A stretch of 64,000 nucleotides of DNA from Dictyostelium discoideum (Eukaryota). Of the stretch, positions 1 to 64,000 are shown one piece after another (positions within the stretch are counted from its first letter, which is position 1; each line of letters begins with the position of its first letter). Below the pieces are notes generated by a model, which saw only the letters and a list, made by a program, of their open reading frames with translations, made no database searches and was not told the DNA's origin. The stretch covers positions 4,096,001 through 4,160,000 of the forward strand of contig CM000153.2 of assembly GCA_000004695.1 (NCBI GenBank), read 5' to 3'. The position numbers were made by a program, and so were the translations under genes.

Positions 1-1
1 A

Positions 2-1183
<1,182 letters not shown>

Positions 1184-1396
1184 AATGATAAAAATAAATA
1201 AACTTTTGTTTTAAATAAAATAACAAAGAATTTATGCTACTTTTTTTTTTTTTTTTTTATATGTTGCAATTTTATAAGTCTTTGTTTTTTTATTATTACT
1301 ATTAATTTTATTTTTATTTTTTATTTTTTTATTTTTTATATATGTTTCACTCGTTATTTGATTAACATATTAATATATATCACGGTATCCAAATGT

Positions 1397-1817
1397 TTAT
1401 TCTCTGAAAGATCTTCTTAAATCGTTTTCTCTCTCAACTTGTTCAGTGTATTTTTCAATCATTTCTGTGAATTCAAAATCTTTTTGGTTATCTGACCATT
1501 CAGATTCTATTTAATTTAATGTGTTAATCAATCATTTCTTTTATATATATATATATAAAAAAAATTATAATAATAATAATAAGAAAATAATAAAAAATAA
1601 AATAAAGATACCATACCTGGTAAAAGTTGTTTCTTTAAACTTAAATCGATAGCAACTCTTAATCTTCTGTCTCTTTGAACGAGAACATCAAATGGTAATC
1701 TTCTGTAAACTTCTTGGTTGGCTTCAGTGTTATTGTAGAGATCAGCAAAATATAAACCTATAAATTTTAATTTTAATATTAATATTAATATTAATATTAA
1801 TATTAATATTAATATTA

Positions 1818-1890
<73 letters not shown>

Positions 1891-2012
1891 TATTATTATT
1901 ATTATTTTATTTTTTAATAATAATGATCATTACCCATTTTTCTATATTCAACCCATGAGGATTTTTGAAGAGATGAGACAAATGATTGTGGTAATAATTT
2001 TAAAATTGACAT
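1397..2012 (-). CDS. Ubiquinol-cytochrome c reductase complex 14 kDa subunit (QCR7/UQCRB), three exons
   Basis: Minus-strand exons are 2012..1934 (MSILKLLPQSFVSSLQKSSWVEYRKM, then G split across the intron), 1757..1617 (LYFADLYNNTEANQEVYRRLPFDVLVQRDRRLRVAIDLSLKKQLLP) and 1506..1397 (ESEWSDNQKDFEFTEMIEKYTEQVERENDLRRSFRE, stop). Donors are GTAATG and GTATGG; acceptors are TATAG and ATAG. Phases are consistent and the product is about 109 aa. It aligns to yeast Qcr7 and human UQCRB (RRLPxxxxxxRxxRxxRAxDLxLKxQxLP). Intron 1 (1758–1933) holds (taatat)n and a T-run of about 67 nt. Too small for the ORF track. Confidence 0.75.
1770..1887. repeat. (TAATAT)n microsatellite followed by poly(T) of about 67 nt, inside QCR7 intron 1
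   Basis: Direct reading: taatattaatattaat... then T67. Confidence 0.9.
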
Positions 2013-2689
2013 TGTGTGTGTTTTGCTATATGTGATATGATCAACTCGATATGAAAAAAAAAAAAAAAAAAAAATTAAAAAAAATAAAAATTAAAAAAAA
2101 AAAAAAAATTAAAAAATAAAAAAAAAAAAAAAAATAAAATGAAAAAAACAAAAAATTTTCAAAAAACAAAACTTTTTTTTTTTTTCCTTTATTTCATGTT
2201 TTGAACTTTAGTTTCATCTGAATATATTTTTAAAATATAATATGTCTTTATTAGGTACAGTTTCAAATAAATAGAACCCACTTGGTTTCAACATTTTTTG
2301 ATACATATATAGTAGATAATAAATAAATAAATAAGTAAATAAATAAATAAATAAATTAAAAATACAAAAAAAAAAAAAGTAATGAAAATAGATAATAAAA
2401 ACATCCTTTTTTTTTTTTTGGTAAACAAATTTGTTAATTTCAGAGAATATGTGCATTTTTCTACTTTTTTTTATTTGTTTTTTTATTATCTATTTTTAGA
2501 TCAAATATTAAAACAATAAATTTTGTGTTTTTTGGCAATGAACAACTATCATGTGTTTCTCTTTTTTGGGTGTGTGTTTTAGTGAGATAGTTATTTTCAT
2601 TTTTTTTTATTTTTATTTTTTTTGTGTGTTTTTATTTGCACGTTTTATTCTATTTTTAACTCGTATACATTTAGGTTAATGGAAGTGAT

Positions 2690-2965
2690 ATTTTTATTTT
2701 TATTTTTATTTTTATTTATTTTTATTTATTTTTATTTTTTTTTATTTATTTTTTTATTTTTTTTATTTGAAAACAATTTTTAATTTTTTATTTATCATTA
2801 ACCTCTTTTTTTTTCTTTATATATATATATATATATATATATCTTTAAAAATAAAATAAAATTAAATAAAATTGAATTAAATTAAATAAAATAAAATAAA
2901 ATAAAACAAAATAAAATAAAATAAAATAAAATAAAAATAAAATATAGTAAAATAAAAATAAAAAA
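2690..2965. repeat. AT-only quasi-palindrome: (TTTTTAT)n, then (AT)10, then (AAAATAAAAT)n
   Basis: A T-rich arm (2690–2810) and an A-rich arm (2845–2965) are roughly reverse-complementary around the (at)n core at 2819–2840. Confidence 0.5.
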
Positions 2966-3932
2966 ATAAAATAAAATAATCTCGTAAAAATGATATTGTA
3001 ACTATTTCCTTTTTTTTTTTTATCATCTATATTTTTTTTTGATTGATTTTATGTTTTTTAAAAAAGTTTTGTTCGACACCTCCCATTTTAAGATTTTTTA
3101 CTTTTTTTTTTTTTTTTTTTTTTTTATTTTTTTTTTTTTTTTTTTTATTTTTTTTTAATTATTATTATTATTTTTTTTTTTTATTTTTTAAATTAAAAAA
3201 ATTTAATTTAAGAAAAAAAAAAAAAAAAATGACCAAAGATAGATTCATTAAAATAATTAATTATGGTTAAATCAATGTACAATAAATATTTGTTTATCTC
3301 ATTCAATCGAAAATCAATAAAAGAAGAGTAAATTTCATTAAAAATATATTTTTTTTTTTTAGTTATTTTTTATTATTTTTATTTTTATACTATTATTTTC
3401 CTTTTTTTGGTAGATTCGAATTTAGTAAAAAAATTAAAATAAAAAAAAAAATAAAATAAAATAAAAAAAATAAAAGCAATAAAATAAAAAAAATAAAAAT
3501 AAAAAAATATATATTCTAAAAATATATGCACAGTGGAAACTATTTTAAAAAAATTAACACTGTGTTTTTACAACAACAAACTCAACACACCACCACCACC
3601 ACCAAATCTATATTTAGCTTTTTTTTTTTATTTTATTTTTTTTTTTATTATTTATTTAAATTATTTTTTTACATATAAATTATTCTCTTTGCCTATAATA
3701 GTATTTTTTTAGTCATTGTTTTTTTTTTTTTTTTTTTTACTATTATTGTATAAATATTTATATCAATTTATTTAATTATTATTTTTTTTTTTTTCATAAT
3801 CTTATTCAAAAATAAAAATAAAAATTAATCCAATTTTGTGGAAAGAAATAGAAAATAAAAAAAAACAAAAAAAAAAACAAAAAAAAACAAAAAGTAAATT
3901 CTATTTTTATTTTTTTTCAAAATCTTATTCCG

Positions 3933-3964
<32 letters not shown>

Positions 3965-4538
3965 AAAACAAAAGTAAATTCTATTTTTATAATTTTTTTT
4001 AATTCAATTTTAATTATTGTTTGATTTAATTTTTTATTTTATTTCGTTTTATTCTTTTCCTTAAATTTTCATCTTCTTTAAATCATTTACGCATATTTTT
4101 GTGTTTGTCACCTCCACAATAATGTGTAGCGCAAATCTTTTAAAATTTAAAATTTTCATTTTAATTTATTATCATTATTATTTTTATTGTTATTTTATTT
4201 TATTTCATTTTTTTTTAAATTATTATTATTTTTTTTTTTTTTAATTTGGTTAGCTAGTTTGAAGATTTTGGTTGTAATTTCATAAAATGTCAAAACTATT
4301 TCTTTCTTTACACATCACTCTTTCGAGTATTAAAAATAATAACAAAAATAAACAAAAATAAAAAAAAAAAAAAAAAAATGTCCATTAAAAAATAAACAAC
4401 CAAAAAAATCACAAATACTTTATACATAAATATACACACCTATATATATATATATATTAAAATGTGTAAAAATAAAAGTATGCATGATTAATATAGTGAT
4501 AAATCTATTAAAATTTCTTTCACACACGATCTGCTTGG

Positions 4539-4587
<49 letters not shown>

Positions 4588-4779
4588 TGTCCAAAATTAA
4601 AAAAATTAATTAATTAAAAATTAATTAAAAAAATTATTAATTAATTAATTAAAAAAATTTTTTGAATAATAATAAAATAAAGTTTTTCCTTCCATTACCA
4701 AAAAAAGGTAAAAAAAAATTAAAGGAAAAAAAAAAAAAAATTTTTTAAAATTTCGTTAAAATTTTTGGATTAAAAAAAT

Positions 4780-5060
4780 TAAATTAAAGGGAATTAATTT
4801 TTTTTTTGGAAAAAAATTTAAAAATTCCCCCTCCTTATTAAAGGGGTTTGGGTAAAATTAAAAAGGATTTTTTTTTTAGGCCCAATTATTCTATTTTTAC
4901 CTAAAAAAATTTTTTTTTTTTTTTTTAATTTTTTTTTTTGGTAACCACACCAATTTTTTGGGGTATAACCAAAAATTTTGGTGGTGGTTTTGGTTTTGGT
5001 GGTTTTGGCGGGAGGTGAAATTTTTTTTTCCACCTTAGTAAAATAAAGTATTCTCTTAAA
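4780..5060. other. G/C-homopolymer-containing low-complexity island, suspected low-quality or gap-fill sequence
   Basis: It reads ...ttccccctccttattaaaggggtttgggtaaaatt...ggtggtggttttggttttggtggttttggcgggaggtgaaa..., unlike the flanking AT-only intergenic DNA. Similar islands occur at 22740–23030, 29570–29650, 30200–30260 and 33720–33800. Confidence 0.4.
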
Positions 5061-5107
5061 AAAAGGGTCACTAAAATGACAATTCTTTTTTTTTTTTTTT
5101 TTTTTTA

Positions 5108-5144
<37 letters not shown>

Positions 5145-6633
5145 TTGAATACAAAAGTTAAGATCTTGCAAAATAAGCACTCAAAATATCTCAATCGATT
5201 ATAATTCACTCACACACACACTCACACATGTGAAAACAATAAAACAACTACTATACCATTTCCCGTTAAACGTTAATTATTATTTTCATTTAAAATTTTT
5301 TAAAAAATTATATTTAAAATTATTTATAATTCAACACTATTAATAGAAAAAATGTGAAAAGGTATACAATAATAGAATTAATTAGAATTAAAAAAACCAA
5401 ATAGACACATTGTACATACAAATTTATACATACATACAAATAATAATTTTTTTATATAAATATGTATATAATTTTTTTTTTATTATTTTAAATATTATTA
5501 TTATTTTTTTTTTTTTTAAAAAAAAAGAAAATACACATATATGGGTAAACCATCACCGATGATAAAATTAATTTATAAAACCTTAAAAACATTTAGGGTG
5601 GTGGGTGAATGTGTGTGGGTTAGAGGATATTTTTTATATAAATATATATTTATATATATATATATATATGTAAAATAAGAGTGGTATAATGTGTGTATGT
5701 TTGTATGTTTTTTTTTTTTTCTTTTATTTTTTTTTTTATTTTTTTTTTATATTTTTTTTATTTTTTTATTTTTTTATTTATTTGTTTTATTATTTGTTTT
5801 ATTTATTTGTTTTATTTATTTATTTTTAAAAATAATTATTGTTTAAAACACATTTTTTTTTTGTATATCTCTCACTCTCTCGAATATCCATTTTATTTGT
5901 GTATTTTAATTTTCATCATTATTATTATTTTATAAAACAGAAAATTGTTGTTAAAAACAAAAATAAATAATTTAAAAAAAAAAAAAAAAAAAGCAAACTA
6001 ACCAATCAAAACTTATTTATAAACAATAATCATTTTTAGAGTGTATGTAGAGTGTATATCATATATTAATTATATATATACATATATAGGTTATTTGTTA
6101 ATTTTTTTTCTGTATTAATTACCATCACCAATTTCCATATCATGATTAATATTAAAAAAAAAAAAAAAAAAAAAAGAGAAATAAAACTATTTTGGGGAAA
6201 AAAAAAAAAGAGAATAAAAAAAAAATAATTGTCAATATCTTAACACACAAACAAAAACACACACACACACACACACAATTTCACCACATTCAAATTTTAT
6301 TTTAATCCAAAAAATAATTTTTTATTTTGTTTCTAAATATAAAACAAATATTAATACCAATTTAAAAAAAAATCAAATACTGGAGTTTAATATAATTAAA
6401 TTTAATATTTTTATTATTTTTTTAATTTTATTTATAATTTTTTATTATTACTTTAGTTTTTTTTATTATTATTTTTTTTTTCTTTTTTTTTTCCCTAAAC
6501 GTTTTTAAACACTCTAAATACTAAAATATATAAAAATAGAAATAGTTTTTTTTTATTTATTTTTATTTTTTTTTATATGTTTTTTTTTTTTTTTTTTTCT
6601 TCTTGCCATTCACACCAGTTCACGATATCGATA

Positions 6634-6675
<42 letters not shown>

Positions 6676-7160
6676 AAAAAAAAATAAAACTGTTTAAATA
6701 AATACAACATCCTTTTCCGCAATAAAAAACCATATCATCAGCAACCACTACCACCAGCTGTTTATTAATATTAAATATAATTAAAACCCAACCCAAAATT
6801 ATTTTTTAATGATAATTGTTGTTGTTGTTGTTTTTATTATTATTTAAATAATTTTCTCATAACAATTTGTTTTCTTTTTATTTCTATTTTTGTTATAAAT
6901 AGTACAGCGTACAGCTGTGAAGCATCAATAAAAATCCTCAAACCACCAAAAAAAAAAAAAATATAAAAATAAAAATAAATAAAAAATAAATTTATTTTTA
7001 AAAAATCAAACATAAAAAAACAAATAAAAATAATTAAATTATATTATTATATTTTTTTTTTTTTTTTTAAAAAAAAAAATAACAAAAACAAAAAAAAAAA
7101 ATTACATATATACATATATGTATTAAAATTGAAAAAAAAAAAAAAAAAACCTCACACACA

Positions 7161-7374
7161 ATGTCAACTAGAAAAATTTCAACATCAGTATCCACTCCAT
7201 CTATTTCGTCGTATGACATAATTTCTAACTTTAATAAATTTAGTTTTAGTGAAAATAGTGCATTAAAAAATAGATCCTTAAAAATGGATACAAGGTCACT
7301 AGGAAAATATTATACAGCAACTCAAAAATCAAATAAAAATAAATTATTTGAAGTTATTAATAATAAAGATTTAA

Positions 7375-7464
<90 letters not shown>

Positions 7465-8872
7465 TTAATTAAACTAATATTTATTTTTTTATTTATTTAT
7501 TTACTTTCTTTTAAACAGATCAGCATTTTATGACTTTTTAGCAACACAATTTTGTGTTGAAAATTTATTATGTTGGGAAGCAATTGAAAAATTTAAACAA
7601 ATTAATGGGTCACCATCTGAAATGTATTCGACTGCTGAAGAAATTTATTCATTGGTTAGTTTATTTTTTTTTTATTTTTTTTATTTTTTTTTATTTTTTT
7701 TTTTTTTAAAAAAATATTTTTTAATATTAATTTTTTTAATTTATTATTATTATTATAATTAGTTTATCAGAGATAATTCAAGATATGAAATTAATATTTA
7801 TGGTAAACAAAAAGACCGATTAAAGGAAACTTTAAAACATACATTTATAATACCAGAATTTTTAGAAAACAATAATAATAATTCTAATAATAATAATTCT
7901 AATAACAATAATTCTAATAATAGTAATAATAGTAGTCCATCATCTTCTGAAAATAATTTTGGAGGATTAACTCAAACAATTTCAACTTTAAATTTAAATA
8001 CCCCATCATCAAGTTCAAATAAAAATCATGATAAAAATCATGATAAAAGTAATAATAATAATAATAATTGTACAATTGTACAATCATCAACATTTATAAC
8101 AAATGCACCAATACAATCTGATACATTTCCAAAAAGAAAAAGAAAAATAAGATTTAGAAAATTAATATCGAAATCAAACCTTACAAATATATTTTCCGAC
8201 CCAAATAATAATAATAAATCTGCATCACTTACAAATATACATTCTCATACTAGTACATTACCACCACCACCAACAATATTACAAGAAATTATACATCCAC
8301 CATTATCACCTTCAAATACGATGAACTTTGATCCAGAATTTAAAAATATTGTTAATAATTTATCAAACAACAACAACAACAATAGCACTACAACTACAAC
8401 TACAACCAATTCAAATAATACACCAAATAATGGTTCAAATTGTGTGGTTGGATCATGCTCTGATAATGACTCGTTTGTTGTTATTTTTGGTAACACAATT
8501 GGTAATAGAAAGAGTGGTTCATCTTATGCTCTATCTGGTAGTGATAGTAGTGATGGAGAGTATGAGGATTTATTCGATAGAAATAATATAAAATTTGGTA
8601 TCGCTAAATGTTCAAACCTTTTCAATGATATTCAAGATGAATTGGAACAAATGATGATAGAGAATAGTTTGGGTGAATTTTTAAAATCAAAACTCTTTAA
8701 AGAGAAAACTTTGTACATACAACAACAACAACAACTACAACAACAACAACAACACCCAAATCAACAATTACAATGTATAGGTAACATTTCAAATACTTTA
8801 CCCACAATTACAAATTCAACTTTAATTACTTCAAAATCAAATAACAACGATAATTTAAATATTGTTAATTAG
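7161..8872 (+). CDS. RGS-domain protein (regulator of G-protein signalling) with a long low-complexity C-terminus
   Basis: Exons are 7161..7375, 7519..7654 and 7763..8872 (donors AG|GTAAAA and TTG|GTTAGT; acceptors AAACAG| and AATTAG|). Exons 1–3 encode an RGS box: FEVINNKDLRSAFYDFLATQFCVENLLCWEAIEKFKQI...EEIYSLFIRDNSRYEINIYGKQKDRL. Frame 2 is open from 7763 through the ORF-track 8321..8872 segment. Intron 1 contains an A-run of about 85 nt. Confidence 0.8.
7378..7462. repeat. poly(A) homopolymer of about 85 nt, inside intron 1 of the RGS gene
   Basis: Uninterrupted A-run read directly from the sequence. Confidence 0.9.
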
Positions 8873-8956
8873 TAAATTACTAAATTATATATTTTTAGAT
8901 TTTTAAATTCTTTTTTTTTTTATTTTTTTTTTTATTTTTTTTATTTTTTACTATTG

Positions 8957-8963
<7 letters not shown>

Positions 8964-9030
<67 letters not shown>
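8964..9030. repeat. poly(A) homopolymer of about 67 nt, 3' of the RGS gene
   Basis: Uninterrupted A-run read directly from the sequence. Confidence 0.9.
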
Positions 9031-9033
<3 letters not shown>

Positions 9034-9303
9034 AATAAATAAAATTTTTTCTAAACAAAAAAGTTTTTTTTTGTTTTTTTTACTCTAAAATCTGGGAAAA
9101 TCGATTTTTTTTTTTCTATTTTAGGATTTTTTTTTTTTTTTAGTATTTTTTTTTTAATTTTTTTTTTTTAAATTTTTTTTTTTTTTATTTTATTATTTTT
9201 TTTTTTTTTTTTTTGTTAAATTCATATAAAACAAAAAAATGTTTTGTATTAAAAAAAGATAAAAAAAAAATATAAAGAAATTATCAAAAAAAAATAAAAA
9301 AAA

Positions 9304-10351
9304 ATGAATTGGAAATATATTTGTTTAATAAATGTTTTTATAAATTATATTATTCTATTATATTTAAATTTTCGACAAATAAAAACAATTAAAAATAGTA
9401 AAATACCTAAAGAATTTAAAAATCTTTCAATAATAAATAAATCTGAATTTTTAAATTTAAAACAATTAAAATATAATTTAAAGTTTGTATTTTTGTTTAT
9501 AAAAAAAAGTAATTTGAAAATTTATTAATAAAAGATTTTATTTTATAAAAAAAAAAAAAAAAAAAAAAAAAAGAATATTTAAATTTATATCAACATTATA
9601 TAGTTTTATTAGTTTATTAGTATTTATTCTTTATTTATACCCTTTACTTTGGAATTTTTCAAATAATTTATCATCTATTGATAATAACCCTTTAAAAGAT
9701 GAAGTAAGTTTTAAATTTAATTTTTTAATTTTTTTTTTTTTTTTTTATCATTTCTAATTATACTTTTTTTTCTTTTCAATTAAATCATTCTTTTATAGAT
9801 AGTTGCAACAATAGTTTTTTTTTCAATTAAATCATTTTTATCATTAATTTTAAATTTCCCAATTTCATATTATCAAACATTTGTTTTAACAGATGAATTT
9901 AATTCAAGGAATATTAAATTATTTCTACAAGATAAAGCTTTAAATGTTATTTTCTTAGTTATAATTTATATACCATTAGTAACATTATCAATAACAGTTA
10001 TTAGAACTATTGATTTTAGGTATTGTTGGGTTTGTAAGTTTAAAAAAAATAAAAAATAAAAAAAAAATAAAATAAAATTAAAAAAAAAAAAATAAAATAA
10101 AATAAAATAAAAAAAAAAAAAAAAAAAAAACTAATTAATAAATTGTCAATATAAAATTATATAGATTGTACAATAATTTATTTATTATATGAAATTTTTA
10201 TAGATATTTTATATCCATCTTTAATTAAACCAAATTTTTTACCAAATGAATTAATACCAATGCCAGATGGAATTTTAAGAAAATCAATTCTAGAATTATG
10301 TAAAAATTGGTATAAAAAATCAAATTCACCTTCAAAAATTAAAAATAATAA

Positions 10352-10397
<46 letters not shown>

Positions 10398-11075
10398 TTT
10401 AATTTTAATGGTAATGATAATGATAATGATACAGGTGAAGGATGTGATAAAATTAATAATGAAGAAAATCAAATTAAAATATTAATATTAATGGATTATA
10501 AAAATTTTGAAATTAATAATAATCAAGATGATAATCAACAACAACATTTGAATACATATTGTTCATTATTAAATAAGCATATTGTTATTAATGAAAATTT
10601 AATAAAACGATATGATAAAGAAGAGATATTATCAATGGTTGCTCATGAAATCGGTCATTATAAACAACTCGATCAATTGACTAATTTAGTTATACCAACT
10701 TTTAATACTGCCTTGTTTTTATACTTGTTGAATCATTTCATTCAAAATGATATGGCATTTGTCGATTTCGGGTTATCTACAGTATCGTTGTATATGGGTT
10801 TACTATTATTTAGTTTTATTTATTTACCAATGGATACGATTTTCAAATCATTGCAAAATCATTTCATTAGACAACAAGAATATCAAGCTGATTTATTCTC
10901 TCAAAATATAATGGGTTGTAATCAATTCGCTTCACTTTTAAAAATTATTACAAAAGAAAATAATCCAATTTCAATTGATGATTATTGGTATTCTTTATTT
11001 TTTAATCCATATCCAACTTTTTATCAAAGATTTAAATATTTAGAAAATAGTTTAAAAAATAAAAAAATTAATTAA
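9304..11075 (+). CDS. CAAX prenyl protease 1 (Ste24/ZMPSTE24, M48 zinc metalloprotease), four exons
   Basis: Exon 1 is 9304..~9508 (alternative end 9482) and reads YLNFRQIKTIKNSKIPKEFKNLSIINKSEFLNLKQLKYNLKF, matching the yeast Ste24 N-terminus. Exon 2 is ~9621..9703 (alternative start 9604/9613). Exon 3 is 9799..10033 (PISYYQTFVLTDEFNSRNIKLFLQD). Exon 4 is 10204..11075 with PMPDGILRKSILEL, the HEXXH motif VAHEIGHYKQ and a downstream EYQAD. Exon 1/2 boundaries are ambiguous; exons 3–4 are phase-checked. Confidence 0.75.
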
Positions 11076-11381
11076 AAACAAAATGGTTACCATTCATTTT
11101 TTTTTTATATTTTATATCATTGTGTATTTTTGGGTGTTCTATTTTTACTAAATTCATATAAAAAAAAAATAAAAAAATGAAAATGTTCTTAAAGAATTTT
11201 TTTATTTTTTTTTTATTTTGAGTATAAAATTTGAATTGTTTTTATAAATAAAAAAATAAAAAAAAAAAAACTTTTTTTTAAAATAAAAAAAAAAAAAAAA
11301 AAAAGATACTTTTTTTTTTTTTTCATTCTTTCAAACATATTTTTTTTATTTTTTTAATCTTCTTTCAATTAAAAAGAGATA

Positions 11382-14603
<3,222 letters not shown>

Positions 14604-14770
14604 TAACATTTTTTTTTTTAAAAAAAATTCTGGAAATAATATTATTTTCTCAATCAAAACAAAATAAAAAAAAAAAAAAAAACTTTTAATAAAATTAATC
14701 TTTAAATTTAAATGTAATTTAGTTTTATAGTTAACTTTTTTTTTTTTTTTATTTTATTTTTTAATATTGA

Positions 14771-15445
14771 TTAAACAATCATTGAAATTTCCATTAATGG
14801 AATTAAAAATATATATGGTAAAAGTTGTGATGTAATACACACGATTTCAAAATAAGTACCATCTGTAGAATACATATAATCACTACAAAAATTCATTAAA
14901 CCTGGTGAAACATTATTATATTTATTAATTTCATTACAATTAATATAGTTTGAAATTTCTAAATTCCCAAGTACAATCCATAATAAAGTTAGAATTGTAA
15001 ATTTAATTTTATTGAATTCACTACCATATGAATATAATTGAACATCTTGATAATATAATTGTTCTACACCATTAATTTCTTTATAAACATTGGTTTTTAT
15101 GGAATTTCTTTTTATGGTTTTGAATCTATAATATTGTAAAAGGATACCAGATAAACAATAAATAATTGGAAATAAAACCCAAAGTGTATCTGGAAATTGG
15201 AATTTATTCTCTAAAATTATTTTAATGAATAATAAAATATTTGGATAACTATTTAATAATACCCATACCAATGATATGAATGGAATTAATGAAATAACCA
15301 AATCAATTTTAAAAAATAAAATTTTATATGAAAAATTTGAATGATTGTCACTTATAATAATTCTTTTCCCATATTTGAATAAAAATGTTAAAAACCATAC
15401 AATTGAATAATATTTTATAACTAATAATATGAAATTATAATACAT
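14771..15445 (-). CDS. Hypothetical multi-pass membrane protein (about 6 predicted TM helices)
   Basis: A 224-aa ORF with alternating hydrophobic helices (FILLVIKYYSIVWFLTFLF, LVISLIPFISLVWVLL, LWVLFPIIYCLSGILL, FTILTLLWIVLGNL, IVCITSQLLPYIFLIPL). The ATG sits in an A-rich context. No recognisable family motif. Confidence 0.45.
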   Translation of the reverse strand: MYYNFILLVIKYYSIVWFLTFLFKYGKRIIISDNHSNFSYKILFFKIDLVISLIPFISLVWVLLNSYPNILLFIKIILENKFQFPDTLWVLFPIIYCLSGILLQYYRFKTIKRNSIKTNVYKEINGVEQLYYQDVQLYSYGSEFNKIKFTILTLLWIVLGNLEISNYINCNEINKYNNVSPGLMNFCSDYMYSTDGTYFEIVCITSQLLPYIFLIPLMEISMIV

Positions 15446-16360
15446 TGTATATATTTTTTTTTTGTAATTTCTTTTTAAATGTATATCTAAATATATTTAA
15501 TTTATTTTTTGTTTTTTTTAAAAAAAAAAAAAAAAATGATTGGTTGGCAAAAAAGTGACAAATAAAAAAAAAAAAATAAAAAATAAAAAAAAAAAAAAAA
15601 ATTAAATTCTGTCGCGTTGTCCAATTATCCACATACAGTCATAATCAAAAAAAAAAAAAATATAAACAAATTAAAATAAAAAAATTTAACTGTGAGTAGT
15701 TGTCTGAATAATATGGGTGAAATTTCCCAAAAAAAATAAAAAAAAAATAAAAATCAATAATAAATCAATAATAAATCGACCAGGTTCCAAGTGATTATTT
15801 TTTTTATTTCTCGATATGTTCAACTTTAAAAAAAATTAAAAAAAAATATAAAAAAAAAAAGATTTAAAATTCATTTCTTAACAAAATAATTTAAAATTAA
15901 TTAATTAATTAATAATCTATTTTAAAAAACAAAAAAAGTATGGACAAACTATTTAATATTATATTATTTATATTTTTAAAAAAAAAACTAATAACCATCA
16001 AAAACAACTTTTAGATACAGTTTAAGTTATACATACATTTACCACCAGTTATTGACATATACCCACCCCATAAAAAATTTACTTTATTCTAAATTTATAT
16101 TATTTTCTTTTTTTTCTTTTTATTTATTATATGTATAACGATTCTTACCTTAAATATTTATAACACCTAAAAGTCCTAATAAAAAAAAAAAAAAAAATTA
16201 AATAAAGATGACTGAATCATCACAATATCATTTAACTTTAAGATTTAAAAATAAAATATTCTTGGAAAGTAAAAAAAAAAAAAAAAAAAATGAGATACAT
16301 TTTTGTTATTTTTTTTTTTAAATTTATTGTTTTTTTTTTTTTTTTGTTTTTTAATTACTA

Positions 16361-17195
16361 TTATTTCGAATTGATTGTTGAATCTTTAATTTCATTTAAA
16401 GTTTTTAAAATTGAATTAAAAGATGGACGTAAATTTGGATCAGCATTCCAACATTTAGTGATTAAAGAAGAATACATTCTATTACAATTTTGATTGATTG
16501 ATGGTCTTAAACCTGATAAGATATTATCTTCGAGAGTGCTCATAAATTTAAAATCGAACTCATCAAAAGGTAACTCTAAATGATAGCACTCCCAAAGAAT
16601 CATACCAAAACTATAGATATCGGATTTTTCATTGTATTCCATTCCTTTTAATACTTCGGGTGATTGCCAAGTTGGATTATCGACAACCTTTGAAGAGAAG
16701 TTTTGAACAATTGATCTTGATAGACCAAAATCTGAAACTTTTGCCGAGATTTCATTTGGATTGGTTGGATGAGAAGCCAATAGAATATTTGGACTTTTTA
16801 AATCACGATGTACCAATGGTGGTGTGATATTATGTAAAAACGCCATACCAGAGGCAATATCAGTGACAATCTTTAATAACATTTGCCAATCTAAAACTTG
16901 ACCATCTTCTTTTTTCTTTTTCAAAAATGATGATAAACTACCTATATCCATATATTCCATTACGATTGCATATGGTTCAAAACAAAATCCTTTCATCAAT
17001 ACGATGTTTGAATGTGATAAACCACTCATTAACCAAACTTCTCTTCTAAATTCATTAATTGCATTTAATTTACCACTTGAAATTTGATTCATTGAATCTT
17101 CACCTTGTGATGAATTACTTGATAATGAACTTGTTGATAAATTTCTTTGTAAAATCTTTGGTTGTTGCTGATTTTGTTGTTGTTGTTGTTGTTGC

Positions 17196-17277
<82 letters not shown>

Positions 17278-18367
17278 GATTTTGTTGAGTTTGTTGTTGT
17301 TGTTGTATATACAGTTTATTATTATTATTTAAATTATTTAAATTATTATTTAAATTATTATTATTATTATTATTATTTACAATTGGTGGTGATAAAGATG
17401 AAGTTGAAGAAGATAAAGAAATTGATAATGAAGAATTTGAAGGTGAAATTGTAAGACTATTTAAATTATTAAAACTTGTTGAATCGATTAAATCCATTCT
17501 TTCGAAATTGAATTGTTTAATTGCAACTGTATTATTTTTATAGATACCTTTATAAACACGACTAAAACCACCAACACCAATTTCCTCTTGATAGATTAAA
17601 TCCTCTTTTGAAACTTTTTTATTTGAAGATACTGAAGATAGAGTGATATCTGGTGAAATTTTACAAAGGGAAACCAATTTCATAGTGATTGGACATTTTG
17701 TATGTGATTCACCTTTACCAAAAGTTTCTTCAATTAAATCAATTGGGAAAAGGTGTGGTAAATCACGACATTCGCAACTACATGAGCAAGGTATATAAGT
17801 TTGTGATTGATTAATTTGATAATCCTTTAAGATGGTATCAACATTTTCTAAAACGATTTGAAATAGTTTTGCACATGCATCAAATTCATGGCCTCTTACA
17901 CGGATTTGTAATTGTTGAGTCACTGTATCAAATTCAACCAATGTGCCACAACTTGACATACTATCTTTGATGTTTTCACGATAGGTTTGAGTTTTTCTAA
18001 AGAGAATACCAGTACTCCAATAAACGATTGGTTCCATCATATAGAGGAATCTAACCATTACCCTTTCGAAACAATTCTTTGCTGAGATATTTCTAAATTG
18101 ATAATATCTTCCAATTTGATGTTCATCTTCACCACTCCATGTGTCCCAAAGTGAAGCTAAATGTGATGGTTTACCATTTGGTAATAAACATGGTATAATT
18201 ATACGATTAAATGATATATAACTACCATTTTGTAATAAATTACCACTACTATTACTATTACTATTTAAAATACTATTATTACTTAATGAAGATGAATTAT
18301 TTTCAATTGATTTTAAATTTTTTAATGAATTTCTTAAAAGTTTTGGTGATGTTGATATTGGTTGTGG

Positions 18368-18402
<35 letters not shown>

Positions 18403-19105
18403 CACTCTTATTATTATTATTATTATTTGGATTAGTAAATACAGATTGTGAAGAATTTGATAAACTTAATGAAGGTGAAGATGAAATTTCAGCTGATAAG
18501 GTTACAACTGTTGGTAATGGTGAAGATGATGATCTTGATTCAATTGAATAACTCATTGAATTTAAACTATTTTCTTTTGATAAATTTCCAAATGATTTTT
18601 GTTGTTGTTGTTGTTGTTGTAATTGTTGTAAATTTGAATTATTTTTTAAAGTATAAAGAATTTGATATCTTTCTAAAAGTTTTAATAATTTAATATGAAA
18701 TTGTTCTGGTACAATATTTGGTTTCCAAATATTTTTTAAATTACTTAATAATAAAATACCATCGGAATTAATGAATGAATGTTTTGCTAATAATAATTTA
18801 TAGAAACAATCACTAAACCATTGTGGATCTAAAATGACGAAATCTTTAAGTGAAGATTTTGAATCTTCAAACCAAATAATTGAACCCCATCTATTTAATG
18901 TATTTGTAGCACGTACTAATTTCTCATATGATGAAGTTGTAAAATTTGATAACTTTGCAATATTTTGATATTCATCCCATGTTACAATTGGTCTTTTCTT
19001 TGCTTCCTCTTGTAAATTAGTTTCTAATGTTATATAAATGCTTGGTATTCTTTCATTTAACCAATTTGTTGTTGAAATTGAATTACTTTGTTTATTATTA
19101 TTATA

Positions 19106-19140
<35 letters not shown>

Positions 19141-21474
19141 TTTGATTTAATAAAGTTTGAATTATTTCATTTTTTAATAAATCAATATTTCTTAAAGTTG
19201 TTGAAGAAACACCAATTACACCAGTGACTTCTAATGAACGTTGAGTTAAATATTGATCAATTTCATTTAATGGTACTAAAATATCACCACCATATTGATT
19301 AAAAGTATCTATATGAGTTGCAACTATATAGATTGGCGCATTTGGTGCTTTCTTTTTAATTGATTCAACCCAAAATTCCAAACCACTATGTGATAAATCT
19401 TTATTGATATCATAAGTAACTAAATAAAATGCACGTTCTGATAAAAAGAATTGATGAGTATGATAATAGACATCAATTGATGGCATTCTAAAATCATAAA
19501 TCATTAATTTTACATTTCTTTTTGTTGGTCTTTTCTTTTCTGGTGTTGTCATTGAAGAACCAAATGAATCTTTTCTTTGTGGTTTTAATTCTGATGTTGA
19601 TGATGATAGTTGTGTTGGTGGTGGTAAAGTACCAGTTGATAAATTTAAATTACTTGATGAAGTCATAATACCATTTTGTTGTTCAGGTGGTAAATCTAAT
19701 TTTAATTGAATTATTTCAATTGGGTCATTTAAAGATACTTCAGATGATGTAACTTTTTTTAAGAAATTAGCAGATTGTCTAGATAATGATTTAGTTTGAG
19801 ATTTTGTTAATGCTTTTACCAATGATGAACGACCAGTTTTTTCACTACCCAACACCATTAGTTTTATATGTGAAAGTGTTTCAGTACCTTCGAATAAATC
19901 TTTAAGATAACCAATTATATGAGTGAACCCTTTTGATGTGATTTCTTTTGGTGGTGATTTAATTATATCACGAGAGAAATCCAATTGTTCTAATAATGGT
20001 AGCGTTGAAAGGAATGAAGGTAACTCATTGATTTTATTTGACCCTAAAACATTCAAAGATTTCAATCTAACCAATAATCCCAACTCTTTTGGAATTTTAT
20101 TAATCTGTTTATTGAATGATAAATCCAATTTCTCTAAACTTTTCAAAGACCCAATCGATTCCGATATTGATGATAACTGATTGGCAGCCAATGATAACTC
20201 TTCTAAATTTGATAATTGAAAGACTACATTTGGTATAACTTGAAAGCAATTATGAGATAGTATTAGCTTAGTTAGGAGCTCCAATCTTGAAAAACTACTT
20301 GGTAATGTCGATAGTTGATTATGTGATAGATTACATGATTCTAAATTATAAAGTGTTGCAATTGATTCCAATTGATTACTCTCTGATAATTGATTGAATG
20401 ATAAATCAATAATACGTAAAAATTTACTAGTATTGATAATGGTTGTCGGTATAATTGAAATACATTTATGAGTTAAACATAAATCATCCAATCTCCTCAT
20501 TGCAACATGATTAATAATTGCTTCTGGTTTTGTTAAAAATTCATAAAAAACATTACCACAATCTTCAACAATTCTATTATCAAATGCTGGTATAGATGAT
20601 GTTGATAATGATAATGGTGATGATGAATATAATTGATTATTACTATTACTACTACTATTTAAAACTGATGCTGGTAATGTTGGTACTAAAAATCCACTAC
20701 CACTACTACTATTATTTAATAATGATGATGATGTTGTTGTTGTTGTTGTTGTTGCTGCTGTTGTTGATAATGATAATGATGATGACATTGTTGCTGTTGT
20801 TGATGATATTGATATTGGTGCTGTAAAACTTAAATTTAAAATGCTACTACTACTACTACTATTACTATTTGATTGTGATTGATTACTTAACTGTTGTAAT
20901 GATATTGAAGAAGGTATTGTAGTTGAAAGTGTTGAAGACATAACACCACCACCACCATTATTATTATTATTATTATTATTTGAAGAATTAAAGATTGTAC
21001 CAACTTCAATGAAAATATTTAAATGCATTAATGCAGAAGCTATTTGAATTGATTCTTTTCTTGTGACTTCTAATTTCTTTACTAGCCAATCAATTAATTG
21101 TGAACCTGAAAAACAAGAAATTGTTGTACCAGCTGCTCCTTTTTTCTTTTTTTGTAATTTTAAACCTTTATCTCCATTCATTAATTCTTGACTCAATTGA
21201 ATTAATTCATCTTTAACTAATGTCACTGTATTTAAATCTTCTAATACTACTTTTGATAATTCATTTATACTATATCTATGATGTTTTTTATTAAAACTAT
21301 TACTATTATATGTTGAATTTGAATTTGTATTTGTTGATGCTAATGATGATGATGTTGATGTTGTTGACGATGATGATGATGATGTTGATGACGATAATGA
21401 TGCTGTTACTAATACTGGTGGAGGTACTGATGATGTACGTCTACTACTATTATTATTACTATTACTATTATTAC

Positions 21475-21540
<66 letters not shown>

Positions 21541-21820
21541 TTTTATCAACAGCAGTTGATGATTTACTGCTTGATTTACCAATACTACCAATTTTAGTAG
21601 ATACTGGGGTTATAGGTGCTGTTGCTGTTGTTGCTGTTGATGTTGCATTATTATTATTATTATTTATATTATTATTATTTTTATTATTATCAAATTGATA
21701 AAATATATAATCATCTTTAAATATTGGATCTGCACCAGATGTAACATTACAAATAATACCCTAGTGGTAATTTTTTTGAAAAAATATAAAAAATGGTTTT
21801 TGAATAAATCTTGTGTTAAT

Positions 21821-21860
<40 letters not shown>

Positions 21861-22101
21861 TTTTTTAAAAAAAAAAAAAAAAAAGATTTATACTTACTGC
21901 ATCAAATAAAGTTTGACCTAATTTAATTGCATCTTCTCTTGTTTTTATATCTGGACAATTTCCAAAAATCCAATCAACGCATTCATAACCAACAAAAACT
22001 GATCTGTATGTTTTATATAAATAAGTTCTATCTTTAATTTGAAGTCCATCACTTGATTGAATTTTATCTTTCAATTTATTTAACTGGTTATAATCAAACA
22101 T
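16361..22101 (-). CDS. Roco-family protein: DEP-DEP-LRR-Roc(GTPase-like)-COR-protein kinase, about 1.9k aa, two exons
   Basis: Exon 1 is 22101..21898 (MFDYNQ...YRSVFVGYECVDWIFGNCPDIKTREDAIKLGQTLFDA, DEP domain 1; donor GCA|GTAAGT). Exon 2 is 21760..16361 (acceptor CACTAG|), opening with GIICNVTSGADPIFKDDYIFYQF to finish DEP 1. A second DEP follows (TISCFSGSQLIDWLVKKLEVTRKESIQIASALMHLNIFIEV). Then come many LRRs (LxxLxLSxNxLxxLP) and a Roc-like G domain (KLMVLGSEKTGRSSL). The kinase has VAIKQF, HRDLKSPNILL, VSDFGLS and SPEVL, with a Q-rich insert. The phase was checked across the 137-bp intron. Confidence 0.85.
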
Positions 22102-22161
22102 GATTTATAAATTAATAAATCAAATTTTGATAAAATATAAAATATAAAATATTTTTTTTAA

Positions 22162-22192
<31 letters not shown>

Positions 22193-22417
22193 TTATTTCG
22201 CAGGAAAAAAAAATAAAAAAAACCATAAAAAAAAAAAAAAAAAAAAAAATTTTTTTGGAGAGCACTTACCGCAAAATTATTTTTATTTTCCATTTAAAAC
22301 TAGATTTTTTTTTTTTTTTTTTCTTTTTTTTAATAGTTTTTATTTTTTTATTTTTATTTTTATTTTTGTGGTTGTGTACCTATGAGTTTGATTAAATTTA
22401 ATAATATTACAAATAAT

Positions 22418-22449
<32 letters not shown>

Positions 22450-22703
22450 ATTTTATTTTTATTTTTATTTTTTTTTTTTTTATAATTATATTTTTATTTA
22501 TAATTTTTTATTATTTTAAAATTTTTTTTTTTTTTTATTTGATTGCTACTAAAATCAGTAGTTTGAACAATTTCGTTAATTAATTTTTATTATTATTTTT
22601 TTTTTTTATTAAATTTTTTATTTTTTTTTTGATATATTACATTAATAAAAAATAAATATATATATAAATATATATAATTTAAATTTTTATTTAAAAAAAA
22701 AAA

Positions 22704-22756
<53 letters not shown>

Positions 22757-23611
22757 CTAAAACACAAAATACTTGATGAAATTCCCCCCCGGAAAAAAAA
22801 AAAAAAATTTTTTTTTTAAAAACTAAAAAAAAATTTTTTTTTTTTAAAAAAACCAAGGGTTTGGGCCAAAAAAAAAATTTTTTTCCCGGTTTTAAAAAAA
22901 TTTTTTTTTTTGAAATTTTTGGGGGAAAAAAAATTTTAAAAGGGGGTTTTTTTTTTTTTTTTTTTTAAAAAAAAATTTAGGTTTTAAAAAAAAAAAAAAA
23001 AAAAAATTTTTTTTTTTTTAAAATTATAAAATTAAAAAAAAAAAAAAAAAAAAACCTTTGTTATTATTAAAATTAAAAAATAAAAAAAAAAAAAAAAAAT
23101 AAAAAAAAAAAAAAAAAAAAAAAAAATAAAATAAAATTTTAAAAAAATCTCTTGCAATCACAAAGAGATATTTGAGTTTATGCCCCTCACCCCAAAAACC
23201 ACATACCCTCGTTATAAAAACAAACACATACACACAAACATACAAACACACAACACATAATTATTAATAATTTACATAAAAGGAAAATCATTATCACCAT
23301 AATAATTAAAAAAAAATAATTATTATAATCGAATTATAAAATTCTTATAATTAATTTGAATTAAGGCAACAAACCATAAAAAAAAAAAAATTGCCAAAAT
23401 ACAAATTTGTATATAAAAAAAAAAAAATAAAATAAAATAAAAAAAATAAAATATAATAAAAGATTAATAATTTACAAGTATAAAAAATTTAATTGAGATA
23501 TAATTTTTTATTTTAAAATTAATCTATGAGATTTATAATTATTTTGAGGGGGGTATTTCTTTTCTTTTTTTTTTTTTATTATTTTTTTTTTTTATTTATC
23601 CTTTAATAAAA

Positions 23612-25103
23612 TTATTTATTGATTTGAGCAAAAATTAATGATAAAATTAAAACAATTATTGCCAAAATGAATAACGCCTTAATTACTATGTATAGATATA
23701 AAAAAAAAAAAAAAATTAATAAATCTTGGAAAAAAGATATATATATATTTATATTTATTAAACTTACATTTTGTTGAATTTGATTTACTACCAAATCCAA
23801 TTCTATGAGATTTACAATTATAATCAGCAGAGGAGGAGAAGATGGTAGAGTTATCAGGAGAGAAACAAGCACCGGTTACGACGAAATCATGAGGTTCCCA
23901 TTTATCTAGTGGTTTGAAAGTTTCAGAGTTGTAGGCAGTGATTTTGGCATCGGCAGTTACGATTACTATGGTTTTATTATCGGATGATAGGGCGAAACAG
24001 GTGTTATGGTAGATGTCGACCTCTTTGAATGACTCCTCTTTACCAGTTGTGAAATTCCATTTAGATAAAACCGTACAACCAATTGAATTCTTACCTTTGG
24101 GAATCGACTGAGCGGTATAACAATACAACCCATCCGAAGTGAATTTACAACCACGGAAAACCAATTTAGGTTTTTGTTTATGTAATAGAGTGAATTCGAT
24201 TTTACCATTCAATAAATTGATTATCTTTGCCGAGCAATCACGTGACGTTGTCAATATATGGCTTGATGCAGGGTGAATATCGATATCAGTGATCTCGCCA
24301 CTATGTTGGGGTGATATAATCTTTATGAAATTCAATGATGGTAAACTCCAAACTTTAATTAAATTCTTATCATCAACAATTATAATTCTATCACCATCTT
24401 TATTAAATTTAATTAACTTAATCTCTGTTGATAATGATGTTAATGTTGTTGAGCATAGTGATGGTGTTGATGATGCTGATGCTGATGATGGTGTTGTTGT
24501 TGTTGTTGACTCATTCTCATTATTGGTATTGGCTTCATTTGATTTTACGTCATTTAATGATGGTGATGATGAGGTTGCTTTAATTGCCAAATGGTATGCA
24601 TTTGATGGAATGTTTTTATTGATATCAAATTGTAAAACTTTTTCGAGTTTGTCGTTTTTATAATCTACAATATGGCAAATTGTGCCAACTGGGTAGGCAA
24701 TTTGATTTTTACTATCATTGAATGTAACGTAGGGTATACAATCTTCAGTATCCATTTGATCGATTAATTGAAACTCTGATGAGGATGATCCTTCTAAATT
24801 CCATTTTAATAATGTTATTGCATTTGGAACACCTGTTTTTGAATTACCACCACCACCACCTGTTACAATATATGGACTCTTTACATTTGTTGATGAACTA
24901 CAACAAAATACTGGATAATTTAATTTAATTTTATCTGTAGTTTTAATTGGTGCTTTTGTTGTAGTTGTTGTAGTTGTAGTTGTGATTTTCTTATTATTAT
25001 TATCATCATTATCTTCTTTTTTTATATTTCTTTGCTTTAATTTTGATGATGATGAAGATTCTTTTTCTTGTTTATTTTCTTTTTTTTTTATAGTTTTAGA
25101 CAT
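23612..25103 (-). CDS. Sec12/PREB-like WD40 protein (putative Sar1 GEF) with C-terminal transmembrane anchor, two exons
   Basis: Exon 1 is 25103..23768 (donor AAAAT|GTAAGT). Exon 2 is 23685..23612 (acceptor CATAG|) and encodes LIKALFILAIIVLILSLIFAQINK plus the stop. The N-terminal GGGGGNSKTGVPNAITLL matches the PREB/Sec12 GGGGxxKTGxxN motif. WD-like repeats include IKVWSLPS..., SRDCSAKIINL and YNCKSHRIGFG. The overall topology (cytosolic beta-propeller plus C-terminal TM) fits Sec12. Confidence 0.7.
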
Positions 25104-25353
25104 TATTATTTTTATTATTATTTGTAGTTTTTAGAAGATATTAAAAAAAAAAAAAAAAAACATTTCAAAAAAAAAAAAAAAAAAAAAAAAACTAAAACAA
25201 AAAAAAAAATAAAAATAAAAAAAAATAAAAAAATAAAAAAATAAAAATAATGATGATCATTATTCCAAAAACTAATTTTAGATTTAAATTTTTAAAAAAA
25301 CTTTTTTTTTTATTATTTTTTTTATTTATTTATTTATTTATTTGGTTGTTTAT

Positions 25354-25646
25354 TTATTTAACTTTTCTACCAGATGCTTGACCAGCAGGAGCAGATGTTG
25401 AACAAGAAAATTCACACTTCAAAGCCAAAACTGCAATAAGGATAGCAAAAAGTAAGGTCACAGTTGGTGTGATATTACCAAAATCAAGAGAATCTGCTAC
25501 TAAATCACCATATGGAATTGGATTACTTTTAAGGTGCTAAAATAATTAATTTAAATTTATATTAAAAATTTTAATATTAAAAATAATTATTAGTAATTAT
25601 AATAAAAATAATAAAAATAATAAAAATAATAAAAATAATAATAATA

Positions 25647-25687
<41 letters not shown>

Positions 25688-25800
25688 CTTACACTTTTTA
25701 CAAATGTTGCACCAATTGCTAATGTTTTTAATGAAAAGTTGGCAACAATTGCTGTAAGAAAGGCATAAAATACTGCACAAAAAACAGATAAAATCAACAT
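25354..25800 (-). CDS. Hypothetical small two-TM membrane protein (about 96 aa), two exons
   Basis: Exon 1 is 25800..25693 (MLILSVFCAVFYAFLTAIVANFSLKTLAIGATFVKS; donor AGT|GTAAGT). Exon 2 is 25536..25354 (acceptor TTATTTTAG|; HLKSNPIPYGDLVADSLDFGNITPTVTLLFAILIAVLALKCEFSCSTSAPAGQASGRKVK, stop). Phase 0 on both sides. No family assignment. Confidence 0.45.
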
Positions 25801-25877
25801 TTTTTTTTTTTTTTTATATATATATGTATTATGTAAATTAATAATAATAATGAATTATAATAAAAAATAATTGAGTT

Positions 25878-25938
<61 letters not shown>

Positions 25939-26106
25939 AAAATAAAAATAAAAAAATAAAAAACAAAAATAAAAAAACAAAAATAAATTAAAAAAATAAT
26001 AATAATCAAAAGATTTCACACATGATGTGTTTTTTTTCTTTTCTTTTTTTTTTTTTTTTTTTTTTTCTTTTGACCGTTTTGACTTGGTGGTCAAATTTAA
26101 AAAATT

Positions 26107-26471
26107 TTAAACGTTTAATTTTATTCTTTTTTTTGATGAAGTTATAAGTGGTGATGTTGAACCTTTTGGAACAACCTGTTCATCTATAGCCTCATTTAAA
26201 AATGGGTTGATTAAATTATTATTATTATTATTATTGTTATTATTATTATTATTATTATTATTCTGGAAAATAATTATTTTTATAAATAATAAATATTAGT
26301 TTAGATTCAATTTTAATTTTTAATTTTTAATTTTTTTCCCAAATTTAAAAATTTACATACGTTTAAATTTAATGGTTGTATTATTGGCAAATTATTATTA
26401 TTTAAATTATTATTGTTTAAATTATTATTATTATTTATATTATTATTATTATTTATATTATTATTATTTGA

Positions 26472-26534
<63 letters not shown>

Positions 26535-26778
26535 TAAATTATTTAAATTATTGTTTAGATTATTATTACTATTTGCAACAGCCAGTCTCCTTAATAAATC
26601 TCTTTCATTTCTAGGAGTTGTTGGGTTTGATGTGGAATTATTAGGAGTATTTAAAGCACTCAAGGGCGGTGGTGGTTGAGGAAATTGCATTTGTGGTGCA
26701 ACCATAGGTGTTGTAGGAACACTAAATGAGTTTGGTGTCGAAAAATCGTTATTATTATTATTATTATTATTACTATTA

Positions 26779-26819
<41 letters not shown>

Positions 26820-27338
26820 TACATTGGTTTGTTGTTGCTGTGGTAGTTGATCAACTACACTATTATTATTATTTGAAATATCCACTCTAAGATGTGGATG
26901 TTGGTGGTGTTGTTGTTGACCATGATGATGTTGAGGTGAAAGAGTAATATTATTATTATTATTAGGTATTGTTGTAGTAGTTGTTGTTGTTGTTGTAGTT
27001 GTTGTTGTAGGTGGTAATGAGTTTATAGAGATAATTGTATTTGGAGTCATCATTGGTTGAAGTGGTGGAGTTGTAATGGTATTTGGATGATTTAATAGGA
27101 ATGCAGAAGGTTGTGGTTGTAATGGTTGTATTGGTTGATTTACAACTTGATTTTGGTGTTGTTGTTGAAGTTGTTGTTGCTGTTGTTGGAGTAATTGTAA
27201 TTGTTGTTGATGATGCATTTGAATTTGGTGTAATGATAACAAGGATGGAGATGATAGAGGAGATGGTGAGTTTGGATCATTAGGTGGTATTATAAATGGT
27301 GGTACAGTTTGATATTGTTGAGATAACATTGGTTTCAA
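26107..27338 (-). CDS. Q/N/T-rich low-complexity protein, at least two exons; 5' end uncertain
   Basis: The main exon is 27338..26361 (donor AAC|GTATGT). The last exon is 26262..26107 (acceptor CCAG|; ...LINPFLNEAIDEQVVPKGSTSPLITSSKKRIKLNV, stop). The frame stays open upstream of the ORF-track start (which is a TTG), so the true start or another exon lies above 27338. Confidence 0.45.
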
Positions 27339-27419
27339 CGTTGGTGAATAAGTTGGTGTTAAATCCCTTATGAAATTATAAAAAATTATATATTGGAATT
27401 TATTATTTTAAAAATTAAA

Positions 27420-27467
<48 letters not shown>

Positions 27468-27625
27468 TTTCTAATTTTTAATAAACTCTTCTTTTTTTAA
27501 TTTTTTTTTTTTTTTTTTTTTTATCCTTTATTTTTGAAAATTTTAAAAAAAAAAAAATAAAAAATATTATATATAGTAGTGTTAGTATGTATTAATTTTG
27601 AAATAACTTATATATTTATTTATTT

Positions 27626-27665
<40 letters not shown>

Positions 27666-27846
27666 TTATAATGCCATCCCTTTTTATTGAAAAAAAAAAA
27701 AAAAAAAAATTAAATTAAATAAAATAAAAAAGGAAAACTTACATGTAATTCAAATATTTTTAGTATTAATACTAATAAAATAGAAATAGTAAGAGAGAAA
27801 GTATTGTGTTAGTGAGTGTGTTGTGTGAGTGTGTTTTAATTACCCC

Positions 27847-27881
<35 letters not shown>

Positions 27882-27939
27882 AAAGTTAAAAATTATAAAA
27901 AAAAAATTATTTATTTATTTATTTTTTTAATTTATTTTT

Positions 27940-28002
<63 letters not shown>

Positions 28003-29468
28003 TAATACTGTTTATTTTAAAATTATTGAGTAAAATTTTAAAAAATAAAATAAAATAAAATTAAATTAGGTTTTTTTTTTTATCACTTTTGAATATCGTG
28101 TATTAAATTTTTTTTTTTTAATTATTATTATTTTTTTTTTTTATATTTTTTTCCAATATATTTTTATTTTTTTTTAATTTTTTTTTTTTTTCTAATTTGA
28201 TTTTAAAAAAAAAAAAAAATAAAAATAAAAATAAAAAAAAAAGATTTTTTTAAAAAATATCTTTTATTTTTAAATCAATGGTTTAATTTTAGATCAATTT
28301 CGTAATATTCATTTTATATTATTATTATTTTTATTATTATATTTTTTTTTTTTTTTTTTAAAAAAAAAATTTCCTTCATTTCGAATGAGTATAATGATTA
28401 TTGAAAGGAGAATTCATAAAATCAAGTAATTTTAATTATATTGTGAAAATTTAACAACACTGTTTTAATTTTATTAATTTTATTTTAATAATTCCACTTT
28501 TATTTGAATTTACAATGAAATGTGAATAGTTGCCCACCAAAAAAAATATAAATAAAAAAAAGAGAGAAAAAATAAATAAAATAAAATAAAATAAAATAAA
28601 AACAATTCTTTTTTTTTTATTTTTTTTATTTTTTTTTATTTTTTTTTTATTTCTTTTTTTTTTTTAAAAATTCAAAAAAAAAAACTAATTGATAAAAATA
28701 AAAAAAAAAAAACACATTGAAATTATAATAAATCATAATAAATAATCTTTTAATAGCACATCAAAACGGCTAAAAATTCTAATTTTTGATCCTTGATTTA
28801 AAAATAATTTTGATTGTTGTAAAAATAAAAAAAACAAACCAAAGTTGGTTTTGTAAATTGGACATGCGATAAAGTGGTTGTGTCCAAAATTTTGAATGGA
28901 AAAAAAAAAAAAAAAAAAAAAAATAATTTTAAAATTCAAAAAAAAAATAAAATTTCAAAAAAAAAAAAAAAAAAAAAAAAAATTTAATTTAAAAAAAACT
29001 TTTTTCTTTTTTTTTTTTTTCATTGTTTTAATAATACATTCTATATATTAATTTTTTATTAATTCTTTCTTTTTTTTTATTTTTTTTTTTTATTTTTCTT
29101 TTATATTTTTTTTTCTTTCTTTCATCAATATTGTTGTATATTATTCTATATTTACATTGGTATATTTATTCACTTTTTTATATTTATATATAATAAATCA
29201 TTTAAAATTTTTGATTTTATATCATATCACACACCACATCATACATATTTAAAAATAAAAAAAATAAAATAAAATAAAAAAAAAAAAAAAAAAAAAAAAA
29301 ACCAAAAACTAAATAATATAAAACTTTGCGCTTTTTGAAAAAAAGAAAAAGGAGATTTTTAAAAAAACTAAAGAGTAAGTCGAAACATAAGTTTTTTTTC
29401 TTAATTTTTAATTTTTTTTTTCCCCACTTTTTTATTGTTTATTTGTTCCAAAAAAAAAAAAATTATTA

Positions 29469-29502
<34 letters not shown>

Positions 29503-30003
29503 TTTCATATTCTCCCAATTTATTCATTCATTCATTATCGCATAATTTCATAATAATTAAAATTTTTTAATCATCCGATTTTCAAAACCCCATAAAAAAA
29601 AAATAAAATAATAATTTTAGGGGGGTTTTTTTAAAATTTTTTTTTTCCATATAAAAAATTCATCATCATCGTCAACAAATCGTTTGAATCTAATATGATC
29701 TTAATCTTTTATTTGGGGTTTTTTTATTTTTAATTATTTTTTTGGATTTTTTTAGTTTTTTTTTTTTAGTTTTTTCTTTTTTAATTAATTCATACTTGGG
29801 TAAATATTTGCAATCATAAAATCAAAAGATATTTTTGTGGTACGGTAGTTATTCATTATCAAATTATTTTTAAAAAAGCCAATTAATCACAAACAACCAT
29901 AAAAATTCTTTTTTTTATGATTATTTTATTTTTTTTATTTTTAATTCAAGTGGGTGTGGATTTTTTTGTGATTTCAATCACAATGTTTGAAGATATCGAA
30001 TTG

Positions 30004-30044
<41 letters not shown>

Positions 30045-30340
30045 AAAATAAAAAAAGTGGAAAAAAAAAGTGGAAAAAAAAAAAAAAAATTGATATATCT
30101 TAGAAGACAAACATGTAATTTATGTTATTGTAAATTAATCCAAAAAAAAACGCCCACCCACCAATAAGCTATAAAAAAAAAAAAAAGAAAAAAAAAAAAA
30201 AAAAAAAAAAATTTTTGAGGGGGGTTAATTTTGGAAAAAAAATAAAAATTTTAAAAAAAAACCCCAACAAATTGGAGGAAAACTAAAAATTTGTGTGTCA
30301 TCTGATTTATTAATGTGTATCACATATGTATTATTAATAA

Positions 30341-30381
<41 letters not shown>

Positions 30382-30890
30382 TAAAAAAAGAAAAAAGTGT
30401 GGTTGGTGATACAAAAAAAATTTTTTTTTTTTTTTTTTTTTTTCTTTTTTTTTTTTTAATTTTTTTTTTTTTTTAATTATTTTTTTTTTATTTTTCCTAT
30501 CAGGTTTTTTTTTTTTTTTGGAATTTATTTATTTATTATTTATTACAAACCCCCATTCAAACCCCCAAAAAAAAAAAAAAAAAAATTGAAAAAAAAAAAA
30601 AAAAAAAAAACAGAATTTATTTGTTTAATTTCTCATACCACAATTTATCGTACTCTTTTTTTTTTTTTTTTTAATCATTATTTTACTTACATTTTTAAAT
30701 TATTAATCATTATTCTTTTAAAATTTTTTTTTAAATCAAAATTATTATAGAAAAGAAAATATTTTAATTTGATATTTTTTTAATTTCTTTTTTTAAACCC
30801 TATACAAATAAAAAATAAATAAAATAAAATTTATATATATATAAAATAAATAAAAAAAAAATAAAAAATAAAAAAAAAAAAATAAAAAAA

Positions 30891-32029
30891 ATGGAAGAAT
30901 GTTCTCAAATTTCAACAATACCAGATCAAGAATCAATTGATAAAGTTGTAACACAAATTTCACCTCATCAAAAAACAATGGATCCATCGTCAGTGGGGTT
31001 TGTATATCATTGGATGTTTTCAATGATGGCATCAGCTTTAAATTTCAATAAACCAACCCCTTTGCCAACCGATAATATTATATTGGACAACAATGAAAAG
31101 GATAATAGCGATGGTGAAAATTTCATCCGATCTTCATTGGGTAATATAAGACTCTCTGCAAGTAGCGAAGAACCTGAATCCGATCCATTTTATACAAATA
31201 ATCATCATGATAGCAGTGATGACGATAGTGATCAACAAAATCAAGATAAAGAAAACGATGAAATAGTAAATAGTAATAACAATAACAATAATATAAATCC
31301 TAATAAATGTACAAAAAAAGATGAAAATAATAACAATAGTATCAAAACAACACAACATATAAATCAAAATAACTTTTTAACTTTACCTTCTAGTACTACA
31401 AAGAAAACATTAATTTTAGATTTGGATGAAACTTTAGTTCATTCAACATTAAAACCAGTAACACATCATCAAATTACAGTTAAAGTTTTAATTGAAGATA
31501 TGGATTGTACATTTTATGTTATTAAAAGACCACATGTTGATTACTTTTTGGAAAAGGTTTCACAATGGTACGATATAGTAATTTTCACTGCCAGTATGCA
31601 ACAATATGCCGATCCATTACTCGATCAATTAGATACTCATAAAGTTTTCAAAAAAAGATTATTTAGAGATGTATGTATTAATTAATTATTTATTGTATTA
31701 AAAATGAATTTTATTTTAACTTTTTTTTTATTTTATTTTATTTTTTTTTTTTTTTTATTTTTTTTTATTTTTAGTCTTGTTTAGAAAAAGATGGAAATTT
31801 CGTAAAAGATTTATCAATGATTGATCAAGATTTAACTTCAACTATTATTATTGATAATTCACCAATTGCATACTCGAATAACCTTGAAAATGCTTTACCA
31901 ATTGATAATTGGATGGGTGATAATCCATCTGATACTTCTTTGTTATCATTGTTACCATTCTTGGAAATCATTAGACACGTTCAAGATGTTAGAAGTATCC
32001 TCTCTTTAAGGTTATTAAATTCTCAATAA
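30891..32029 (+). CDS. CTD small phosphatase-like protein (FCP1/SCP/NIF family, HAD fold), copy 1, two exons
   Basis: Exon 1 is 30891..31670 (donor AGAGAT|GTATGT). Exon 2 is 31775..32029 (acceptor TTTTAG|). The catalytic motif is LILDLDETLVHS (DxDx[T/V]). The sequence ...YVIKRPHVDYFLEKVSQWYDIVIFTASMQQYADPLLDQLD...RLFRD|SCLEKDGNFVKDLSMIDQDLTSTIIIDNSPIAYSNNLENALPIDNWMGD matches human CTDSP1 (LFRESCVFHRGNYVKDL...IIDNSP). Confidence 0.85.
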
Positions 32030-33789
32030 TTATTGATTAATTTTTAACAGTTTTTTTAAAAAGAAAATAAAAAAAAGGCATCAAAATAAAAAAATAAAAA
32101 TAAAAGTCGATGTTAAATAAAATAAAAAAAAGATATATCTCAGATGTGAAAATAAAAAAAAAAAAAAAAAAAAAAAAAAATTATTTTAATAATTTTTTTT
32201 ATAAAAAGTGGATAAATTTTTAATTAATTGAAATTATTTCCAACTTTATAACTGATTATTATTATAAACAATGAAAGAAATAAAATTTAAAGGAGGTTGG
32301 TTATTTATTATTATTTTTATTTATTTATTTTTTTTTTTTAAAAACAACTATATATTTGTTTAAATATATAACTAAAAATAGTTCAAAATGATAGTTTGAT
32401 TAATTCTATTTATATCATTTTTTTTTATGATTAAAAAAAAATTTAACATAATTTATAATAATATTATTGAAATATATTAAAATAATATACGAAAAAAAAA
32501 AAAAAAAAAAAAAAAATAATAAATAATAAAAAAAAAAAAAAATTAATTTAACACTATTATAACAACAACAAAAAAAAAAAAAAAAAAAAAAAACGGTTTA
32601 TTTCAAACAATTATTTCAACAATAATTAAATTAACCCAATCAACTGGTGGTTCATCAAATTATTTGGATTTTTAATTTTAATTAAATTTTTATTTTTTTT
32701 TTTATTTTTTTTTTTTTTAATTCAAATTGGATTTTCAAAATAAATTTAATTTTAATTTAATTTTATTTTTAAAACATTTCAATTTATTTATTTTTATAAA
32801 TTTATTTTCTTTGTTTATCTCACAAATATTTATAAAAAACAAAACCCAAAAAAAGTAAAAAATTTTAATAATTGTTTATTTCATTTTTTATTTTTAATTG
32901 TTTTTTTTTTTTTTTTTTATTTTAATTTTTTTTTTTTTTTTAATAAAATTATAAAACAGATTAATCTTTGTTCGTTGTTAGTTTTTTTTTTCCCAAAAAA
33001 AATTTTAAATTGCTAATTAAAATTTTTTATTCTTTCATTTTATTATTTTCAAAACAATTGTATACTAGTAATAATATTAATAATAATAATAACAACAACT
33101 ATATTTTTTTTATATTTTTTTCTCGACAATCTTAGATTTCAAATTTCCAATTATATTAAAATTAATTTAAAGCAATAATAATAGATCATTAATAATTTTA
33201 TTTTCTATTTGTTTGTTGATAATTATAAAAACAAATACACATAATAACCAATTATTTAAATTTAATATTTTTTTTTTAAAAAAAAAATAAAAAAAAAAAA
33301 AAAAAAACTTTTAAACAAATAAATTGTTGTTTTAATTTTATTAATATTAATAACATATTCATTAAAATAATAGCAAACAAATTTTATTTATTTATTTATT
33401 TATTTTTTTTTTTTTCATACCAACAACCAATTAACAACATTTTTTTAATTACCAAAGAGAAAATAAAATAATAATATACAAATATTTAAATAATAACAAA
33501 TATATATTTATCACACACAAACCAATATTTTTTTTTTTTTTAAAAAAATTTTTAATTTTTTAATTTAAATTACTACAATACATATCATTTTTTTTTTTTT
33601 TTTTTCATTTTTTTTTTTTTATTAACACACCACCCAGGTAATTATTTTTAGACACACTCATACAAATTCATTATAAATTACTATAAAAAAAATCAATAAT
33701 CTATACTTATTTATTGGTTATTTAGGCAAATTAATTAATTTAAACCTCTGGGGTTAATTTTTTTAAAAAAAAAAAAATTAAAAAAAACC

Positions 33790-33822
<33 letters not shown>

Positions 33823-34108
33823 AAAAAAAATTAAACCATTATTAATTAAATAATAAACAATAAATAAATAAATATAATAAAATAAATAATCAACCACAAT
33901 TTCAAACATTTTCATTTATTAAAAATTACAATAACTCTTATCTTTTTGTATAAAATTAAATAATTTAATAACTTAAAAATATATTTATAAATAAACAGAA
34001 TTCATATAAATAAATTATTTTAAATTAAATATAAATTAATAAATTAATTATTTTTTTATTTCAAAAAAAAAAAGAAATATTTAAAAATAATAATAATAAT
34101 TATAATAA

Positions 34109-35316
34109 ATGGATGAATGTACACAAATTTCAAATGTACCAGATCAAGAATCAATTGAAAAGGTTGTAACACAAATTTCACCTCATCAAAAAACAATGGA
34201 CCCATCTTCAGTGGGCTTTGTTTATCATTGGATGTTTTCAATGATGGCATCAGCATTAAACCTCAATAAATTACCAAACATAAATAATGAAAATAATTTA
34301 ATAATCGATAATAATAATAGTAATAGTATTAATAATAATAATATTTTAAAAAATAAAAAAATAAAATCAGAAAATGACAGTAATAATAATAATAATAATA
34401 TTAATGAAAATAGTACAAATAAAGATGGTGAAAGTTGCATTCAATCTTTAAATGAAATCATTTTATCATCACCAGAGTGTTCATCATCATCATCCTCCTC
34501 CTCATCATTATCATCATCATTAAATATTGAAGAATCCGAAAAAATTAAAAATTGTGTAGATGATTGTGACCATAATCAACATCAAAATGAAAAACAAGAA
34601 AAATGTATTAACCAAGATAATAATCAAAATAATAATAATAATAATACTAGTACAATTCAACATTTTAATGAAATTAACTCTTTAAATATTCAAAATTTAA
34701 ATCAACCAAAGAAAACATTAATTTTAGATTTGGATGAAACTTTAGTTCATTCAACATTAAAACCAGTAACACATCATCAAATTACAGTTAAAGTTTTAAT
34801 TGAAGATATGGATTGTACATTTTATGTTATTAAAAGACCACATGTTGATTACTTTTTGGAAAAGGTTTCACAATGGTACGATATAGTAATTTTCACTGCC
34901 AGTATGCAACAATATGCCGATCCATTACTCGATCAATTAGATACTCATAAAGTTTTCAAAAAAAGATTATTTAGAGATGTATGTATTAATTAATTATAAT
35001 TTTTTTTAAAAATGAATTTTATTTTAACTCTTTATTTTTTTATTTTTTTTATTTTTAGTCTTGTTTAGAAAAACATGGAAATTTCGTAAAAGATTTATCG
35101 ATGATTGATCAAGATTTAACTTCAACTATTATTATTGATAATTCACCAATTGCATACTCGAATAACCTTGAAAATGCTTTACCAATTGATAATTGGATGG
35201 GTGATAATCCATCTGATACTTCTTTGTTATCATTGTTACCATTCTTGGAAATGATTAGACATGTTCAAGATGTTAGAAGTATCCTCTCTTTGAGGTTAAT
35301 TAATAATATGCAATAA
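34109..35316 (+). CDS. CTD small phosphatase-like protein, copy 2 (tandem paralog of 30891–32029), two exons
   Basis: Exon 1 is 34109..34978 and exon 2 is 35059..35316, with the same architecture as copy 1. The first ~50 aa and the whole phosphatase domain are near-identical to copy 1 (one D/H difference in exon 2). The middle low-complexity region differs. Confidence 0.85.
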
Positions 35317-35444
35317 AATAAAAATAATAAAATAATAAAAAATAATAAAAATATAATTATATAAAGTATTAATAATAATGATAAAAATAATAATAATAAT
35401 AATAATAATAATTCTTTTTTTTAATTTATTTATTTATTTATCTA

Positions 35445-35477
<33 letters not shown>

Positions 35478-36036
35478 TTAAATAAAAACTTTTTTATTGA
35501 TCATCACACTTCTTACGGTTGCTTTTTTTTGTTGTGTTTTTATTTATAAAATATAAAAGATTGGATAATGTGTCATTCTTTGACATTTTTCGTTTAATGA
35601 TCAATATTTCTTTTAATATTAAAAAATAACATTTATCTTTTTTTTATTTAATTTATTTATTTATTTATTTTTAATTTATTAATATTTTTTATTTAGGGGT
35701 ACCTTTCATTTGAATTAAAATAAAATGAAACCCTTTTCCAAATTTGGTAATTGTCCAAAACTAAAAACTAAAATATAAAAATTGGGAAAATTTCATTGAT
35801 TAAAAGCTGTTATATTTTTAAAAATGAAATATTAGATTTGTAATTAAAAAAGCATAATACTAAATTGAATATTAAGTTTTAAGGAAAAAAAAAAAAAAAA
35901 AAAAAAAAAAAATGAAAAAAAAAAAAAAAAAAAAAAAATGAAAAATTGAAAAAATTTTGGTTTATTGCATAACTTTAAAATAAAAAACTATAATTAGTTG
36001 AACGTTTAAAAAGATAAACGAGTTTTTTTGTACATA

Positions 36037-36572
36037 ATGTCTTCAACTAAAGCACCAGTTCCACCAACACAAGCTGAAATTCAACAAATTCAAGATCAAT
36101 TAATAAAAGCAAGAGATGCATTTCAAGTTCATGAAACAGGTAATGATTGTTTAATAATAGTGTATTTTAGGAAATACCAAATATTTGATGTGTGATCGCT
36201 ATAACAACAATTGTTATTGTTTATATTCAACAATTAATATATATCAATATATTTCACACAGTTAACTAATATATAGAATATATTTATATTAAATTTAATA
36301 TATATAGAATTACAAAAACTTTCAGCATCAAGATCTAAACTTTTAACTCAATTAAATGAAAATGAAATGGTAAAAAAAGAATTTGATTTATTAGAAAGTG
36401 AAGCTAAAATTTATAAACTTAATGGACCAGTACTTTTTAAACAAACAAAAGAAGAAGCAGAAAATACTATTACTTCTCGTTTAGATATTATAAATAATAA
36501 TTTGTAAGAATCAAATTTATCATATATATATATATACTTTTTTCTTAACTTTTAACACTGACATTATTATTA

Positions 36573-36641
<69 letters not shown>

Positions 36642-36766
36642 GAAAAACAATTGAAACTAATTTTAAAGATATTGAAAAGAAAGCAATGGAACAAAGAAAT
36701 AAAATTTTTGAATATCAAAATAAAATTAGAAGTTTAACAGCACCACCACCACCACAAGCACAATAA
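36037..36766 (+). CDS. Prefoldin subunit 6 (beta-type), three exons
   Basis: Exons are 36037..36139 (donor ACAG|GTAATG), 36308..36503 (acceptor ATATAG|; donor TT|GTAAGA) and 36643..36766 (acceptor TATTATAG|). The protein reads ...ELQKLSASRSKLLTQLNENEMVKKEFDLLESEAKIYKLNGPVLFKQTKEEAENTITSRLDIINNNLKTIETNFKD... and aligns to human PFDN6 (QKLEAQLTENNIVKEELALLDGSNVVFKLLGPVLVKQ...). Intron 2 carries (att)n. Confidence 0.8.
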
Positions 36767-36916
36767 AAGTAATAAAAAATATATATAAAAACAAACAAAA
36801 AAAAAAAAGATTATTATTTTAATTATACAATTTTAAAATTGTGGTTGTTTTTGATTTTGATTTTGGTTTTATTTTTTTATTTTTATTTTTTTTATTTTTT
36901 TATTTTTTTTTAATTT

Positions 36917-38165
36917 TTATTCTAAATCAGATTTAATAATATCTAATTTTGTAAATTGTTCAAAATATTTTTGAATTAAATTAATACCATGAGTGATATC
37001 AGCAACACCACAAGTTTCACGAATTGAATGCATTGATAATTGTGGATTACCAATATCTACAGTTCTAATACCATAAGTACCAGAAATGATTGGACCAATT
37101 GTTGAACCACATGGTGAATCATTTTTGACGAGGAATTCTTGAATTGGGATACCATTCTTTTTACAGATATCCAAGATAACAAAACTAGTTGGACCATTTG
37201 AAGCATAACGTAAATTTGCATTATATTTGATTACTGGACCTTTATTAAGAGCTGGTCTATGAAGTGGTTCATGATTTGCTGTGTAATTTGGATGAATAGC
37301 ATGTGCCATATCAGCAGAGATTAAGAAACTATTTCTTAAAGTTAAATCAATGAAATTGTTTAATTCATGTGGTTTACAAGTGGATGCAAACATTGAGCTA
37401 TTGACACGACTAATGGTATCATTGATCAATGGTGCACATGCACCTTGTGGTGAACTTGAGCCAACCTCTTCATTATCGAATAATATCACATTCAATACAT
37501 TCTCCTCTTGTGCCAATGTTGATTCTTTGACATTCAATAAACCAATCATTGCGCAATATGACATACCCAAATTATCACAACGTGGTGAGAAAATGAATTC
37601 ATCAAGTGCACCACCGATTGCAGCTGGTTGAGTATCGCAAACTGATAAATCAAAGTTTTGAATATCACCAACTGAACAACCCAATTCCTTACTTAACAAT
37701 TCCAAAAGTACTGCATGATGTTTAGTAGTACTTGAATTAACATCTTGTGGGTCACTTGTTTTTGGTGATTCAGTGGTGGTGGTGGTGGTGGTTGATTTAC
37801 TTTCTACTGGTTCTGATAATTTACTTGCAATCATTGGTACTAAATGATTTTGAGTATTATATTTAAATCCATCAGTGTTTACTGAACGATCGAGATGAAT
37901 TGCTAATGATGGAATTCTAAGAATTGGTTTCTTTATGTGAACTAATTTACTCTCATAACTACCATCACCTGATTTAACAATGACTCTACCTGCAACGGTT
38001 AAATCACGATCAAACCATGTATACCATAATCCACCACCATATGTTTCAACACCAACTTGTTGATATCCAACTGATTCAACTTTTGATACTGGTCTAACTT
38101 TAAAATTTGGACTATCAGTATGTGCTGCTGCAATATTAAAACCATTACCTGGTTTCTATTTATTA

Positions 38166-38222
<57 letters not shown>

Positions 38223-38488
38223 TTTATTTTTTTTTAAAATTTTTTTTTTTTTTTTAAAAAATAATTACATACATATTTACCACCAACTGCAAAAGCAGAA
38301 ATACATGATTGATTACGAGTAAAGAAATATTTTTTATTTGGTTGAATATCCCACATTTGTTTCTCTGATAAATGAATGAAACCTTTACTCTTTAAAATCT
38401 CTGAAAAGTATTGAACTGCATGATATGGTGATGGTGATTTATCAATAAATGAAATAAATTCCTTAGCTTGTGGTAAGTATTGTTCCAT
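36917..38488 (-). CDS. Aspartyl aminopeptidase (M18 family, DNPEP-like), two exons
   Basis: Exon 1 is 38488..38273 (MEQYLPQAKEFISFIDKSPSPYHAV...ISAFAVGGKY; donor TAT|GTATGT). Exon 2 is 38155..36917 (acceptor AAATAG|; KPGNGFNIAAAHTDSPNFKVRP...QQVGVETYGGGLWYTWFDRDLTVAGRVIVK...PILRIPSLAIHLDR...), matching human DNPEP. The ORF-track piece 36917..37834 is the tail of the same open frame. Confidence 0.85.
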
Positions 38489-39324
38489 ATTTCTAATATT
38501 ACTTTTTGTTGAATAATTAAATTGAATTGACTATATTAAAAAAAAAAAAAAAAATAAAAAAATAAAAAAAAAAAAAGTTAAAATAAATTACTTTAATTTG
38601 TTTTAATTTGTTTAAAAAAAAAATAAAAAAATAAAAAATAAATAAATACTCTTGATTTTGACACTAATGAAGTTTGGACGGGTAATTTAAAAAAAATTTT
38701 GAACATGTGATTTAAAAAAAATTAAAAAATTTTGGACATGTAATTTAAAAAAAATAAAAAAAAAAATTAAAATTGGAAAATTAGAAAAAAAATAAAAAAA
38801 AATAAAAAAAATAAAAAAATAAAAATAAAAAAAAAATAAAAAAAAATAAAAAAAAAGTTGATGCTGGGAATTTATTTATAAAACTTGGAATCAATCCTAT
38901 GGAAAAGAATTAATCAGATATTAAAATAAGCATTAAAATTTTATTTAAATGAACTTAATCTTAATTTTTTTTTAATTTTTCTATTTTAATTTTTTAATTT
39001 TTTATTTTCATTTTTAAATTTATTTATTTTTTTTTAAAACAATAATATCTAATTTTGGGTTGCCTTTGTAATTTTATTTATTTTTTTTTTATCACAATAT
39101 CTAATTTTAATTTGCCTTTTTTAAAATAGGTGATCTTTAAATTAATTTTTTTTTTTAAAAAATAAAGTATAAAATATTTTTTATGAGTTTTTTTATTTTT
39201 TTATTTTTTTTTTATTTTTTTATTTTTTTATTTTTTTATTTTTATTTTTATTTTTATTTTTTTTTTCATCATTGTCCTAATTTTGTATTGCAGTACAAAC
39301 AAATAATAAAAAAATAAAAAAATA

Positions 39325-40835
39325 ATGTATGAATTCTCTCTCTTTTTTTTTTTTTTTTTTTTTCATTTTTTTCAAAGTTTCTAATAAATTAACACTATAA
39401 TAATAATAATTATAATAATAATAATTATAATAATAATAATAATAATAATAATATAATAATAATAATAATAATAATTATAAAGGGATCCAATTAGTGAAAG
39501 ACAATCACTAATACCAAACTCTGGTAAGGGTAAAAATAGTGGTGGTATACCATCAGAACCAATATCAGCATCACAATCAACTAGATCATCAATTATTAAA
39601 TTATCATTAGTCAACATATCAGGTGGTTTAATTTTTGGATATAATACAGGTGTAATCTCACCAGTGTTAACATTGTTACCATTCACCAATTATACAGAGA
39701 TCAATCGTGGTTTACTAACATGTTCAATTTTAGTTGGTGCAATGATTGGTTCAATCGTTGGTGGTATCATTAGTGAAAGATTAGGTAGAAAATTATCAAT
39801 GCTAGTCATTTCAATCCTAACTCTCATCGGTACAATTGGTTCATCATTAGTACCACCAATGTGGTGGACTATGGCTTTTAGAGCTATCTTGGGTATTGGT
39901 GTTGGTATGTCTGCTATAGTTTGTCCAACTTATGTAGGTGAAATGTCACCAATGGAAAAAAAAGGAACATTAGGTACAATTTTTCAGGTATCTATTAAAA
40001 TTATATTATTTATTATTATTTTCATAACTATAATTTTATTAACCATATATATATTTTATATAATAGCTTGCAATTACATTTGGTATTTTCATAAGTAATG
40101 TATTTGGATTTGCACTTAAAAATGAAAAATATAATTTTAGAATATTGTTTGCAATTGGTGCAGCACCAGGAATATTCCTTTTAATTACATTCTTTTTCAT
40201 TCAAGAATCAACTAAATGGTTAAATAGAGTACAAGCAAAGAAATCAAATACAACTACTCTTTTAATTAATGTAATTATTTATTTATTATTTCCCCCTCTC
40301 CCTCCATCATTCTTTTTTTATATTTTTTTTTTATATAATTATTATTTTTTACTAATTTTTTATTATTTATAATTATTTTTTATAGCAAAAGAAAATTAAT
40401 AATAAAGTTGGAATTAAAGGTATTTTAACAAAACCAATTGGAAGATTTTCATTATTTATTGGTGTTATTTTAGCAGTTAATAATCAATTGACAGGTATAA
40501 ATGCATTTATGTTTTTCTCGCCATCAATTTTTGCAGCAGCTGGTATTAAGAATGGTAATGATCCAATGATTGCAACAATTTTATTGATGGCTTGGAATGT
40601 TGTTACAACTTTTATTGCAACTTTCTTAATCGATAGATTGGGTAGAAGAAAATTAATGTTGGTTGGTACATTGGTTATGACTTTATCTTGTATAGTATCT
40701 GCTATCTTAAATCTTACAATCAGTGGCACAACATTGGGTGTATTATCTGTAGTTTTCTTATTCATGTTTGTTGCAGCTTTTGAAGGTTCTGCAGGTCCAT
40801 TGGTAAGTCAAAAAAAAAAAAAAAAAAAAAATTTA

Positions 40836-40881
<46 letters not shown>

Positions 40882-41154
40882 AGTATATTAATATTTTATT
40901 TTTGTTATTAGTTTTGGATATTAGTTATAGAAATTTTCCCAGAAGATATTAGAGATGTTGGATCAACAATTTTAAATTCAGTTCAATGGAGTTTTAATAT
41001 TGCATTATCATTTAGTTTCCTTTCATTAGCAAATCTTATTGGAAATAATACATTTTTCATTTTTGGTGGATTTGGTATAATTTGTTTAGTCATTATGTAT
41101 ATCTATTTACCAGAAACAAAGAATGATGACGACGATGATGAAGATGAACAATAA
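39325..41154 (+). CDS. MFS sugar (hexose/inositol-type) transporter, four confident exons plus a putative split start codon
   Basis: Exons are 39483..39987 (TM1 GGLIFGYNTGVISPV; PMEKKGTLGTIFQ), 40067..40270 (LAITFGIFISNVFG...PESTKWL), 40386..40802 (QLTGINAFMFFSPSIF...LIDRLGRRKLML...EGSAGPL) and 40912..41154 (FWILVIEIFPEDIRDVGST...YLPETKNDDDDDEDEQ, stop). Donors are CAG|GTATC, AAT|GTAATT and TTG|GTAAGT; acceptors are AATAG|, TATAG| and TTATTAG|. The first coding exon is in phase 1 and a stop sits just upstream in frame. The start is therefore proposed as 'AT' at 39325..39326, then intron GTATGA...AAAG, then the 'G' at 39483. Confidence 0.75.
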
Positions 41155-41164
41155 TCGAATCAAA

Positions 41165-41225
<61 letters not shown>

Positions 41226-41344
41226 TTACTTGTATTTTATTTTCTATATAATTTATAGATATATAATATCATAATATCAATCATTCATAATATCAATCAC
41301 TCATAATATCAAAATCAAATAGAATTAATAATTAAATTAATTAC

Positions 41345-41377
<33 letters not shown>

Positions 41378-41386
41378 TTATATTTA

Positions 41387-41420
<34 letters not shown>

Positions 41421-41732
41421 GTAATAATAAATTACCAAACAATCAGTAGAGTCGATACCAATCCAGATTCACACTTTTTTTTTATTTTTATTTTTTTTTA
41501 AAATTAATATGTGACAACCCATTTTTTTTTTTTTTTTTTTTTTCTTAAAAATTTAAGGTTAATTGATTATAACATTTTCTTTTTTTAAGTTTTTTTGTTT
41601 TTTTTTTTTTAAATTTTTAATTTTTTTTTTATAATTGTATAAATTCAAAATTAGGAAATAATTATTTTGTTTTAATAAATAAATAATTAAATAAATAAAA
41701 TAAATAATAAAATATATTAAATATAATAAATA

Positions 41733-44501
41733 ATGGAAGACTTGAAAAAAGAATTAGATAAATTATCAGGACTTGGAAATCAAGTTGAAAATGATGAAAT
41801 ATTTGTTGATAATGTTTCAAATAGTAAAATTTTAACATACAGTTGGGAAGAATTTTATAGTAAATGTAAACAATTTGAAAATGGTGAAGAATTATTATTA
41901 TTATTATTAACATGGGTTGAAATAATAATTAAATTTCAATCAATAATATCAAAGGACAATAATAATATTAATCAATTAAAATTACATAATTCTTGGTTTG
42001 AAAAAAAAAGATTTATTTTAAATAAATTATCAATTTTATCAACATCTGGTAATACATTAATTCAATTTTGTAAAATTTTAAATATTACATCAAATGATTT
42101 AAATAATACTAAAAATGAAGATGAAAATCAAGATGAAAATGAAATTTCAATATCACATTTAATAATTGAATTATCAAAAATGAATAATGAAATTAAAATT
42201 GATCAAATTAAACAACTTTTTAAATTTGGTCTAAATGTTAATCAAATTTATAAATTTAAAACACCATTGGATTGTGCCGCAGAACAAAAGAATATTGAAT
42301 TATTTAAAGAATTGATTGAATTGGGTTGTGGTGAATTTTCATCACATTGTATAATAAATAAATTATTTTATAAACAATTATCGTATGAACAAAAAGTTGA
42401 ATTAAAACCATACATGATGAAATTGTTTAATAGAAATCCAAAACTATCATTCAGAATTTGTTTTGACCAATTATTCCCATCAGAGAAAAATGTGAATGAA
42501 ATTTCATATAAATTTGAAACTTCAACAATGGGTCAAAGATATATAAGTGATGAAATATTTCAAAAGATTTTTCAATTTGGTATAGATTTTAAAAATCAAC
42601 CATCAAATTACTCACGTAGACCAGTTGCATCAGTTGAAGATGAAGTATTGGGGTTAAAATTATATGTTGAATTTGAGCCTGTTGCACCATCAATGACAAA
42701 GGCCTCAACAAGATTCTCACAACATTTATTGCAAATCGATAATTTACCAGATACAGAATTCTCTATAATCACTTTAAATAATGGTACAACCTATCCTTTA
42801 TTAATAATGCAAAATGTTTATAATGCTGAAAGTTTATTAAAATTATTACAATCAAAAACACAAAATGATTTACAAAAAATTGAAAATATTGACCCATTAA
42901 GTATCTCAAAATTAATTACATCAACAATTTTAATAAATCCAAGTGGTGGTTCATTATCTGATTATTTAATTTCACCAATTTTAAAAAATGATCAACAGCA
43001 ACAAAAGTATAATATTATACCAATTAATACAGATCAACCATTTGTTGAATCATCAAATGTTAGTATTGGTTTGTTCTTTTTAAATCAAATGAATGATCAA
43101 GTTCATCCACATTTAATTAAATTAATTAAATCAATTGATATACATCAATTTTTAACAGAATGGAGATTAACATTAAAACAACTTCATGAATTTTCAGTTG
43201 ATTTAATTTATAATAAAAATATTGAAAAATTAAATAATGGTATTGATGGTGGCAGTGGTGGTGGTGGTAATGGTGGTGATAATGGTGATTTAACAAAATT
43301 AAGATATGCTGGTATTATACCTGGTACTATTTTAACAATGTATTCAAAATTAATTACATTAAAGAATGAATTATTAAAAGAAAGAAAAAAACCAATAACT
43401 CATTGGAAATTATTATCAATTTTAGAACCAAAAGTTGCAGCTCGTTATTCCCAATTCATTATTGAACAACAAATTTCAACCAATTCTTCAATTATTCAAA
43501 GTTATCAAAATTTTAATCAAAAATCAATTTTTTCAATTTTTACTGAAACTTTTAAATTTAACAATCAACAACAACAACAACCATTGGAAATTGATGTAAA
43601 TCGTGAAATTGAAAATGAAGAATTAATATTTTTAAAATTTATTAATACAAAACATATAATTAATGAAGATATTTTAAAAATTTCAAAATTAACACCAGCA
43701 ACAATTCAAAAAATTATAAAAACTTTAGATTTTTCAAATTATGATAATAAAATTATAAATTGTTTATTTAAAAATATTTTACAACAAAATGGTTCAATTA
43801 AAGAATTATTTATAAAGAATTGTAAATCGTTAACTTTTGAAACATTAAAATCATTTTCAATATTTCAAGAGTTATATATTGGATCAATTAGAAAATTATC
43901 AATTATTGGGTGTTCAAAAATTTATGAAATCTCTGAAAAAGGTGTTTTTAATAGTTTATTTGGTACAACTAAACAATTAACAATGAATTCATTAGTTAAA
44001 TTAGAAGTTGATAGATGTAGTAGTTTAACCACTTTAAAATTAAATACACCAAATTTATTAACTCTTAGTGCAATTGATTGCTCCCAATTAAGGGTTTTTG
44101 ATGTTTTTGCACCAAAATTAAAAAAATTAAGAATTCAAGCTAATAAAGTTGGTTTAGAAACTTTTAATGTAATTTCAACATTTTCAAATTTAGAGTATTT
44201 AGATATTAGTAGAATTGTATCACCATCAACAAATGATTCAATCATTTCATTAGATTTGGATTTATGGAAGAATATTGAAATTTTAATATCAAAAGATGTT
44301 TTATCAATTGATAAAGTTATCATATCAAAATTAGAAAAATTAAAAACTTTAGATTTTACTGGTTGTTCTTCATTAAGAGAATTTGAAATTAAAAATGAAA
44401 CAATAATTATCAATAATTGTCCAAATTTAAAAACTTTATCTTTAAAAGGTACATTGATTAATAATGATCAAAAATATCATTTATTACAAACAATTTCCTA
44501 A
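41733..44501 (+). CDS. Hypothetical protein with C-terminal cysteine-containing leucine-rich repeats (FBXL-like LRR), paralog A
   Basis: A single 922-aa ORF. The C-terminal third has LRR-like units (CKSLTFETLKSFSIFQELYIG..., CSSLTTLKLNTPNLLTLSAIDCSQLRVFDV..., CSSLREFEIKNETIIINNCPNLKTLSLKG). The N-terminal two-thirds are collinear with the next gene (HNSWFEKKRFILNKL, DCAAEQKNIELFKELIELGCGE, INPSGGSLSDYLISPI, KERKKPITHWKLLSILEP). Confidence 0.7.
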   Translation: MEDLKKELDKLSGLGNQVENDEIFVDNVSNSKILTYSWEEFYSKCKQFENGEELLLLLLTWVEIIIKFQSIISKDNNNINQLKLHNSWFEKKRFILNKLSILSTSGNTLIQFCKILNITSNDLNNTKNEDENQDENEISISHLIIELSKMNNEIKIDQIKQLFKFGLNVNQIYKFKTPLDCAAEQKNIELFKELIELGCGEFSSHCIINKLFYKQLSYEQKVELKPYMMKLFNRNPKLSFRICFDQLFPSEKNVNEISYKFETSTMGQRYISDEIFQKIFQFGIDFKNQPSNYSRRPVASVEDEVLGLKLYVEFEPVAPSMTKASTRFSQHLLQIDNLPDTEFSIITLNNGTTYPLLIMQNVYNAESLLKLLQSKTQNDLQKIENIDPLSISKLITSTILINPSGGSLSDYLISPILKNDQQQQKYNIIPINTDQPFVESSNVSIGLFFLNQMNDQVHPHLIKLIKSIDIHQFLTEWRLTLKQLHEFSVDLIYNKNIEKLNNGIDGGSGGGGNGGDNGDLTKLRYAGIIPGTILTMYSKLITLKNELLKERKKPITHWKLLSILEPKVAARYSQFIIEQQISTNSSIIQSYQNFNQKSIFSIFTETFKFNNQQQQQPLEIDVNREIENEELIFLKFINTKHIINEDILKISKLTPATIQKIIKTLDFSNYDNKIINCLFKNILQQNGSIKELFIKNCKSLTFETLKSFSIFQELYIGSIRKLSIIGCSKIYEISEKGVFNSLFGTTKQLTMNSLVKLEVDRCSSLTTLKLNTPNLLTLSAIDCSQLRVFDVFAPKLKKLRIQANKVGLETFNVISTFSNLEYLDISRIVSPSTNDSIISLDLDLWKNIEILISKDVLSIDKVIISKLEKLKTLDFTGCSSLREFEIKNETIIINNCPNLKTLSLKGTLINNDQKYHLLQTIS

Positions 44502-44755
44502 AAAATAAATAAAATAAAATAAAATAAAATAAAATAAAATAAAATTTCTTTTTTTTAAAATAAATAAATATAAATTCTTAATTATTATTATTATTTTTTT
44601 TTTTTATGAGATTTATTTAAAGACATAATATTTTTAAAAAAATCCCACTTAATATTTTAAGTGGGATTTTTTATTTTTTTAATTTTTTTTTTTTTTTTTA
44701 TCTGATCAGAATATTTTAATTTTTATTTTTTTTATTATACTTTAAATTTTGTTTA

Positions 44756-47700
44756 ATGGAGAAAGTAAAGATATTAAAAGAATACCTTGAAAATAATAAT
44801 TATACAATTATTAAAGAGCAAGTTGGACAATTAGTAAAAGATGTTCATGAAGTTGGTAGAATTCTTTATTATTTAGAATTGGATACTATTTTAATAGAAG
44901 GTGATAGTAAGCTATTAGAATGGGTGGAAATTATGTGCCCTTTACACTTTTTAATTGAAGATATTTTAAAAAACAATGATGATAGTCTTATTCAAGAAAT
45001 TCCAAGGTTAACATATCATAGTTCTTGGTTTCCAAATGGTAAATTGATTTTAAATAAACTTGCAAATCTTCCAACACCAGGTATTGTGTTGTCACAATTT
45101 TGTAATATTTTCAAAATAACTCTAAGAGAATTAAATTCTGTAAAAGAGAAAGACGAGGAATCAAATACTGAATCAGTTTTACATTTAATTGTAAATTCGA
45201 ATAATACCAAAACCGATATGAAAATCGATCAAATTAGAGAATTAGTAATGATTGGAACAAATATTAATATCATGGAGTATAATGGTATTGAACAATACAC
45301 AATTTTAGATTGTGCGGCATCAAAAAAGAATATAGAATTATTTAAAGCGTTAATTGATATGGGTGCAGGTGAAAACGCTGCTCGTTCAAATAATTTCCAA
45401 TTTTATAAAGAATTATCATATGAAACTAAAATACATATTAAACCATACATGAAGAAATTATTACAAAGAAATTTAATGGTATATAATAAACTTTGTTTTG
45501 AACAATTATTCCCAAATATTAATTATAAAATTAAAACTGCATCATATGGTATTAGATCAATTACCCATAATCAATTCAAATTATTATTTTCTGACAATAA
45601 TAATTTTCCATTTGGTAGTACAACAACAACAACAACAACTTCTACGAATACAAATAATAAATTAAAATTAATTGAAGATGAAAAATTAGGTTTAGCTATG
45701 ATAGTTGAATTTGAACCAAAATTTCCAACAATTGATAAACTAAAAAATAGATTAATTCAAGGAATTTTAGGACTTGATATTTTCTTGGAATCAGAGTTTT
45801 CATTAATTAAATTTAATAAAACAACTATTTACCCAATTTTAATTAAAGAGCATCAAGGTAGTACCAAAAATAATTTAATTTTACATGATTTAATTTTATC
45901 CAATGATACAGATAAATTGAATAATTTAGATTCTTCAAGTATTTCAAAATTAATTGTTTCCTCAATTGTAGTTAATCCAAGTGGCGGAACATTATCTGAT
46001 TTTATAGTTTCACTAATTGGTGATGAAAATAATAAACATGCTCAAAAATATAAATTAATTCCAATTAATACAGGTTCAGCATTTTCAGCAGCTGATAAGG
46101 TTGGTACATTTTTATACTTTTTAAAAGAAATGAATGATACAGTTCATTCTGATGTTATAGATAAAATTGAAAAATTAGATGTACATGAGTTCTTATCAAA
46201 ATGGTTTGGCGCAATTCCCACTTATAATTTATTATCACAAAATTTAGTTTCAAATAAGAAAATATATAATATTGAGCAAGGACAAAATGAATACTATGTT
46301 GGTGCTCAATTTCAACCAGATGAAATAAGATCTTTATATTCAAAATTATTTAAATTAAAGAGTTCATTATTAAAGAAAAGAAAAAAACCAATCACTCATT
46401 GGAAATTATTAGAAATACTTGAACCTATAACCTATTACATATATAAAAAACATATTGAAAAAACATCAAATCAATCACTTATCAAAAGGTGTGAAGAATT
46501 CTACCAAAAACAAAATGTTCTACCACAACTAAGGAATTATAACCCAAATTTACAAGTTGATTATCAGATGGAAATAGATAAAATCAAAAATGAAGAAAAT
46601 TTAATTAAGAATTTAAAATCAAAATTTCCACAAAATTTAGAAAATAAGTTTTTATTTAATCAATTAACTTATATAAATGCTGAAAAGTTATTTAAATCTT
46701 TAGATTTTTCAAAATTATCAAAAGATCAATTCCCAAATTATATAAAGAATTTATTTGAAAATCAAGATGAAATTAGAAAATTCCAAATTTTAAATTGTAA
46801 ATTTTTTACAACAGATAATTTATTAAATTCAAAATTTTTAAATAGTATTACAAAGTTATCAATAGTAAATTGTTCATCTTTCAAAGGATTACATGGAAAA
46901 TCTACATATTTATTTGCCAAACTATCAACTTCTTCGGAATTTTTGAAATTGAAATCATTGGTTGAATTGAAAATTATAGGTTGTAAAGAATTTATAACTT
47001 TAAAAATTGATACACCAAATTTAAAATATCTATCAACTCGCAATTGTCCAAATTTATCTGATTTTGATGTTAAATCACCAAAATTAAAGAAATTAGAAAT
47101 TCAAGGTAATATGGTGGGTAAAATTATGTTTGATGTAATTTCAAATTTTAAAAAATTAAAATATTTAGATATTAGTAGAATTATACCACCAAAATCAAAT
47201 ATAGCAGATAATAAACCTTTAAAAAAAAATTAGATTTAAGAAATTGGGAATTCCTTGAAATTTTAATAGCAAATAATGTAACGGCAATTGAAAAAATTAA
47301 AATTTCAAATAATAAAAAGTTAAAAGTTTTAGATTTAGATGGTTGTTCTTCATTATCAAAAATTTCAAGTGATTGTTGTTGTAATGTTTTAGAAACATTA
47401 AAAACGAATAATACAATTATTAAAAATGATAATACTCAACTATTAACAGAATTAAATAATAGTAAAACGATATTTATCTATGGTGATTGTAATACTAAAA
47501 ATCAATTAAAATCAATAATTATTAAAAAAACACAACAATATTTAATTATAAATGAAAAACTTTATAAATTAAAATTTGAATGTGAAAATTATGATAATCA
47601 AACTATTCCAAAATCAAATGATTCAATCTTATTTTTAATTGATGAAAGCATTCCAATAATTGATGCCAAAAATCAAATTTTTAAACTAACAAAAGAAATC

Positions 47701-48792
47701 AATCAATCATCAATTGTTAATGTAATCTATTTTGGTAATGATCAATCATATATAATGGTATTAGATAGTGAGGAAGTAAAAGGTGAACCTAAAATAAATA
47801 TTACTAAATTCAGTGAAAAATATGGTAAATACAAAATTCAATGCTTAAAAGAAATTATCGAGTGTTTCCTAAATAAAAAACAATTTCAACAACAATGTAT
47901 AAATATTGAACAAACTTTAACTGGAAAAATAGATAAAGAATTAAATGAAATTTATTCATCATTTGAATTAAATGAATTAAAAGTTGTTGAAATACTTAAT
48001 AAATTAGAAGGTTGGGATTACAATGAACTTTTTAAATTTTTAAATATTAAAATTAATAATATTAATATTAAAATTAATAGTAATAATAATAACAATTTAA
48101 TTATAAACTTAAAGAAATTTTATTTCATTTGTAAAATTCAAGATGGTGATAAAGTTGATTTTTCAAAAATATTAAAAGAATTAGATAGACAATTCCCTCA
48201 AATAAATAATGAAGTACTAAAGTGTAGTGAAAATGAAGGATTAATTAATTTTCAATTCACATCTACAATATTATTAACTAGAATAATTGAATCAGGTTGT
48301 TTATCATCATTTTATTGGTTTGTTAAAAGAAATCCTTTACTTTTGGATGACATTTCTTTAGATGTTGATAAAGAATTTCAGCGTGATGGAAGTCCAATCT
48401 GTTTCTTGGTTAGATATAATTGTATGGAAATAATTAGATGGTTAAAACGAAATGGTTATTTAAATGAATTAATGTTAAAAGCAGCAATATTGAAATCATG
48501 TAGTCTTGGTAAAATGAAAATAACTCAACTTTTATTAGATTTAGGTGCAGACTATACCTTTATATATAGTGATGAAGATAATTTACCATTATCACCAATT
48601 TTCTTTGCTTTAAATAGTAATAATAAAGCATTGGTAATATTACTAGTTGAAAAGTCAAAAGAAAATGGTGATCCATTATTTAAATTAAAAAATTCAAGAG
48701 GGGAATTAATCACTCTAACCTCAAAAAATCCTGAAATTAATCAATACATTTCTTTACAACAAAATAATTTTAATAGAAATAAAAATATTTAA
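44756..48792 (+). CDS. Paralog B of the LRR protein, with an ankyrin-like C-terminal extension; interrupted by a 1-nt frameshift in an A9 run (possible pseudogene or sequencing error)
   Basis: ORF 44756..47233 (825 aa) is collinear with paralog A (HSSWFPNGKLILNKL, DCAASKKNIELFKALIDMGAGE, VNPSGGTLSDFIVSLI, KKRKKPITHWKLLEILEP). It stops at TAG 47231–47233, right after the A9 run at 47221–47229. The +1 frame opens at 47215 and continues as LDLRNWEFLEILIANNVTAIEKIKISNNKKLKVLDLDGCSSL..., homologous to paralog A's LDLDLWKNIEILISKDVLSIDKVIISKLEKLKTLDFTGCSSL. That frame runs into ORF 47755..48792 (ankyrin-like: LLDLGADYTFIYSDEDNLPLSPIFFALNSNNKALVILLVEK). Confidence 0.55.
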
Positions 48793-49654
48793 AAATTTAA
48801 AAAACTAAAATAATAATAAAGAGTTTTTTTTTTTTTTTTTTTATAAAATCAATGATAAAATTTATAAAAAAATAAACATTTTATAAAAAAAAAAAAAAAT
48901 ATCTTTTGTAATTATTTAAATAATTCAAAAAAATGTTTTTTTTTTTTTTTTTTTTATAAAATAATGATATAGTGCGTTTTGAGCAAATTAATCATAAAAA
49001 AAAAAATTAAAAAAACTCACTCAAGTCAAACAAAAAAAAAAAAAAAAAAAAAAAAAAATAAAAAAAGGGTTTAAACTCGCTATAAAATATTAAAAAACTT
49101 TCTAAGTTAATTATTATGAATATTTTTTTTTTTATTTTAAAAATTTAAAACTATACAATAAAAATATTTTATACTAAAATTTTTTTGGAAATAAAATAAA
49201 TTGAATTTTATTTATTTATTTATTTTTATTATTATTATTATTATTATTAATATTATTATTATTATTATTTTTAAAATAAAAAAAAAATTAAAAAAGTTAT
49301 CTTTGTTTTGATAAAAGATTTTATTTTTATTTTATTTTATTTTTCTTTTTTTAATTTAAAAAAAAGTGGGGGAAAATATCTCCAACTATTTTTCTTTTTT
49401 TAATTTAAAAAAAAGTGGGGGAAATGTTTCACAGTTAAAAAAAAAAAATTCACTCATTATTTTAACCAACTATAAATAAAATGAAATACAATTGGCCATA
49501 GTTTTTATAATAATAAACCATCACATCTACATTTTTGGTTAAAATGATCATTTTTTATTTTAAATAAAAAAACCACTTGCAGTTTATAATAATAAAAACA
49601 ATTAAAAAAACATAATTAATAAAACCAAAATAATAATATAATTAATTATATTTA

Positions 49655-49915
49655 TAATTGTAATAGAAATAGAAATAGAAATAGAAATAGAAATATTAAT
49701 AGCAATAGCTATATAGTAGTAATGGTAATAGTAATAGCAATAGAAATATAGTAGTAATAATTGTAATAATTGTAATAATTGTAATAATAGTAATAACAGT
49801 AATAGCAATAGAAATATAGTGGTAATAGTAATAATAGTAATAGCAATATAGTAGTAATAATAGTAACAATAGTGATAGCAATAGCAATATAGTAGTAATA
49901 ATAGTAATAATAATC
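49655..49915. repeat. Complex minisatellite (AATAGAAATAG / GTAATAGCAATAG variants), immediately 5' of the transposase start
   Basis: Direct reading: (aatagaaatag)n gives way to degenerate agtaataatagtaatagcaatata units. Confidence 0.8.
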
Positions 49916-49917
49916 TA

Positions 49918-50646
49918 ATGAAACCTAAAAGAAGTTTAACTCACTTAATTGAGCATACTGAGAGAATATACAATGCATTAGAATATGGGGTTAGAATCGG
50001 TAATATAAGTAGAGCTGCTCGTGAAAATGGTTTGACCAGAAATCAACTCAATTATTACCGTAGAGATATCAAAGATAATAGAATTAGACAATCCCATGGC
50101 GGCTCCAGATCTCCAAGTACATTTACTACAGAACAGTATGAACTCTTGGTGGCAACTGTGGTAGCAATGGTTAATGTCCGACCTAATCTCACAATGAGGG
50201 AGATCGCCCAAGAAATTAACTCAGATCAAAATAGTATTTTTTATAAAAAGGTCAACAAATCGAGGATATGTTCAATATTCAAAGAATTAAAATGGAATTA
50301 CCACTCTCCAACCTATAAACAAGTAAGTAAAAAAGTTTTAATATATTAAATTACCAACTATTTGTTAATTTTTTTTTTTTTTTTTTAGGAAAATAAATAC
50401 AAAATTGAAAATTTATTAAAATTATTTTATTTTAATACAATAATTTACAATACTGATTGGAAAAACATTTATTTTTTAGATGAATGCTCATTTTCTTCTA
50501 GAGGTATTATATTTTATTATTTTAGATTGAATATAAATATTTATACTAATTTTTTTTTTTTTTTTTTTTAAAAAATATTTTTAATTAAATAATTGTCTTT
50601 CTTTCCATCCATTCTGAATTCCACTATTAACATTATAAGGTAATTA

Positions 50647-50701
<55 letters not shown>

Positions 50702-51268
50702 TACAAAATAAATAATTAAAACTAATAAGGTTTTTTATTAGGATTAAGGAGATCTAAAGCTGTTGGACCGATTGGAGAGCCGGTTTATGTTACCAATAGC
50801 ACCAGCATTTCTGAGACCTACAATGGGTTTTTCACCATCAGTTTGGATGATTGTTTGTATAAAATCCGTGATAAAACCAATAATACTGAAGACTTCTTTC
50901 AATATGTTAGAGAACTTTTGGAAAGTGGATTTTGCAAGCCTGGTTCATTATTGGTAATGGACAATGCTCCAATTCACGGTGGTATCGAAGCTTTAAATGC
51001 ACTATTTGAATTGTTTAATCAATATTCGGTTCAATTGATATTTCTTCCTTCCTATTCTCCAGAGTTGAATCCCATTGAGCGTTTCTTTGGCCATATCAAG
51101 AACCATTTCTACCGAGAACGTAATTCCCATGGGTCCTTCCTTGATGAGATTATTGACACCATCGATAATTCTCTAATTAAAAACAAAGAACTGTTCATTG
51201 GATTTTATCGCCAAAGCCTAAACTTCTGGTCTGAAAAAAAAAGAAATCAATACCAAAGAAAAAGGTGA
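49918..51268 (+). CDS. Tc1/mariner-superfamily (DDE_3, IS630-like) transposase, three exons
   Basis: Exon 1 is 49918..50322 (HTH region ISRAARENGLTRNQLNYYRR; donor CAA|GTAAGT). Exon 2 is 50389..50503 (acceptor TTTTTTAG|; ...WKNIYFLDECSFSSR, first catalytic D; donor G|GTATTA). Exon 3 is 50742..51268 (acceptor TTATTAG|; ...SLLVMDNAPIHGG...IFLPSYSPELNPIERFFGHIK..., i.e. the DNAxxH and YSP[DE]LNPIE motifs). The spliced product is about 348 aa and phases were checked. Confidence 0.8.
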
Positions 51269-51654
51269 AAAAAGAAAAATAATAAAAAAAAAAAAATAAT
51301 AAAAAAAAAAAAACAAATAAAAAAAAAAAAAAAAAAAAAAAAAAAGTGTTTGATTTGAAAAATTTAAAAAAAAAAATTAAAAAATGTTTGATTTGGATAA
51401 TCCGCACAATAAAATTATAAAAAAAAAATAAAAAAAATAAAAAAAAAACATTGTTTTGAATTATTGGGATAATAACAAAAGATATTTTTTTTTTTTACCC
51501 AGATATTTATTGGATTATTGAGATAATAGCAAAAGATATTTTTTTTTTTTTTTTTTTTTATTTATAAAAGTTGAAGGTTTTTTTTTTTTTTTTCATTCCC
51601 ATTATTTTTTTTTTACACTTAAGATTATAAAATAAATTTACACACAAATAATAA

Positions 51655-52310
51655 TAATTATGTAGATGAAAATCTATTTTGGAAAGTTTATAAAAATTTG
51701 TTTATTAGAGATTTAATATTTGATAAAATCATTTCAACAACAGTCATTTATAAATATGATGATGATAGTCTTAGTGGTGGTAAATTTATTGTACCTACTG
51801 ATAGAGCACAATATTTTAAAATATAATTTCTTTATCATGGATGATTAAAAGAAATTTATGGTCATTATTAAAGTATAAATTAATTCATAATGAAGAATTA
51901 ATTATAAAGAAAAAAGCAGTAGAATTACTATTACAAGAATGTAAACATGATAAAGATTTATTAAAATTATTCTATCAAAACAAGTATTATCAAATGAATC
52001 AAATTGATTTAATTTTAAATTCAATTAAACATTCAAATTTAATGGCATTAAAATTATTCATTGAAAAATATAATTACCAACAGATAATAATTCAATGGAT
52101 ATGGCACTAGAAATTACAAGTAGACAATATTATAGAAATGAAGAAGAACAAAAACAATCATTTGAAATTTTCCAATATTTTTGGGAAAAGAAAAAAGATA
52201 CTGTTCAATGCACTCAATCAGAGTTATTCAATCCAAATAGAAATTATAATACATATATGTTACAATTAATTTTAAATAATCCAAGTTTATATGGTGAATC
52301 TTCACAATCA

Positions 52311-52370
<60 letters not shown>

Positions 52371-54879
52371 ATTGGTTTAATGACATCAAGACAATTTTTT
52401 AATCTTGCAATTATGTCAGTAATACCTGAAAAAATTAAAATTGAATTACTTAATAGAGGATTTGTTAAAAATGAAAAAAGTATATATCGTGATGGTGATT
52501 ATATTGCTAAAACAATTCAAAAGCAATCACCATATCTTCCACAATCAGTTTATAGTTATTTAGAAAAGAGTTATCATTTGAATGAATTATATGAAAATCA
52601 TACCATTTCAGTTTTTTATTTTTTTAAAATATTAATTGAATATCCTGAAAAAGAAGATTCTCTTTCAATTTTAAAAAATTTCGTTAATGTAGCACACAAA
52701 TTTACAGATTTAGAAATTAAATCATATAAAACATTATCAATTAATCCAAAAAGTTATAAACCAAGTCAAAAAGTAGAAATTTTACAAGCTATTTCAAGTT
52801 TTCATTTTACATTGAAAATTAAGATAATAGAATCACTATTTCCGATTGATTCATTAACATTAAAATCTACACGATTCATTTTTGATAAATTAAAATATTC
52901 AATTGATAATGTTGGAACAATAGAACATGTTCCAAATGCAGAATTAATTCCACAAAGTTTTTATCATTTGAATATTATAAAAACAGCAGATGTAGATTTA
53001 CTTGACCAATTTTTAAATGAATTTCATTCAGATGCTGAAAGAAATTTAATATTTAGAATATATGATGAAAATCCATTAAATAAAGATTATTTCAAAGATT
53101 GTTCAATTCAAGATAGTGAAAAGATATCAAAACTCATCGATAGACTATCAAGTGTTAAAGAATTCAATTCAAATTCAAATTCATTTTTAAAATTGTTTAA
53201 AATCAAAACTTTTACCAATTTCGAGTGAATTATATATTTCAAGTTTATTAAAATTTAAAGAAACATCACGTAAACAAACATATATACACGCTAAAGTTTT
53301 AGACCAAGCATTATGTGATTTCTTTTCAGAAAAGAATAATTTAACATCAAATTTAACATCATTCATTAAATTCATTAATTTTAGAACTCTTGCAATTACA
53401 TATCTCATTGAAAAAGTTTTAAATTCCAATGATTTAGAACTTACAGAATTATTATTAAATACAATATGTAATAATAATAACAATAATAATAATAATGGTG
53501 CAGGTATTATAATGGCTCCAGTTTCTTTTAAAACATCCAATCCTGACATAATTAAATTAATCATTTCAAAAAGTAATTGTCATAAATTATTTGATTTTGA
53601 AGGTTTAATTGATACAGTTATTAGCGCCAGCAATGTTTGTAATATTAGTAATCCAAATACTGATTCTCAAACCATTGAATTAATTGAAATTGTTATTGAT
53701 TTTTTACATTCAAATAAAATTTATCAAAGAAATTCAAAAGAAGGATTTGGATTTGGATTTGGATTTGGATTTGGATTTGGAACAACGAATCAACAAGCTG
53801 AAAAAACAATAATTTCCAACGATGCAACAAAGATTGCACTTTTAAAGAAGAAATCCATTGAAATTTTACAACTTTTATTTAAATATAAAAACCTGTTTCA
53901 TTGGGATTCACAATTATTTCCAAAACTTCCAAAATTACCAACTATTCAATTGGATGATGAAATACTTCCAAAATCAGATAAACCAATAATGTCAATTTAT
54001 GAACACCAAGATTTAGAAGACCAAGATATATATCAATGTAGAAGAAGAAAGCCAAAAAATAAACATGGTGGTGGAAGTGGTAGAAGAAGAATTGATACCT
54101 ATGATGACACTGATTATGATGGCACCAATAACAACATTCCCTATATTGGTAGTATTGGTGGTAGTGTTTTTGCAAGTACTGAAGATTCAGTCAATGGTGG
54201 TCTTAGTAGTAGTAATAACAATAATAATGAATTAGGTAGTAATCAAAGTCAATTTATTCTTGGTGGTAATTTTACAGGTTTTAGTGTAAATTATCAGAGT
54301 AAAGATAAAAATAAGATTAGAAATCTATACAATACCAATTTCCTTGATAAATTTAAAACTCATCAAGCTCAATCAATATTTGATTCAATGGATCAATTCA
54401 ATAGAAATAATATGTTTTCATTTATACACTCGAGTAGTAGTGTTTTTCAAGATTCAATATATCATTCAATAAAGAATAGAAGAATAGATGTAATTGAAAA
54501 ATTAATAACTATTCAGATGTTTACAGATGATCATGCAAAATTAATTTATTCAGATTTTTTAAAAAGAATTATTAGAAAAGATGATGGTGTTGATTTAATA
54601 GCTTTTAAATACCTTTTTTCACATAGATTCCTCAAGATATTCAGTACAGAGTTTTTACAAACAATGTCACAAGAATTATTAATTTGTGCTGTTTCAGAAT
54701 GTTGTTTTCATCTTTGTCATTGGTTATTGTCAACAGATAATCCATGCAATGTATATGTTGAATTCTTGCCATTTAAAACAACCTATATTTTGAATGTCGA
54801 GAAAAAATTATCACATTGCGAATCACCAGTTTTCAAAGAATATATGATGAAAAAATTAAAACCTTTTATTAAATACTAA
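51655..54879 (+). pseudogene. Fragmented large ORF (about 1,070 codons in four frame-shifted segments), probably a pseudogene of a Dictyostelium-specific hypothetical protein
   Basis: Segment A is ~51655–51826 (DYKINLHTNNNNYVDENLFWKVYKNLFIRDLIFDKI..., no in-frame ATG). Segment B is 51841–52110. Segment C opens at 52075 (ORF 52095–53228, frame shifted by 1). Segment D opens at 53191 (ORF 53512–54879, same frame as B). Consecutive segments overlap by 16–37 nt and there is no GT..AG pair to splice them, so each junction behaves as a 1-nt indel. Confidence 0.5.
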
Positions 54880-55187
54880 ATAACAAAATAAAAAATAAAT
54901 CATAAAATAAAAATAAATCATAAATAAAAAAATTAAATAAATTAAAAATACACTCAATAATATCCTCATATATTCCTTTTTTTTTTTTTTTTTTTTGTTT
55001 TAAATAAATATCTATAGCAAAAAAATACGCTTTATTATTTTAGTTTTTTAAATTTTTATATATCAACTGTTTTTTAAAAAAATTAATTAAAATAAAAAAA
55101 ATAAAAAAAAATAAAAAAAAAGAAAAAATAGTGGGGTTTGGGAATTTATAATTTATAAATAGTTTTTTTTTTTTTTTTCCCAATTAA

Positions 55188-55864
55188 TTAATTAAACTTT
55201 GCATTTGAAAAATCCATATCTGGGTGTTCATTTTTAAAAGTTTCAAATATTCTTTGTTTTTCTTCTTCATCAGTTGTTGGTAAACCTTGTGCTTTTCTAT
55301 TTTGATTATATAACATTTTTTCTACCATTGCTCTAGTTTCACCATCGAAATCTGATAAAGATGAATTTTGTGGTTTAATTTGTGTAACATCAATCTCTGA
55401 TTCGCCTTGAATAATACAACTCCACCATTCTTGTCCTTTTAATTTAAATAATTCAATTTCTAAATTTTTACCACTTTCTAAATAAAAAAATAAAAATAAA
55501 AATAAAAATAAAAATAAAATAAAAATAAATGTAAGAGAGTGTTTGAAAGAGTTGTTTATTGAAAATAAAAAAAAAATAAATAAAATAAAATAAAAAAATA
55601 AAATAAAATAAAAATAAAAATAAAAATAAAATACATACCTAAAGTCCAATTACAATCTGATTTTTTAACATTTTTATATAATTTACCATCAATAATTGTA
55701 TCATTTGTTATTAGATTCTTTACTGTGAGATGGTCATTGTCAATTTTAATAAATAAATCTTTTGATTTGACTGGATTTTCCAATTTGATTGACAATGTAC
55801 AATCGTTTAATGTTTGAGACCAAGTATATCTATCACATTTATTTACTTGAGATTCTTTACTCAT
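55188..55864 (-). CDS. NudC-like CS-domain protein (short form), two exons
   Basis: Exon 1 is 55864..55639 (MSKESQVNKCDRYTWSQTLNDCTLSIKL...DTIIDGKLYKNVKKSDCNWTL; donor TTAG|GTATGT). Exon 2 is 55477..55188 (acceptor TTATTTAG|; ESGKNLEIELFKLKGQEWWSCIIQGESEIDVTQIKPQNSSLSDFDGETRAMVEKMLYNQNRKAQGLPTTDEEEKQRIFETFKNEHPDMDFSNAKFN, stop). It aligns closely to the human NudC C-terminus (...EWWSRLV...[34 protein letters not shown]...HPEMDFSKAKFN). Confidence 0.8.
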
Positions 55865-55908
55865 TTTTTTTATATTTTTCGTGTAATGTGAGAGTGTTTG
55901 CTTTTCTG

Positions 55909-55949
<41 letters not shown>

Positions 55950-56138
55950 TTTTAATTTTAATTTTATTTTTTTTTTTTTTTTTTTTTTATTTAATTAAGT
56001 TTGACAAAATGTGTACAAAAATCGTTGTTAAATAAAATTTTTTTTTTTTTTTTTTTATTTTTATTTTATTTTATTTTACACACACTCACATAAATATACA
56101 TATTTAAATAATAATAATAAATAAAAAAAAATAAAAAA

Positions 56139-57407
56139 ATGAAAAAACAAATATTTTTTATTATTTTACTTTTTACATTTTTATTTTTTATTAATAATAT
56201 AGAATCAAAGAATAATAGTGTACTTGGAAATTGTGAAAAGAATCAAACTGCAAAATATAAAAAGATATCATCCAAATATGGTAATGAAGAAATTAAAGAG
56301 ATTACAACCAATCAATTAAGCAAAGATCAACTTGAAAAACATGAAATGTTTATGAAGATTGCATTGGAAATAGCAATTAAAAGTAAAGTTAAATTCGTTT
56401 CCATCATTGTATCACCAGATGATCGTGTACTTTGTTCAGGTATCTTCTCAAAAGAGAATGCCATTCTTCATAGTGAATTGGTTGCCATTACAAATTGCAG
56501 TTCGTCCCATAAAATGGTAACTTTTGAAAATCATACAATCTATAGTACTGCCGAACCAGATTCATTGTCTTCTTCTGCCATCGTATGGGCACGTTTCAAA
56601 CAAGTTGTCTATGGCTCTTCAATTAAACATCTCTATTGTAATGCTTGCTTCTCAAGTTTACCAATTGATTCAACTTATATTTTCTCAAGAGGTTATGGTA
56701 TTGGAGTTGAAAATATCCAATTGGTTGCTGGTGTTTTACAAGATCAAACCGATGCAAACTTTGGTTCCTATTGTAATTCGTCAATATCTTCAGTTTATAA
56801 AACAAATCCACAATGTAAATGTAAAAATCCAAAATTATCAAAAGAAAATACCAACAACAACGATGATGGTGATGATGATAACAAAAACCATCATCGTCGT
56901 CATAGTCAAAATAATGAAATTGATGTTGATACTAAAAATGAAAGAAATCAACACCACCATGACAAAGATGATAGTATTGATAACTTTTTCGATGAAATAA
57001 AATCTGATGATGATTTTGATAAAAGAATTGAATCAGGTAAACAAGCTGAAAAGTCAAAGAATAAAGAAAAAAAGAAACATCATTCTCACCATCACTCTCA
57101 CACTAGTAAAGATGGTCGTAGTAGAACAAGTACAAGTACAAGTATTTCAGGTAATGGTCATGCAACTGCTTCTGCCTCTGCTTCTTCTTCTTCTTCTTCT
57201 ACTTCTTTCTCTCATTCTTCCTCTTCAAATGATCATCACCATAAAAAGGATAAATCAAATAAAAACAAAGACAACAAAGAAAAAGGTGATAAAAAAGATA
57301 AAAAAGATAAAAAAGAAAAGAAAGATAAGAAAAAAGATAAAAAAGATAAATCAACCTCTGTAGAAGAAGAAATCAATACCTTAAAAGTCGAAAAGAATTC
57401 AATTTAA
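56139..57407 (+). CDS. Secreted CMP/dCMP-deaminase-fold protein with substituted zinc ligands (probable pseudo-deaminase) and a His/Ser/Lys-rich tail
   Basis: An N-terminal signal peptide (MKKQIFFIILLFTFLFFINNIES) is followed by a deaminase-like core: EMFMKIALEIAIKS...VSIIVSPDDRVLCSGIFSKENAILHSELVAI...TIYSTAEPDSLSSSAIVWARFKQVVYGS. The canonical H[AC]E...PCxxC reads HSE...PDSLSSS here, so both zinc-binding Cys are replaced. The C-terminus is a HHxHH / poly-S / (KKDK)n tail. Confidence 0.65.
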   Translation: MKKQIFFIILLFTFLFFINNIESKNNSVLGNCEKNQTAKYKKISSKYGNEEIKEITTNQLSKDQLEKHEMFMKIALEIAIKSKVKFVSIIVSPDDRVLCSGIFSKENAILHSELVAITNCSSSHKMVTFENHTIYSTAEPDSLSSSAIVWARFKQVVYGSSIKHLYCNACFSSLPIDSTYIFSRGYGIGVENIQLVAGVLQDQTDANFGSYCNSSISSVYKTNPQCKCKNPKLSKENTNNNDDGDDDNKNHHRRHSQNNEIDVDTKNERNQHHHDKDDSIDNFFDEIKSDDDFDKRIESGKQAEKSKNKEKKKHHSHHHSHTSKDGRSRTSTSTSISGNGHATASASASSSSSSTSFSHSSSSNDHHHKKDKSNKNKDNKEKGDKKDKKDKKEKKDKKKDKKDKSTSVEEEINTLKVEKNSI

Positions 57408-57622
57408 AATTTTATTAAAATAAATTTAAAAGTATTTTTTATTAAAAAAAAAAAAAAAAATATATATATATATTTATTTTTTTTATTTGGTTATTTATTT
57501 ATTTATTTATTTTAATAAAACAATATATTTAAAAAAATTTAAAATTTTTATTTTTAATGTTATATAATATATTATTTTATTTATTTAACAATTTATATAA
57601 TTATTTTTTTTTTATTTTTTTT

Positions 57623-59652
57623 TTAAATATTTAATATTTTAATTGAATCAGGTATTATACCAGGTTGAATTTGATTATTAACACCTTTAAATAGATACAT
57701 TTCTTTTACAGTTGAAGGGACACTACCTTTGGTAATAGGTGGTTTAAAGCTATATATTATTAAACGTGAAACATTTGATGGAATAGTCTTTGGATGAATT
57801 ATATGAGAGAAACCATTTCCTAATTGTAATTCTTTGACAGTGTTTGGAATTGAATAAGGACTTAGAGGATATTTAATATTATAAAAGAATAAAGATTCAA
57901 CAGAGGAGGGTATGATATCAGAGGTTATAGGTTGATCGAAACCATTACCGAAATGAATTTCTTTAATACCAAATGGGATAGAACCTTGATTTAGTTGTTG
58001 TTTTACGTCGCCAATATACAAAAGTTTAAGAGAATGAGGTATGATACTTGGAGTGATTGGATGATTGAAACCACTTCTTAAATAAAGTTCACGCAAAGTA
58101 CTAGGAATACAACCAGAGAGTAATGGTTGTTTAATTTCATAGAGGTATAGTTTCTCAATTGAGTCTGGTATTATATTTGGTAGAATAAATTGATTGAAAC
58201 CATTATTTAAATGTAATTCTGTCACACCATTGGCAATACTTCCAGGTTGTAATGGTTGTTTAATATCGTACAATACAACTTTGCTAACGGTACTTGGTAT
58301 AACATTTGGCGCAATAGTATGAGAGAATCCACTACAAAAATGAACTTCTTTGACTGTCGATGGTATACTATTAGTCTTTAATGGTTGTGCAATATCATAG
58401 AAAAATAATTTTTGAATTCCTTTTGGTAAAACATGACTTTCAAATTGATGATTAAATCCATTTAAAAAGTGAATCTCTTTAATTGTTTCCGGTATTCTTA
58501 ATTCATTAAACTTTATTTTATTTGATAAACCTAATGATGAAATATCACTTGGAATTGGTTCACCATGTGTAACATAATAATTAAAATTACCACCTAATAA
58601 AAAAAAAAAAAATTATTAGTATTATTTTATTTTTTATTTTTTATTTTTTTAAATGAAAACTTACATTTTGCTAATTTATTAATTAATAAATATTGATTAT
58701 CTTTATCTTTAAATTCTTTTGATTCAATATTATAAAAATTACCAATTGATTCAGTGAAAACATCTTCTAAATCTTGATCAAAATGAATTGTATTATCAGA
58801 GAAAGGTTGAAAACGATTTGATTTTTTCTTTTCAACTAATTGATTACAAATTTCAGTATCTTTTATTATTGAAAGTAATTGTTTTTCTTTTTGTTGATCG
58901 TACATATCGAATATATCATAATTTTCTAAACAATGGTTATGTCTACTTATTACAGCATCTATAAGGTCGGAATCTTGTTGTAGTTGATTTTTAATTTTTG
59001 TATATAACTCTTCGTTGTCCGCATGGTTGGACTCCAGTATCATTGAAACGTTTGATTCTAAATCCAAAAGGACTTGATGTAATTGTTTAAACTTTTGATG
59101 AATTTTAATTAGATTCTCTTGATGGCGTGATTCAACTAAACCAAAGCAATGATCGACTGCATTCGATACCACTTTATCACTCTCTCTGTATGCCATTATA
59201 TTTGGGAGTTGATTGGCTTTAAAACTTTCTACTATATATTGACCATTCATTTTATTGATCTCTGATATCTTGTGGCCGGCGTGGTTTTCATCTATACAAA
59301 TTGGGCATACTCCACTAAGACAATCTTCACAAACTGATGTTAAGTCTAATTGATTATGTTTTAAACATTTTATATCTACATTTAAATTAAATTCATCTTG
59401 ATGTTGAAAATATTTATTATTACTACTACTAGCATTATTCGTTATATTTGTATTTTTATTATTACTATTATTATTAATATTAATATTAATATTATTATTA
59501 TTATTTTCTATATGATTGGTTTTTTGTGGTGATTGATTAAGTCTTCCTAATTTCGATTGAAATAAGGCGACTTTATTATTACTTTGATAATAATTCTGAA
59601 AAGAAGCTTTATCTTGTAAATAATTTAAATCTTGATTATTATTTGAAATCAT
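57623..59652 (-). CDS. B-box zinc finger / coiled-coil / FNIP-repeat protein, two exons
   Basis: Exon 1 is 59652..58665 (B-box CEDCLSGVCPICIDENHAGHKI, then coiled coil; donor AAAAT|GTAAGT). Exon 2 is 58593..57623 (acceptor TATTAG|). It carries at least eight FNIP repeats (IPxSVKELxFGxGFNQPIxPxxIPxSL...). Confidence 0.8.
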
Positions 59653-59714
59653 TTTATTTATTTTATTTTATTTTATTTATTTATTTTATTATTTATTTCA
59701 ATTTATGTTATTTT

Positions 59715-59825
59715 ATTTAATTTTATTTTATTTTATTTTATTTTATTTTATTTTATTTTATTTTATTTTATTTTATTTTATTTTATTTTATTTTATTTTA
59801 TTTTATTTTATTTTATTTTATTTAT
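59715..59825. repeat. (TTTTA)n microsatellite, about 20 units
   Basis: The track's ORF 59705–59917 is this repeat translated as (ILFYF)n. Confidence 0.9.
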
Positions 59826-60304
59826 TTATTTATTTTATTAATCTTTTTTTTTTTTTTATGTTTTATTATTTTTTTTTTTTTTTATGTATCTTTGTTTTAT
59901 ATAATGAGAGAAATTAAATATTTGTTTTATATTTTTTTTTAACAATAAACAAAAAAATTTGAGTTGATAAATATTTAATGGGCTAAAAAAAGAAAAGAAA
60001 AAAGTATAAAAAAAAAAAAAAAAATTTATCATTGCGTACTTTTTTTTTATTATTATTAAAAATAATAATAAAAAAAAAAGAAAAAAAAAATGGCTATTTC
60101 TTGTGAATTCAAGATATCACTGACTTAGTTCGCTGAGATTTTTTTTTTTTTTTTTTCATTCAATTTAAATTTATTTTTTTTTATTTTATTTTTCTTTTTT
60201 TTTTTTTTTTTTTTGTGCTGATCAAAAATATTTTCGGTCAAAGGATATTTTCTTAAAAAAAAAAAATAATCAAAAACAAAAAAAATCATTTTTTTTATTT
60301 ATTT

Positions 60305-60336
<32 letters not shown>

Positions 60337-60409
60337 CATCCATTTTTTTTCCCTTTCAGCCAATCAAAACCTTTTTTTTTTAAAATTGTCCAATGGCAAG
60401 TCCCATTCT

Positions 60410-60446
<37 letters not shown>

Positions 60447-61568
60447 AAATCACACTTTCCAAACTTTTTTTTTTTGACCAAGCCACAAACAAAAAAAAAA
60501 AAAAAAAAAATTGTTTGGATGTATCAATATTATTTTAATTTATTTATTTATTTTTTTTTTTTTACATTTTTATTATCTATTTATTTTTTAATTTTTTTTT
60601 TTTAATTTATTTAATATAAATTTTAATAAAGCATAGCTAGCTGGTCACCATATATATATATGTCGACAGTTGGGTTTTTTTTTTTTAATTTTTTAAAAAA
60701 AAAAATCTTTAAGGATTAAGAAAAGCCATCCTTTTTTTTTTAATTTTTTTAATTTTTTTTTTTTTTTTTTTTCCTTTGATTTGCAGTTTTCGAACCAATT
60801 AAATTTTATCTGAAAAGCTTGGGTCCCTCTTTAAAAATAAAAAAAAAAAAAAAATTTCATCATCAAAGATATTAATTAACCAATTTTCTCAATTCTCTTT
60901 ATAATCATTTATTTATTTTAATTTTCTTTTTTTTTTTTTAAAAAAAAAAAAAATAAAAAAAAAAAAAAAAAAAAAAATTCCAAGAAAAAAAAAAAAATAA
61001 AAATAAAAATAAAAATAAAACAATTAAAAAAAATTTATAATCGCTTGTTTATGCAAGATTTTGTTTTTTTAGAATATTATTGGTTTTATTATGATTTTTT
61101 TTTTTTTTTTATTATTCAAGATGTTGATTATTTTTTTTTTTTTGATTATTTAAGAATTTCCTGAAATTGAACCATCCCCAAGAATTTCCTCTTCCTTTTT
61201 CTTGAAAAATAATATTACCTATACCAAAATAGTTAATTTTGAAGAACTTAACATTTTAGTATTGTTTTAAATTCAAATAAAATTTATTTTCCTCTTTTTA
61301 ATAGGAATTGAGGGATATAAAACCCACCTTTTTTTTTTTCCTTTTTTCTTGAAAGTCGGTTATTTCTAGATGTTAAAAAAAAAAAAGAAGAATTAAAAAT
61401 AAAAAAAAGAATTTAAAAAAAAAAAGAATTAAAAAAAAAAAAAAAGAATTAAAAAAAAAAAAAAAAAAAAGATAGGTTGATTATTCAATATTTAGATTTT
61501 ATTATTAACATTATTATTACAGTGTAATTTTTTTATTTTTTTTTATTTATCTATTTTATTATTATAAT

Positions 61569-62198
61569 TTATAATTTTGCTTTTTTATTTACAATAAATT
61601 TTGTATGAGAACCTTTTGCAATAACTATACCACTATCTTCAGAATCTAAATAAATGGTTGTTTCAGTGAAAGCTAAATTTCTACCTGACTTATAAACTGA
61701 TGATACAATGAAAATTTTTCTGTCGACTGGTGCAGGATTAGAATAAACCATTGAAATCTCCACAGAAACACTTGGCACAATAGCGTCTAAGTTTGTTGTT
61801 AATATTGCTATACTTGAGATTACATCTGTTAATGTTGCTATTGCTCCACCATGTAAATTCGATAAAACATTACAATACTATTTTTTTTCATTTTAAAAAT
61901 AAAAAAAAAAAAAAAAAAAATTGACTTGTTAATCAAATTTTATTTTTGTTTTTAAAAAAAAAAAAAAAAAATAAAATAAAATAAAATAAAAAATAATAAT
62001 AATATTAAAAATAAAAATTATAATTACTTTTTCATCTACAGTCATTGACATTACAACTTTACCCTTTTCAAGTTTTTCACAGGTACAAAGCTCTAAAAAT
62101 TGTTTATCAAAACCTTCAAATTTAGTCCATTTATTTAATAAATCTGCTAATTGATTTTTCAATTTTTCATCATTTGATTTTATAATCATATTTGCCAT
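61569..62198 (-). CDS. Hotdog-fold acyl-CoA thioesterase (PaaI / THEM2-ACOT13-like), two exons
   Basis: Exon 1 is 62198..62028 (MANMIIKSNDEKL...MSMTVDEK; donor AAA|GTAATT). Exon 2 is 61877..61569 (acceptor AAATAG|; YCNVLSNLHGGAIATLTDVISSIAILTTNLDAIVPSVSVEISMVYSNPAPVDRKIFIVSSVYKSGRNLAFTETTIYLDSEDSGIVIAKGSHTKFIV...). It matches human THEM2 (NTLHGGLTATLVD...GVSVDMNITYMSPA...KQGKTLAFTSVDL...GKLIAQGRHTKHL). Confidence 0.8.
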
Positions 62199-62708
62199 TT
62201 TCTGATAATGTATATATATAAATATTGTTGGTGGTTGTTGTTATTACCAACCTAAATTTCTTTATAAATTACATTTTTTTATTTTCGCTGTGGTCATATT
62301 ATAAAAAAAATATAAAAAAAAATAAAATAAAATGAAAAAAAAAAAAATTAAAAAAAATTAAAATTCTTTTTTTGGAGGATTATTGTGATGAATTTTTTTT
62401 TTTTTTTTTTTTTTTTTTCGTTTCGTTTTATGATGGAAACAATTTTTTTGATTTTTTTTGATTTTTTTTTTTTGGTGAAAGTCAAGACAACTGTTTTTTT
62501 TTTTTTTTTTTTGATTTATTTTTAATTATATAAACATATATTTTTTTTATTTTTTTTTATTTTTTATTTTTAATTTTATTATTATTATTTTTTTTTTTTT
62601 TTTATCTTACAAAACTACCTTGTAAATAAGATAGTAATAAAAATACTAAAATAGGTTTGATAAGAATAGAGAAAATTTTTGATTAGTAATTTATTTTACT
62701 TTATTTTT

Positions 62709-63795
<1,087 letters not shown>

Positions 63796-64000
63796 TCTAT
63801 CTCTTTTTTTTTTTTTTATTGTTTTTTTTATTTTATATTATTTTTTTATATTCTTTTTATACAGTTTTTTTTTGAACCTGTTTATATATATATTATTCGC
63901 TTTCCCTGTTTTTGTTTTATTTATTTGTTCGTTCACTATTTATTTAATATTACAATTTTTATATATATACACAAGAACCAAAATCAATAAAAAAAAAAAA

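Follow-up and report, generated by a model that had tools for sequence, protein, structure and literature searches.

For LRRK2, the Parkinson's protein, and for the other Roco proteins, the main question is how the Roc GTPase domain exerts its control over the kinase. The locus described here raises that question in a particular form, since it encodes a Roco protein in which the kinase looks complete and the Roc domain has departed from the canonical GTPase motifs. Can such a Roc domain still be a GTP switch? The window analyzed is a stretch of 64,000 nucleotides of Dictyostelium discoideum DNA, and all coordinates are positions within it.

The gene, its domains and its identity

The gene and the domains it encodes are as follows:

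16361-22101, minus strand: the gene, two exons, encoding a protein of 1867 aa with the order DEP, DEP, LRR, Roc, COR, kinase
21898..22101, minus strand: exon 1, codons 1-68, with the ATG at 22101; N-terminus identical to D. discoideum protein P0290
21761..21897, minus strand: the single intron, 137 nt, with a GTAAGT donor at 21897 and an AG acceptor, inside DEP1
16361..21760, minus strand: exon 2, codons 69-1867 and the stop
21686..22047, minus strand, spanning the intron: DEP domain 1, aa 19-93 (Pfam PF00610 at aa 19-91; DEPTOR 4.6e-16, P-Rex1 3e-14)
20990..21190, minus strand: core of DEP domain 2, aa 259-325 (second Pfam DEP stretch; DEPTOR 4.5e-06; pleckstrin DEP)
20531..20578, minus strand: aa 463-478, ...VEDCGNVFYEFLT, perhaps the C-terminal strand of DEP2 in a displaced position, following about 135 aa of low complexity
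19961..20500 (aa 489-668), minus strand: LRRs, about seven and a capping repeat, aa ~489-680 or 180-190 residues (Pfam LRR_14, LRR_8 and LRR_4; hand parsing)
19145..19879, minus strand: Roc G domain, aa 696-940 (Pfam Roc and Ras; PDB phmmer matches to MbRoco2, LRRK2 and LRRK1; AF2 and Foldseek)
18632..19045, minus strand: COR-A, aa 974-1111 (Pfam PF16095, 3.5e-24; LRRK2 alignment)
17645..18220, minus strand: COR-B, aa 1249-1440, between COR-A and the kinase, 60-81% identical to the orthologues
17510..17602, minus strand: start of the kinase N-lobe, aa 1455-1485, with the G-loop IGVGGFSRV and the beta3 VAIK
17063..17509, minus strand: poly-N- and poly-Q-rich insert, about 150 aa, separating the beta3 Lys from helix alphaC of the kinase
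16397..17062, minus strand: remainder of the kinase, aa 1635-1856, with EFRREV, HRDLKSPN, DFG and SPE (PK_Tyr_Ser-Thr 3.2e-51; Roco4 4f0f 1.1e-47)

Pfam recovers the same order of domains that an earlier note had read from the DNA: DEP (105 bits, in two stretches), LRR (aa 511-664), Roc (32.7 bits), COR-A (85.8 bits) and kinase (174 bits); for the COR-B stretch no Pfam match is listed. The intron was likewise placed correctly within DEP1, falling after codon 68 in a domain of aa 19-93. The N-terminus and exon junction of the gene model match the independently annotated protein P0290, and the alignment to DEPTOR and the reading frame both run unbroken across the junction of the two exons. The count of LRRs has to be revised. 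About 15 had been claimed, and hand parsing finds about eight (roughly seven and the cap); there is no space for 15, because the flanks are low-complexity sequence.

The locus is roco8 of D. discoideum, which encodes an LRRK2-like kinase of the Roco family carrying two DEP domains at its N-terminus. An exact-sequence look-up of the 1867-aa protein found no identical entry, and the closest match is a D. discoideum protein at 94% identity over 100% of the length, with the differences almost confined to the repeat lengths of homopolymer tracts. The next match is annotated in D. purpureum as "roco8, ROCO family protein" (XP_003290422.1) at 70-75% identity. E-values run from 1e-171 for the orthologues to 1e-52 for the paralogues, and a neighboring WD40 gene is conserved with C. 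fasciculata. Closest relatives, separation from paralogues, architecture and neighborhood all place the gene in the roco8 orthogroup. Which annotated Roco gene this might be had been left to be checked; since its closest named relative is D. purpureum roco8, the gene was already known and is not an unrecognized Roco. The D. purpureum protein has the same succession of DEP, DEP, LRR, Roc, COR and kinase, with Roc-COR 75% identical, and it too has a GxxxxGRSS P-loop and no DxxG, reading DFKMPS there. Only species-level differences separate the two, the poly-N and poly-Q inserts being longer in D. discoideum. A literature search found roco8 mentioned in no open-access paper, and a review of cGMP research says nothing about Roc. 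The gene and its architecture are already annotated, and what is added here is an account of how the motifs decayed during evolution, rather than a new kind of system. Elsewhere in the window, a spike of GC skew at 26-28 kb corresponds to a Q/N/T-rich coding exon.

Two copies of the DEP domain (PF00610) are present. DEPTOR and P-Rex1, the best PDB matches of DEP1, are also two-DEP proteins; in contrast to them, the DEP domains of roco8 are about 165 low-complexity residues apart, and DEP2, the weaker match, appears to be interrupted C-terminally. AF2 models the DEP2 core at a pLDDT of 74-83. It also models a strand at aa 463-478 (pLDDT ~64), where a [FY]YEF[LI]TKPEAI motif is kept in the orthologues. 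Tentatively, DEP2 may be split, with this as its displaced C-terminal strand; the pLDDT for the DEP2 region is 45.8.

The arrangement at the other end is that of an LRRK-like Roco kinase, with the LRRs ahead of Roc and a TKL-type kinase following COR. The kinase matches Roco4, its closest relative among PDB entries (1e-47), and CTR1. Its catalytic motifs had all been read as retained, and they are: VAIK, EFRREV, HRDLKSPN, DFG and SPE. The third Gly of the GxGxxG loop is Ser. All 11 orthologues have VAIK, E, HRD, N and DFG. In a survey of the kinome, roco10 was the sole Dictyostelium ROCO kinase predicted to be inactive (PMC1420674).

The G motifs of the Roc domain and their history

The following features lie within the Roc domain:

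19823..19849, minus strand: G1 or P-loop, GSEKTGRSS, aa 706-714; R712 is CGT at 19831..19829
19715..19735, minus strand: switch I or G2 region, SLNDPIE, aa 744-750, with Asn at the conserved Thr position (MAFFT, against the paralogue STDGIxI)
19514..19696, minus strand: low-complexity insert between Roc beta2 and beta3, aa 757-817 (AF2 pLDDT <50)
19463..19495, minus strand: G3 or switch II, DFRMPSIDVYY, aa 824-834; Asp kept, Gly and Gln lost, two extra residues
19307..19324, minus strand: G4 motif, VATHID, aa 881-886, retained

Its predicted fold and its position identify this as a Roc domain. It is directly followed by COR, as in the Roco family, by Pfam, phmmer, and AF2 with Foldseek. The AF2 model of Roc-COR-A (pLDDT 73.7, pTM 0.72), which is uninformative on ligand binding, has as its top Foldseek matches LRRK1, the RocCOR of MbRoco2 (TMt 0.77) and LRRK2, with a probability of 1.00. 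The Pfam match to Roc is weak, 32.7 bits against a cut-off of 27, and spans only the C-terminal two-thirds of the profile.

The earlier note had given G1 as GSEKTGRSS with Arg for the invariant Lys, and phmmer and MAFFT reach this same register. By phmmer the segment aligns to M. barkeri Roco2 (GdgeaGKts) and LRRK2 (GntgsGKtt), with the Arg opposite the Lys. A canonical P-loop elsewhere in the protein would have changed the picture. There is none: neither GxxxxGK[ST] nor the broader [AG]xxxxGK[ST] occurs anywhere in the 1867 aa. What the note missed is that G2 and G3 are degenerate as well. Switch I can be aligned in two registers, QSATV/QSANF by phmmer to LRRK2 and STDGI/LNDPI by MAFFT, and the key position is Asn in both. 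For G3 we considered a DSFG at aa 799 as an alternative, and rejected it because the orthologues lack it and the low-complexity insert in which it lies is not conserved. The canonical G1-G3 motifs of the Roco family are therefore missing, and the G4 THID and the G5 Ser are present.

Could the degenerate P-loop be an artefact of sequencing, alignment register or gene model? Nothing was found to favor this beyond the weak and partial Pfam match, and we consider it extremely unlikely. The CGT codon of R712 is at least two substitutions from a Lys codon (AAR), which excludes a single-base error. An independent D. discoideum assembly has Arg at this position too, as do D. purpureum, P. violaceum, Synstelium and a metagenome sequence, so we rejected a sequencing error. 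The agreement of phmmer and MAFFT on the G1 register, the want of any other GxxxxGK[ST], and the agreement of the gene model with independent annotation speak against the other forms of artefact.

Among 11 dictyostelid orthologues, the P-loop Lys position is Arg in six and Lys in five, with no other residue. Arg is not family-wide, since those five keep the canonical GK[ST]. Placed on the gene tree, the pattern requires at least two independent changes from Lys to Arg. Outside the roco8 orthogroup Arg is not found: Lys is kept by all 114 of the other Roco relatives in which a P-loop is detectable. The other two losses have a different distribution. The switch I Thr, where paralogues carry STDGI, is absent in 11 of 11 orthologues, and in all of them G3 reads DF[RK][MF]xxx with two extra residues, compared with WDFAGQ in 110 of 148 aligned relatives. 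Judged from these alignments, the switch I Thr, the switch II Gly and the adjacent Gln were lost before the dictyostelid radiation, and the P-loop Lys was replaced by Arg later, in at least two lineages including that of D. discoideum.

Other parts of the domain have been held constant. The invariant columns among the orthologues include the two P-loop glycines and the Asp of both G3 and G4, as well as the G5 Ser; the GxxxxG[KR][ST] spacing is conserved in 11 of 11, and G4 is THxD in ten, the exception being T. lacteum with TMID. Identity among orthologues is 56-80% in the Roc core, comparable to that in COR-A and COR-B.

What the Roc domain may do

We suggest that this Roc domain probably binds nucleotide yet is no normal hydrolyzing switch, and that it is maintained as a non-canonical domain; we give this about an even chance. 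The elements that hold phosphate and guanine are retained, namely the glycines and Ser/Thr of the P-loop, the Asp of G3 and that of G4, and the G5 Ser. A P-loop position limited to Lys or Arg, together with these conserved binding residues, is more the pattern of a pocket that still binds nucleotide than of a dead one. Lys to Arg is a conservative change, and nucleotide binding often survives it in other P-loop NTPases. The bound guanine nucleotide would then serve less for switching than as a structural cofactor; intrinsic GTP hydrolysis would be slight or absent, and the switch regions would not move in the classical way. Roc-COR would be mainly a scaffold positioning the intact kinase, and regulation might come through other inputs, from the LRRs and, quite speculatively, from recruitment to a membrane or partner by the DEP domains.

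Two other readings have to be set against this. One is that Roc is a working, regulated GTP switch with non-canonical residues in the manner of GbpC, and that Arg stands in for Lys. The conservation just described suits this well, with a Roc core as constrained as COR, a P-loop position that is solely Lys or Arg, and invariant G4, G5, G3 Asp and P-loop glycines. So does the precedent of GbpC (Dictyostelium roco1), itself a Roco kinase with a DEP domain, whose orthologues are likewise without the switch I Thr and the G3 Gly (DILNQ or DITN). The Roc domain of GbpC was nevertheless reported to bind GTP-agarose, with exchange by the protein's own RasGEF domain (PMC6320773), and motif loss alone is therefore no proof of lost switching. 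The parallel goes only part of the way, however, because GbpC retains the P-loop Lys and has the Gln after G3 that roco8 lacks, and has its own RasGEF and cGMP-binding domains to drive Roc. Pfam finds neither a GEF nor a GAP domain in the roco8 protein, whose DEP domains form an N-terminal tandem. The two-residue insertion in switch II, the missing Lys in six sequences and the finding of Arg in none of 114 other Roco relatives also count against a working switch, and on balance we think it unlikely, if worth keeping in mind.

The other reading is that Roc neither binds nor hydrolyzes nucleotide (class i) and is kept purely as a folded scaffold that sits between the LRRs and COR. Here one can point to the joint loss of the G1 Lys (in D. 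discoideum), the G2 Thr and the G3 Gly and Gln, to the large disordered insert adjoining the switch regions, and to class i pseudoGTPases with an intact fold documented elsewhere (PMC12490416, PMC5593906). Those documented domains, however, typically lose the GxxxxG[KR][ST], G4 and G5 motifs too. In roco8 the P-loop spacing, the G4 Asp and the G5 Ser persist in 11 of 11 orthologues and the G4 His in ten, which is hard to explain without a ligand, so a nucleotide-free Roc seems to us rather improbable.

The suggestion of a pseudo-GTPase thus holds in part. That the domain is non-canonical stands, and the idea gains weight from the further loss of the switch I Thr and the switch II DxxG(Q), seen in 11 of 11 orthologues. 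Pseudo-GTPase status as such is not established by this, given the conserved binding residues and the precedent of GbpC; because GbpC is reported to bind GTP with similar motif losses, we put the term forward for the roco8 Roc as a hypothesis.

Place among Roco kinases and significance

Atypical G domains are found in Rnd/RhoH, in the RGK family (DxWE in G3) and in the IRGM "GMS" proteins, which have Met for the P-loop Lys. The roco8 Roc, with a predicted G-domain fold (AF2, Foldseek) and degenerate G motifs, has the form of a pseudoGTPase. In the pseudoGTPase domains of p190RhoGAP and in AAGAB, the fold is kept, the G motifs are degenerate and the domain is a regulatory or scaffolding module (PMC5593906, PMC12490416). 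The roco8 Roc differs from these in being embedded in a Roco kinase and in keeping most of the base- and phosphate-binding scaffold.

LRRK2, LRRK1 and Roco4 share with roco8 the LRR-Roc-COR-kinase core, and the Roc-COR fold matches by Foldseek. They retain GK[ST], the switch I Thr and DxxG, which roco8 does not, and their kinase output is tied to GTP binding (reviewed in PMC6337361, PMC6320773). Where that group has ARM, ANK or WD40 domains, roco8 has DEP domains, and both its Roc domain and its kinase N-lobe contain big low-complexity inserts.

It is possible, though we lean against it, that roco8 represents an ancient Roco kinase lineage predating the dictyostelid radiation, with a true pseudo-GTPase Roc, an active kinase, and control moved to the tandem DEP module. 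If so, it would be a natural demonstration that a Roco/LRRK-type kinase works without a Roc GTPase cycle. The gene combines intact kinase motifs with a Roc domain that has lost its gamma-phosphate sensors in all orthologues and the P-loop Lys in several. It does so in a genetically tractable host, where Roco4 and GbpC offer a natural comparison. If the roco8 kinase turns out to be active and regulated in the absence of a GTP cycle, then Roc-COR can be a static scaffold; if roco8 still cycles GTP, then the requirements for a G domain need relaxing.

The roco8 gene and its surroundings

The locus lies in strongly AT-rich sequence (GC 0.12–0.27 across the window), rich in the poly-N and poly-Q coding tracts typical for Dictyostelium. 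The gene encodes a product of 1867 aa in two exons, with a WD40-repeat gene directly upstream.

22101 (ATG), minus strand: exon 1 of roco8, 204 nt, GTAAGT donor at 21897
21761 (terminal AG), minus strand: intron of roco8, 137 nt
16361 (stop), minus strand: exon 2 of roco8, 5400 nt
23679–25103, minus strand: WD40-repeat gene

P0290, a D. discoideum protein of 1836 aa that was annotated independently, shares the N-terminus and exon junction of the window protein and is 94% identical to it across 100% of the length, with nearly all mismatches in homopolymer tracts. After it comes D. purpureum "roco8, ROCO family protein" (XP_003290422.1), 75% identical in Roc-COR. In an exhaustive search of representatives, the top three matched at E ≤1e-171 and the following one at 1e-52, a gap that sharply delimits the roco8 orthogroup. 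The same WD40 gene lies upstream of the orthologue in Cavenderia fasciculata (locus L001, 1621–3416), and in Synstelium polycarpum (P0124) and a EukProt species (P0294) the gene models merge it with the orthologue. The adjacency seems to be conserved throughout Dictyostelia. From the identity of the relatives and the conserved neighbour, it follows that the locus is D. discoideum roco8. Public annotation already carries both the gene and its domain architecture under that name. No mention of roco8 was found in a search of open-access papers. The C. fasciculata orthologue (L001 4643–11725, GL883010.1) is annotated as three genes, carrying DEP, Roc and kinase (DFA_00688). A single unbroken frame at about 8150–11690 aligns to LRR-Roc-COR-kinase, and the three-gene annotation looks like a fragmented gene model.

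Elsewhere in the window, Pfam identifies domains in three other open reading frames:

83–1183, plus strand: ORF with an ABC transporter ATPase domain
56139–57407, plus strand: ORF with a cytidine/dCMP deaminase zinc-binding domain
58627–59652, minus strand: ORF with a B-box zinc finger

A 921-aa ORF at 11838–14603 (plus strand) has a match to the peptidoglycan-binding domain PG_binding_1 (3.1e-09), which is unusual-looking in an amoeba. A GC-skew spike of 0.46 at 26000–28000 overlaps a Q/N/T/P-rich low-complexity coding ORF (26313–27338, minus strand) and ATT/TTA microsatellites; we rejected it as a special feature, since it is a compositional effect of these.

Domains flanking Roc

Pfam assigns two stretches to DEP (105 bits), aa 511–664 to LRRs, and further segments to Roc (32.7 bits), to COR-A (85.8 bits) and to a kinase of TKL type (174 bits). 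The earlier note, made from the sequence alone, holds up apart from its count of about 15 LRRs; the region of about 180–190 residues yields seven repeats and a cap. Its placement of the intron within DEP1 (aa 19–93) was correct, the intron following codon 68. DEP1 matches the DEP domains of DEPTOR (4.6e-16) and P-Rex1 (3e-14). DEP2 (aa 259–325) is weaker (4.5e-06), and after its core come some 135 low-complexity residues and then a conserved [FY]YEF[LI]TKPEAI segment resembling the last DEP strand (IFYQF in DEP1). An AF2 model puts a strand there, at low confidence. DEP2 seems to be interrupted by the low-complexity residues. COR-B (aa 1249–1440) is 60–81% identical between orthologues.

20531–21190, minus strand: apparently split DEP2 (aa 259–478), a DEP core, a low-complexity stretch, then ...VFYEFLTKPEAI
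17063–17509, minus strand: insert in the kinase N-lobe (aa 1486–1634), about 150 aa, including about 40 Gln in a row

The closest PDB structure to the kinase is that of Dictyostelium Roco4 (1.1e-47). All 11 orthologues have VAIK, the alphaC Glu, HRDLKSPN, DFG and [AS]PE, with Ser or Ala for the third Gly of GxGxxG. They also share the insert between the beta3 Lys and helix alphaC, which ranges over 59–153 aa and is shorter (59–98 aa) in the orthologues other than the window protein. A survey of the Dictyostelium kinome named roco10 as the only ROCO kinase predicted to be inactive (PMC1420674).

Motifs of the Roc domain and their descent

In a phmmer alignment, IKLMVLGSEKTGRSSLVKAL falls on the P-loops of M. 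barkeri Roco2 (GdgeaGKts) and LRRK2 (GntgsGKtt). G1 of roco8 accordingly reads GSEKTGRSS (aa 706–714), the degenerate P-loop of the earlier note, and the codon of R712, CGT, is at least two substitutions away from any Lys codon. The entire protein was searched for [AG]xxxxGK[ST] and none was found, so a canonical P-loop does not lie elsewhere. Among 150 Roco relatives, Lys is present in all 114 outside the orthogroup with a detectable P-loop, and Arg is limited to the roco8 orthogroup. The degeneracy extends beyond what the earlier note picked up, the switch regions being altered in every orthologue: the switch I Thr of G2 (STDGIxI in paralogues) is N, A, L, Q or G, and G3 reads DF[RK][MF]xxx with two additional residues, as against WDFAGQ. 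DxxG occurs in 110 of the 148 aligned Roco relatives. Retained in all orthologues are the P-loop glycines and Ser/Thr, the G3 Asp, the G4 Asp and the G5 Ser. The G4 His is invariant in a 12-sequence alignment leaving out Tieghemostelium lacteum, where G4 is TMID.

Within the orthogroup, the P-loop position is K or R and nothing else. Both D. discoideum sequences carry Arg, as do D. purpureum, Polysphondylium violaceum, Synstelium polycarpum and a related protein from a metagenome, and T. lacteum, the EukProt species, Acytostelium subglobosum, Heterostelium album and C. fasciculata carry Lys. In a neighbor-joining tree of the orthologues (939 gap-free columns), Dictyostelium and P. violaceum form a clade with 94% bootstrap support, and Lys-bearing lineages separate Synstelium from it. 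Wherever the root is placed, this requires K to have changed to R independently at least twice. The order of events is loss of G2 and G3 first, in the common ancestor, and then repeated conservative replacement of the Lys.

The domain is maintained rather than decaying. Its core is 56–80% identical between orthologues, on par with COR-A and COR-B. Modelled with AF2 (pLDDT 73.7, pTM 0.72), Roc-COR-A shows a normal G-domain core, and the model matches LRRK1, MbRoco2 RocCOR (TMt 0.77) and LRRK2. A disordered insert of 40–70 residues lies between Roc beta2 and beta3.

Non-canonical Roc domains and the proposed function of roco8

Like roco8, the GbpC orthologues of T. lacteum (P0170) and C. fasciculata (P0306) have neither the switch I Thr nor the G3 Gly (WDILNQ or WDITN), so non-canonical switch regions are not confined to roco8; unlike the window protein, they keep GK[ST]. 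Four further relatives (P0254, P0264, P0208 and P0162, two of them from the testate amoeba Pyxidicula operculata) have degenerate P-loops, such as VGTAKTAL and VGSNGPAKAV, or a G3 without Gly, and roco8 is therefore not unique here. In P0188 and P0198 (metagenome/ENA, Logan), DEP is followed directly by Roc beta3 and switch II (YDFAGQ...), with no upstream beta1 or P-loop; each represents a truncated Roc joined to DEP or else an artefact of the gene model.

Judged by its motifs, the roco8 Roc lacks the residues involved in sensing or attacking the gamma-phosphate and conserves the scaffold that holds phosphate and guanine. The most economical reading of the sequences is a Roc that would still bind nucleotide yet would not act as a normal hydrolysing switch. 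Roc-COR would then serve chiefly as a scaffold for an active kinase, with regulation supplied by other domains, the tandem DEP and the LRRs. The alignments themselves document the motif pattern and its conservation only; we infer the nucleotide binding, the absent hydrolysis and the role of DEP. The pseudo-GTPase suggested in the earlier note is accordingly plausible and somewhat strengthened, G2 and G3 being degenerate too, but it is not established. A non-canonical but working switch is a serious rival, because GbpC orthologues share the losses in switch I and G3 and yet the GbpC Roc reportedly binds GTP-agarose and is exchanged by the RasGEF of GbpC itself (PMC6320773). Equally to be taken seriously is a wholly nucleotide-free scaffold of the class i pseudoGTPase kind, of which examples are documented (PMC12490416, PMC5593906). 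Should Roc indeed be a pseudo-GTPase here, roco8 would offer a useful natural case for testing whether a Roco kinase depends on the GTP cycle of its Roc domain.

Follow-up and report, generated by a model that had tools for sequence, protein, structure and literature searches.

Two neighbouring phosphatase genes of Dictyostelium discoideum are identical, nucleotide for nucleotide, over part of their catalytic domain, which raises the question of whether the pair arose by recent duplication or is kept alike by gene conversion. The locus consists of two annotated genes of strain AX4, here A and B, lying within the 64,000-nt stretch of DNA that we analysed (the window). An earlier note, made from the letters alone, had placed two same-strand genes about 3.2 kb apart, and this was borne out: the start codons are 3,218 nt apart and both translations match annotated proteins. 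The gene models are as follows.

30891–32029, plus strand: gene A (344 aa; Q54M73; translation exactly that of XP_637875.1)
30891–31670, plus strand: gene A exon 1, with the N-terminal block, the linker and the first 91 NIF codons (gene model)
31671–31774, plus strand: gene A intron (104 nt, GTATGT...TTTAG, phase 0)
31775–32029, plus strand: gene A exon 2, stop codon included (gene model)
32030–34108, no strand: A–B intergenic spacer (2.08 kb, AT-rich)
34109–35316, plus strand: gene B (375 aa; Q54M72; translation exactly that of XP_637876.1)
34109–34978, plus strand: gene B exon 1 (gene model)
34979–35058, plus strand: gene B intron (80 nt)
35059–35316, plus strand: gene B exon 2, stop codon included (gene model)

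Both accessions are annotated as "dullard-like phosphatase domain containing protein", and the intron position is identical across all dictyostelid orthologues modelled. The spacer lacks any ORF of at least 70 aa. Scans for tRNAs and Rfam families had no match in it or anywhere else in the window, and a BLASTN search for a third gene copy within its 64 kb found none. Database records of the exact A and B proteins come from genome assemblies only. Literature searches on both accessions, on Dictyostelium Dullard/Nem1/CTDNEP1 and on Dictyostelium gene conversion found no work on A or B.

Both proteins carry a full-length NIF domain (PF03031, profile positions 1–160 of 160, E ~1e-57; 192.3 bits in A and 190.1 in B against a gathering cut-off of 21.8). 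It is their sole Pfam domain, and its catalytic motif is DLDET, of the form DxDx(T/V).

A 31419–31433 and B 34727–34741, plus strand: DLDET catalytic motif (aa 177–181 in A, 207–211 in B)

Residues D177, D179 and T181 are invariant in 47 homologues. The AF2 model (pLDDT >90 over residues 172–344) has a HAD-like Rossmann fold with an SCP-type insertion (Foldseek E 3e-23 to 8ujl; TM 0.89–0.90 on SCP1). The initial description of the pair as FCP1/SCP-type phosphatases held for the NIF superfamily and the SCP/Dullard type, but not for FCP1: the SCP/Dullard model TIGR02251 scores 211 and 211.9 bits against a curated cut-off of 139.15, whereas the FCP1-specific model TIGR02250 (FCP1_euk) scores 45.1 and 39.5 bits, below its cut-off of 135.25. 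FCP1, the TFIIF-associated CTD phosphatase, shares with A and B the PF03031 superfamily and DxDxT chemistry; identity to Fcp1 structures is 16%, and a BRCT domain, sought by Pfam search, was absent.

At the ER and nuclear envelope, the lipin (Pah1) phosphatase complex has CTDNEP1 (Dullard), or Nem1 in yeast, as its catalytic subunit. Identity to human proteins is too close to separate Dullard from SCP (48.0% for CTDNEP1, 47.6% for SCP1). The best solved-structure match by sequence is CTDNEP1 (8ujl, E 6.5e-48), ahead by only 6 bits and also best by fold; the best named matches outside the dictyostelids are Nem1/CTDNEP1, and no SCP-named protein occurs among the best 120 database matches. In Nem1, residues L414, L415, L417, L418, L421, V430, L434 and L436 are required for Spo7/NEP1R1 binding (PMC11665475). 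All eight hydrophobic positions are matched in A (L316, L317, L319, L320, L323, V332, L336 and L338), with the same pattern in B, compared with seven of eight in human CTDNEP1 and five of eight in SCP1. The membrane-binding N-terminus is an amphipathic helix in CTDNEP1 (PMC11145253) and transmembrane regions in Nem1 (PMC11665475). In A, a predicted helix lies ahead of the catalytic domain.

30996–31037, plus strand: predicted hydrophobic helix (aa 36–49) within the A N-terminal block (structure model and hydropathy)

This helix is a low-confidence prediction (pLDDT ~50–56) covering the most hydrophobic 18-mer of the protein, with a hydrophobic moment of 0.21; hydrophobic-moment analysis gave no clear amphipathic signature in the motif (muH ~0.2), which is hydrophobic instead. 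It is conserved in all dictyostelid orthologues. A and B share with CTDNEP1/Nem1 the NIF/HAD-like domain with DLDET and the hydrophobic positions needed for Spo7 binding, and perhaps the N-terminal helix. Unlike CTDNEP1, whose helix lies close to its domain, they have a predicted disordered linker of 120–150 residues between the two, they lack its 8-residue insertion after DLDETLIHS, and they are two tandem paralogues rather than one gene. SCP1–3 (CTDSP1, CTDSP2 and CTDSPL) resemble A and B in sequence, with a single gap position, in fold and in TIGR02251 membership, but are without the N-terminal hydrophobic helix. From these comparisons the domain is SCP/Dullard-type and probably Nem1/CTDNEP1-like. 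A and B may be Mg-dependent Ser/Thr phosphatases at the ER or nuclear envelope, probably acting on lipin. Genes for the Spo7/NEP1R1 partner do not occur within the window.

We compared A with B segment by segment. Poly-A/T low complexity overwhelmed the output of a general repeat finder, in which the real duplicate appeared only as repeat families D15, D16 and D19, so BLASTN and direct comparison were used instead.

31399–31689, plus strand: exactly identical block, A copy (291 nt, the longest exact match)
34707–34997, plus strand: exactly identical block, B copy (291 nt, the longest exact match)
A 31399–32018 and B 34707–35303, plus strand: whole A/B homology zone, NIF domain and intron, which evolves in concert (BLASTN, site patterns and trees)
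A 30891–31052 and B 34109–34270, plus strand: N-terminal conserved block (54 codons; 15 mismatches in 162 nt; unconverted)

Of the identical block, 272 nt belong to exon 1 and 19 nt to the start of the intron, beyond which the introns (104 and 80 nt) diverge by substitutions and indels. The earlier note had put the identity at about 450 nt; exact identity including the intron start stands, but that length was overstated. Nor is most of exon 2 identical: it carries 7 mismatches in 246 nt (97% identity), two of which alter amino acids before the tail, so that the A–B BLASTN comparison found no divergence over the 291 nt but did find some in the second catalytic exon. The first 50 or so amino acids, described as near-identical, are so as protein (48 of 54), but their DNA identity is only 90.7%. 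Mismatches are significantly rarer in the identical block than in the N-terminal block (0/291 versus 15/162; Fisher p = 1.3e-7), as are synonymous differences (0/52 versus 8/31 sites; p = 2e-4), and if 22 differences are scattered over 680 nt, an identical run of at least 272 nt arises with p = 2e-4. In the window, A–B dS is 0.33 for the N-terminus, 0.00 for the catalytic part of exon 1 and 0.07 for exon 2. A further BLASTN match upstream of the start codons (30806–30890 with 34027–34108, 84%) was rejected as homology: it is AT-rich low complexity, and the orthologues show distinct A-type and B-type promoters.

A recent tandem duplication would be expected to leave just such similarity as the 291 identical nt and the 97% match in exon 2, the 3' half being simply young and the linker having diverged fast by repeat slippage; poly-Asn and poly-Ser tracts in the B linker do vary even between strains. 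However, the tandem arrangement and gene order of A and B are shared by D. discoideum (three assemblies), D. citrinum, D. dimigraforme and D. firmibasis. In these assemblies the tandem precedes prefoldin, M18 peptidase and sugar transporter genes, and the window has the same neighbours. B has its B-type N-terminus, linker islands and flanks in all four species, among which orthologue dS is ~0.2–0.55, and the A–B dS of the N-terminus is as large as that between species. Within each type, A or B, the flanks and linkers of orthologues are conserved; between A and B they show no similarity beyond low complexity, and the flanks no homology. Moreover, species-specific changes in the catalytic exons are common to both copies, which one old duplication without conversion cannot yield. 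A recent duplication, as the earlier note had suggested, is therefore very unlikely. D. purpureum has a single copy, and the whole gene was most probably duplicated in tandem before the split of the four species. We consider it about 90% probable that A and B descend from an old tandem duplication of a Dullard/Nem1-like (SCP/Dullard-type NIF) phosphatase gene and that interlocus gene conversion has repeatedly overwritten their catalytic domain.

The case for conversion lies in how the catalytic exons vary among species. In the final 270 nt of exon 1 the A–B difference within a genome is 0, 1, 2, 0, 10 and 1 nt for the six genomes compared, versus 11–21 nt between species. We scored a site as species-concerted when A equals B in every species, yet the species differ. 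Among the four species the catalytic part of exon 1 has 18 species-concerted and no paralogue-fixed sites, and exon 2 has 19 and 3, whereas the N-terminus has 2 and 5. Neighbour-joining trees agree: bootstrap values for within-species A+B clades are 77–100% for the exon-1 catalytic part and 73–92% for exon 2, versus 0–9% for the N-terminus. The N-terminus, linker and flanks thus group by paralogue, and the catalytic exons by species. Because strain-specific alleles are common to both copies (at exon-1 columns 51 and 138, AX4 has A and T in both, and in the two other strains each copy carries G and C), conversion is still active within D. discoideum, with only three strains compared. Gene conversion, one of the two explanations first offered, is accordingly upheld by the species-wise trees, the concerted sites and these shared alleles. 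The suggestion that it is restricted to conserved parts holds in that it is confined to the NIF domain, but the conserved N-terminal block is unconverted and groups by paralogue (A clade 84%). GC3 of the converted exons (0.16–0.27) is no higher than that of the N-terminus and so gives no footprint of GC-biased conversion. Conversion is read here from sequence patterns, not from directly observed events.

Identical repeats 3.3 kb apart in a genome of 20% GC are a classic source of error, and the locus was judged from assemblies, not reads, so that assembly or polishing might have duplicated one gene or homogenised two copies. Each copy, though, is unique in its N-terminus, linker, intron, tail and flanks; both are present in two further D. 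discoideum assemblies, with small copy-specific differences (such as T/S at Thr191 and H/N at His193, in the exon-1 part); and the arrangement recurs in three other species from separate projects. At the assembly level, where the check called for earlier was made, both copies stand, and an artefact is barely conceivable.

The identical block falls in the protein's most conserved domain, as it would if an RNA or regulatory element embedded there, or extreme selection on codons, kept the catalytic regions identical without any transfer. Synonymous sites there are nevertheless free to change, because orthologues differ at 9–14 of them in the same 270 nt (dS 0.2–0.33). The identity also runs 19 nt into the intron, no Rfam family matches and GC3 of the block is no different from that of the remaining gene, all of which makes selection at the nucleotide level scarcely plausible.

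Tandem direct repeats 3.2 kb apart can also misalign, and unequal crossing-over between A and B, cycling through three-copy and one-copy arrays and returning to two copies, could give patterns similar to those of non-reciprocal conversion. Unequal crossing-over in the catalytic region would also carry downstream sequence across. Exactly two copies, in A-then-B order, were found in 7 of 7 genomes examined, and both the 3' tails and the 3' flanks stay paralogue-specific, although crossing-over within the domain would have exchanged them; the tracts are internal patches, the signature of conversion. We regard crossing-over as improbable. Within-species closeness, discrete internal tracts, constant copy number and shared polymorphisms, all criteria of concerted evolution, were found together at this locus.

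Under repeated gene conversion, the history of the locus most probably ran as follows. After duplication, the N-terminal block, linker and flanking DNA of each copy evolved independently, while the NIF domain was overwritten between copies, repeatedly and independently in each species, by interlocus (ectopic) conversion. The tracts are limited to ~0.6 kb where the copies remain similar enough to pair, starting exactly at the KKTLILDLDE codons, where linker homology ends, and fading over the last 50–60 nt of coding sequence; the observed 5' edge of identity, at 31399 in A and 34707 in B, lies in the same place in all four species. The intron is homogenised in D. discoideum only, and therefore several short tracts must be assumed in the other species. 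The diverged intron usually separates exon-1 from exon-2 tracts, with one D. discoideum event having run through it, and the 291 identical nt mark the most recent event in the AX4 lineage. In D. dimigraforme 10 nt separate the two copies in each of the exon parts, which makes homogenisation in that species older or partial. The molecular route would be break repair templated by the paralogue 3.2 kb away, for which a minimum stretch of good homology sets the limit.

Outside the tracts, the two copies differ in how their linkers evolve.

31053–31398, plus strand: A linker, predicted disordered (pLDDT <50), conserved between species (omega 0.07–0.17, four species)
34271–34706, plus strand: B linker, fast-evolving (omega 0.31–0.56), with poly-Asn/poly-Ser tracts of variable length and islands homologous to the A linker

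As DNA the linkers cannot be aligned, but the claim that they had diverged completely fails at the protein level, where both retain islands (DGExxIxSLxxIxLS and TxQHxNxxNxL...KK). Nor is the A linker a low-complexity spacer free to drift, being well conserved between species. Gene A is strongly constrained, and the B linker evolves faster. The similarity of the N-terminal block is kept by purifying selection (dS 0.33, dN 0.05; dN/dS ~0.16). One codon inside the converted zone is a fixed paralogue difference.

31790–31792, plus strand: Asp266 codon GAT of A, the sole fixed paralogue difference inside the converted zone
35074–35076, plus strand: His296 codon CAT of B, the counterpart of Asp266 (TAT, Tyr, in D. 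citrinum)

Across the four species its first base is invariably G in A and either C or T in B. The position is D, E or N in 42 of 47 homologues, and the His296 site adjoins an invariant Gly, five residues before the catalytic Lys. B differs further by a Met in the helix predicted to bind Spo7 and by its C-terminal tail. It is possible, though doubtful, that B is a specialised second Nem1/Dullard-like phosphatase in which selection keeps a few B-specific residues against continuing conversion.

Concerted evolution by gene conversion is familiar from the primate gamma-globin and red/green opsin genes. Interlocus conversion between Drosophila duplicates has been surveyed (PMC2588116). Like known concerted tandem duplicates, A and B are closer within species, with mosaic tracts, sharp edges at the end of homology and paralogue-specific flanks, and one functionally suspicious codon escapes homogenisation. 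There is no difference in kind; here the genome is that of a 20% GC amoebozoan, and the tract limits are a protein-domain boundary and an intron.

As an instance of concerted evolution, these two already annotated genes are clean but ordinary, and no general principle is changed by them. The near-identity of Q54M73 and Q54M72 should not be taken as that of young duplicates in annotation or evolutionary analysis, and trees of the NIF domain only would falsely show independent duplications in each Dictyostelium species. In knock-out design, one guide or homology arm in the catalytic region hits both genes, and the common core affects the assignment of RNA-seq reads between them. As a natural example of gene conversion limited to one domain, in a very AT-rich genome, the locus is compact and well bounded, with tract edges set by linker and intron and one codon that resists. 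For the D. discoideum group it means two Nem1/Dullard-like phosphatases with a common catalytic core and different linkers. If B is indeed specialised, His296, the Met and the tail, together with the fast linker, would give it a different substrate, partner or regulation, and the two genes would in effect maintain a single catalytic-core sequence between them.

The two tandem phosphatase paralogues, gene A (Q54M73) and gene B (Q54M72), gave spliced translations identical to XP_637875.1/Q54M73 (344 aa) and XP_637876.1/Q54M72 (375 aa), both annotated as "dullard-like phosphatase domain containing protein". Their start codons are separated by 3,218 nt, in line with an earlier note describing two same-strand genes about 3.2 kb apart.

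Exon–intron structure of genes A and B (window coordinates)
30891–31670, +, gene A exon 1
31671–31774, +, gene A intron (104 nt)
31775–32029, +, gene A exon 2
34109–34978, +, gene B exon 1
34979–35058, +, gene B intron (80 nt)
35059–35316, +, gene B exon 2

G+C is about 20% across this window of Dictyostelium discoideum AX4, and BLASTN of gene A against the entire window matched only A and B. In the 2.08-kb spacer between them, no ORF reached 70 aa, and tRNA and Rfam scans were negative. Gene B is followed by genes for prefoldin, M18 aminopeptidase and a sugar transporter. The M18 aspartyl-aminopeptidase gene (36917–38488, −) has at least one intron, with the N- and C-terminal parts of Peptidase_M18 in separate ORFs; the other of these downstream neighbours is a sugar/MFS transporter (39664–40098, +), and the order of the two was constant in all D. 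discoideum-group genomes examined. A 341-aa ORF (26313–27338, −), heavily enriched in Gln and Asn runs and without a Pfam match, sits where the other species have an unannotated protein of roughly 400 aa upstream of A. Two G/C-containing motifs, GGCATCAAAA and GTCGATGTTAAAT, occur in the AT-rich sequence 3' of gene A (32077–32118) and are conserved in order in the three species compared (D. discoideum, D. citrinum and D. firmibasis); they may be a 3' UTR or termination element, and gene B has no counterpart of them.

A single complete NIF domain (PF03031, E ~1e-57), with the DLDET nucleophile motif, is present in each protein. Of the proposed "FCP1/SCP-type" label only the second half holds: the SCP/Dullard model TIGR02251 scored 211 bits (cut-off 139) and the FCP1 model 45 bits (cut-off 135), so A and B do not belong to the FCP1 type. 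Among solved structures, human CTDNEP1 (8ujl, E 6.5e-48) is the best match, with SCP1 close behind; identity to the two is practically equal (48.0% and 47.6%). An AlphaFold model with 47 homologues as input had pLDDT >90 over residues 172–344, and its closest folds were CTDNEP1, then SCP1–3, with Fcp1 distant. The best named database matches outside dictyostelids were all Nem1/CTDNEP1. Yeast Nem1 needs eight C-terminal hydrophobic positions for Spo7 binding (PMC11665475); A and B match all eight, human CTDNEP1 seven and SCP1 five. CTDNEP1 attaches to membranes by way of an N-terminal amphipathic helix (PMC11145253). A conserved hydrophobic motif in A and B, VGFVYHWMFSMMASAL, is predicted with low confidence to be helical and has a weak hydrophobic moment. 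From sequence and model comparisons, A and B are likely Nem1/Dullard-like, although this is not proven. Both genes are under purifying selection overall: dN is much lower than dS in each of the conserved segments.

The longest exact match between A and B is 291 nt (31399–31689 and 34707–34997), comprising 272 nt of exon 1, from the KKTLILDLDE codons, and the first 19 nt of the intron. The intron start is thus identical, as the earlier note had it, but its figure of about 450 identical nt was too high. Beyond these 19 nt the introns differ by a substitution cluster and T-run indels (104 versus 80 nt). Exon 2 is mostly but not exactly identical: 7 of 246 nt are mismatched, with an Asp/His and an Ile/Met replacement among them, and the final four or five codons are different. 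The N-terminal block, the first 162 nt of each gene, is near-identical as described (48 of 54 residues; 15 mismatches, 90.7% DNA identity). The linker, said to have diverged completely, is indeed unalignable as DNA but keeps recognisable protein islands. This heterogeneity is far beyond chance, with mismatches at 0/291 in the exact block versus 15/162 in the N-terminus (Fisher p = 1.3e-7), synonymous differences at 0/52 versus 8/31 sites (p = 2e-4), and a run-length permutation p of 2e-4.

The closest homologues were compared at loci from D. firmibasis, D. citrinum, D. dimigraforme and two further D. discoideum assemblies, with gene models built for all copies, which share a phase-0 intron. 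Every one of these loci has A then B upstream of prefoldin, M18 aminopeptidase and sugar transporter, as in the window. The 5' and 3' flanks sort by paralogue into two types, A and B; each is conserved between species, and they have nothing in common beyond low complexity. The A linker (31053–31398) is strongly conserved between species (omega 0.07–0.17); the B linker evolves faster (omega 0.31–0.56), with large poly-Asn/poly-Ser length changes, yet retains B-specific islands in each of the four. In the N-terminal block, A-versus-B dS (0.32–0.44) is as large as that between species, and the neighbour-joining tree groups by paralogue (A clade 84% bootstrap, same-species A+B clades 0–9%). Flank types, linkers, N-terminal dS and this tree all date the whole-gene duplication to before the four species radiated. 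The recent tandem duplication previously proposed for the identity is excluded, since the B genes are orthologous across species.

Homopolymer tracts in the B linker (34271–34706) are of very different length. A run of about 55–65 Asn is present in D. firmibasis (locus L001, ~12850–13060) and D. citrinum (locus L002, ~13100–13300) and missing in D. discoideum and D. dimigraforme; the three D. discoideum strains also have poly-Ser runs (~34475–34520) of unequal length. In D. firmibasis, D. citrinum and D. dimigraforme, the B orthologues are called as genes on their contigs and encode a full NIF domain, but were not among protein-search matches and have no Pfam record, and so would be missed by searches relying on that protein index. 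D. purpureum has one copy in a different neighbourhood, and no second D. purpureum protein was among the best matches. This orthologue (locus L004, 885–2017) adjoins a VPS13 gene outside the prefoldin/M18 peptidase neighbourhood, so in the D. discoideum group this locus has undergone rearrangement in addition to duplication. Our splice model for it encodes 353 aa versus 342 aa annotated, implying that exon-1 structure differs in one of the two models.

The catalytic domain shows concerted evolution. Over the final 270 nt of exon 1, the number of A-versus-B differences is 0, 1 and 2 within the three D. discoideum genomes, 0 in D. citrinum, 1 in D. firmibasis and 10 in D. dimigraforme; any copies from different species differ at 11–21. 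We counted concerted sites, where A and B agree within each species and species differ, and paralogue-fixed sites, with a constant A-versus-B difference: 18 and 0 in the exon-1 catalytic part, 19 and 3 in exon 2, and 2 and 5 in the N-terminus. Trees of both catalytic segments place same-species A and B together (73–100% bootstrap). At the level of assemblies, an artefact is excluded by the unique parts in each copy and by seven independent genomes. Selection at the nucleotide level, keeping the catalytic parts identical, is excluded because orthologues differ at many synonymous sites there (dS 0.2–0.55). Repeated sequence transfer between A and B can explain the identity. Homogenisation by unequal crossing-over is unlikely, given the constant copy number and the paralogue-specific 3' tails and flanks. 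The earlier interpretation is supported in part: gene conversion, the other process it raised, is right, but only for the catalytic domain. Exchange is ongoing inside D. discoideum: among the three strains compared, AX4 has A and T at columns 51 and 138 of the exon-1 catalytic part in both copies, whereas both copies in the remaining two carry G and C.

In all four species the 5' edge of A/B identity falls at one and the same nucleotide, precisely where homology between the linkers stops. At the 3' end, concerted sites are rare beyond about column 183 of exon 2, and the gene tail and 3' flank are paralogue-specific. The introns are alike only in D. discoideum (7–9 differences over 65–80 aligned nt), every other intron comparison giving roughly 30–40% divergence; outside D. 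discoideum, the intron thus separates exon-1 from exon-2 tracts. Both D. firmibasis introns begin GTAGGT (L001, 10793–10798 and 13653–13658), other copies GTATGT, so this donor-site variant was co-converted with exon 1 by conversion extending a few nt into the intron. The N-terminal block retains no exact A/B match longer than about 38 nt; because recombination has minimal homology requirements, it would escape conversion for want of long exact matches. Its sole two concerted sites (columns 69 and 96) are D. citrinum-specific states in both copies, a hint that a single short patch was converted there (columns 69–102; L002, 10069–10102 and 12991–13024).

At column 16 of exon 2, every A copy has G (Asp266, window 31790) and every B copy has C or T (His296 at 35074, with Tyr in D. 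citrinum instead). The next variable site lies five nt from it and is concerted in all four species, and on the other side the intron and column 3 are also homogenised in D. discoideum. The residue adjoins an invariant Gly, five residues before the invariant catalytic Lys, and is Asp, Glu or Asn in 42 of 47 homologues, the sole His being gene B. This suggests, but does not prove, that selection opposes conversion of this codon: tract ends beside the diverged intron could produce the same picture in three of the four species. Selection against conversion here, if so, would imply some functional divergence of B.

Our literature search found no paper on Q54M73/Q54M72 or on a Dullard/Nem1 homologue from Dictyostelium. 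Interlocus gene conversion is well known to cause concerted evolution of tandem duplicates (for example, PMC2588116). The genes were already annotated, and the locus is a new, tidy example of this known process rather than a new kind.

Follow-up and report, generated by a model that had tools for sequence, protein, structure and literature searches.

Does the intron-bearing, transposase-like gene DDB_G0286157 on chromosome 4 of Dictyostelium discoideum AX4 belong to a mobile element, of which kind, and what has it to do with the broken reading frame beside it? We addressed these questions within a window of 64,000 nucleotides, the whole stretch of DNA analysed, whose numbering is used throughout. 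Our main reading, to which we give a probability of roughly 0.85, is that 48970-51409 is a copy of a low-copy, intron-bearing cut-and-paste transposon of the IS630/Tc1/mariner type, lying beside a young pseudogene of an orphan gene.

The transposase gene and its product

The three-exon transposase gene in the window is DDB_G0286157 itself. Its parts are:

49918-50322, forward strand: exon 1, amino acids 1-135, the putative N-terminal DNA-binding part
50323-50388, forward strand: intron 1, 66 nt, GTAAGT..TAG
50389-50503, forward strand: exon 2, holding the first catalytic Asp (D166 in FLDECSF)
50504-50741, forward strand: intron 2, 238 nt, GT..AG
50742-51268, forward strand: exon 3, with D247 (VMDNAPIH), E286 (NPIE) and the stop codon

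This agrees with an earlier reading made from the sequence only, which had proposed three exons split by two short introns. The AX4 gene model is identical in sequence and differs in one splice choice: its intron 2 acceptor lies 12 nt upstream, giving 352 instead of 348 aa, and the four extra residues are absent from homologs. A D. cf. discoideum copy (L001) with 63% protein identity has its introns at the same two positions (exon 1 donor …YKQ followed by GT). The added remark that introns are unusual for DNA transposons was overstated, given that P, Ac, Tc1 and Tc3 all bear introns.

Assignment to the Tc1/mariner type held when the spliced 348-aa product was compared with profile HMMs. It passed the cutoffs of both Pfam DDE_3 (E=4.1e-19; 69.3 bits against a cutoff of 28.6) and the NCBIfam IS630 transposase model (NF033545; 102.1 bits against a cutoff of 100), the latter covering amino acids 32-300. 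At the N-terminus the match to Pfam HTH_8 was weak (E=0.039), and the IS630 model aligned from residue 32. The DDE triad is intact, with D166 (FLDEC), D247 (MDNAP) and E286 (NPIE). Among the aligned Dictyostelium homologs D247 and E286 are invariant or nearly so, and D166 is kept in every homolog that covers the region, some homolog models being partial there. Relatives with E≤1e-10 number 587. Outside the Amoebozoa the nearest matches, in Rhizopus and Rhizomucor, are only about 30% identical. A second AX4 gene, DDB_G0272288 on chromosome 2, is 99% identical to DDB_G0286157. Two changes, E174G and Y291H, are private to the window transposase, and because both positions are conserved in all other homologs, this particular protein may be impaired.

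Ends, internal deletion and copies elsewhere

The features that delimit the transposon and its flanks are as follows:

48899-48930, forward strand: host flank; left arm of the inverted repeat lying on either side of the insertion, with partner arms at 51454-51485 and, as a tandem copy, at 51508-51539
48968-48969: left TA target-site duplication
48970-49032, forward strand: left transposon end, terminus TAGTGCGTTTTGAGCAAATTAATCAT; homology to copies L006 and L012 begins exactly there
offsets 14-24 and 52-62 from the left tip: two copies of the left-end motif, CAAAT(T/C)AA(T/A)CA / CAAGTCAAACA
49274-49294: junction of an internal deletion that removed a second gene, ORF2; flanks collinear with L006
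49338-49375 and 49387-49424, forward strand: a 38-nt direct repeat in two identical copies, period 49 nt, where the transposase promoter is presumed to lie
49586-49914, forward strand: complex AT-rich minisatellite directly 5' of the ATG, periods 6, 9, 12 and 18 (Tandem Repeats Finder)
51347-51409, reverse strand: right transposon end, ...TGTTTGATTTG(27 nt)TGTTTGATTTGGATAATCCGCACAA; homology to L006 and L012 stops there
offsets 14-24 and 52-62 from the right tip: two motif copies that mirror the left-end offsets
51410-51411: right TA target-site duplication
51454-51539, reverse strand: right arm(s) of the inverted repeat, host DNA

The transposon thus spans 2,440 bp between TA duplications, and the start at 49430 that had been assumed for it was wrong. 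Its limits came from aligning the flanks with other genomic copies, as had been suggested, which defined terminal inverted repeats (TIRs) and the TA duplication in seven copies (the window copy, L001, L002, L004, L005, L006 and L012). TA stands on both sides of 7/7 copies, whose outer flanks are unrelated and which come from several genomes. In a genome of about 20% GC, where TA is frequent, a single TA flank is little proof; the weight lies in its consistency at precisely defined termini. These termini read T(A/T)GTGCG…CGCACAA and form imperfect TIRs, with about 17/26 matching positions in the window copy and 34/35 in the D. cf. discoideum copies. The right-end motif copies are the sole two exact motif matches in the 64 kb window, and the transposon end motif does not occur elsewhere in it.

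A minisatellite and direct repeats had been reported 5' of the start codon, and both are present, the repeats being exact over 38 nt. The minisatellite is partly in common with L005, and L006 has only one copy of the direct repeat. An inverted repeat of 67-110 nt (48888-48995 / 51384-51496) was first taken as the element's own and was rejected, copies elsewhere ending at 48970 and 51409. We attribute its outer arms to host DNA because in D. cf. discoideum, whose orthologous site has no transposon, the same sequences are adjacent.

If the element works as Tc1 and Sleeping Beauty do, the N-terminal domain of the transposase would bind the doubled CAAATCAAACA-like motif at 14-24 and 52-62 nt from each tip. 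The enzyme would then cut at the T(A/T)GTGCG termini and reinsert the element at a TA, which would become duplicated.

Full-length members of the family measure 3.4-3.5 kb, the 3.4-kb form in L006 occupying its positions 6211-9616, and carry a second, orphan gene, ORF2, in divergent orientation. In the ORF2 product of about 385 aa the N-terminus is rich in Cys, a stretch rich in K and E resembles a coiled coil, and the C-terminal domain contains Cys; a Pfam search of this product returned no domain. The ORF2 homologs found all lie beside transposase homologs. L001-L004 and L006 contain ORF2. The window copy lacks it: here 49210-49273 corresponds to 6451-6514 of L006 and 49295-49392 to 8070-8167, the intervening 1.55 kb of L006 encoding ORF2. 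L012, at another locus of a near-identical D. discoideum genome and with TA flanks of its own, also lacks ORF2 and aligns with the window copy as a single collinear block with 14 substitutions in 2.4 kb. Since the same deletion is found there at a different locus with its own TA flanks, the short, ORF2-less form has itself moved.

In D. cf. discoideum an identical 348-aa protein is encoded at four places, each time inside a 3.5-kb unit, and these units are 98.7-99.4% identical to one another; because two of the four places lie in a local duplication, they represent at least three independent sites. The family has about three copies in an AX4-like genome, and one or two homologous proteins were found per D. 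discoideum genome. Two older copies of 60% identity (L007 and L008) lack recognisable ends.

These copies also bear on whether the transposase DDB_G0286157 has been domesticated and become a transposon-derived host gene that is no longer mobile. Its ordinary gene identifier, intact ORF and spliceosomal introns would suit such a gene, as would the low copy number in AX4. Against this, the ends and TA duplications are still recognisable, near-identical copies occupy non-syntenic sites, the orthologous site in D. cf. discoideum holds no copy, sister copies have been shortened in differing ways, and of four coding differences from the chromosome-2-type copy, three change the amino acid. We therefore consider domestication very improbable and continue to treat 48970-51409 as a transposon copy.

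The neighbouring pseudogene and the insertion upstream of it

The broken reading frame downstream is laid out as follows:

51632-54879, forward strand: pseudogene of a Dictyostelium-restricted orphan gene, stop at 54877-54879
51623-51823: stop-to-stop segment A, frame 2
51820-52107: stop-to-stop segment B, frame 1
52074-53225: stop-to-stop segment C, frame 0
53191-54876: stop-to-stop segment D, frame 1

Segments B and D share a frame, as had been noticed before. Of the three 1-nt frame changes proposed earlier, all three changes are present and one is a +2 insertion: +2 nt at about 51811-51812, −1 nt between 52073 and 52074, and +1 nt at about 53190-53193. The claim of a decayed gene next to the transposon was borne out by intact homologs, which also revealed that the start codon is lost (ATG→ATA at 51632-51634; the ortholog has ATG). 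The intact D. citrinum protein P0029 (945 aa) aligns collinearly over all four frames, and the D. cf. discoideum ortholog has an ATG start and an uninterrupted ORF of >706 codons across all three indel sites. From these alignments, the lesions are derived relative to both other species. One candidate was discarded during the comparison: P0030 (L011) proved to be a paralog, and a better ortholog lies 8 kb away at the same locus. In D. citrinum (L009), the locus showed no synteny outside the gene itself. A Pfam search of the pseudogene product returned no family.

The gene might nevertheless be functional if the frame changes were assembly errors, or if tiny introns or programmed frameshifting bypassed them. 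All three indels do fall where sequencing errors come easily, in short runs of A/T, and one automatic annotation bridged them with introns to give a 1310-aa model. However, the separate assembly GCA_054883475.1 carries the same lesions, being base-for-base identical over 51623-54879, and its only differences from the window are length changes in long non-coding homopolymers; at 99.7% identity to AX4, it confirms the sequence and says nothing on wild populations. Moreover, the start codon is mutated as well, and the indels lie within sequence conserved as coding in two other species, where an intron would delete conserved residues. A protein search returned no D. discoideum product for the gene, which is a weak point as the same search missed known relatives. 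A functional gene is hardly credible on this evidence, and by sequence comparison 51632-54879 is a true, young pseudogene.

Ka/Ks on the AX4 branch was 0.59, barely above the 0.51 between the two intact homologs of D. citrinum and D. cf. discoideum, and gave no clear sign of relaxed selection on that branch. Because the two values are so close, the decay is recent.

The transposon is inserted in palindromic, AT-rich intergenic DNA, and 222 bp separate it from the former start codon downstream. At the orthologous site in D. cf. discoideum the gene is intact, the intergenic DNA upstream of it measures only about 500 bp, and no transposon is there; the left-flank alignment to this empty site is ambiguous, owing to local repeats in the AT-rich flank. 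The insertion may have disrupted the promoter and thereby started the decay. We give even odds to the opposite view, in which a weakly constrained orphan gene died for reasons unrelated to the transposon and the insertion was a bystander. Even intact versions of the gene evolve fast (the Ka/Ks of 0.51 given above). The homologs have paralogs and vary in genomic context, which points to a family that is dispensable. What speaks for the insertion is its position just 222 bp from the start codon, inside an intergenic region of about 500 bp, together with the state of D. cf. discoideum, the sole species in which the upstream site was seen, where an insertion-free site accompanies an intact gene (a correlation across very few genomes).

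Genomic context and relation to known systems

Host genes account for the other large ORFs of the window; they encode an ABC transporter, M48 and M18 peptidases, a Roco kinase, a WD40 protein and NIF phosphatases. No tRNA genes were found in the window. The neighbours also include an upstream 345-aa ORF and a spliced gene for a CS-domain protein. The picture of a transposon-rich graveyard, drawn by the sequence-only reading, does not fit a window in which the rest is ordinary host genes and the end motif is found nowhere else. The locus is otherwise ordinary: a gene-dense region with a single transposon and a single young pseudogene, both of them real and both ordinary kinds of feature.

The catalogue of D. 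discoideum DNA transposons comprises Tdd, DDT and thug and is said to be without a transposase resembling known ones (PMC5633606). A clear IS630/Tc1-type family would be a small addition to it. The element is also a possibly active endogenous cut-and-paste transposon in a model organism, given the intact transposase genes in the reference strain, the copy positions that differ between assemblies, and the sibling-species copies with about 99% identical DNA and identical transposase. Annotation has gone wrong here in two ways: the transposase is listed among ordinary host genes, and one new assembly fuses it with the neighbouring pseudogene in the 1310-aa model.

A bolder reading, which we regard as doubtful, makes the family an uncatalogued and still active two-gene Tc1/IS630-like lineage of Amoebozoa outside the three classical D. 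discoideum families, with ORF2 as a new accessory protein and the chromosome-4 insertion as a promoter hit that killed the gene. Under it, the transposase alone would suffice for mobility, because ORF2-less copies have moved. If it were true, the element would be a candidate native cut-and-paste tool for Dictyostelium genetics, and the chromosome-4 insertion would be a promoter insertion leading to gene death, caught in the act. One review was all that a literature search on DDB_G0286157 and on accounts of DDT elements yielded.

Compared with the known elements of the same host, the window family is, like DDT, Tdd and thug, a class II element with TIRs. DDT elements belong to the DNA transposons and carry terminal inverted repeats, which would allow 48970-51409 to be a member of the classical DDT-A, DDT-B or DDT-S families. 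In the published description, however, the transposases of DDT, Tdd and thug have no significant similarity to known ones, each group makes up 0.1-0.9% of the genome, and DDT is a multi-copy complex repeat of about 0.9% (PMC5633606). The window protein, in contrast, passes the curated DDE_3 and IS630 thresholds, and each D. discoideum genome yielded only one or two proteins homologous to it. DDT membership is accordingly improbable, and the label "typical of DDT-type" given earlier to the gene does not suit a clearly IS630-like family of about three copies.

The pseudogene resembles other in-place pseudogenes beside transposon insertions, with frameshifts, start-codon loss and an intact ortholog in a sister species, and has nothing unusual among them. 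For the transposon, the closest likeness is to IS630/Tc1/mariner elements, with which it shares a single DDE transposase of about 350 aa (motifs DE…, …DN.P.H…, …SP.LNPIE), the TA target-site duplication, short TIRs and cut-and-paste architecture. Two putative transposase-binding motif copies per end, symmetrically placed, recall the IR/DR arrangement of the Sleeping Beauty / Tc3 type, in which the inverted repeats are 200-250 bp long, whereas the ends of the window family are about 62 bp. Sequence similarity to the Sleeping Beauty transposase is confined to the NPIE motif, which aligned with its catalytic-Glu motif in a sequence search of solved structures (marginal, E=1). The spacing from the second Asp to the Glu is 34 residues in Tc1 and Sleeping Beauty and 38 (D247 to E286) in the window transposase. 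The window family further differs from IS630/Tc1/mariner elements by its two conserved spliceosomal introns and by the extra orphan gene of its full-length members.

The transposase gene and the ends of the element

The sequence-only reading described a Tc1/mariner-like transposase split into three exons. The window has ~20% GC. We searched the spliced product against profile libraries and obtained matches to Pfam DDE_3 (E=4.1e-19) and to the NCBIfam IS630 transposase (102.1 bits, cutoff 100), in agreement with this description. The coding exons are as follows:

49918-50322, plus strand, transposase coding exon 1
50389-50503, plus strand, transposase coding exon 2
50742-51268, plus strand, transposase coding exon 3 (spliced product 348 aa)

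The protein is 99% identical to DDB_G0286157 of D. discoideum AX4 (chromosome 4, 5.45 Mb). The AX4 model of this gene has 352 aa, with the intron 2 acceptor 12 nt upstream (window 50730-50741), adding FLLG. These four residues are absent from all homologs, which support the predicted 348-aa acceptor rather than that of the AX4 model. Because codon positions and phases of both introns are identical in the L001 copy of D. cf. discoideum (63% identity; …YKQ|GT; …SSR|GT … AG|(E/G)L), both are ancestral to the transposon family. The minisatellite described 5' of the ATG is present at 49586-49914, as are direct repeats further upstream (49338-49375 and 49387-49424, 49-nt period).

The D. cf. discoideum assembly GCA_054859205.1 encodes a 63% identical transposase (P0004) identically at four places. 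These have a common 3.5-kb unit, 98.7-99.4% identical, with different flanks except for one local duplication, and the unit is bounded by TA|TTGTGCGTTTTGGACAAATCACCC … GGGTGATTTGTCCAAAACGCACAA|TA. The same terminal motif is seen in the window at 48970 (TAGTGCG…) and 51409 (…CGCACAA), with TA at either side. Two copies (L006 and L012) in the D. discoideum assembly GCA_054883475.1, which is 99.7% identical to the window, match the window exactly only from ~48966/48968 to ~51412/51423; in another strain (L005) the match likewise stops at the element ends. Alignment of the flanks thus bore out a transposon with shared ends and TA flanks (seven of the seven copies compared), and moved its start from the proposed 49430 to 48970.

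The 64 kb contain just two exact occurrences of TGTTTGATTTG, at 51347 and 51385, and near-matches on the opposite strand at 48984 and 49022. Counted from the terminus to which each belongs, the four sites occupy offsets 14-24 and 52-62, and the paired arrangement is kept in other D. discoideum copies. IR/DR elements similarly have a paired motif per end, and by this analogy the four motifs are putative paired transposase-binding sites.

ORF2 and the short form

The D. cf. discoideum unit also has a divergent two-exon gene, ORF2 (384-385 aa), which is absent from the window and is located in full-length members as follows:

L001 4200-5422, minus strand, ORF2 of D. cf. discoideum
L006 6564-7954, minus strand, ORF2 homolog of D. 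discoideum

A Pfam search of ORF2 gave no match, and every gene found with a homolog of its C-terminal domain adjoins a transposase homolog. The ~385-aa protein has a Cys-rich N-terminus, a K/E-rich, coiled-coil-looking stretch and a Cys-containing C-terminal domain.

L006 (3.4 kb) retains an ORF2 homolog (35% identity, 140 aa) and a transposase gene without its 5' end. The window copy is the converse, with a complete transposase ORF and 1.55 kb containing ORF2 missing. L012 likewise lacks ORF2 and is built as the window copy is; the two run collinearly for 2.4 kb and differ by 14 substitutions. L012 lies at another locus, between actin genes and with TA flanks of its own, so the short form has transposed. 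The AX4 equivalent of L012 is DDB_G0272288 on chromosome 2 (349/352 identical to DDB_G0286157). Three of the four coding differences between the window and L012 are non-synonymous. The window transposase has G174 and H291 instead of the E and Y present in all other homologs, so the chromosome-4 transposase may be the less fit of the two copies.

A second transposase subfamily, with ~60% identity and remnants of ORF2, occurs in two D. discoideum strains (L007, GCA_054859385.1; L008, GCA_054859355.1), apparently at one locus between ubiquitin/LYR and p450 genes. No element ends were recognisable in L007/L008, and this copy is probably an old fixed fossil.

The downstream gene and the insertion site

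Downstream of the transposon we found the four-segment broken reading frame as described. Its conceptual 1,024-aa product matches D. citrinum P0029 (945 aa; 61% identity, 97% coverage), which aligns collinearly through window frames 2, 1, 3 and 1, and further matches D. cf. discoideum P0030 and D. firmibasis P0031. A closer D. cf. discoideum ortholog (L011; DNA 90% identical to 51647-53733) has an ORF uninterrupted for >706 codons, with an ATG opposite the window ATA at 51632. Compared with both species, AX4 has indels of +2 nt at ~51811, −1 nt at 52073/52074 and +1 nt at ~53193. The frameshifts could in principle be AX4 assembly errors; this is argued against by the syntenic locus in GCA_054883475.1 (L010), which is identical to the window over the whole pseudogene and differs from it only in long non-coding homopolymers. 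The claim of a decayed gene 3' of the transposon is thus upheld by frameshifts and an ATG-to-ATA change relative to intact homologs, the same in L010. Ka/Ks was 0.59 between AX4 and D. cf. discoideum and 0.51 between the two intact homologs; the orphan gene is fast-evolving and its death recent.

L011 holds two inverted paralogs of the orphan gene (1-2205, minus; 9988-12200, plus), ~8 kb apart. The genomic contexts of the D. citrinum and D. cf. discoideum homologs are non-syntenic with AX4. The annotation of GCA_054883475.1 merges transposase and pseudogene into a 1310-aa gene model (L010 3616-8751, window ~49754-54889), and protein P0036 joins a chromosome-2-type transposase to downstream actin sequence; both fusions appear to be artefacts of annotation.

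When the element is taken out, the window flanks align continuously with the ~500-bp upstream region of the intact D. cf. discoideum ortholog. The right flank and gene align robustly; the left flank alone is ambiguous because of local repeats. The insertion is bracketed by an inverted repeat of host sequence:

48899-48930, left arm
51454-51485, right arm
51508-51539, tandem copy of the right arm

The repeat spans ~80 nt with the transposon at its centre, and AX4 has two tandem copies of its right arm; at the transposon-free D. cf. discoideum site the right arm is single and the left arm more degenerate. The flanks of the other copies inspected are not palindromic. The repeat may derive from an old foldback element or MITE, or have been produced by repair. 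A distance of 222 bp separates the right end of the transposon from the start codon of the dead gene. The insertion may plausibly have disrupted the promoter.

Genomic surroundings and relationship to known transposons

The surroundings had been called a transposon-rich graveyard. This label is unsupported, because the other large ORFs of the window encode ordinary host proteins, no tRNA genes were found in the 64 kb, and the end motif was found nowhere in the window beyond the element's ends. Two adjacent large ORFs (41733-44501, 922 aa; 44756-47233, 825 aa) have common motifs such as KKPITHWKLL.ILEP and look like tandem paralogs; Pfam gave no match for the 922-aa ORF. A phosphatase domain of NIF type (CTD-like) is encoded by each of two neighbouring ORFs (30891-31685 and 34109-34993), which probably arose by tandem duplication. 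GC skew is locally strong, at +0.34 to +0.60 (26001-28000) and −0.53 (33001-34000), both regions being very AT-rich.

A profile of Dictyostelium transposase proteins retrieved 3,857 representatives at E≤1e-3, of which 587 also pass E≤1e-10. Among the ten top matches, whose identity we looked up, the five named relatives all belong to Amoebozoa (D. cf. discoideum paralogs, D. dimigraforme, Polysphondylium violaceum and a Soliformovum irregulare transcript), and the remaining five come from metagenome (JGI/IMG) and sequencing-run (Logan) assemblies. In a single-sequence search the closest non-Dictyostelium matches were Mucoromycota proteins (~30% identity).

Together these results place the window element, which lies beside a young pseudogene, in a well-known transposon superfamily as a new low-copy member. 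A review describes the DNA transposons of D. discoideum as Tdd, DDT and thug (0.5%, 0.9% and 0.1% of the genome), whose transposases are reported to have no significant similarity to known transposases (PMC5633606). On that review's description the proposed DDT-type label was dropped: the window element is clearly IS630-like and low-copy.
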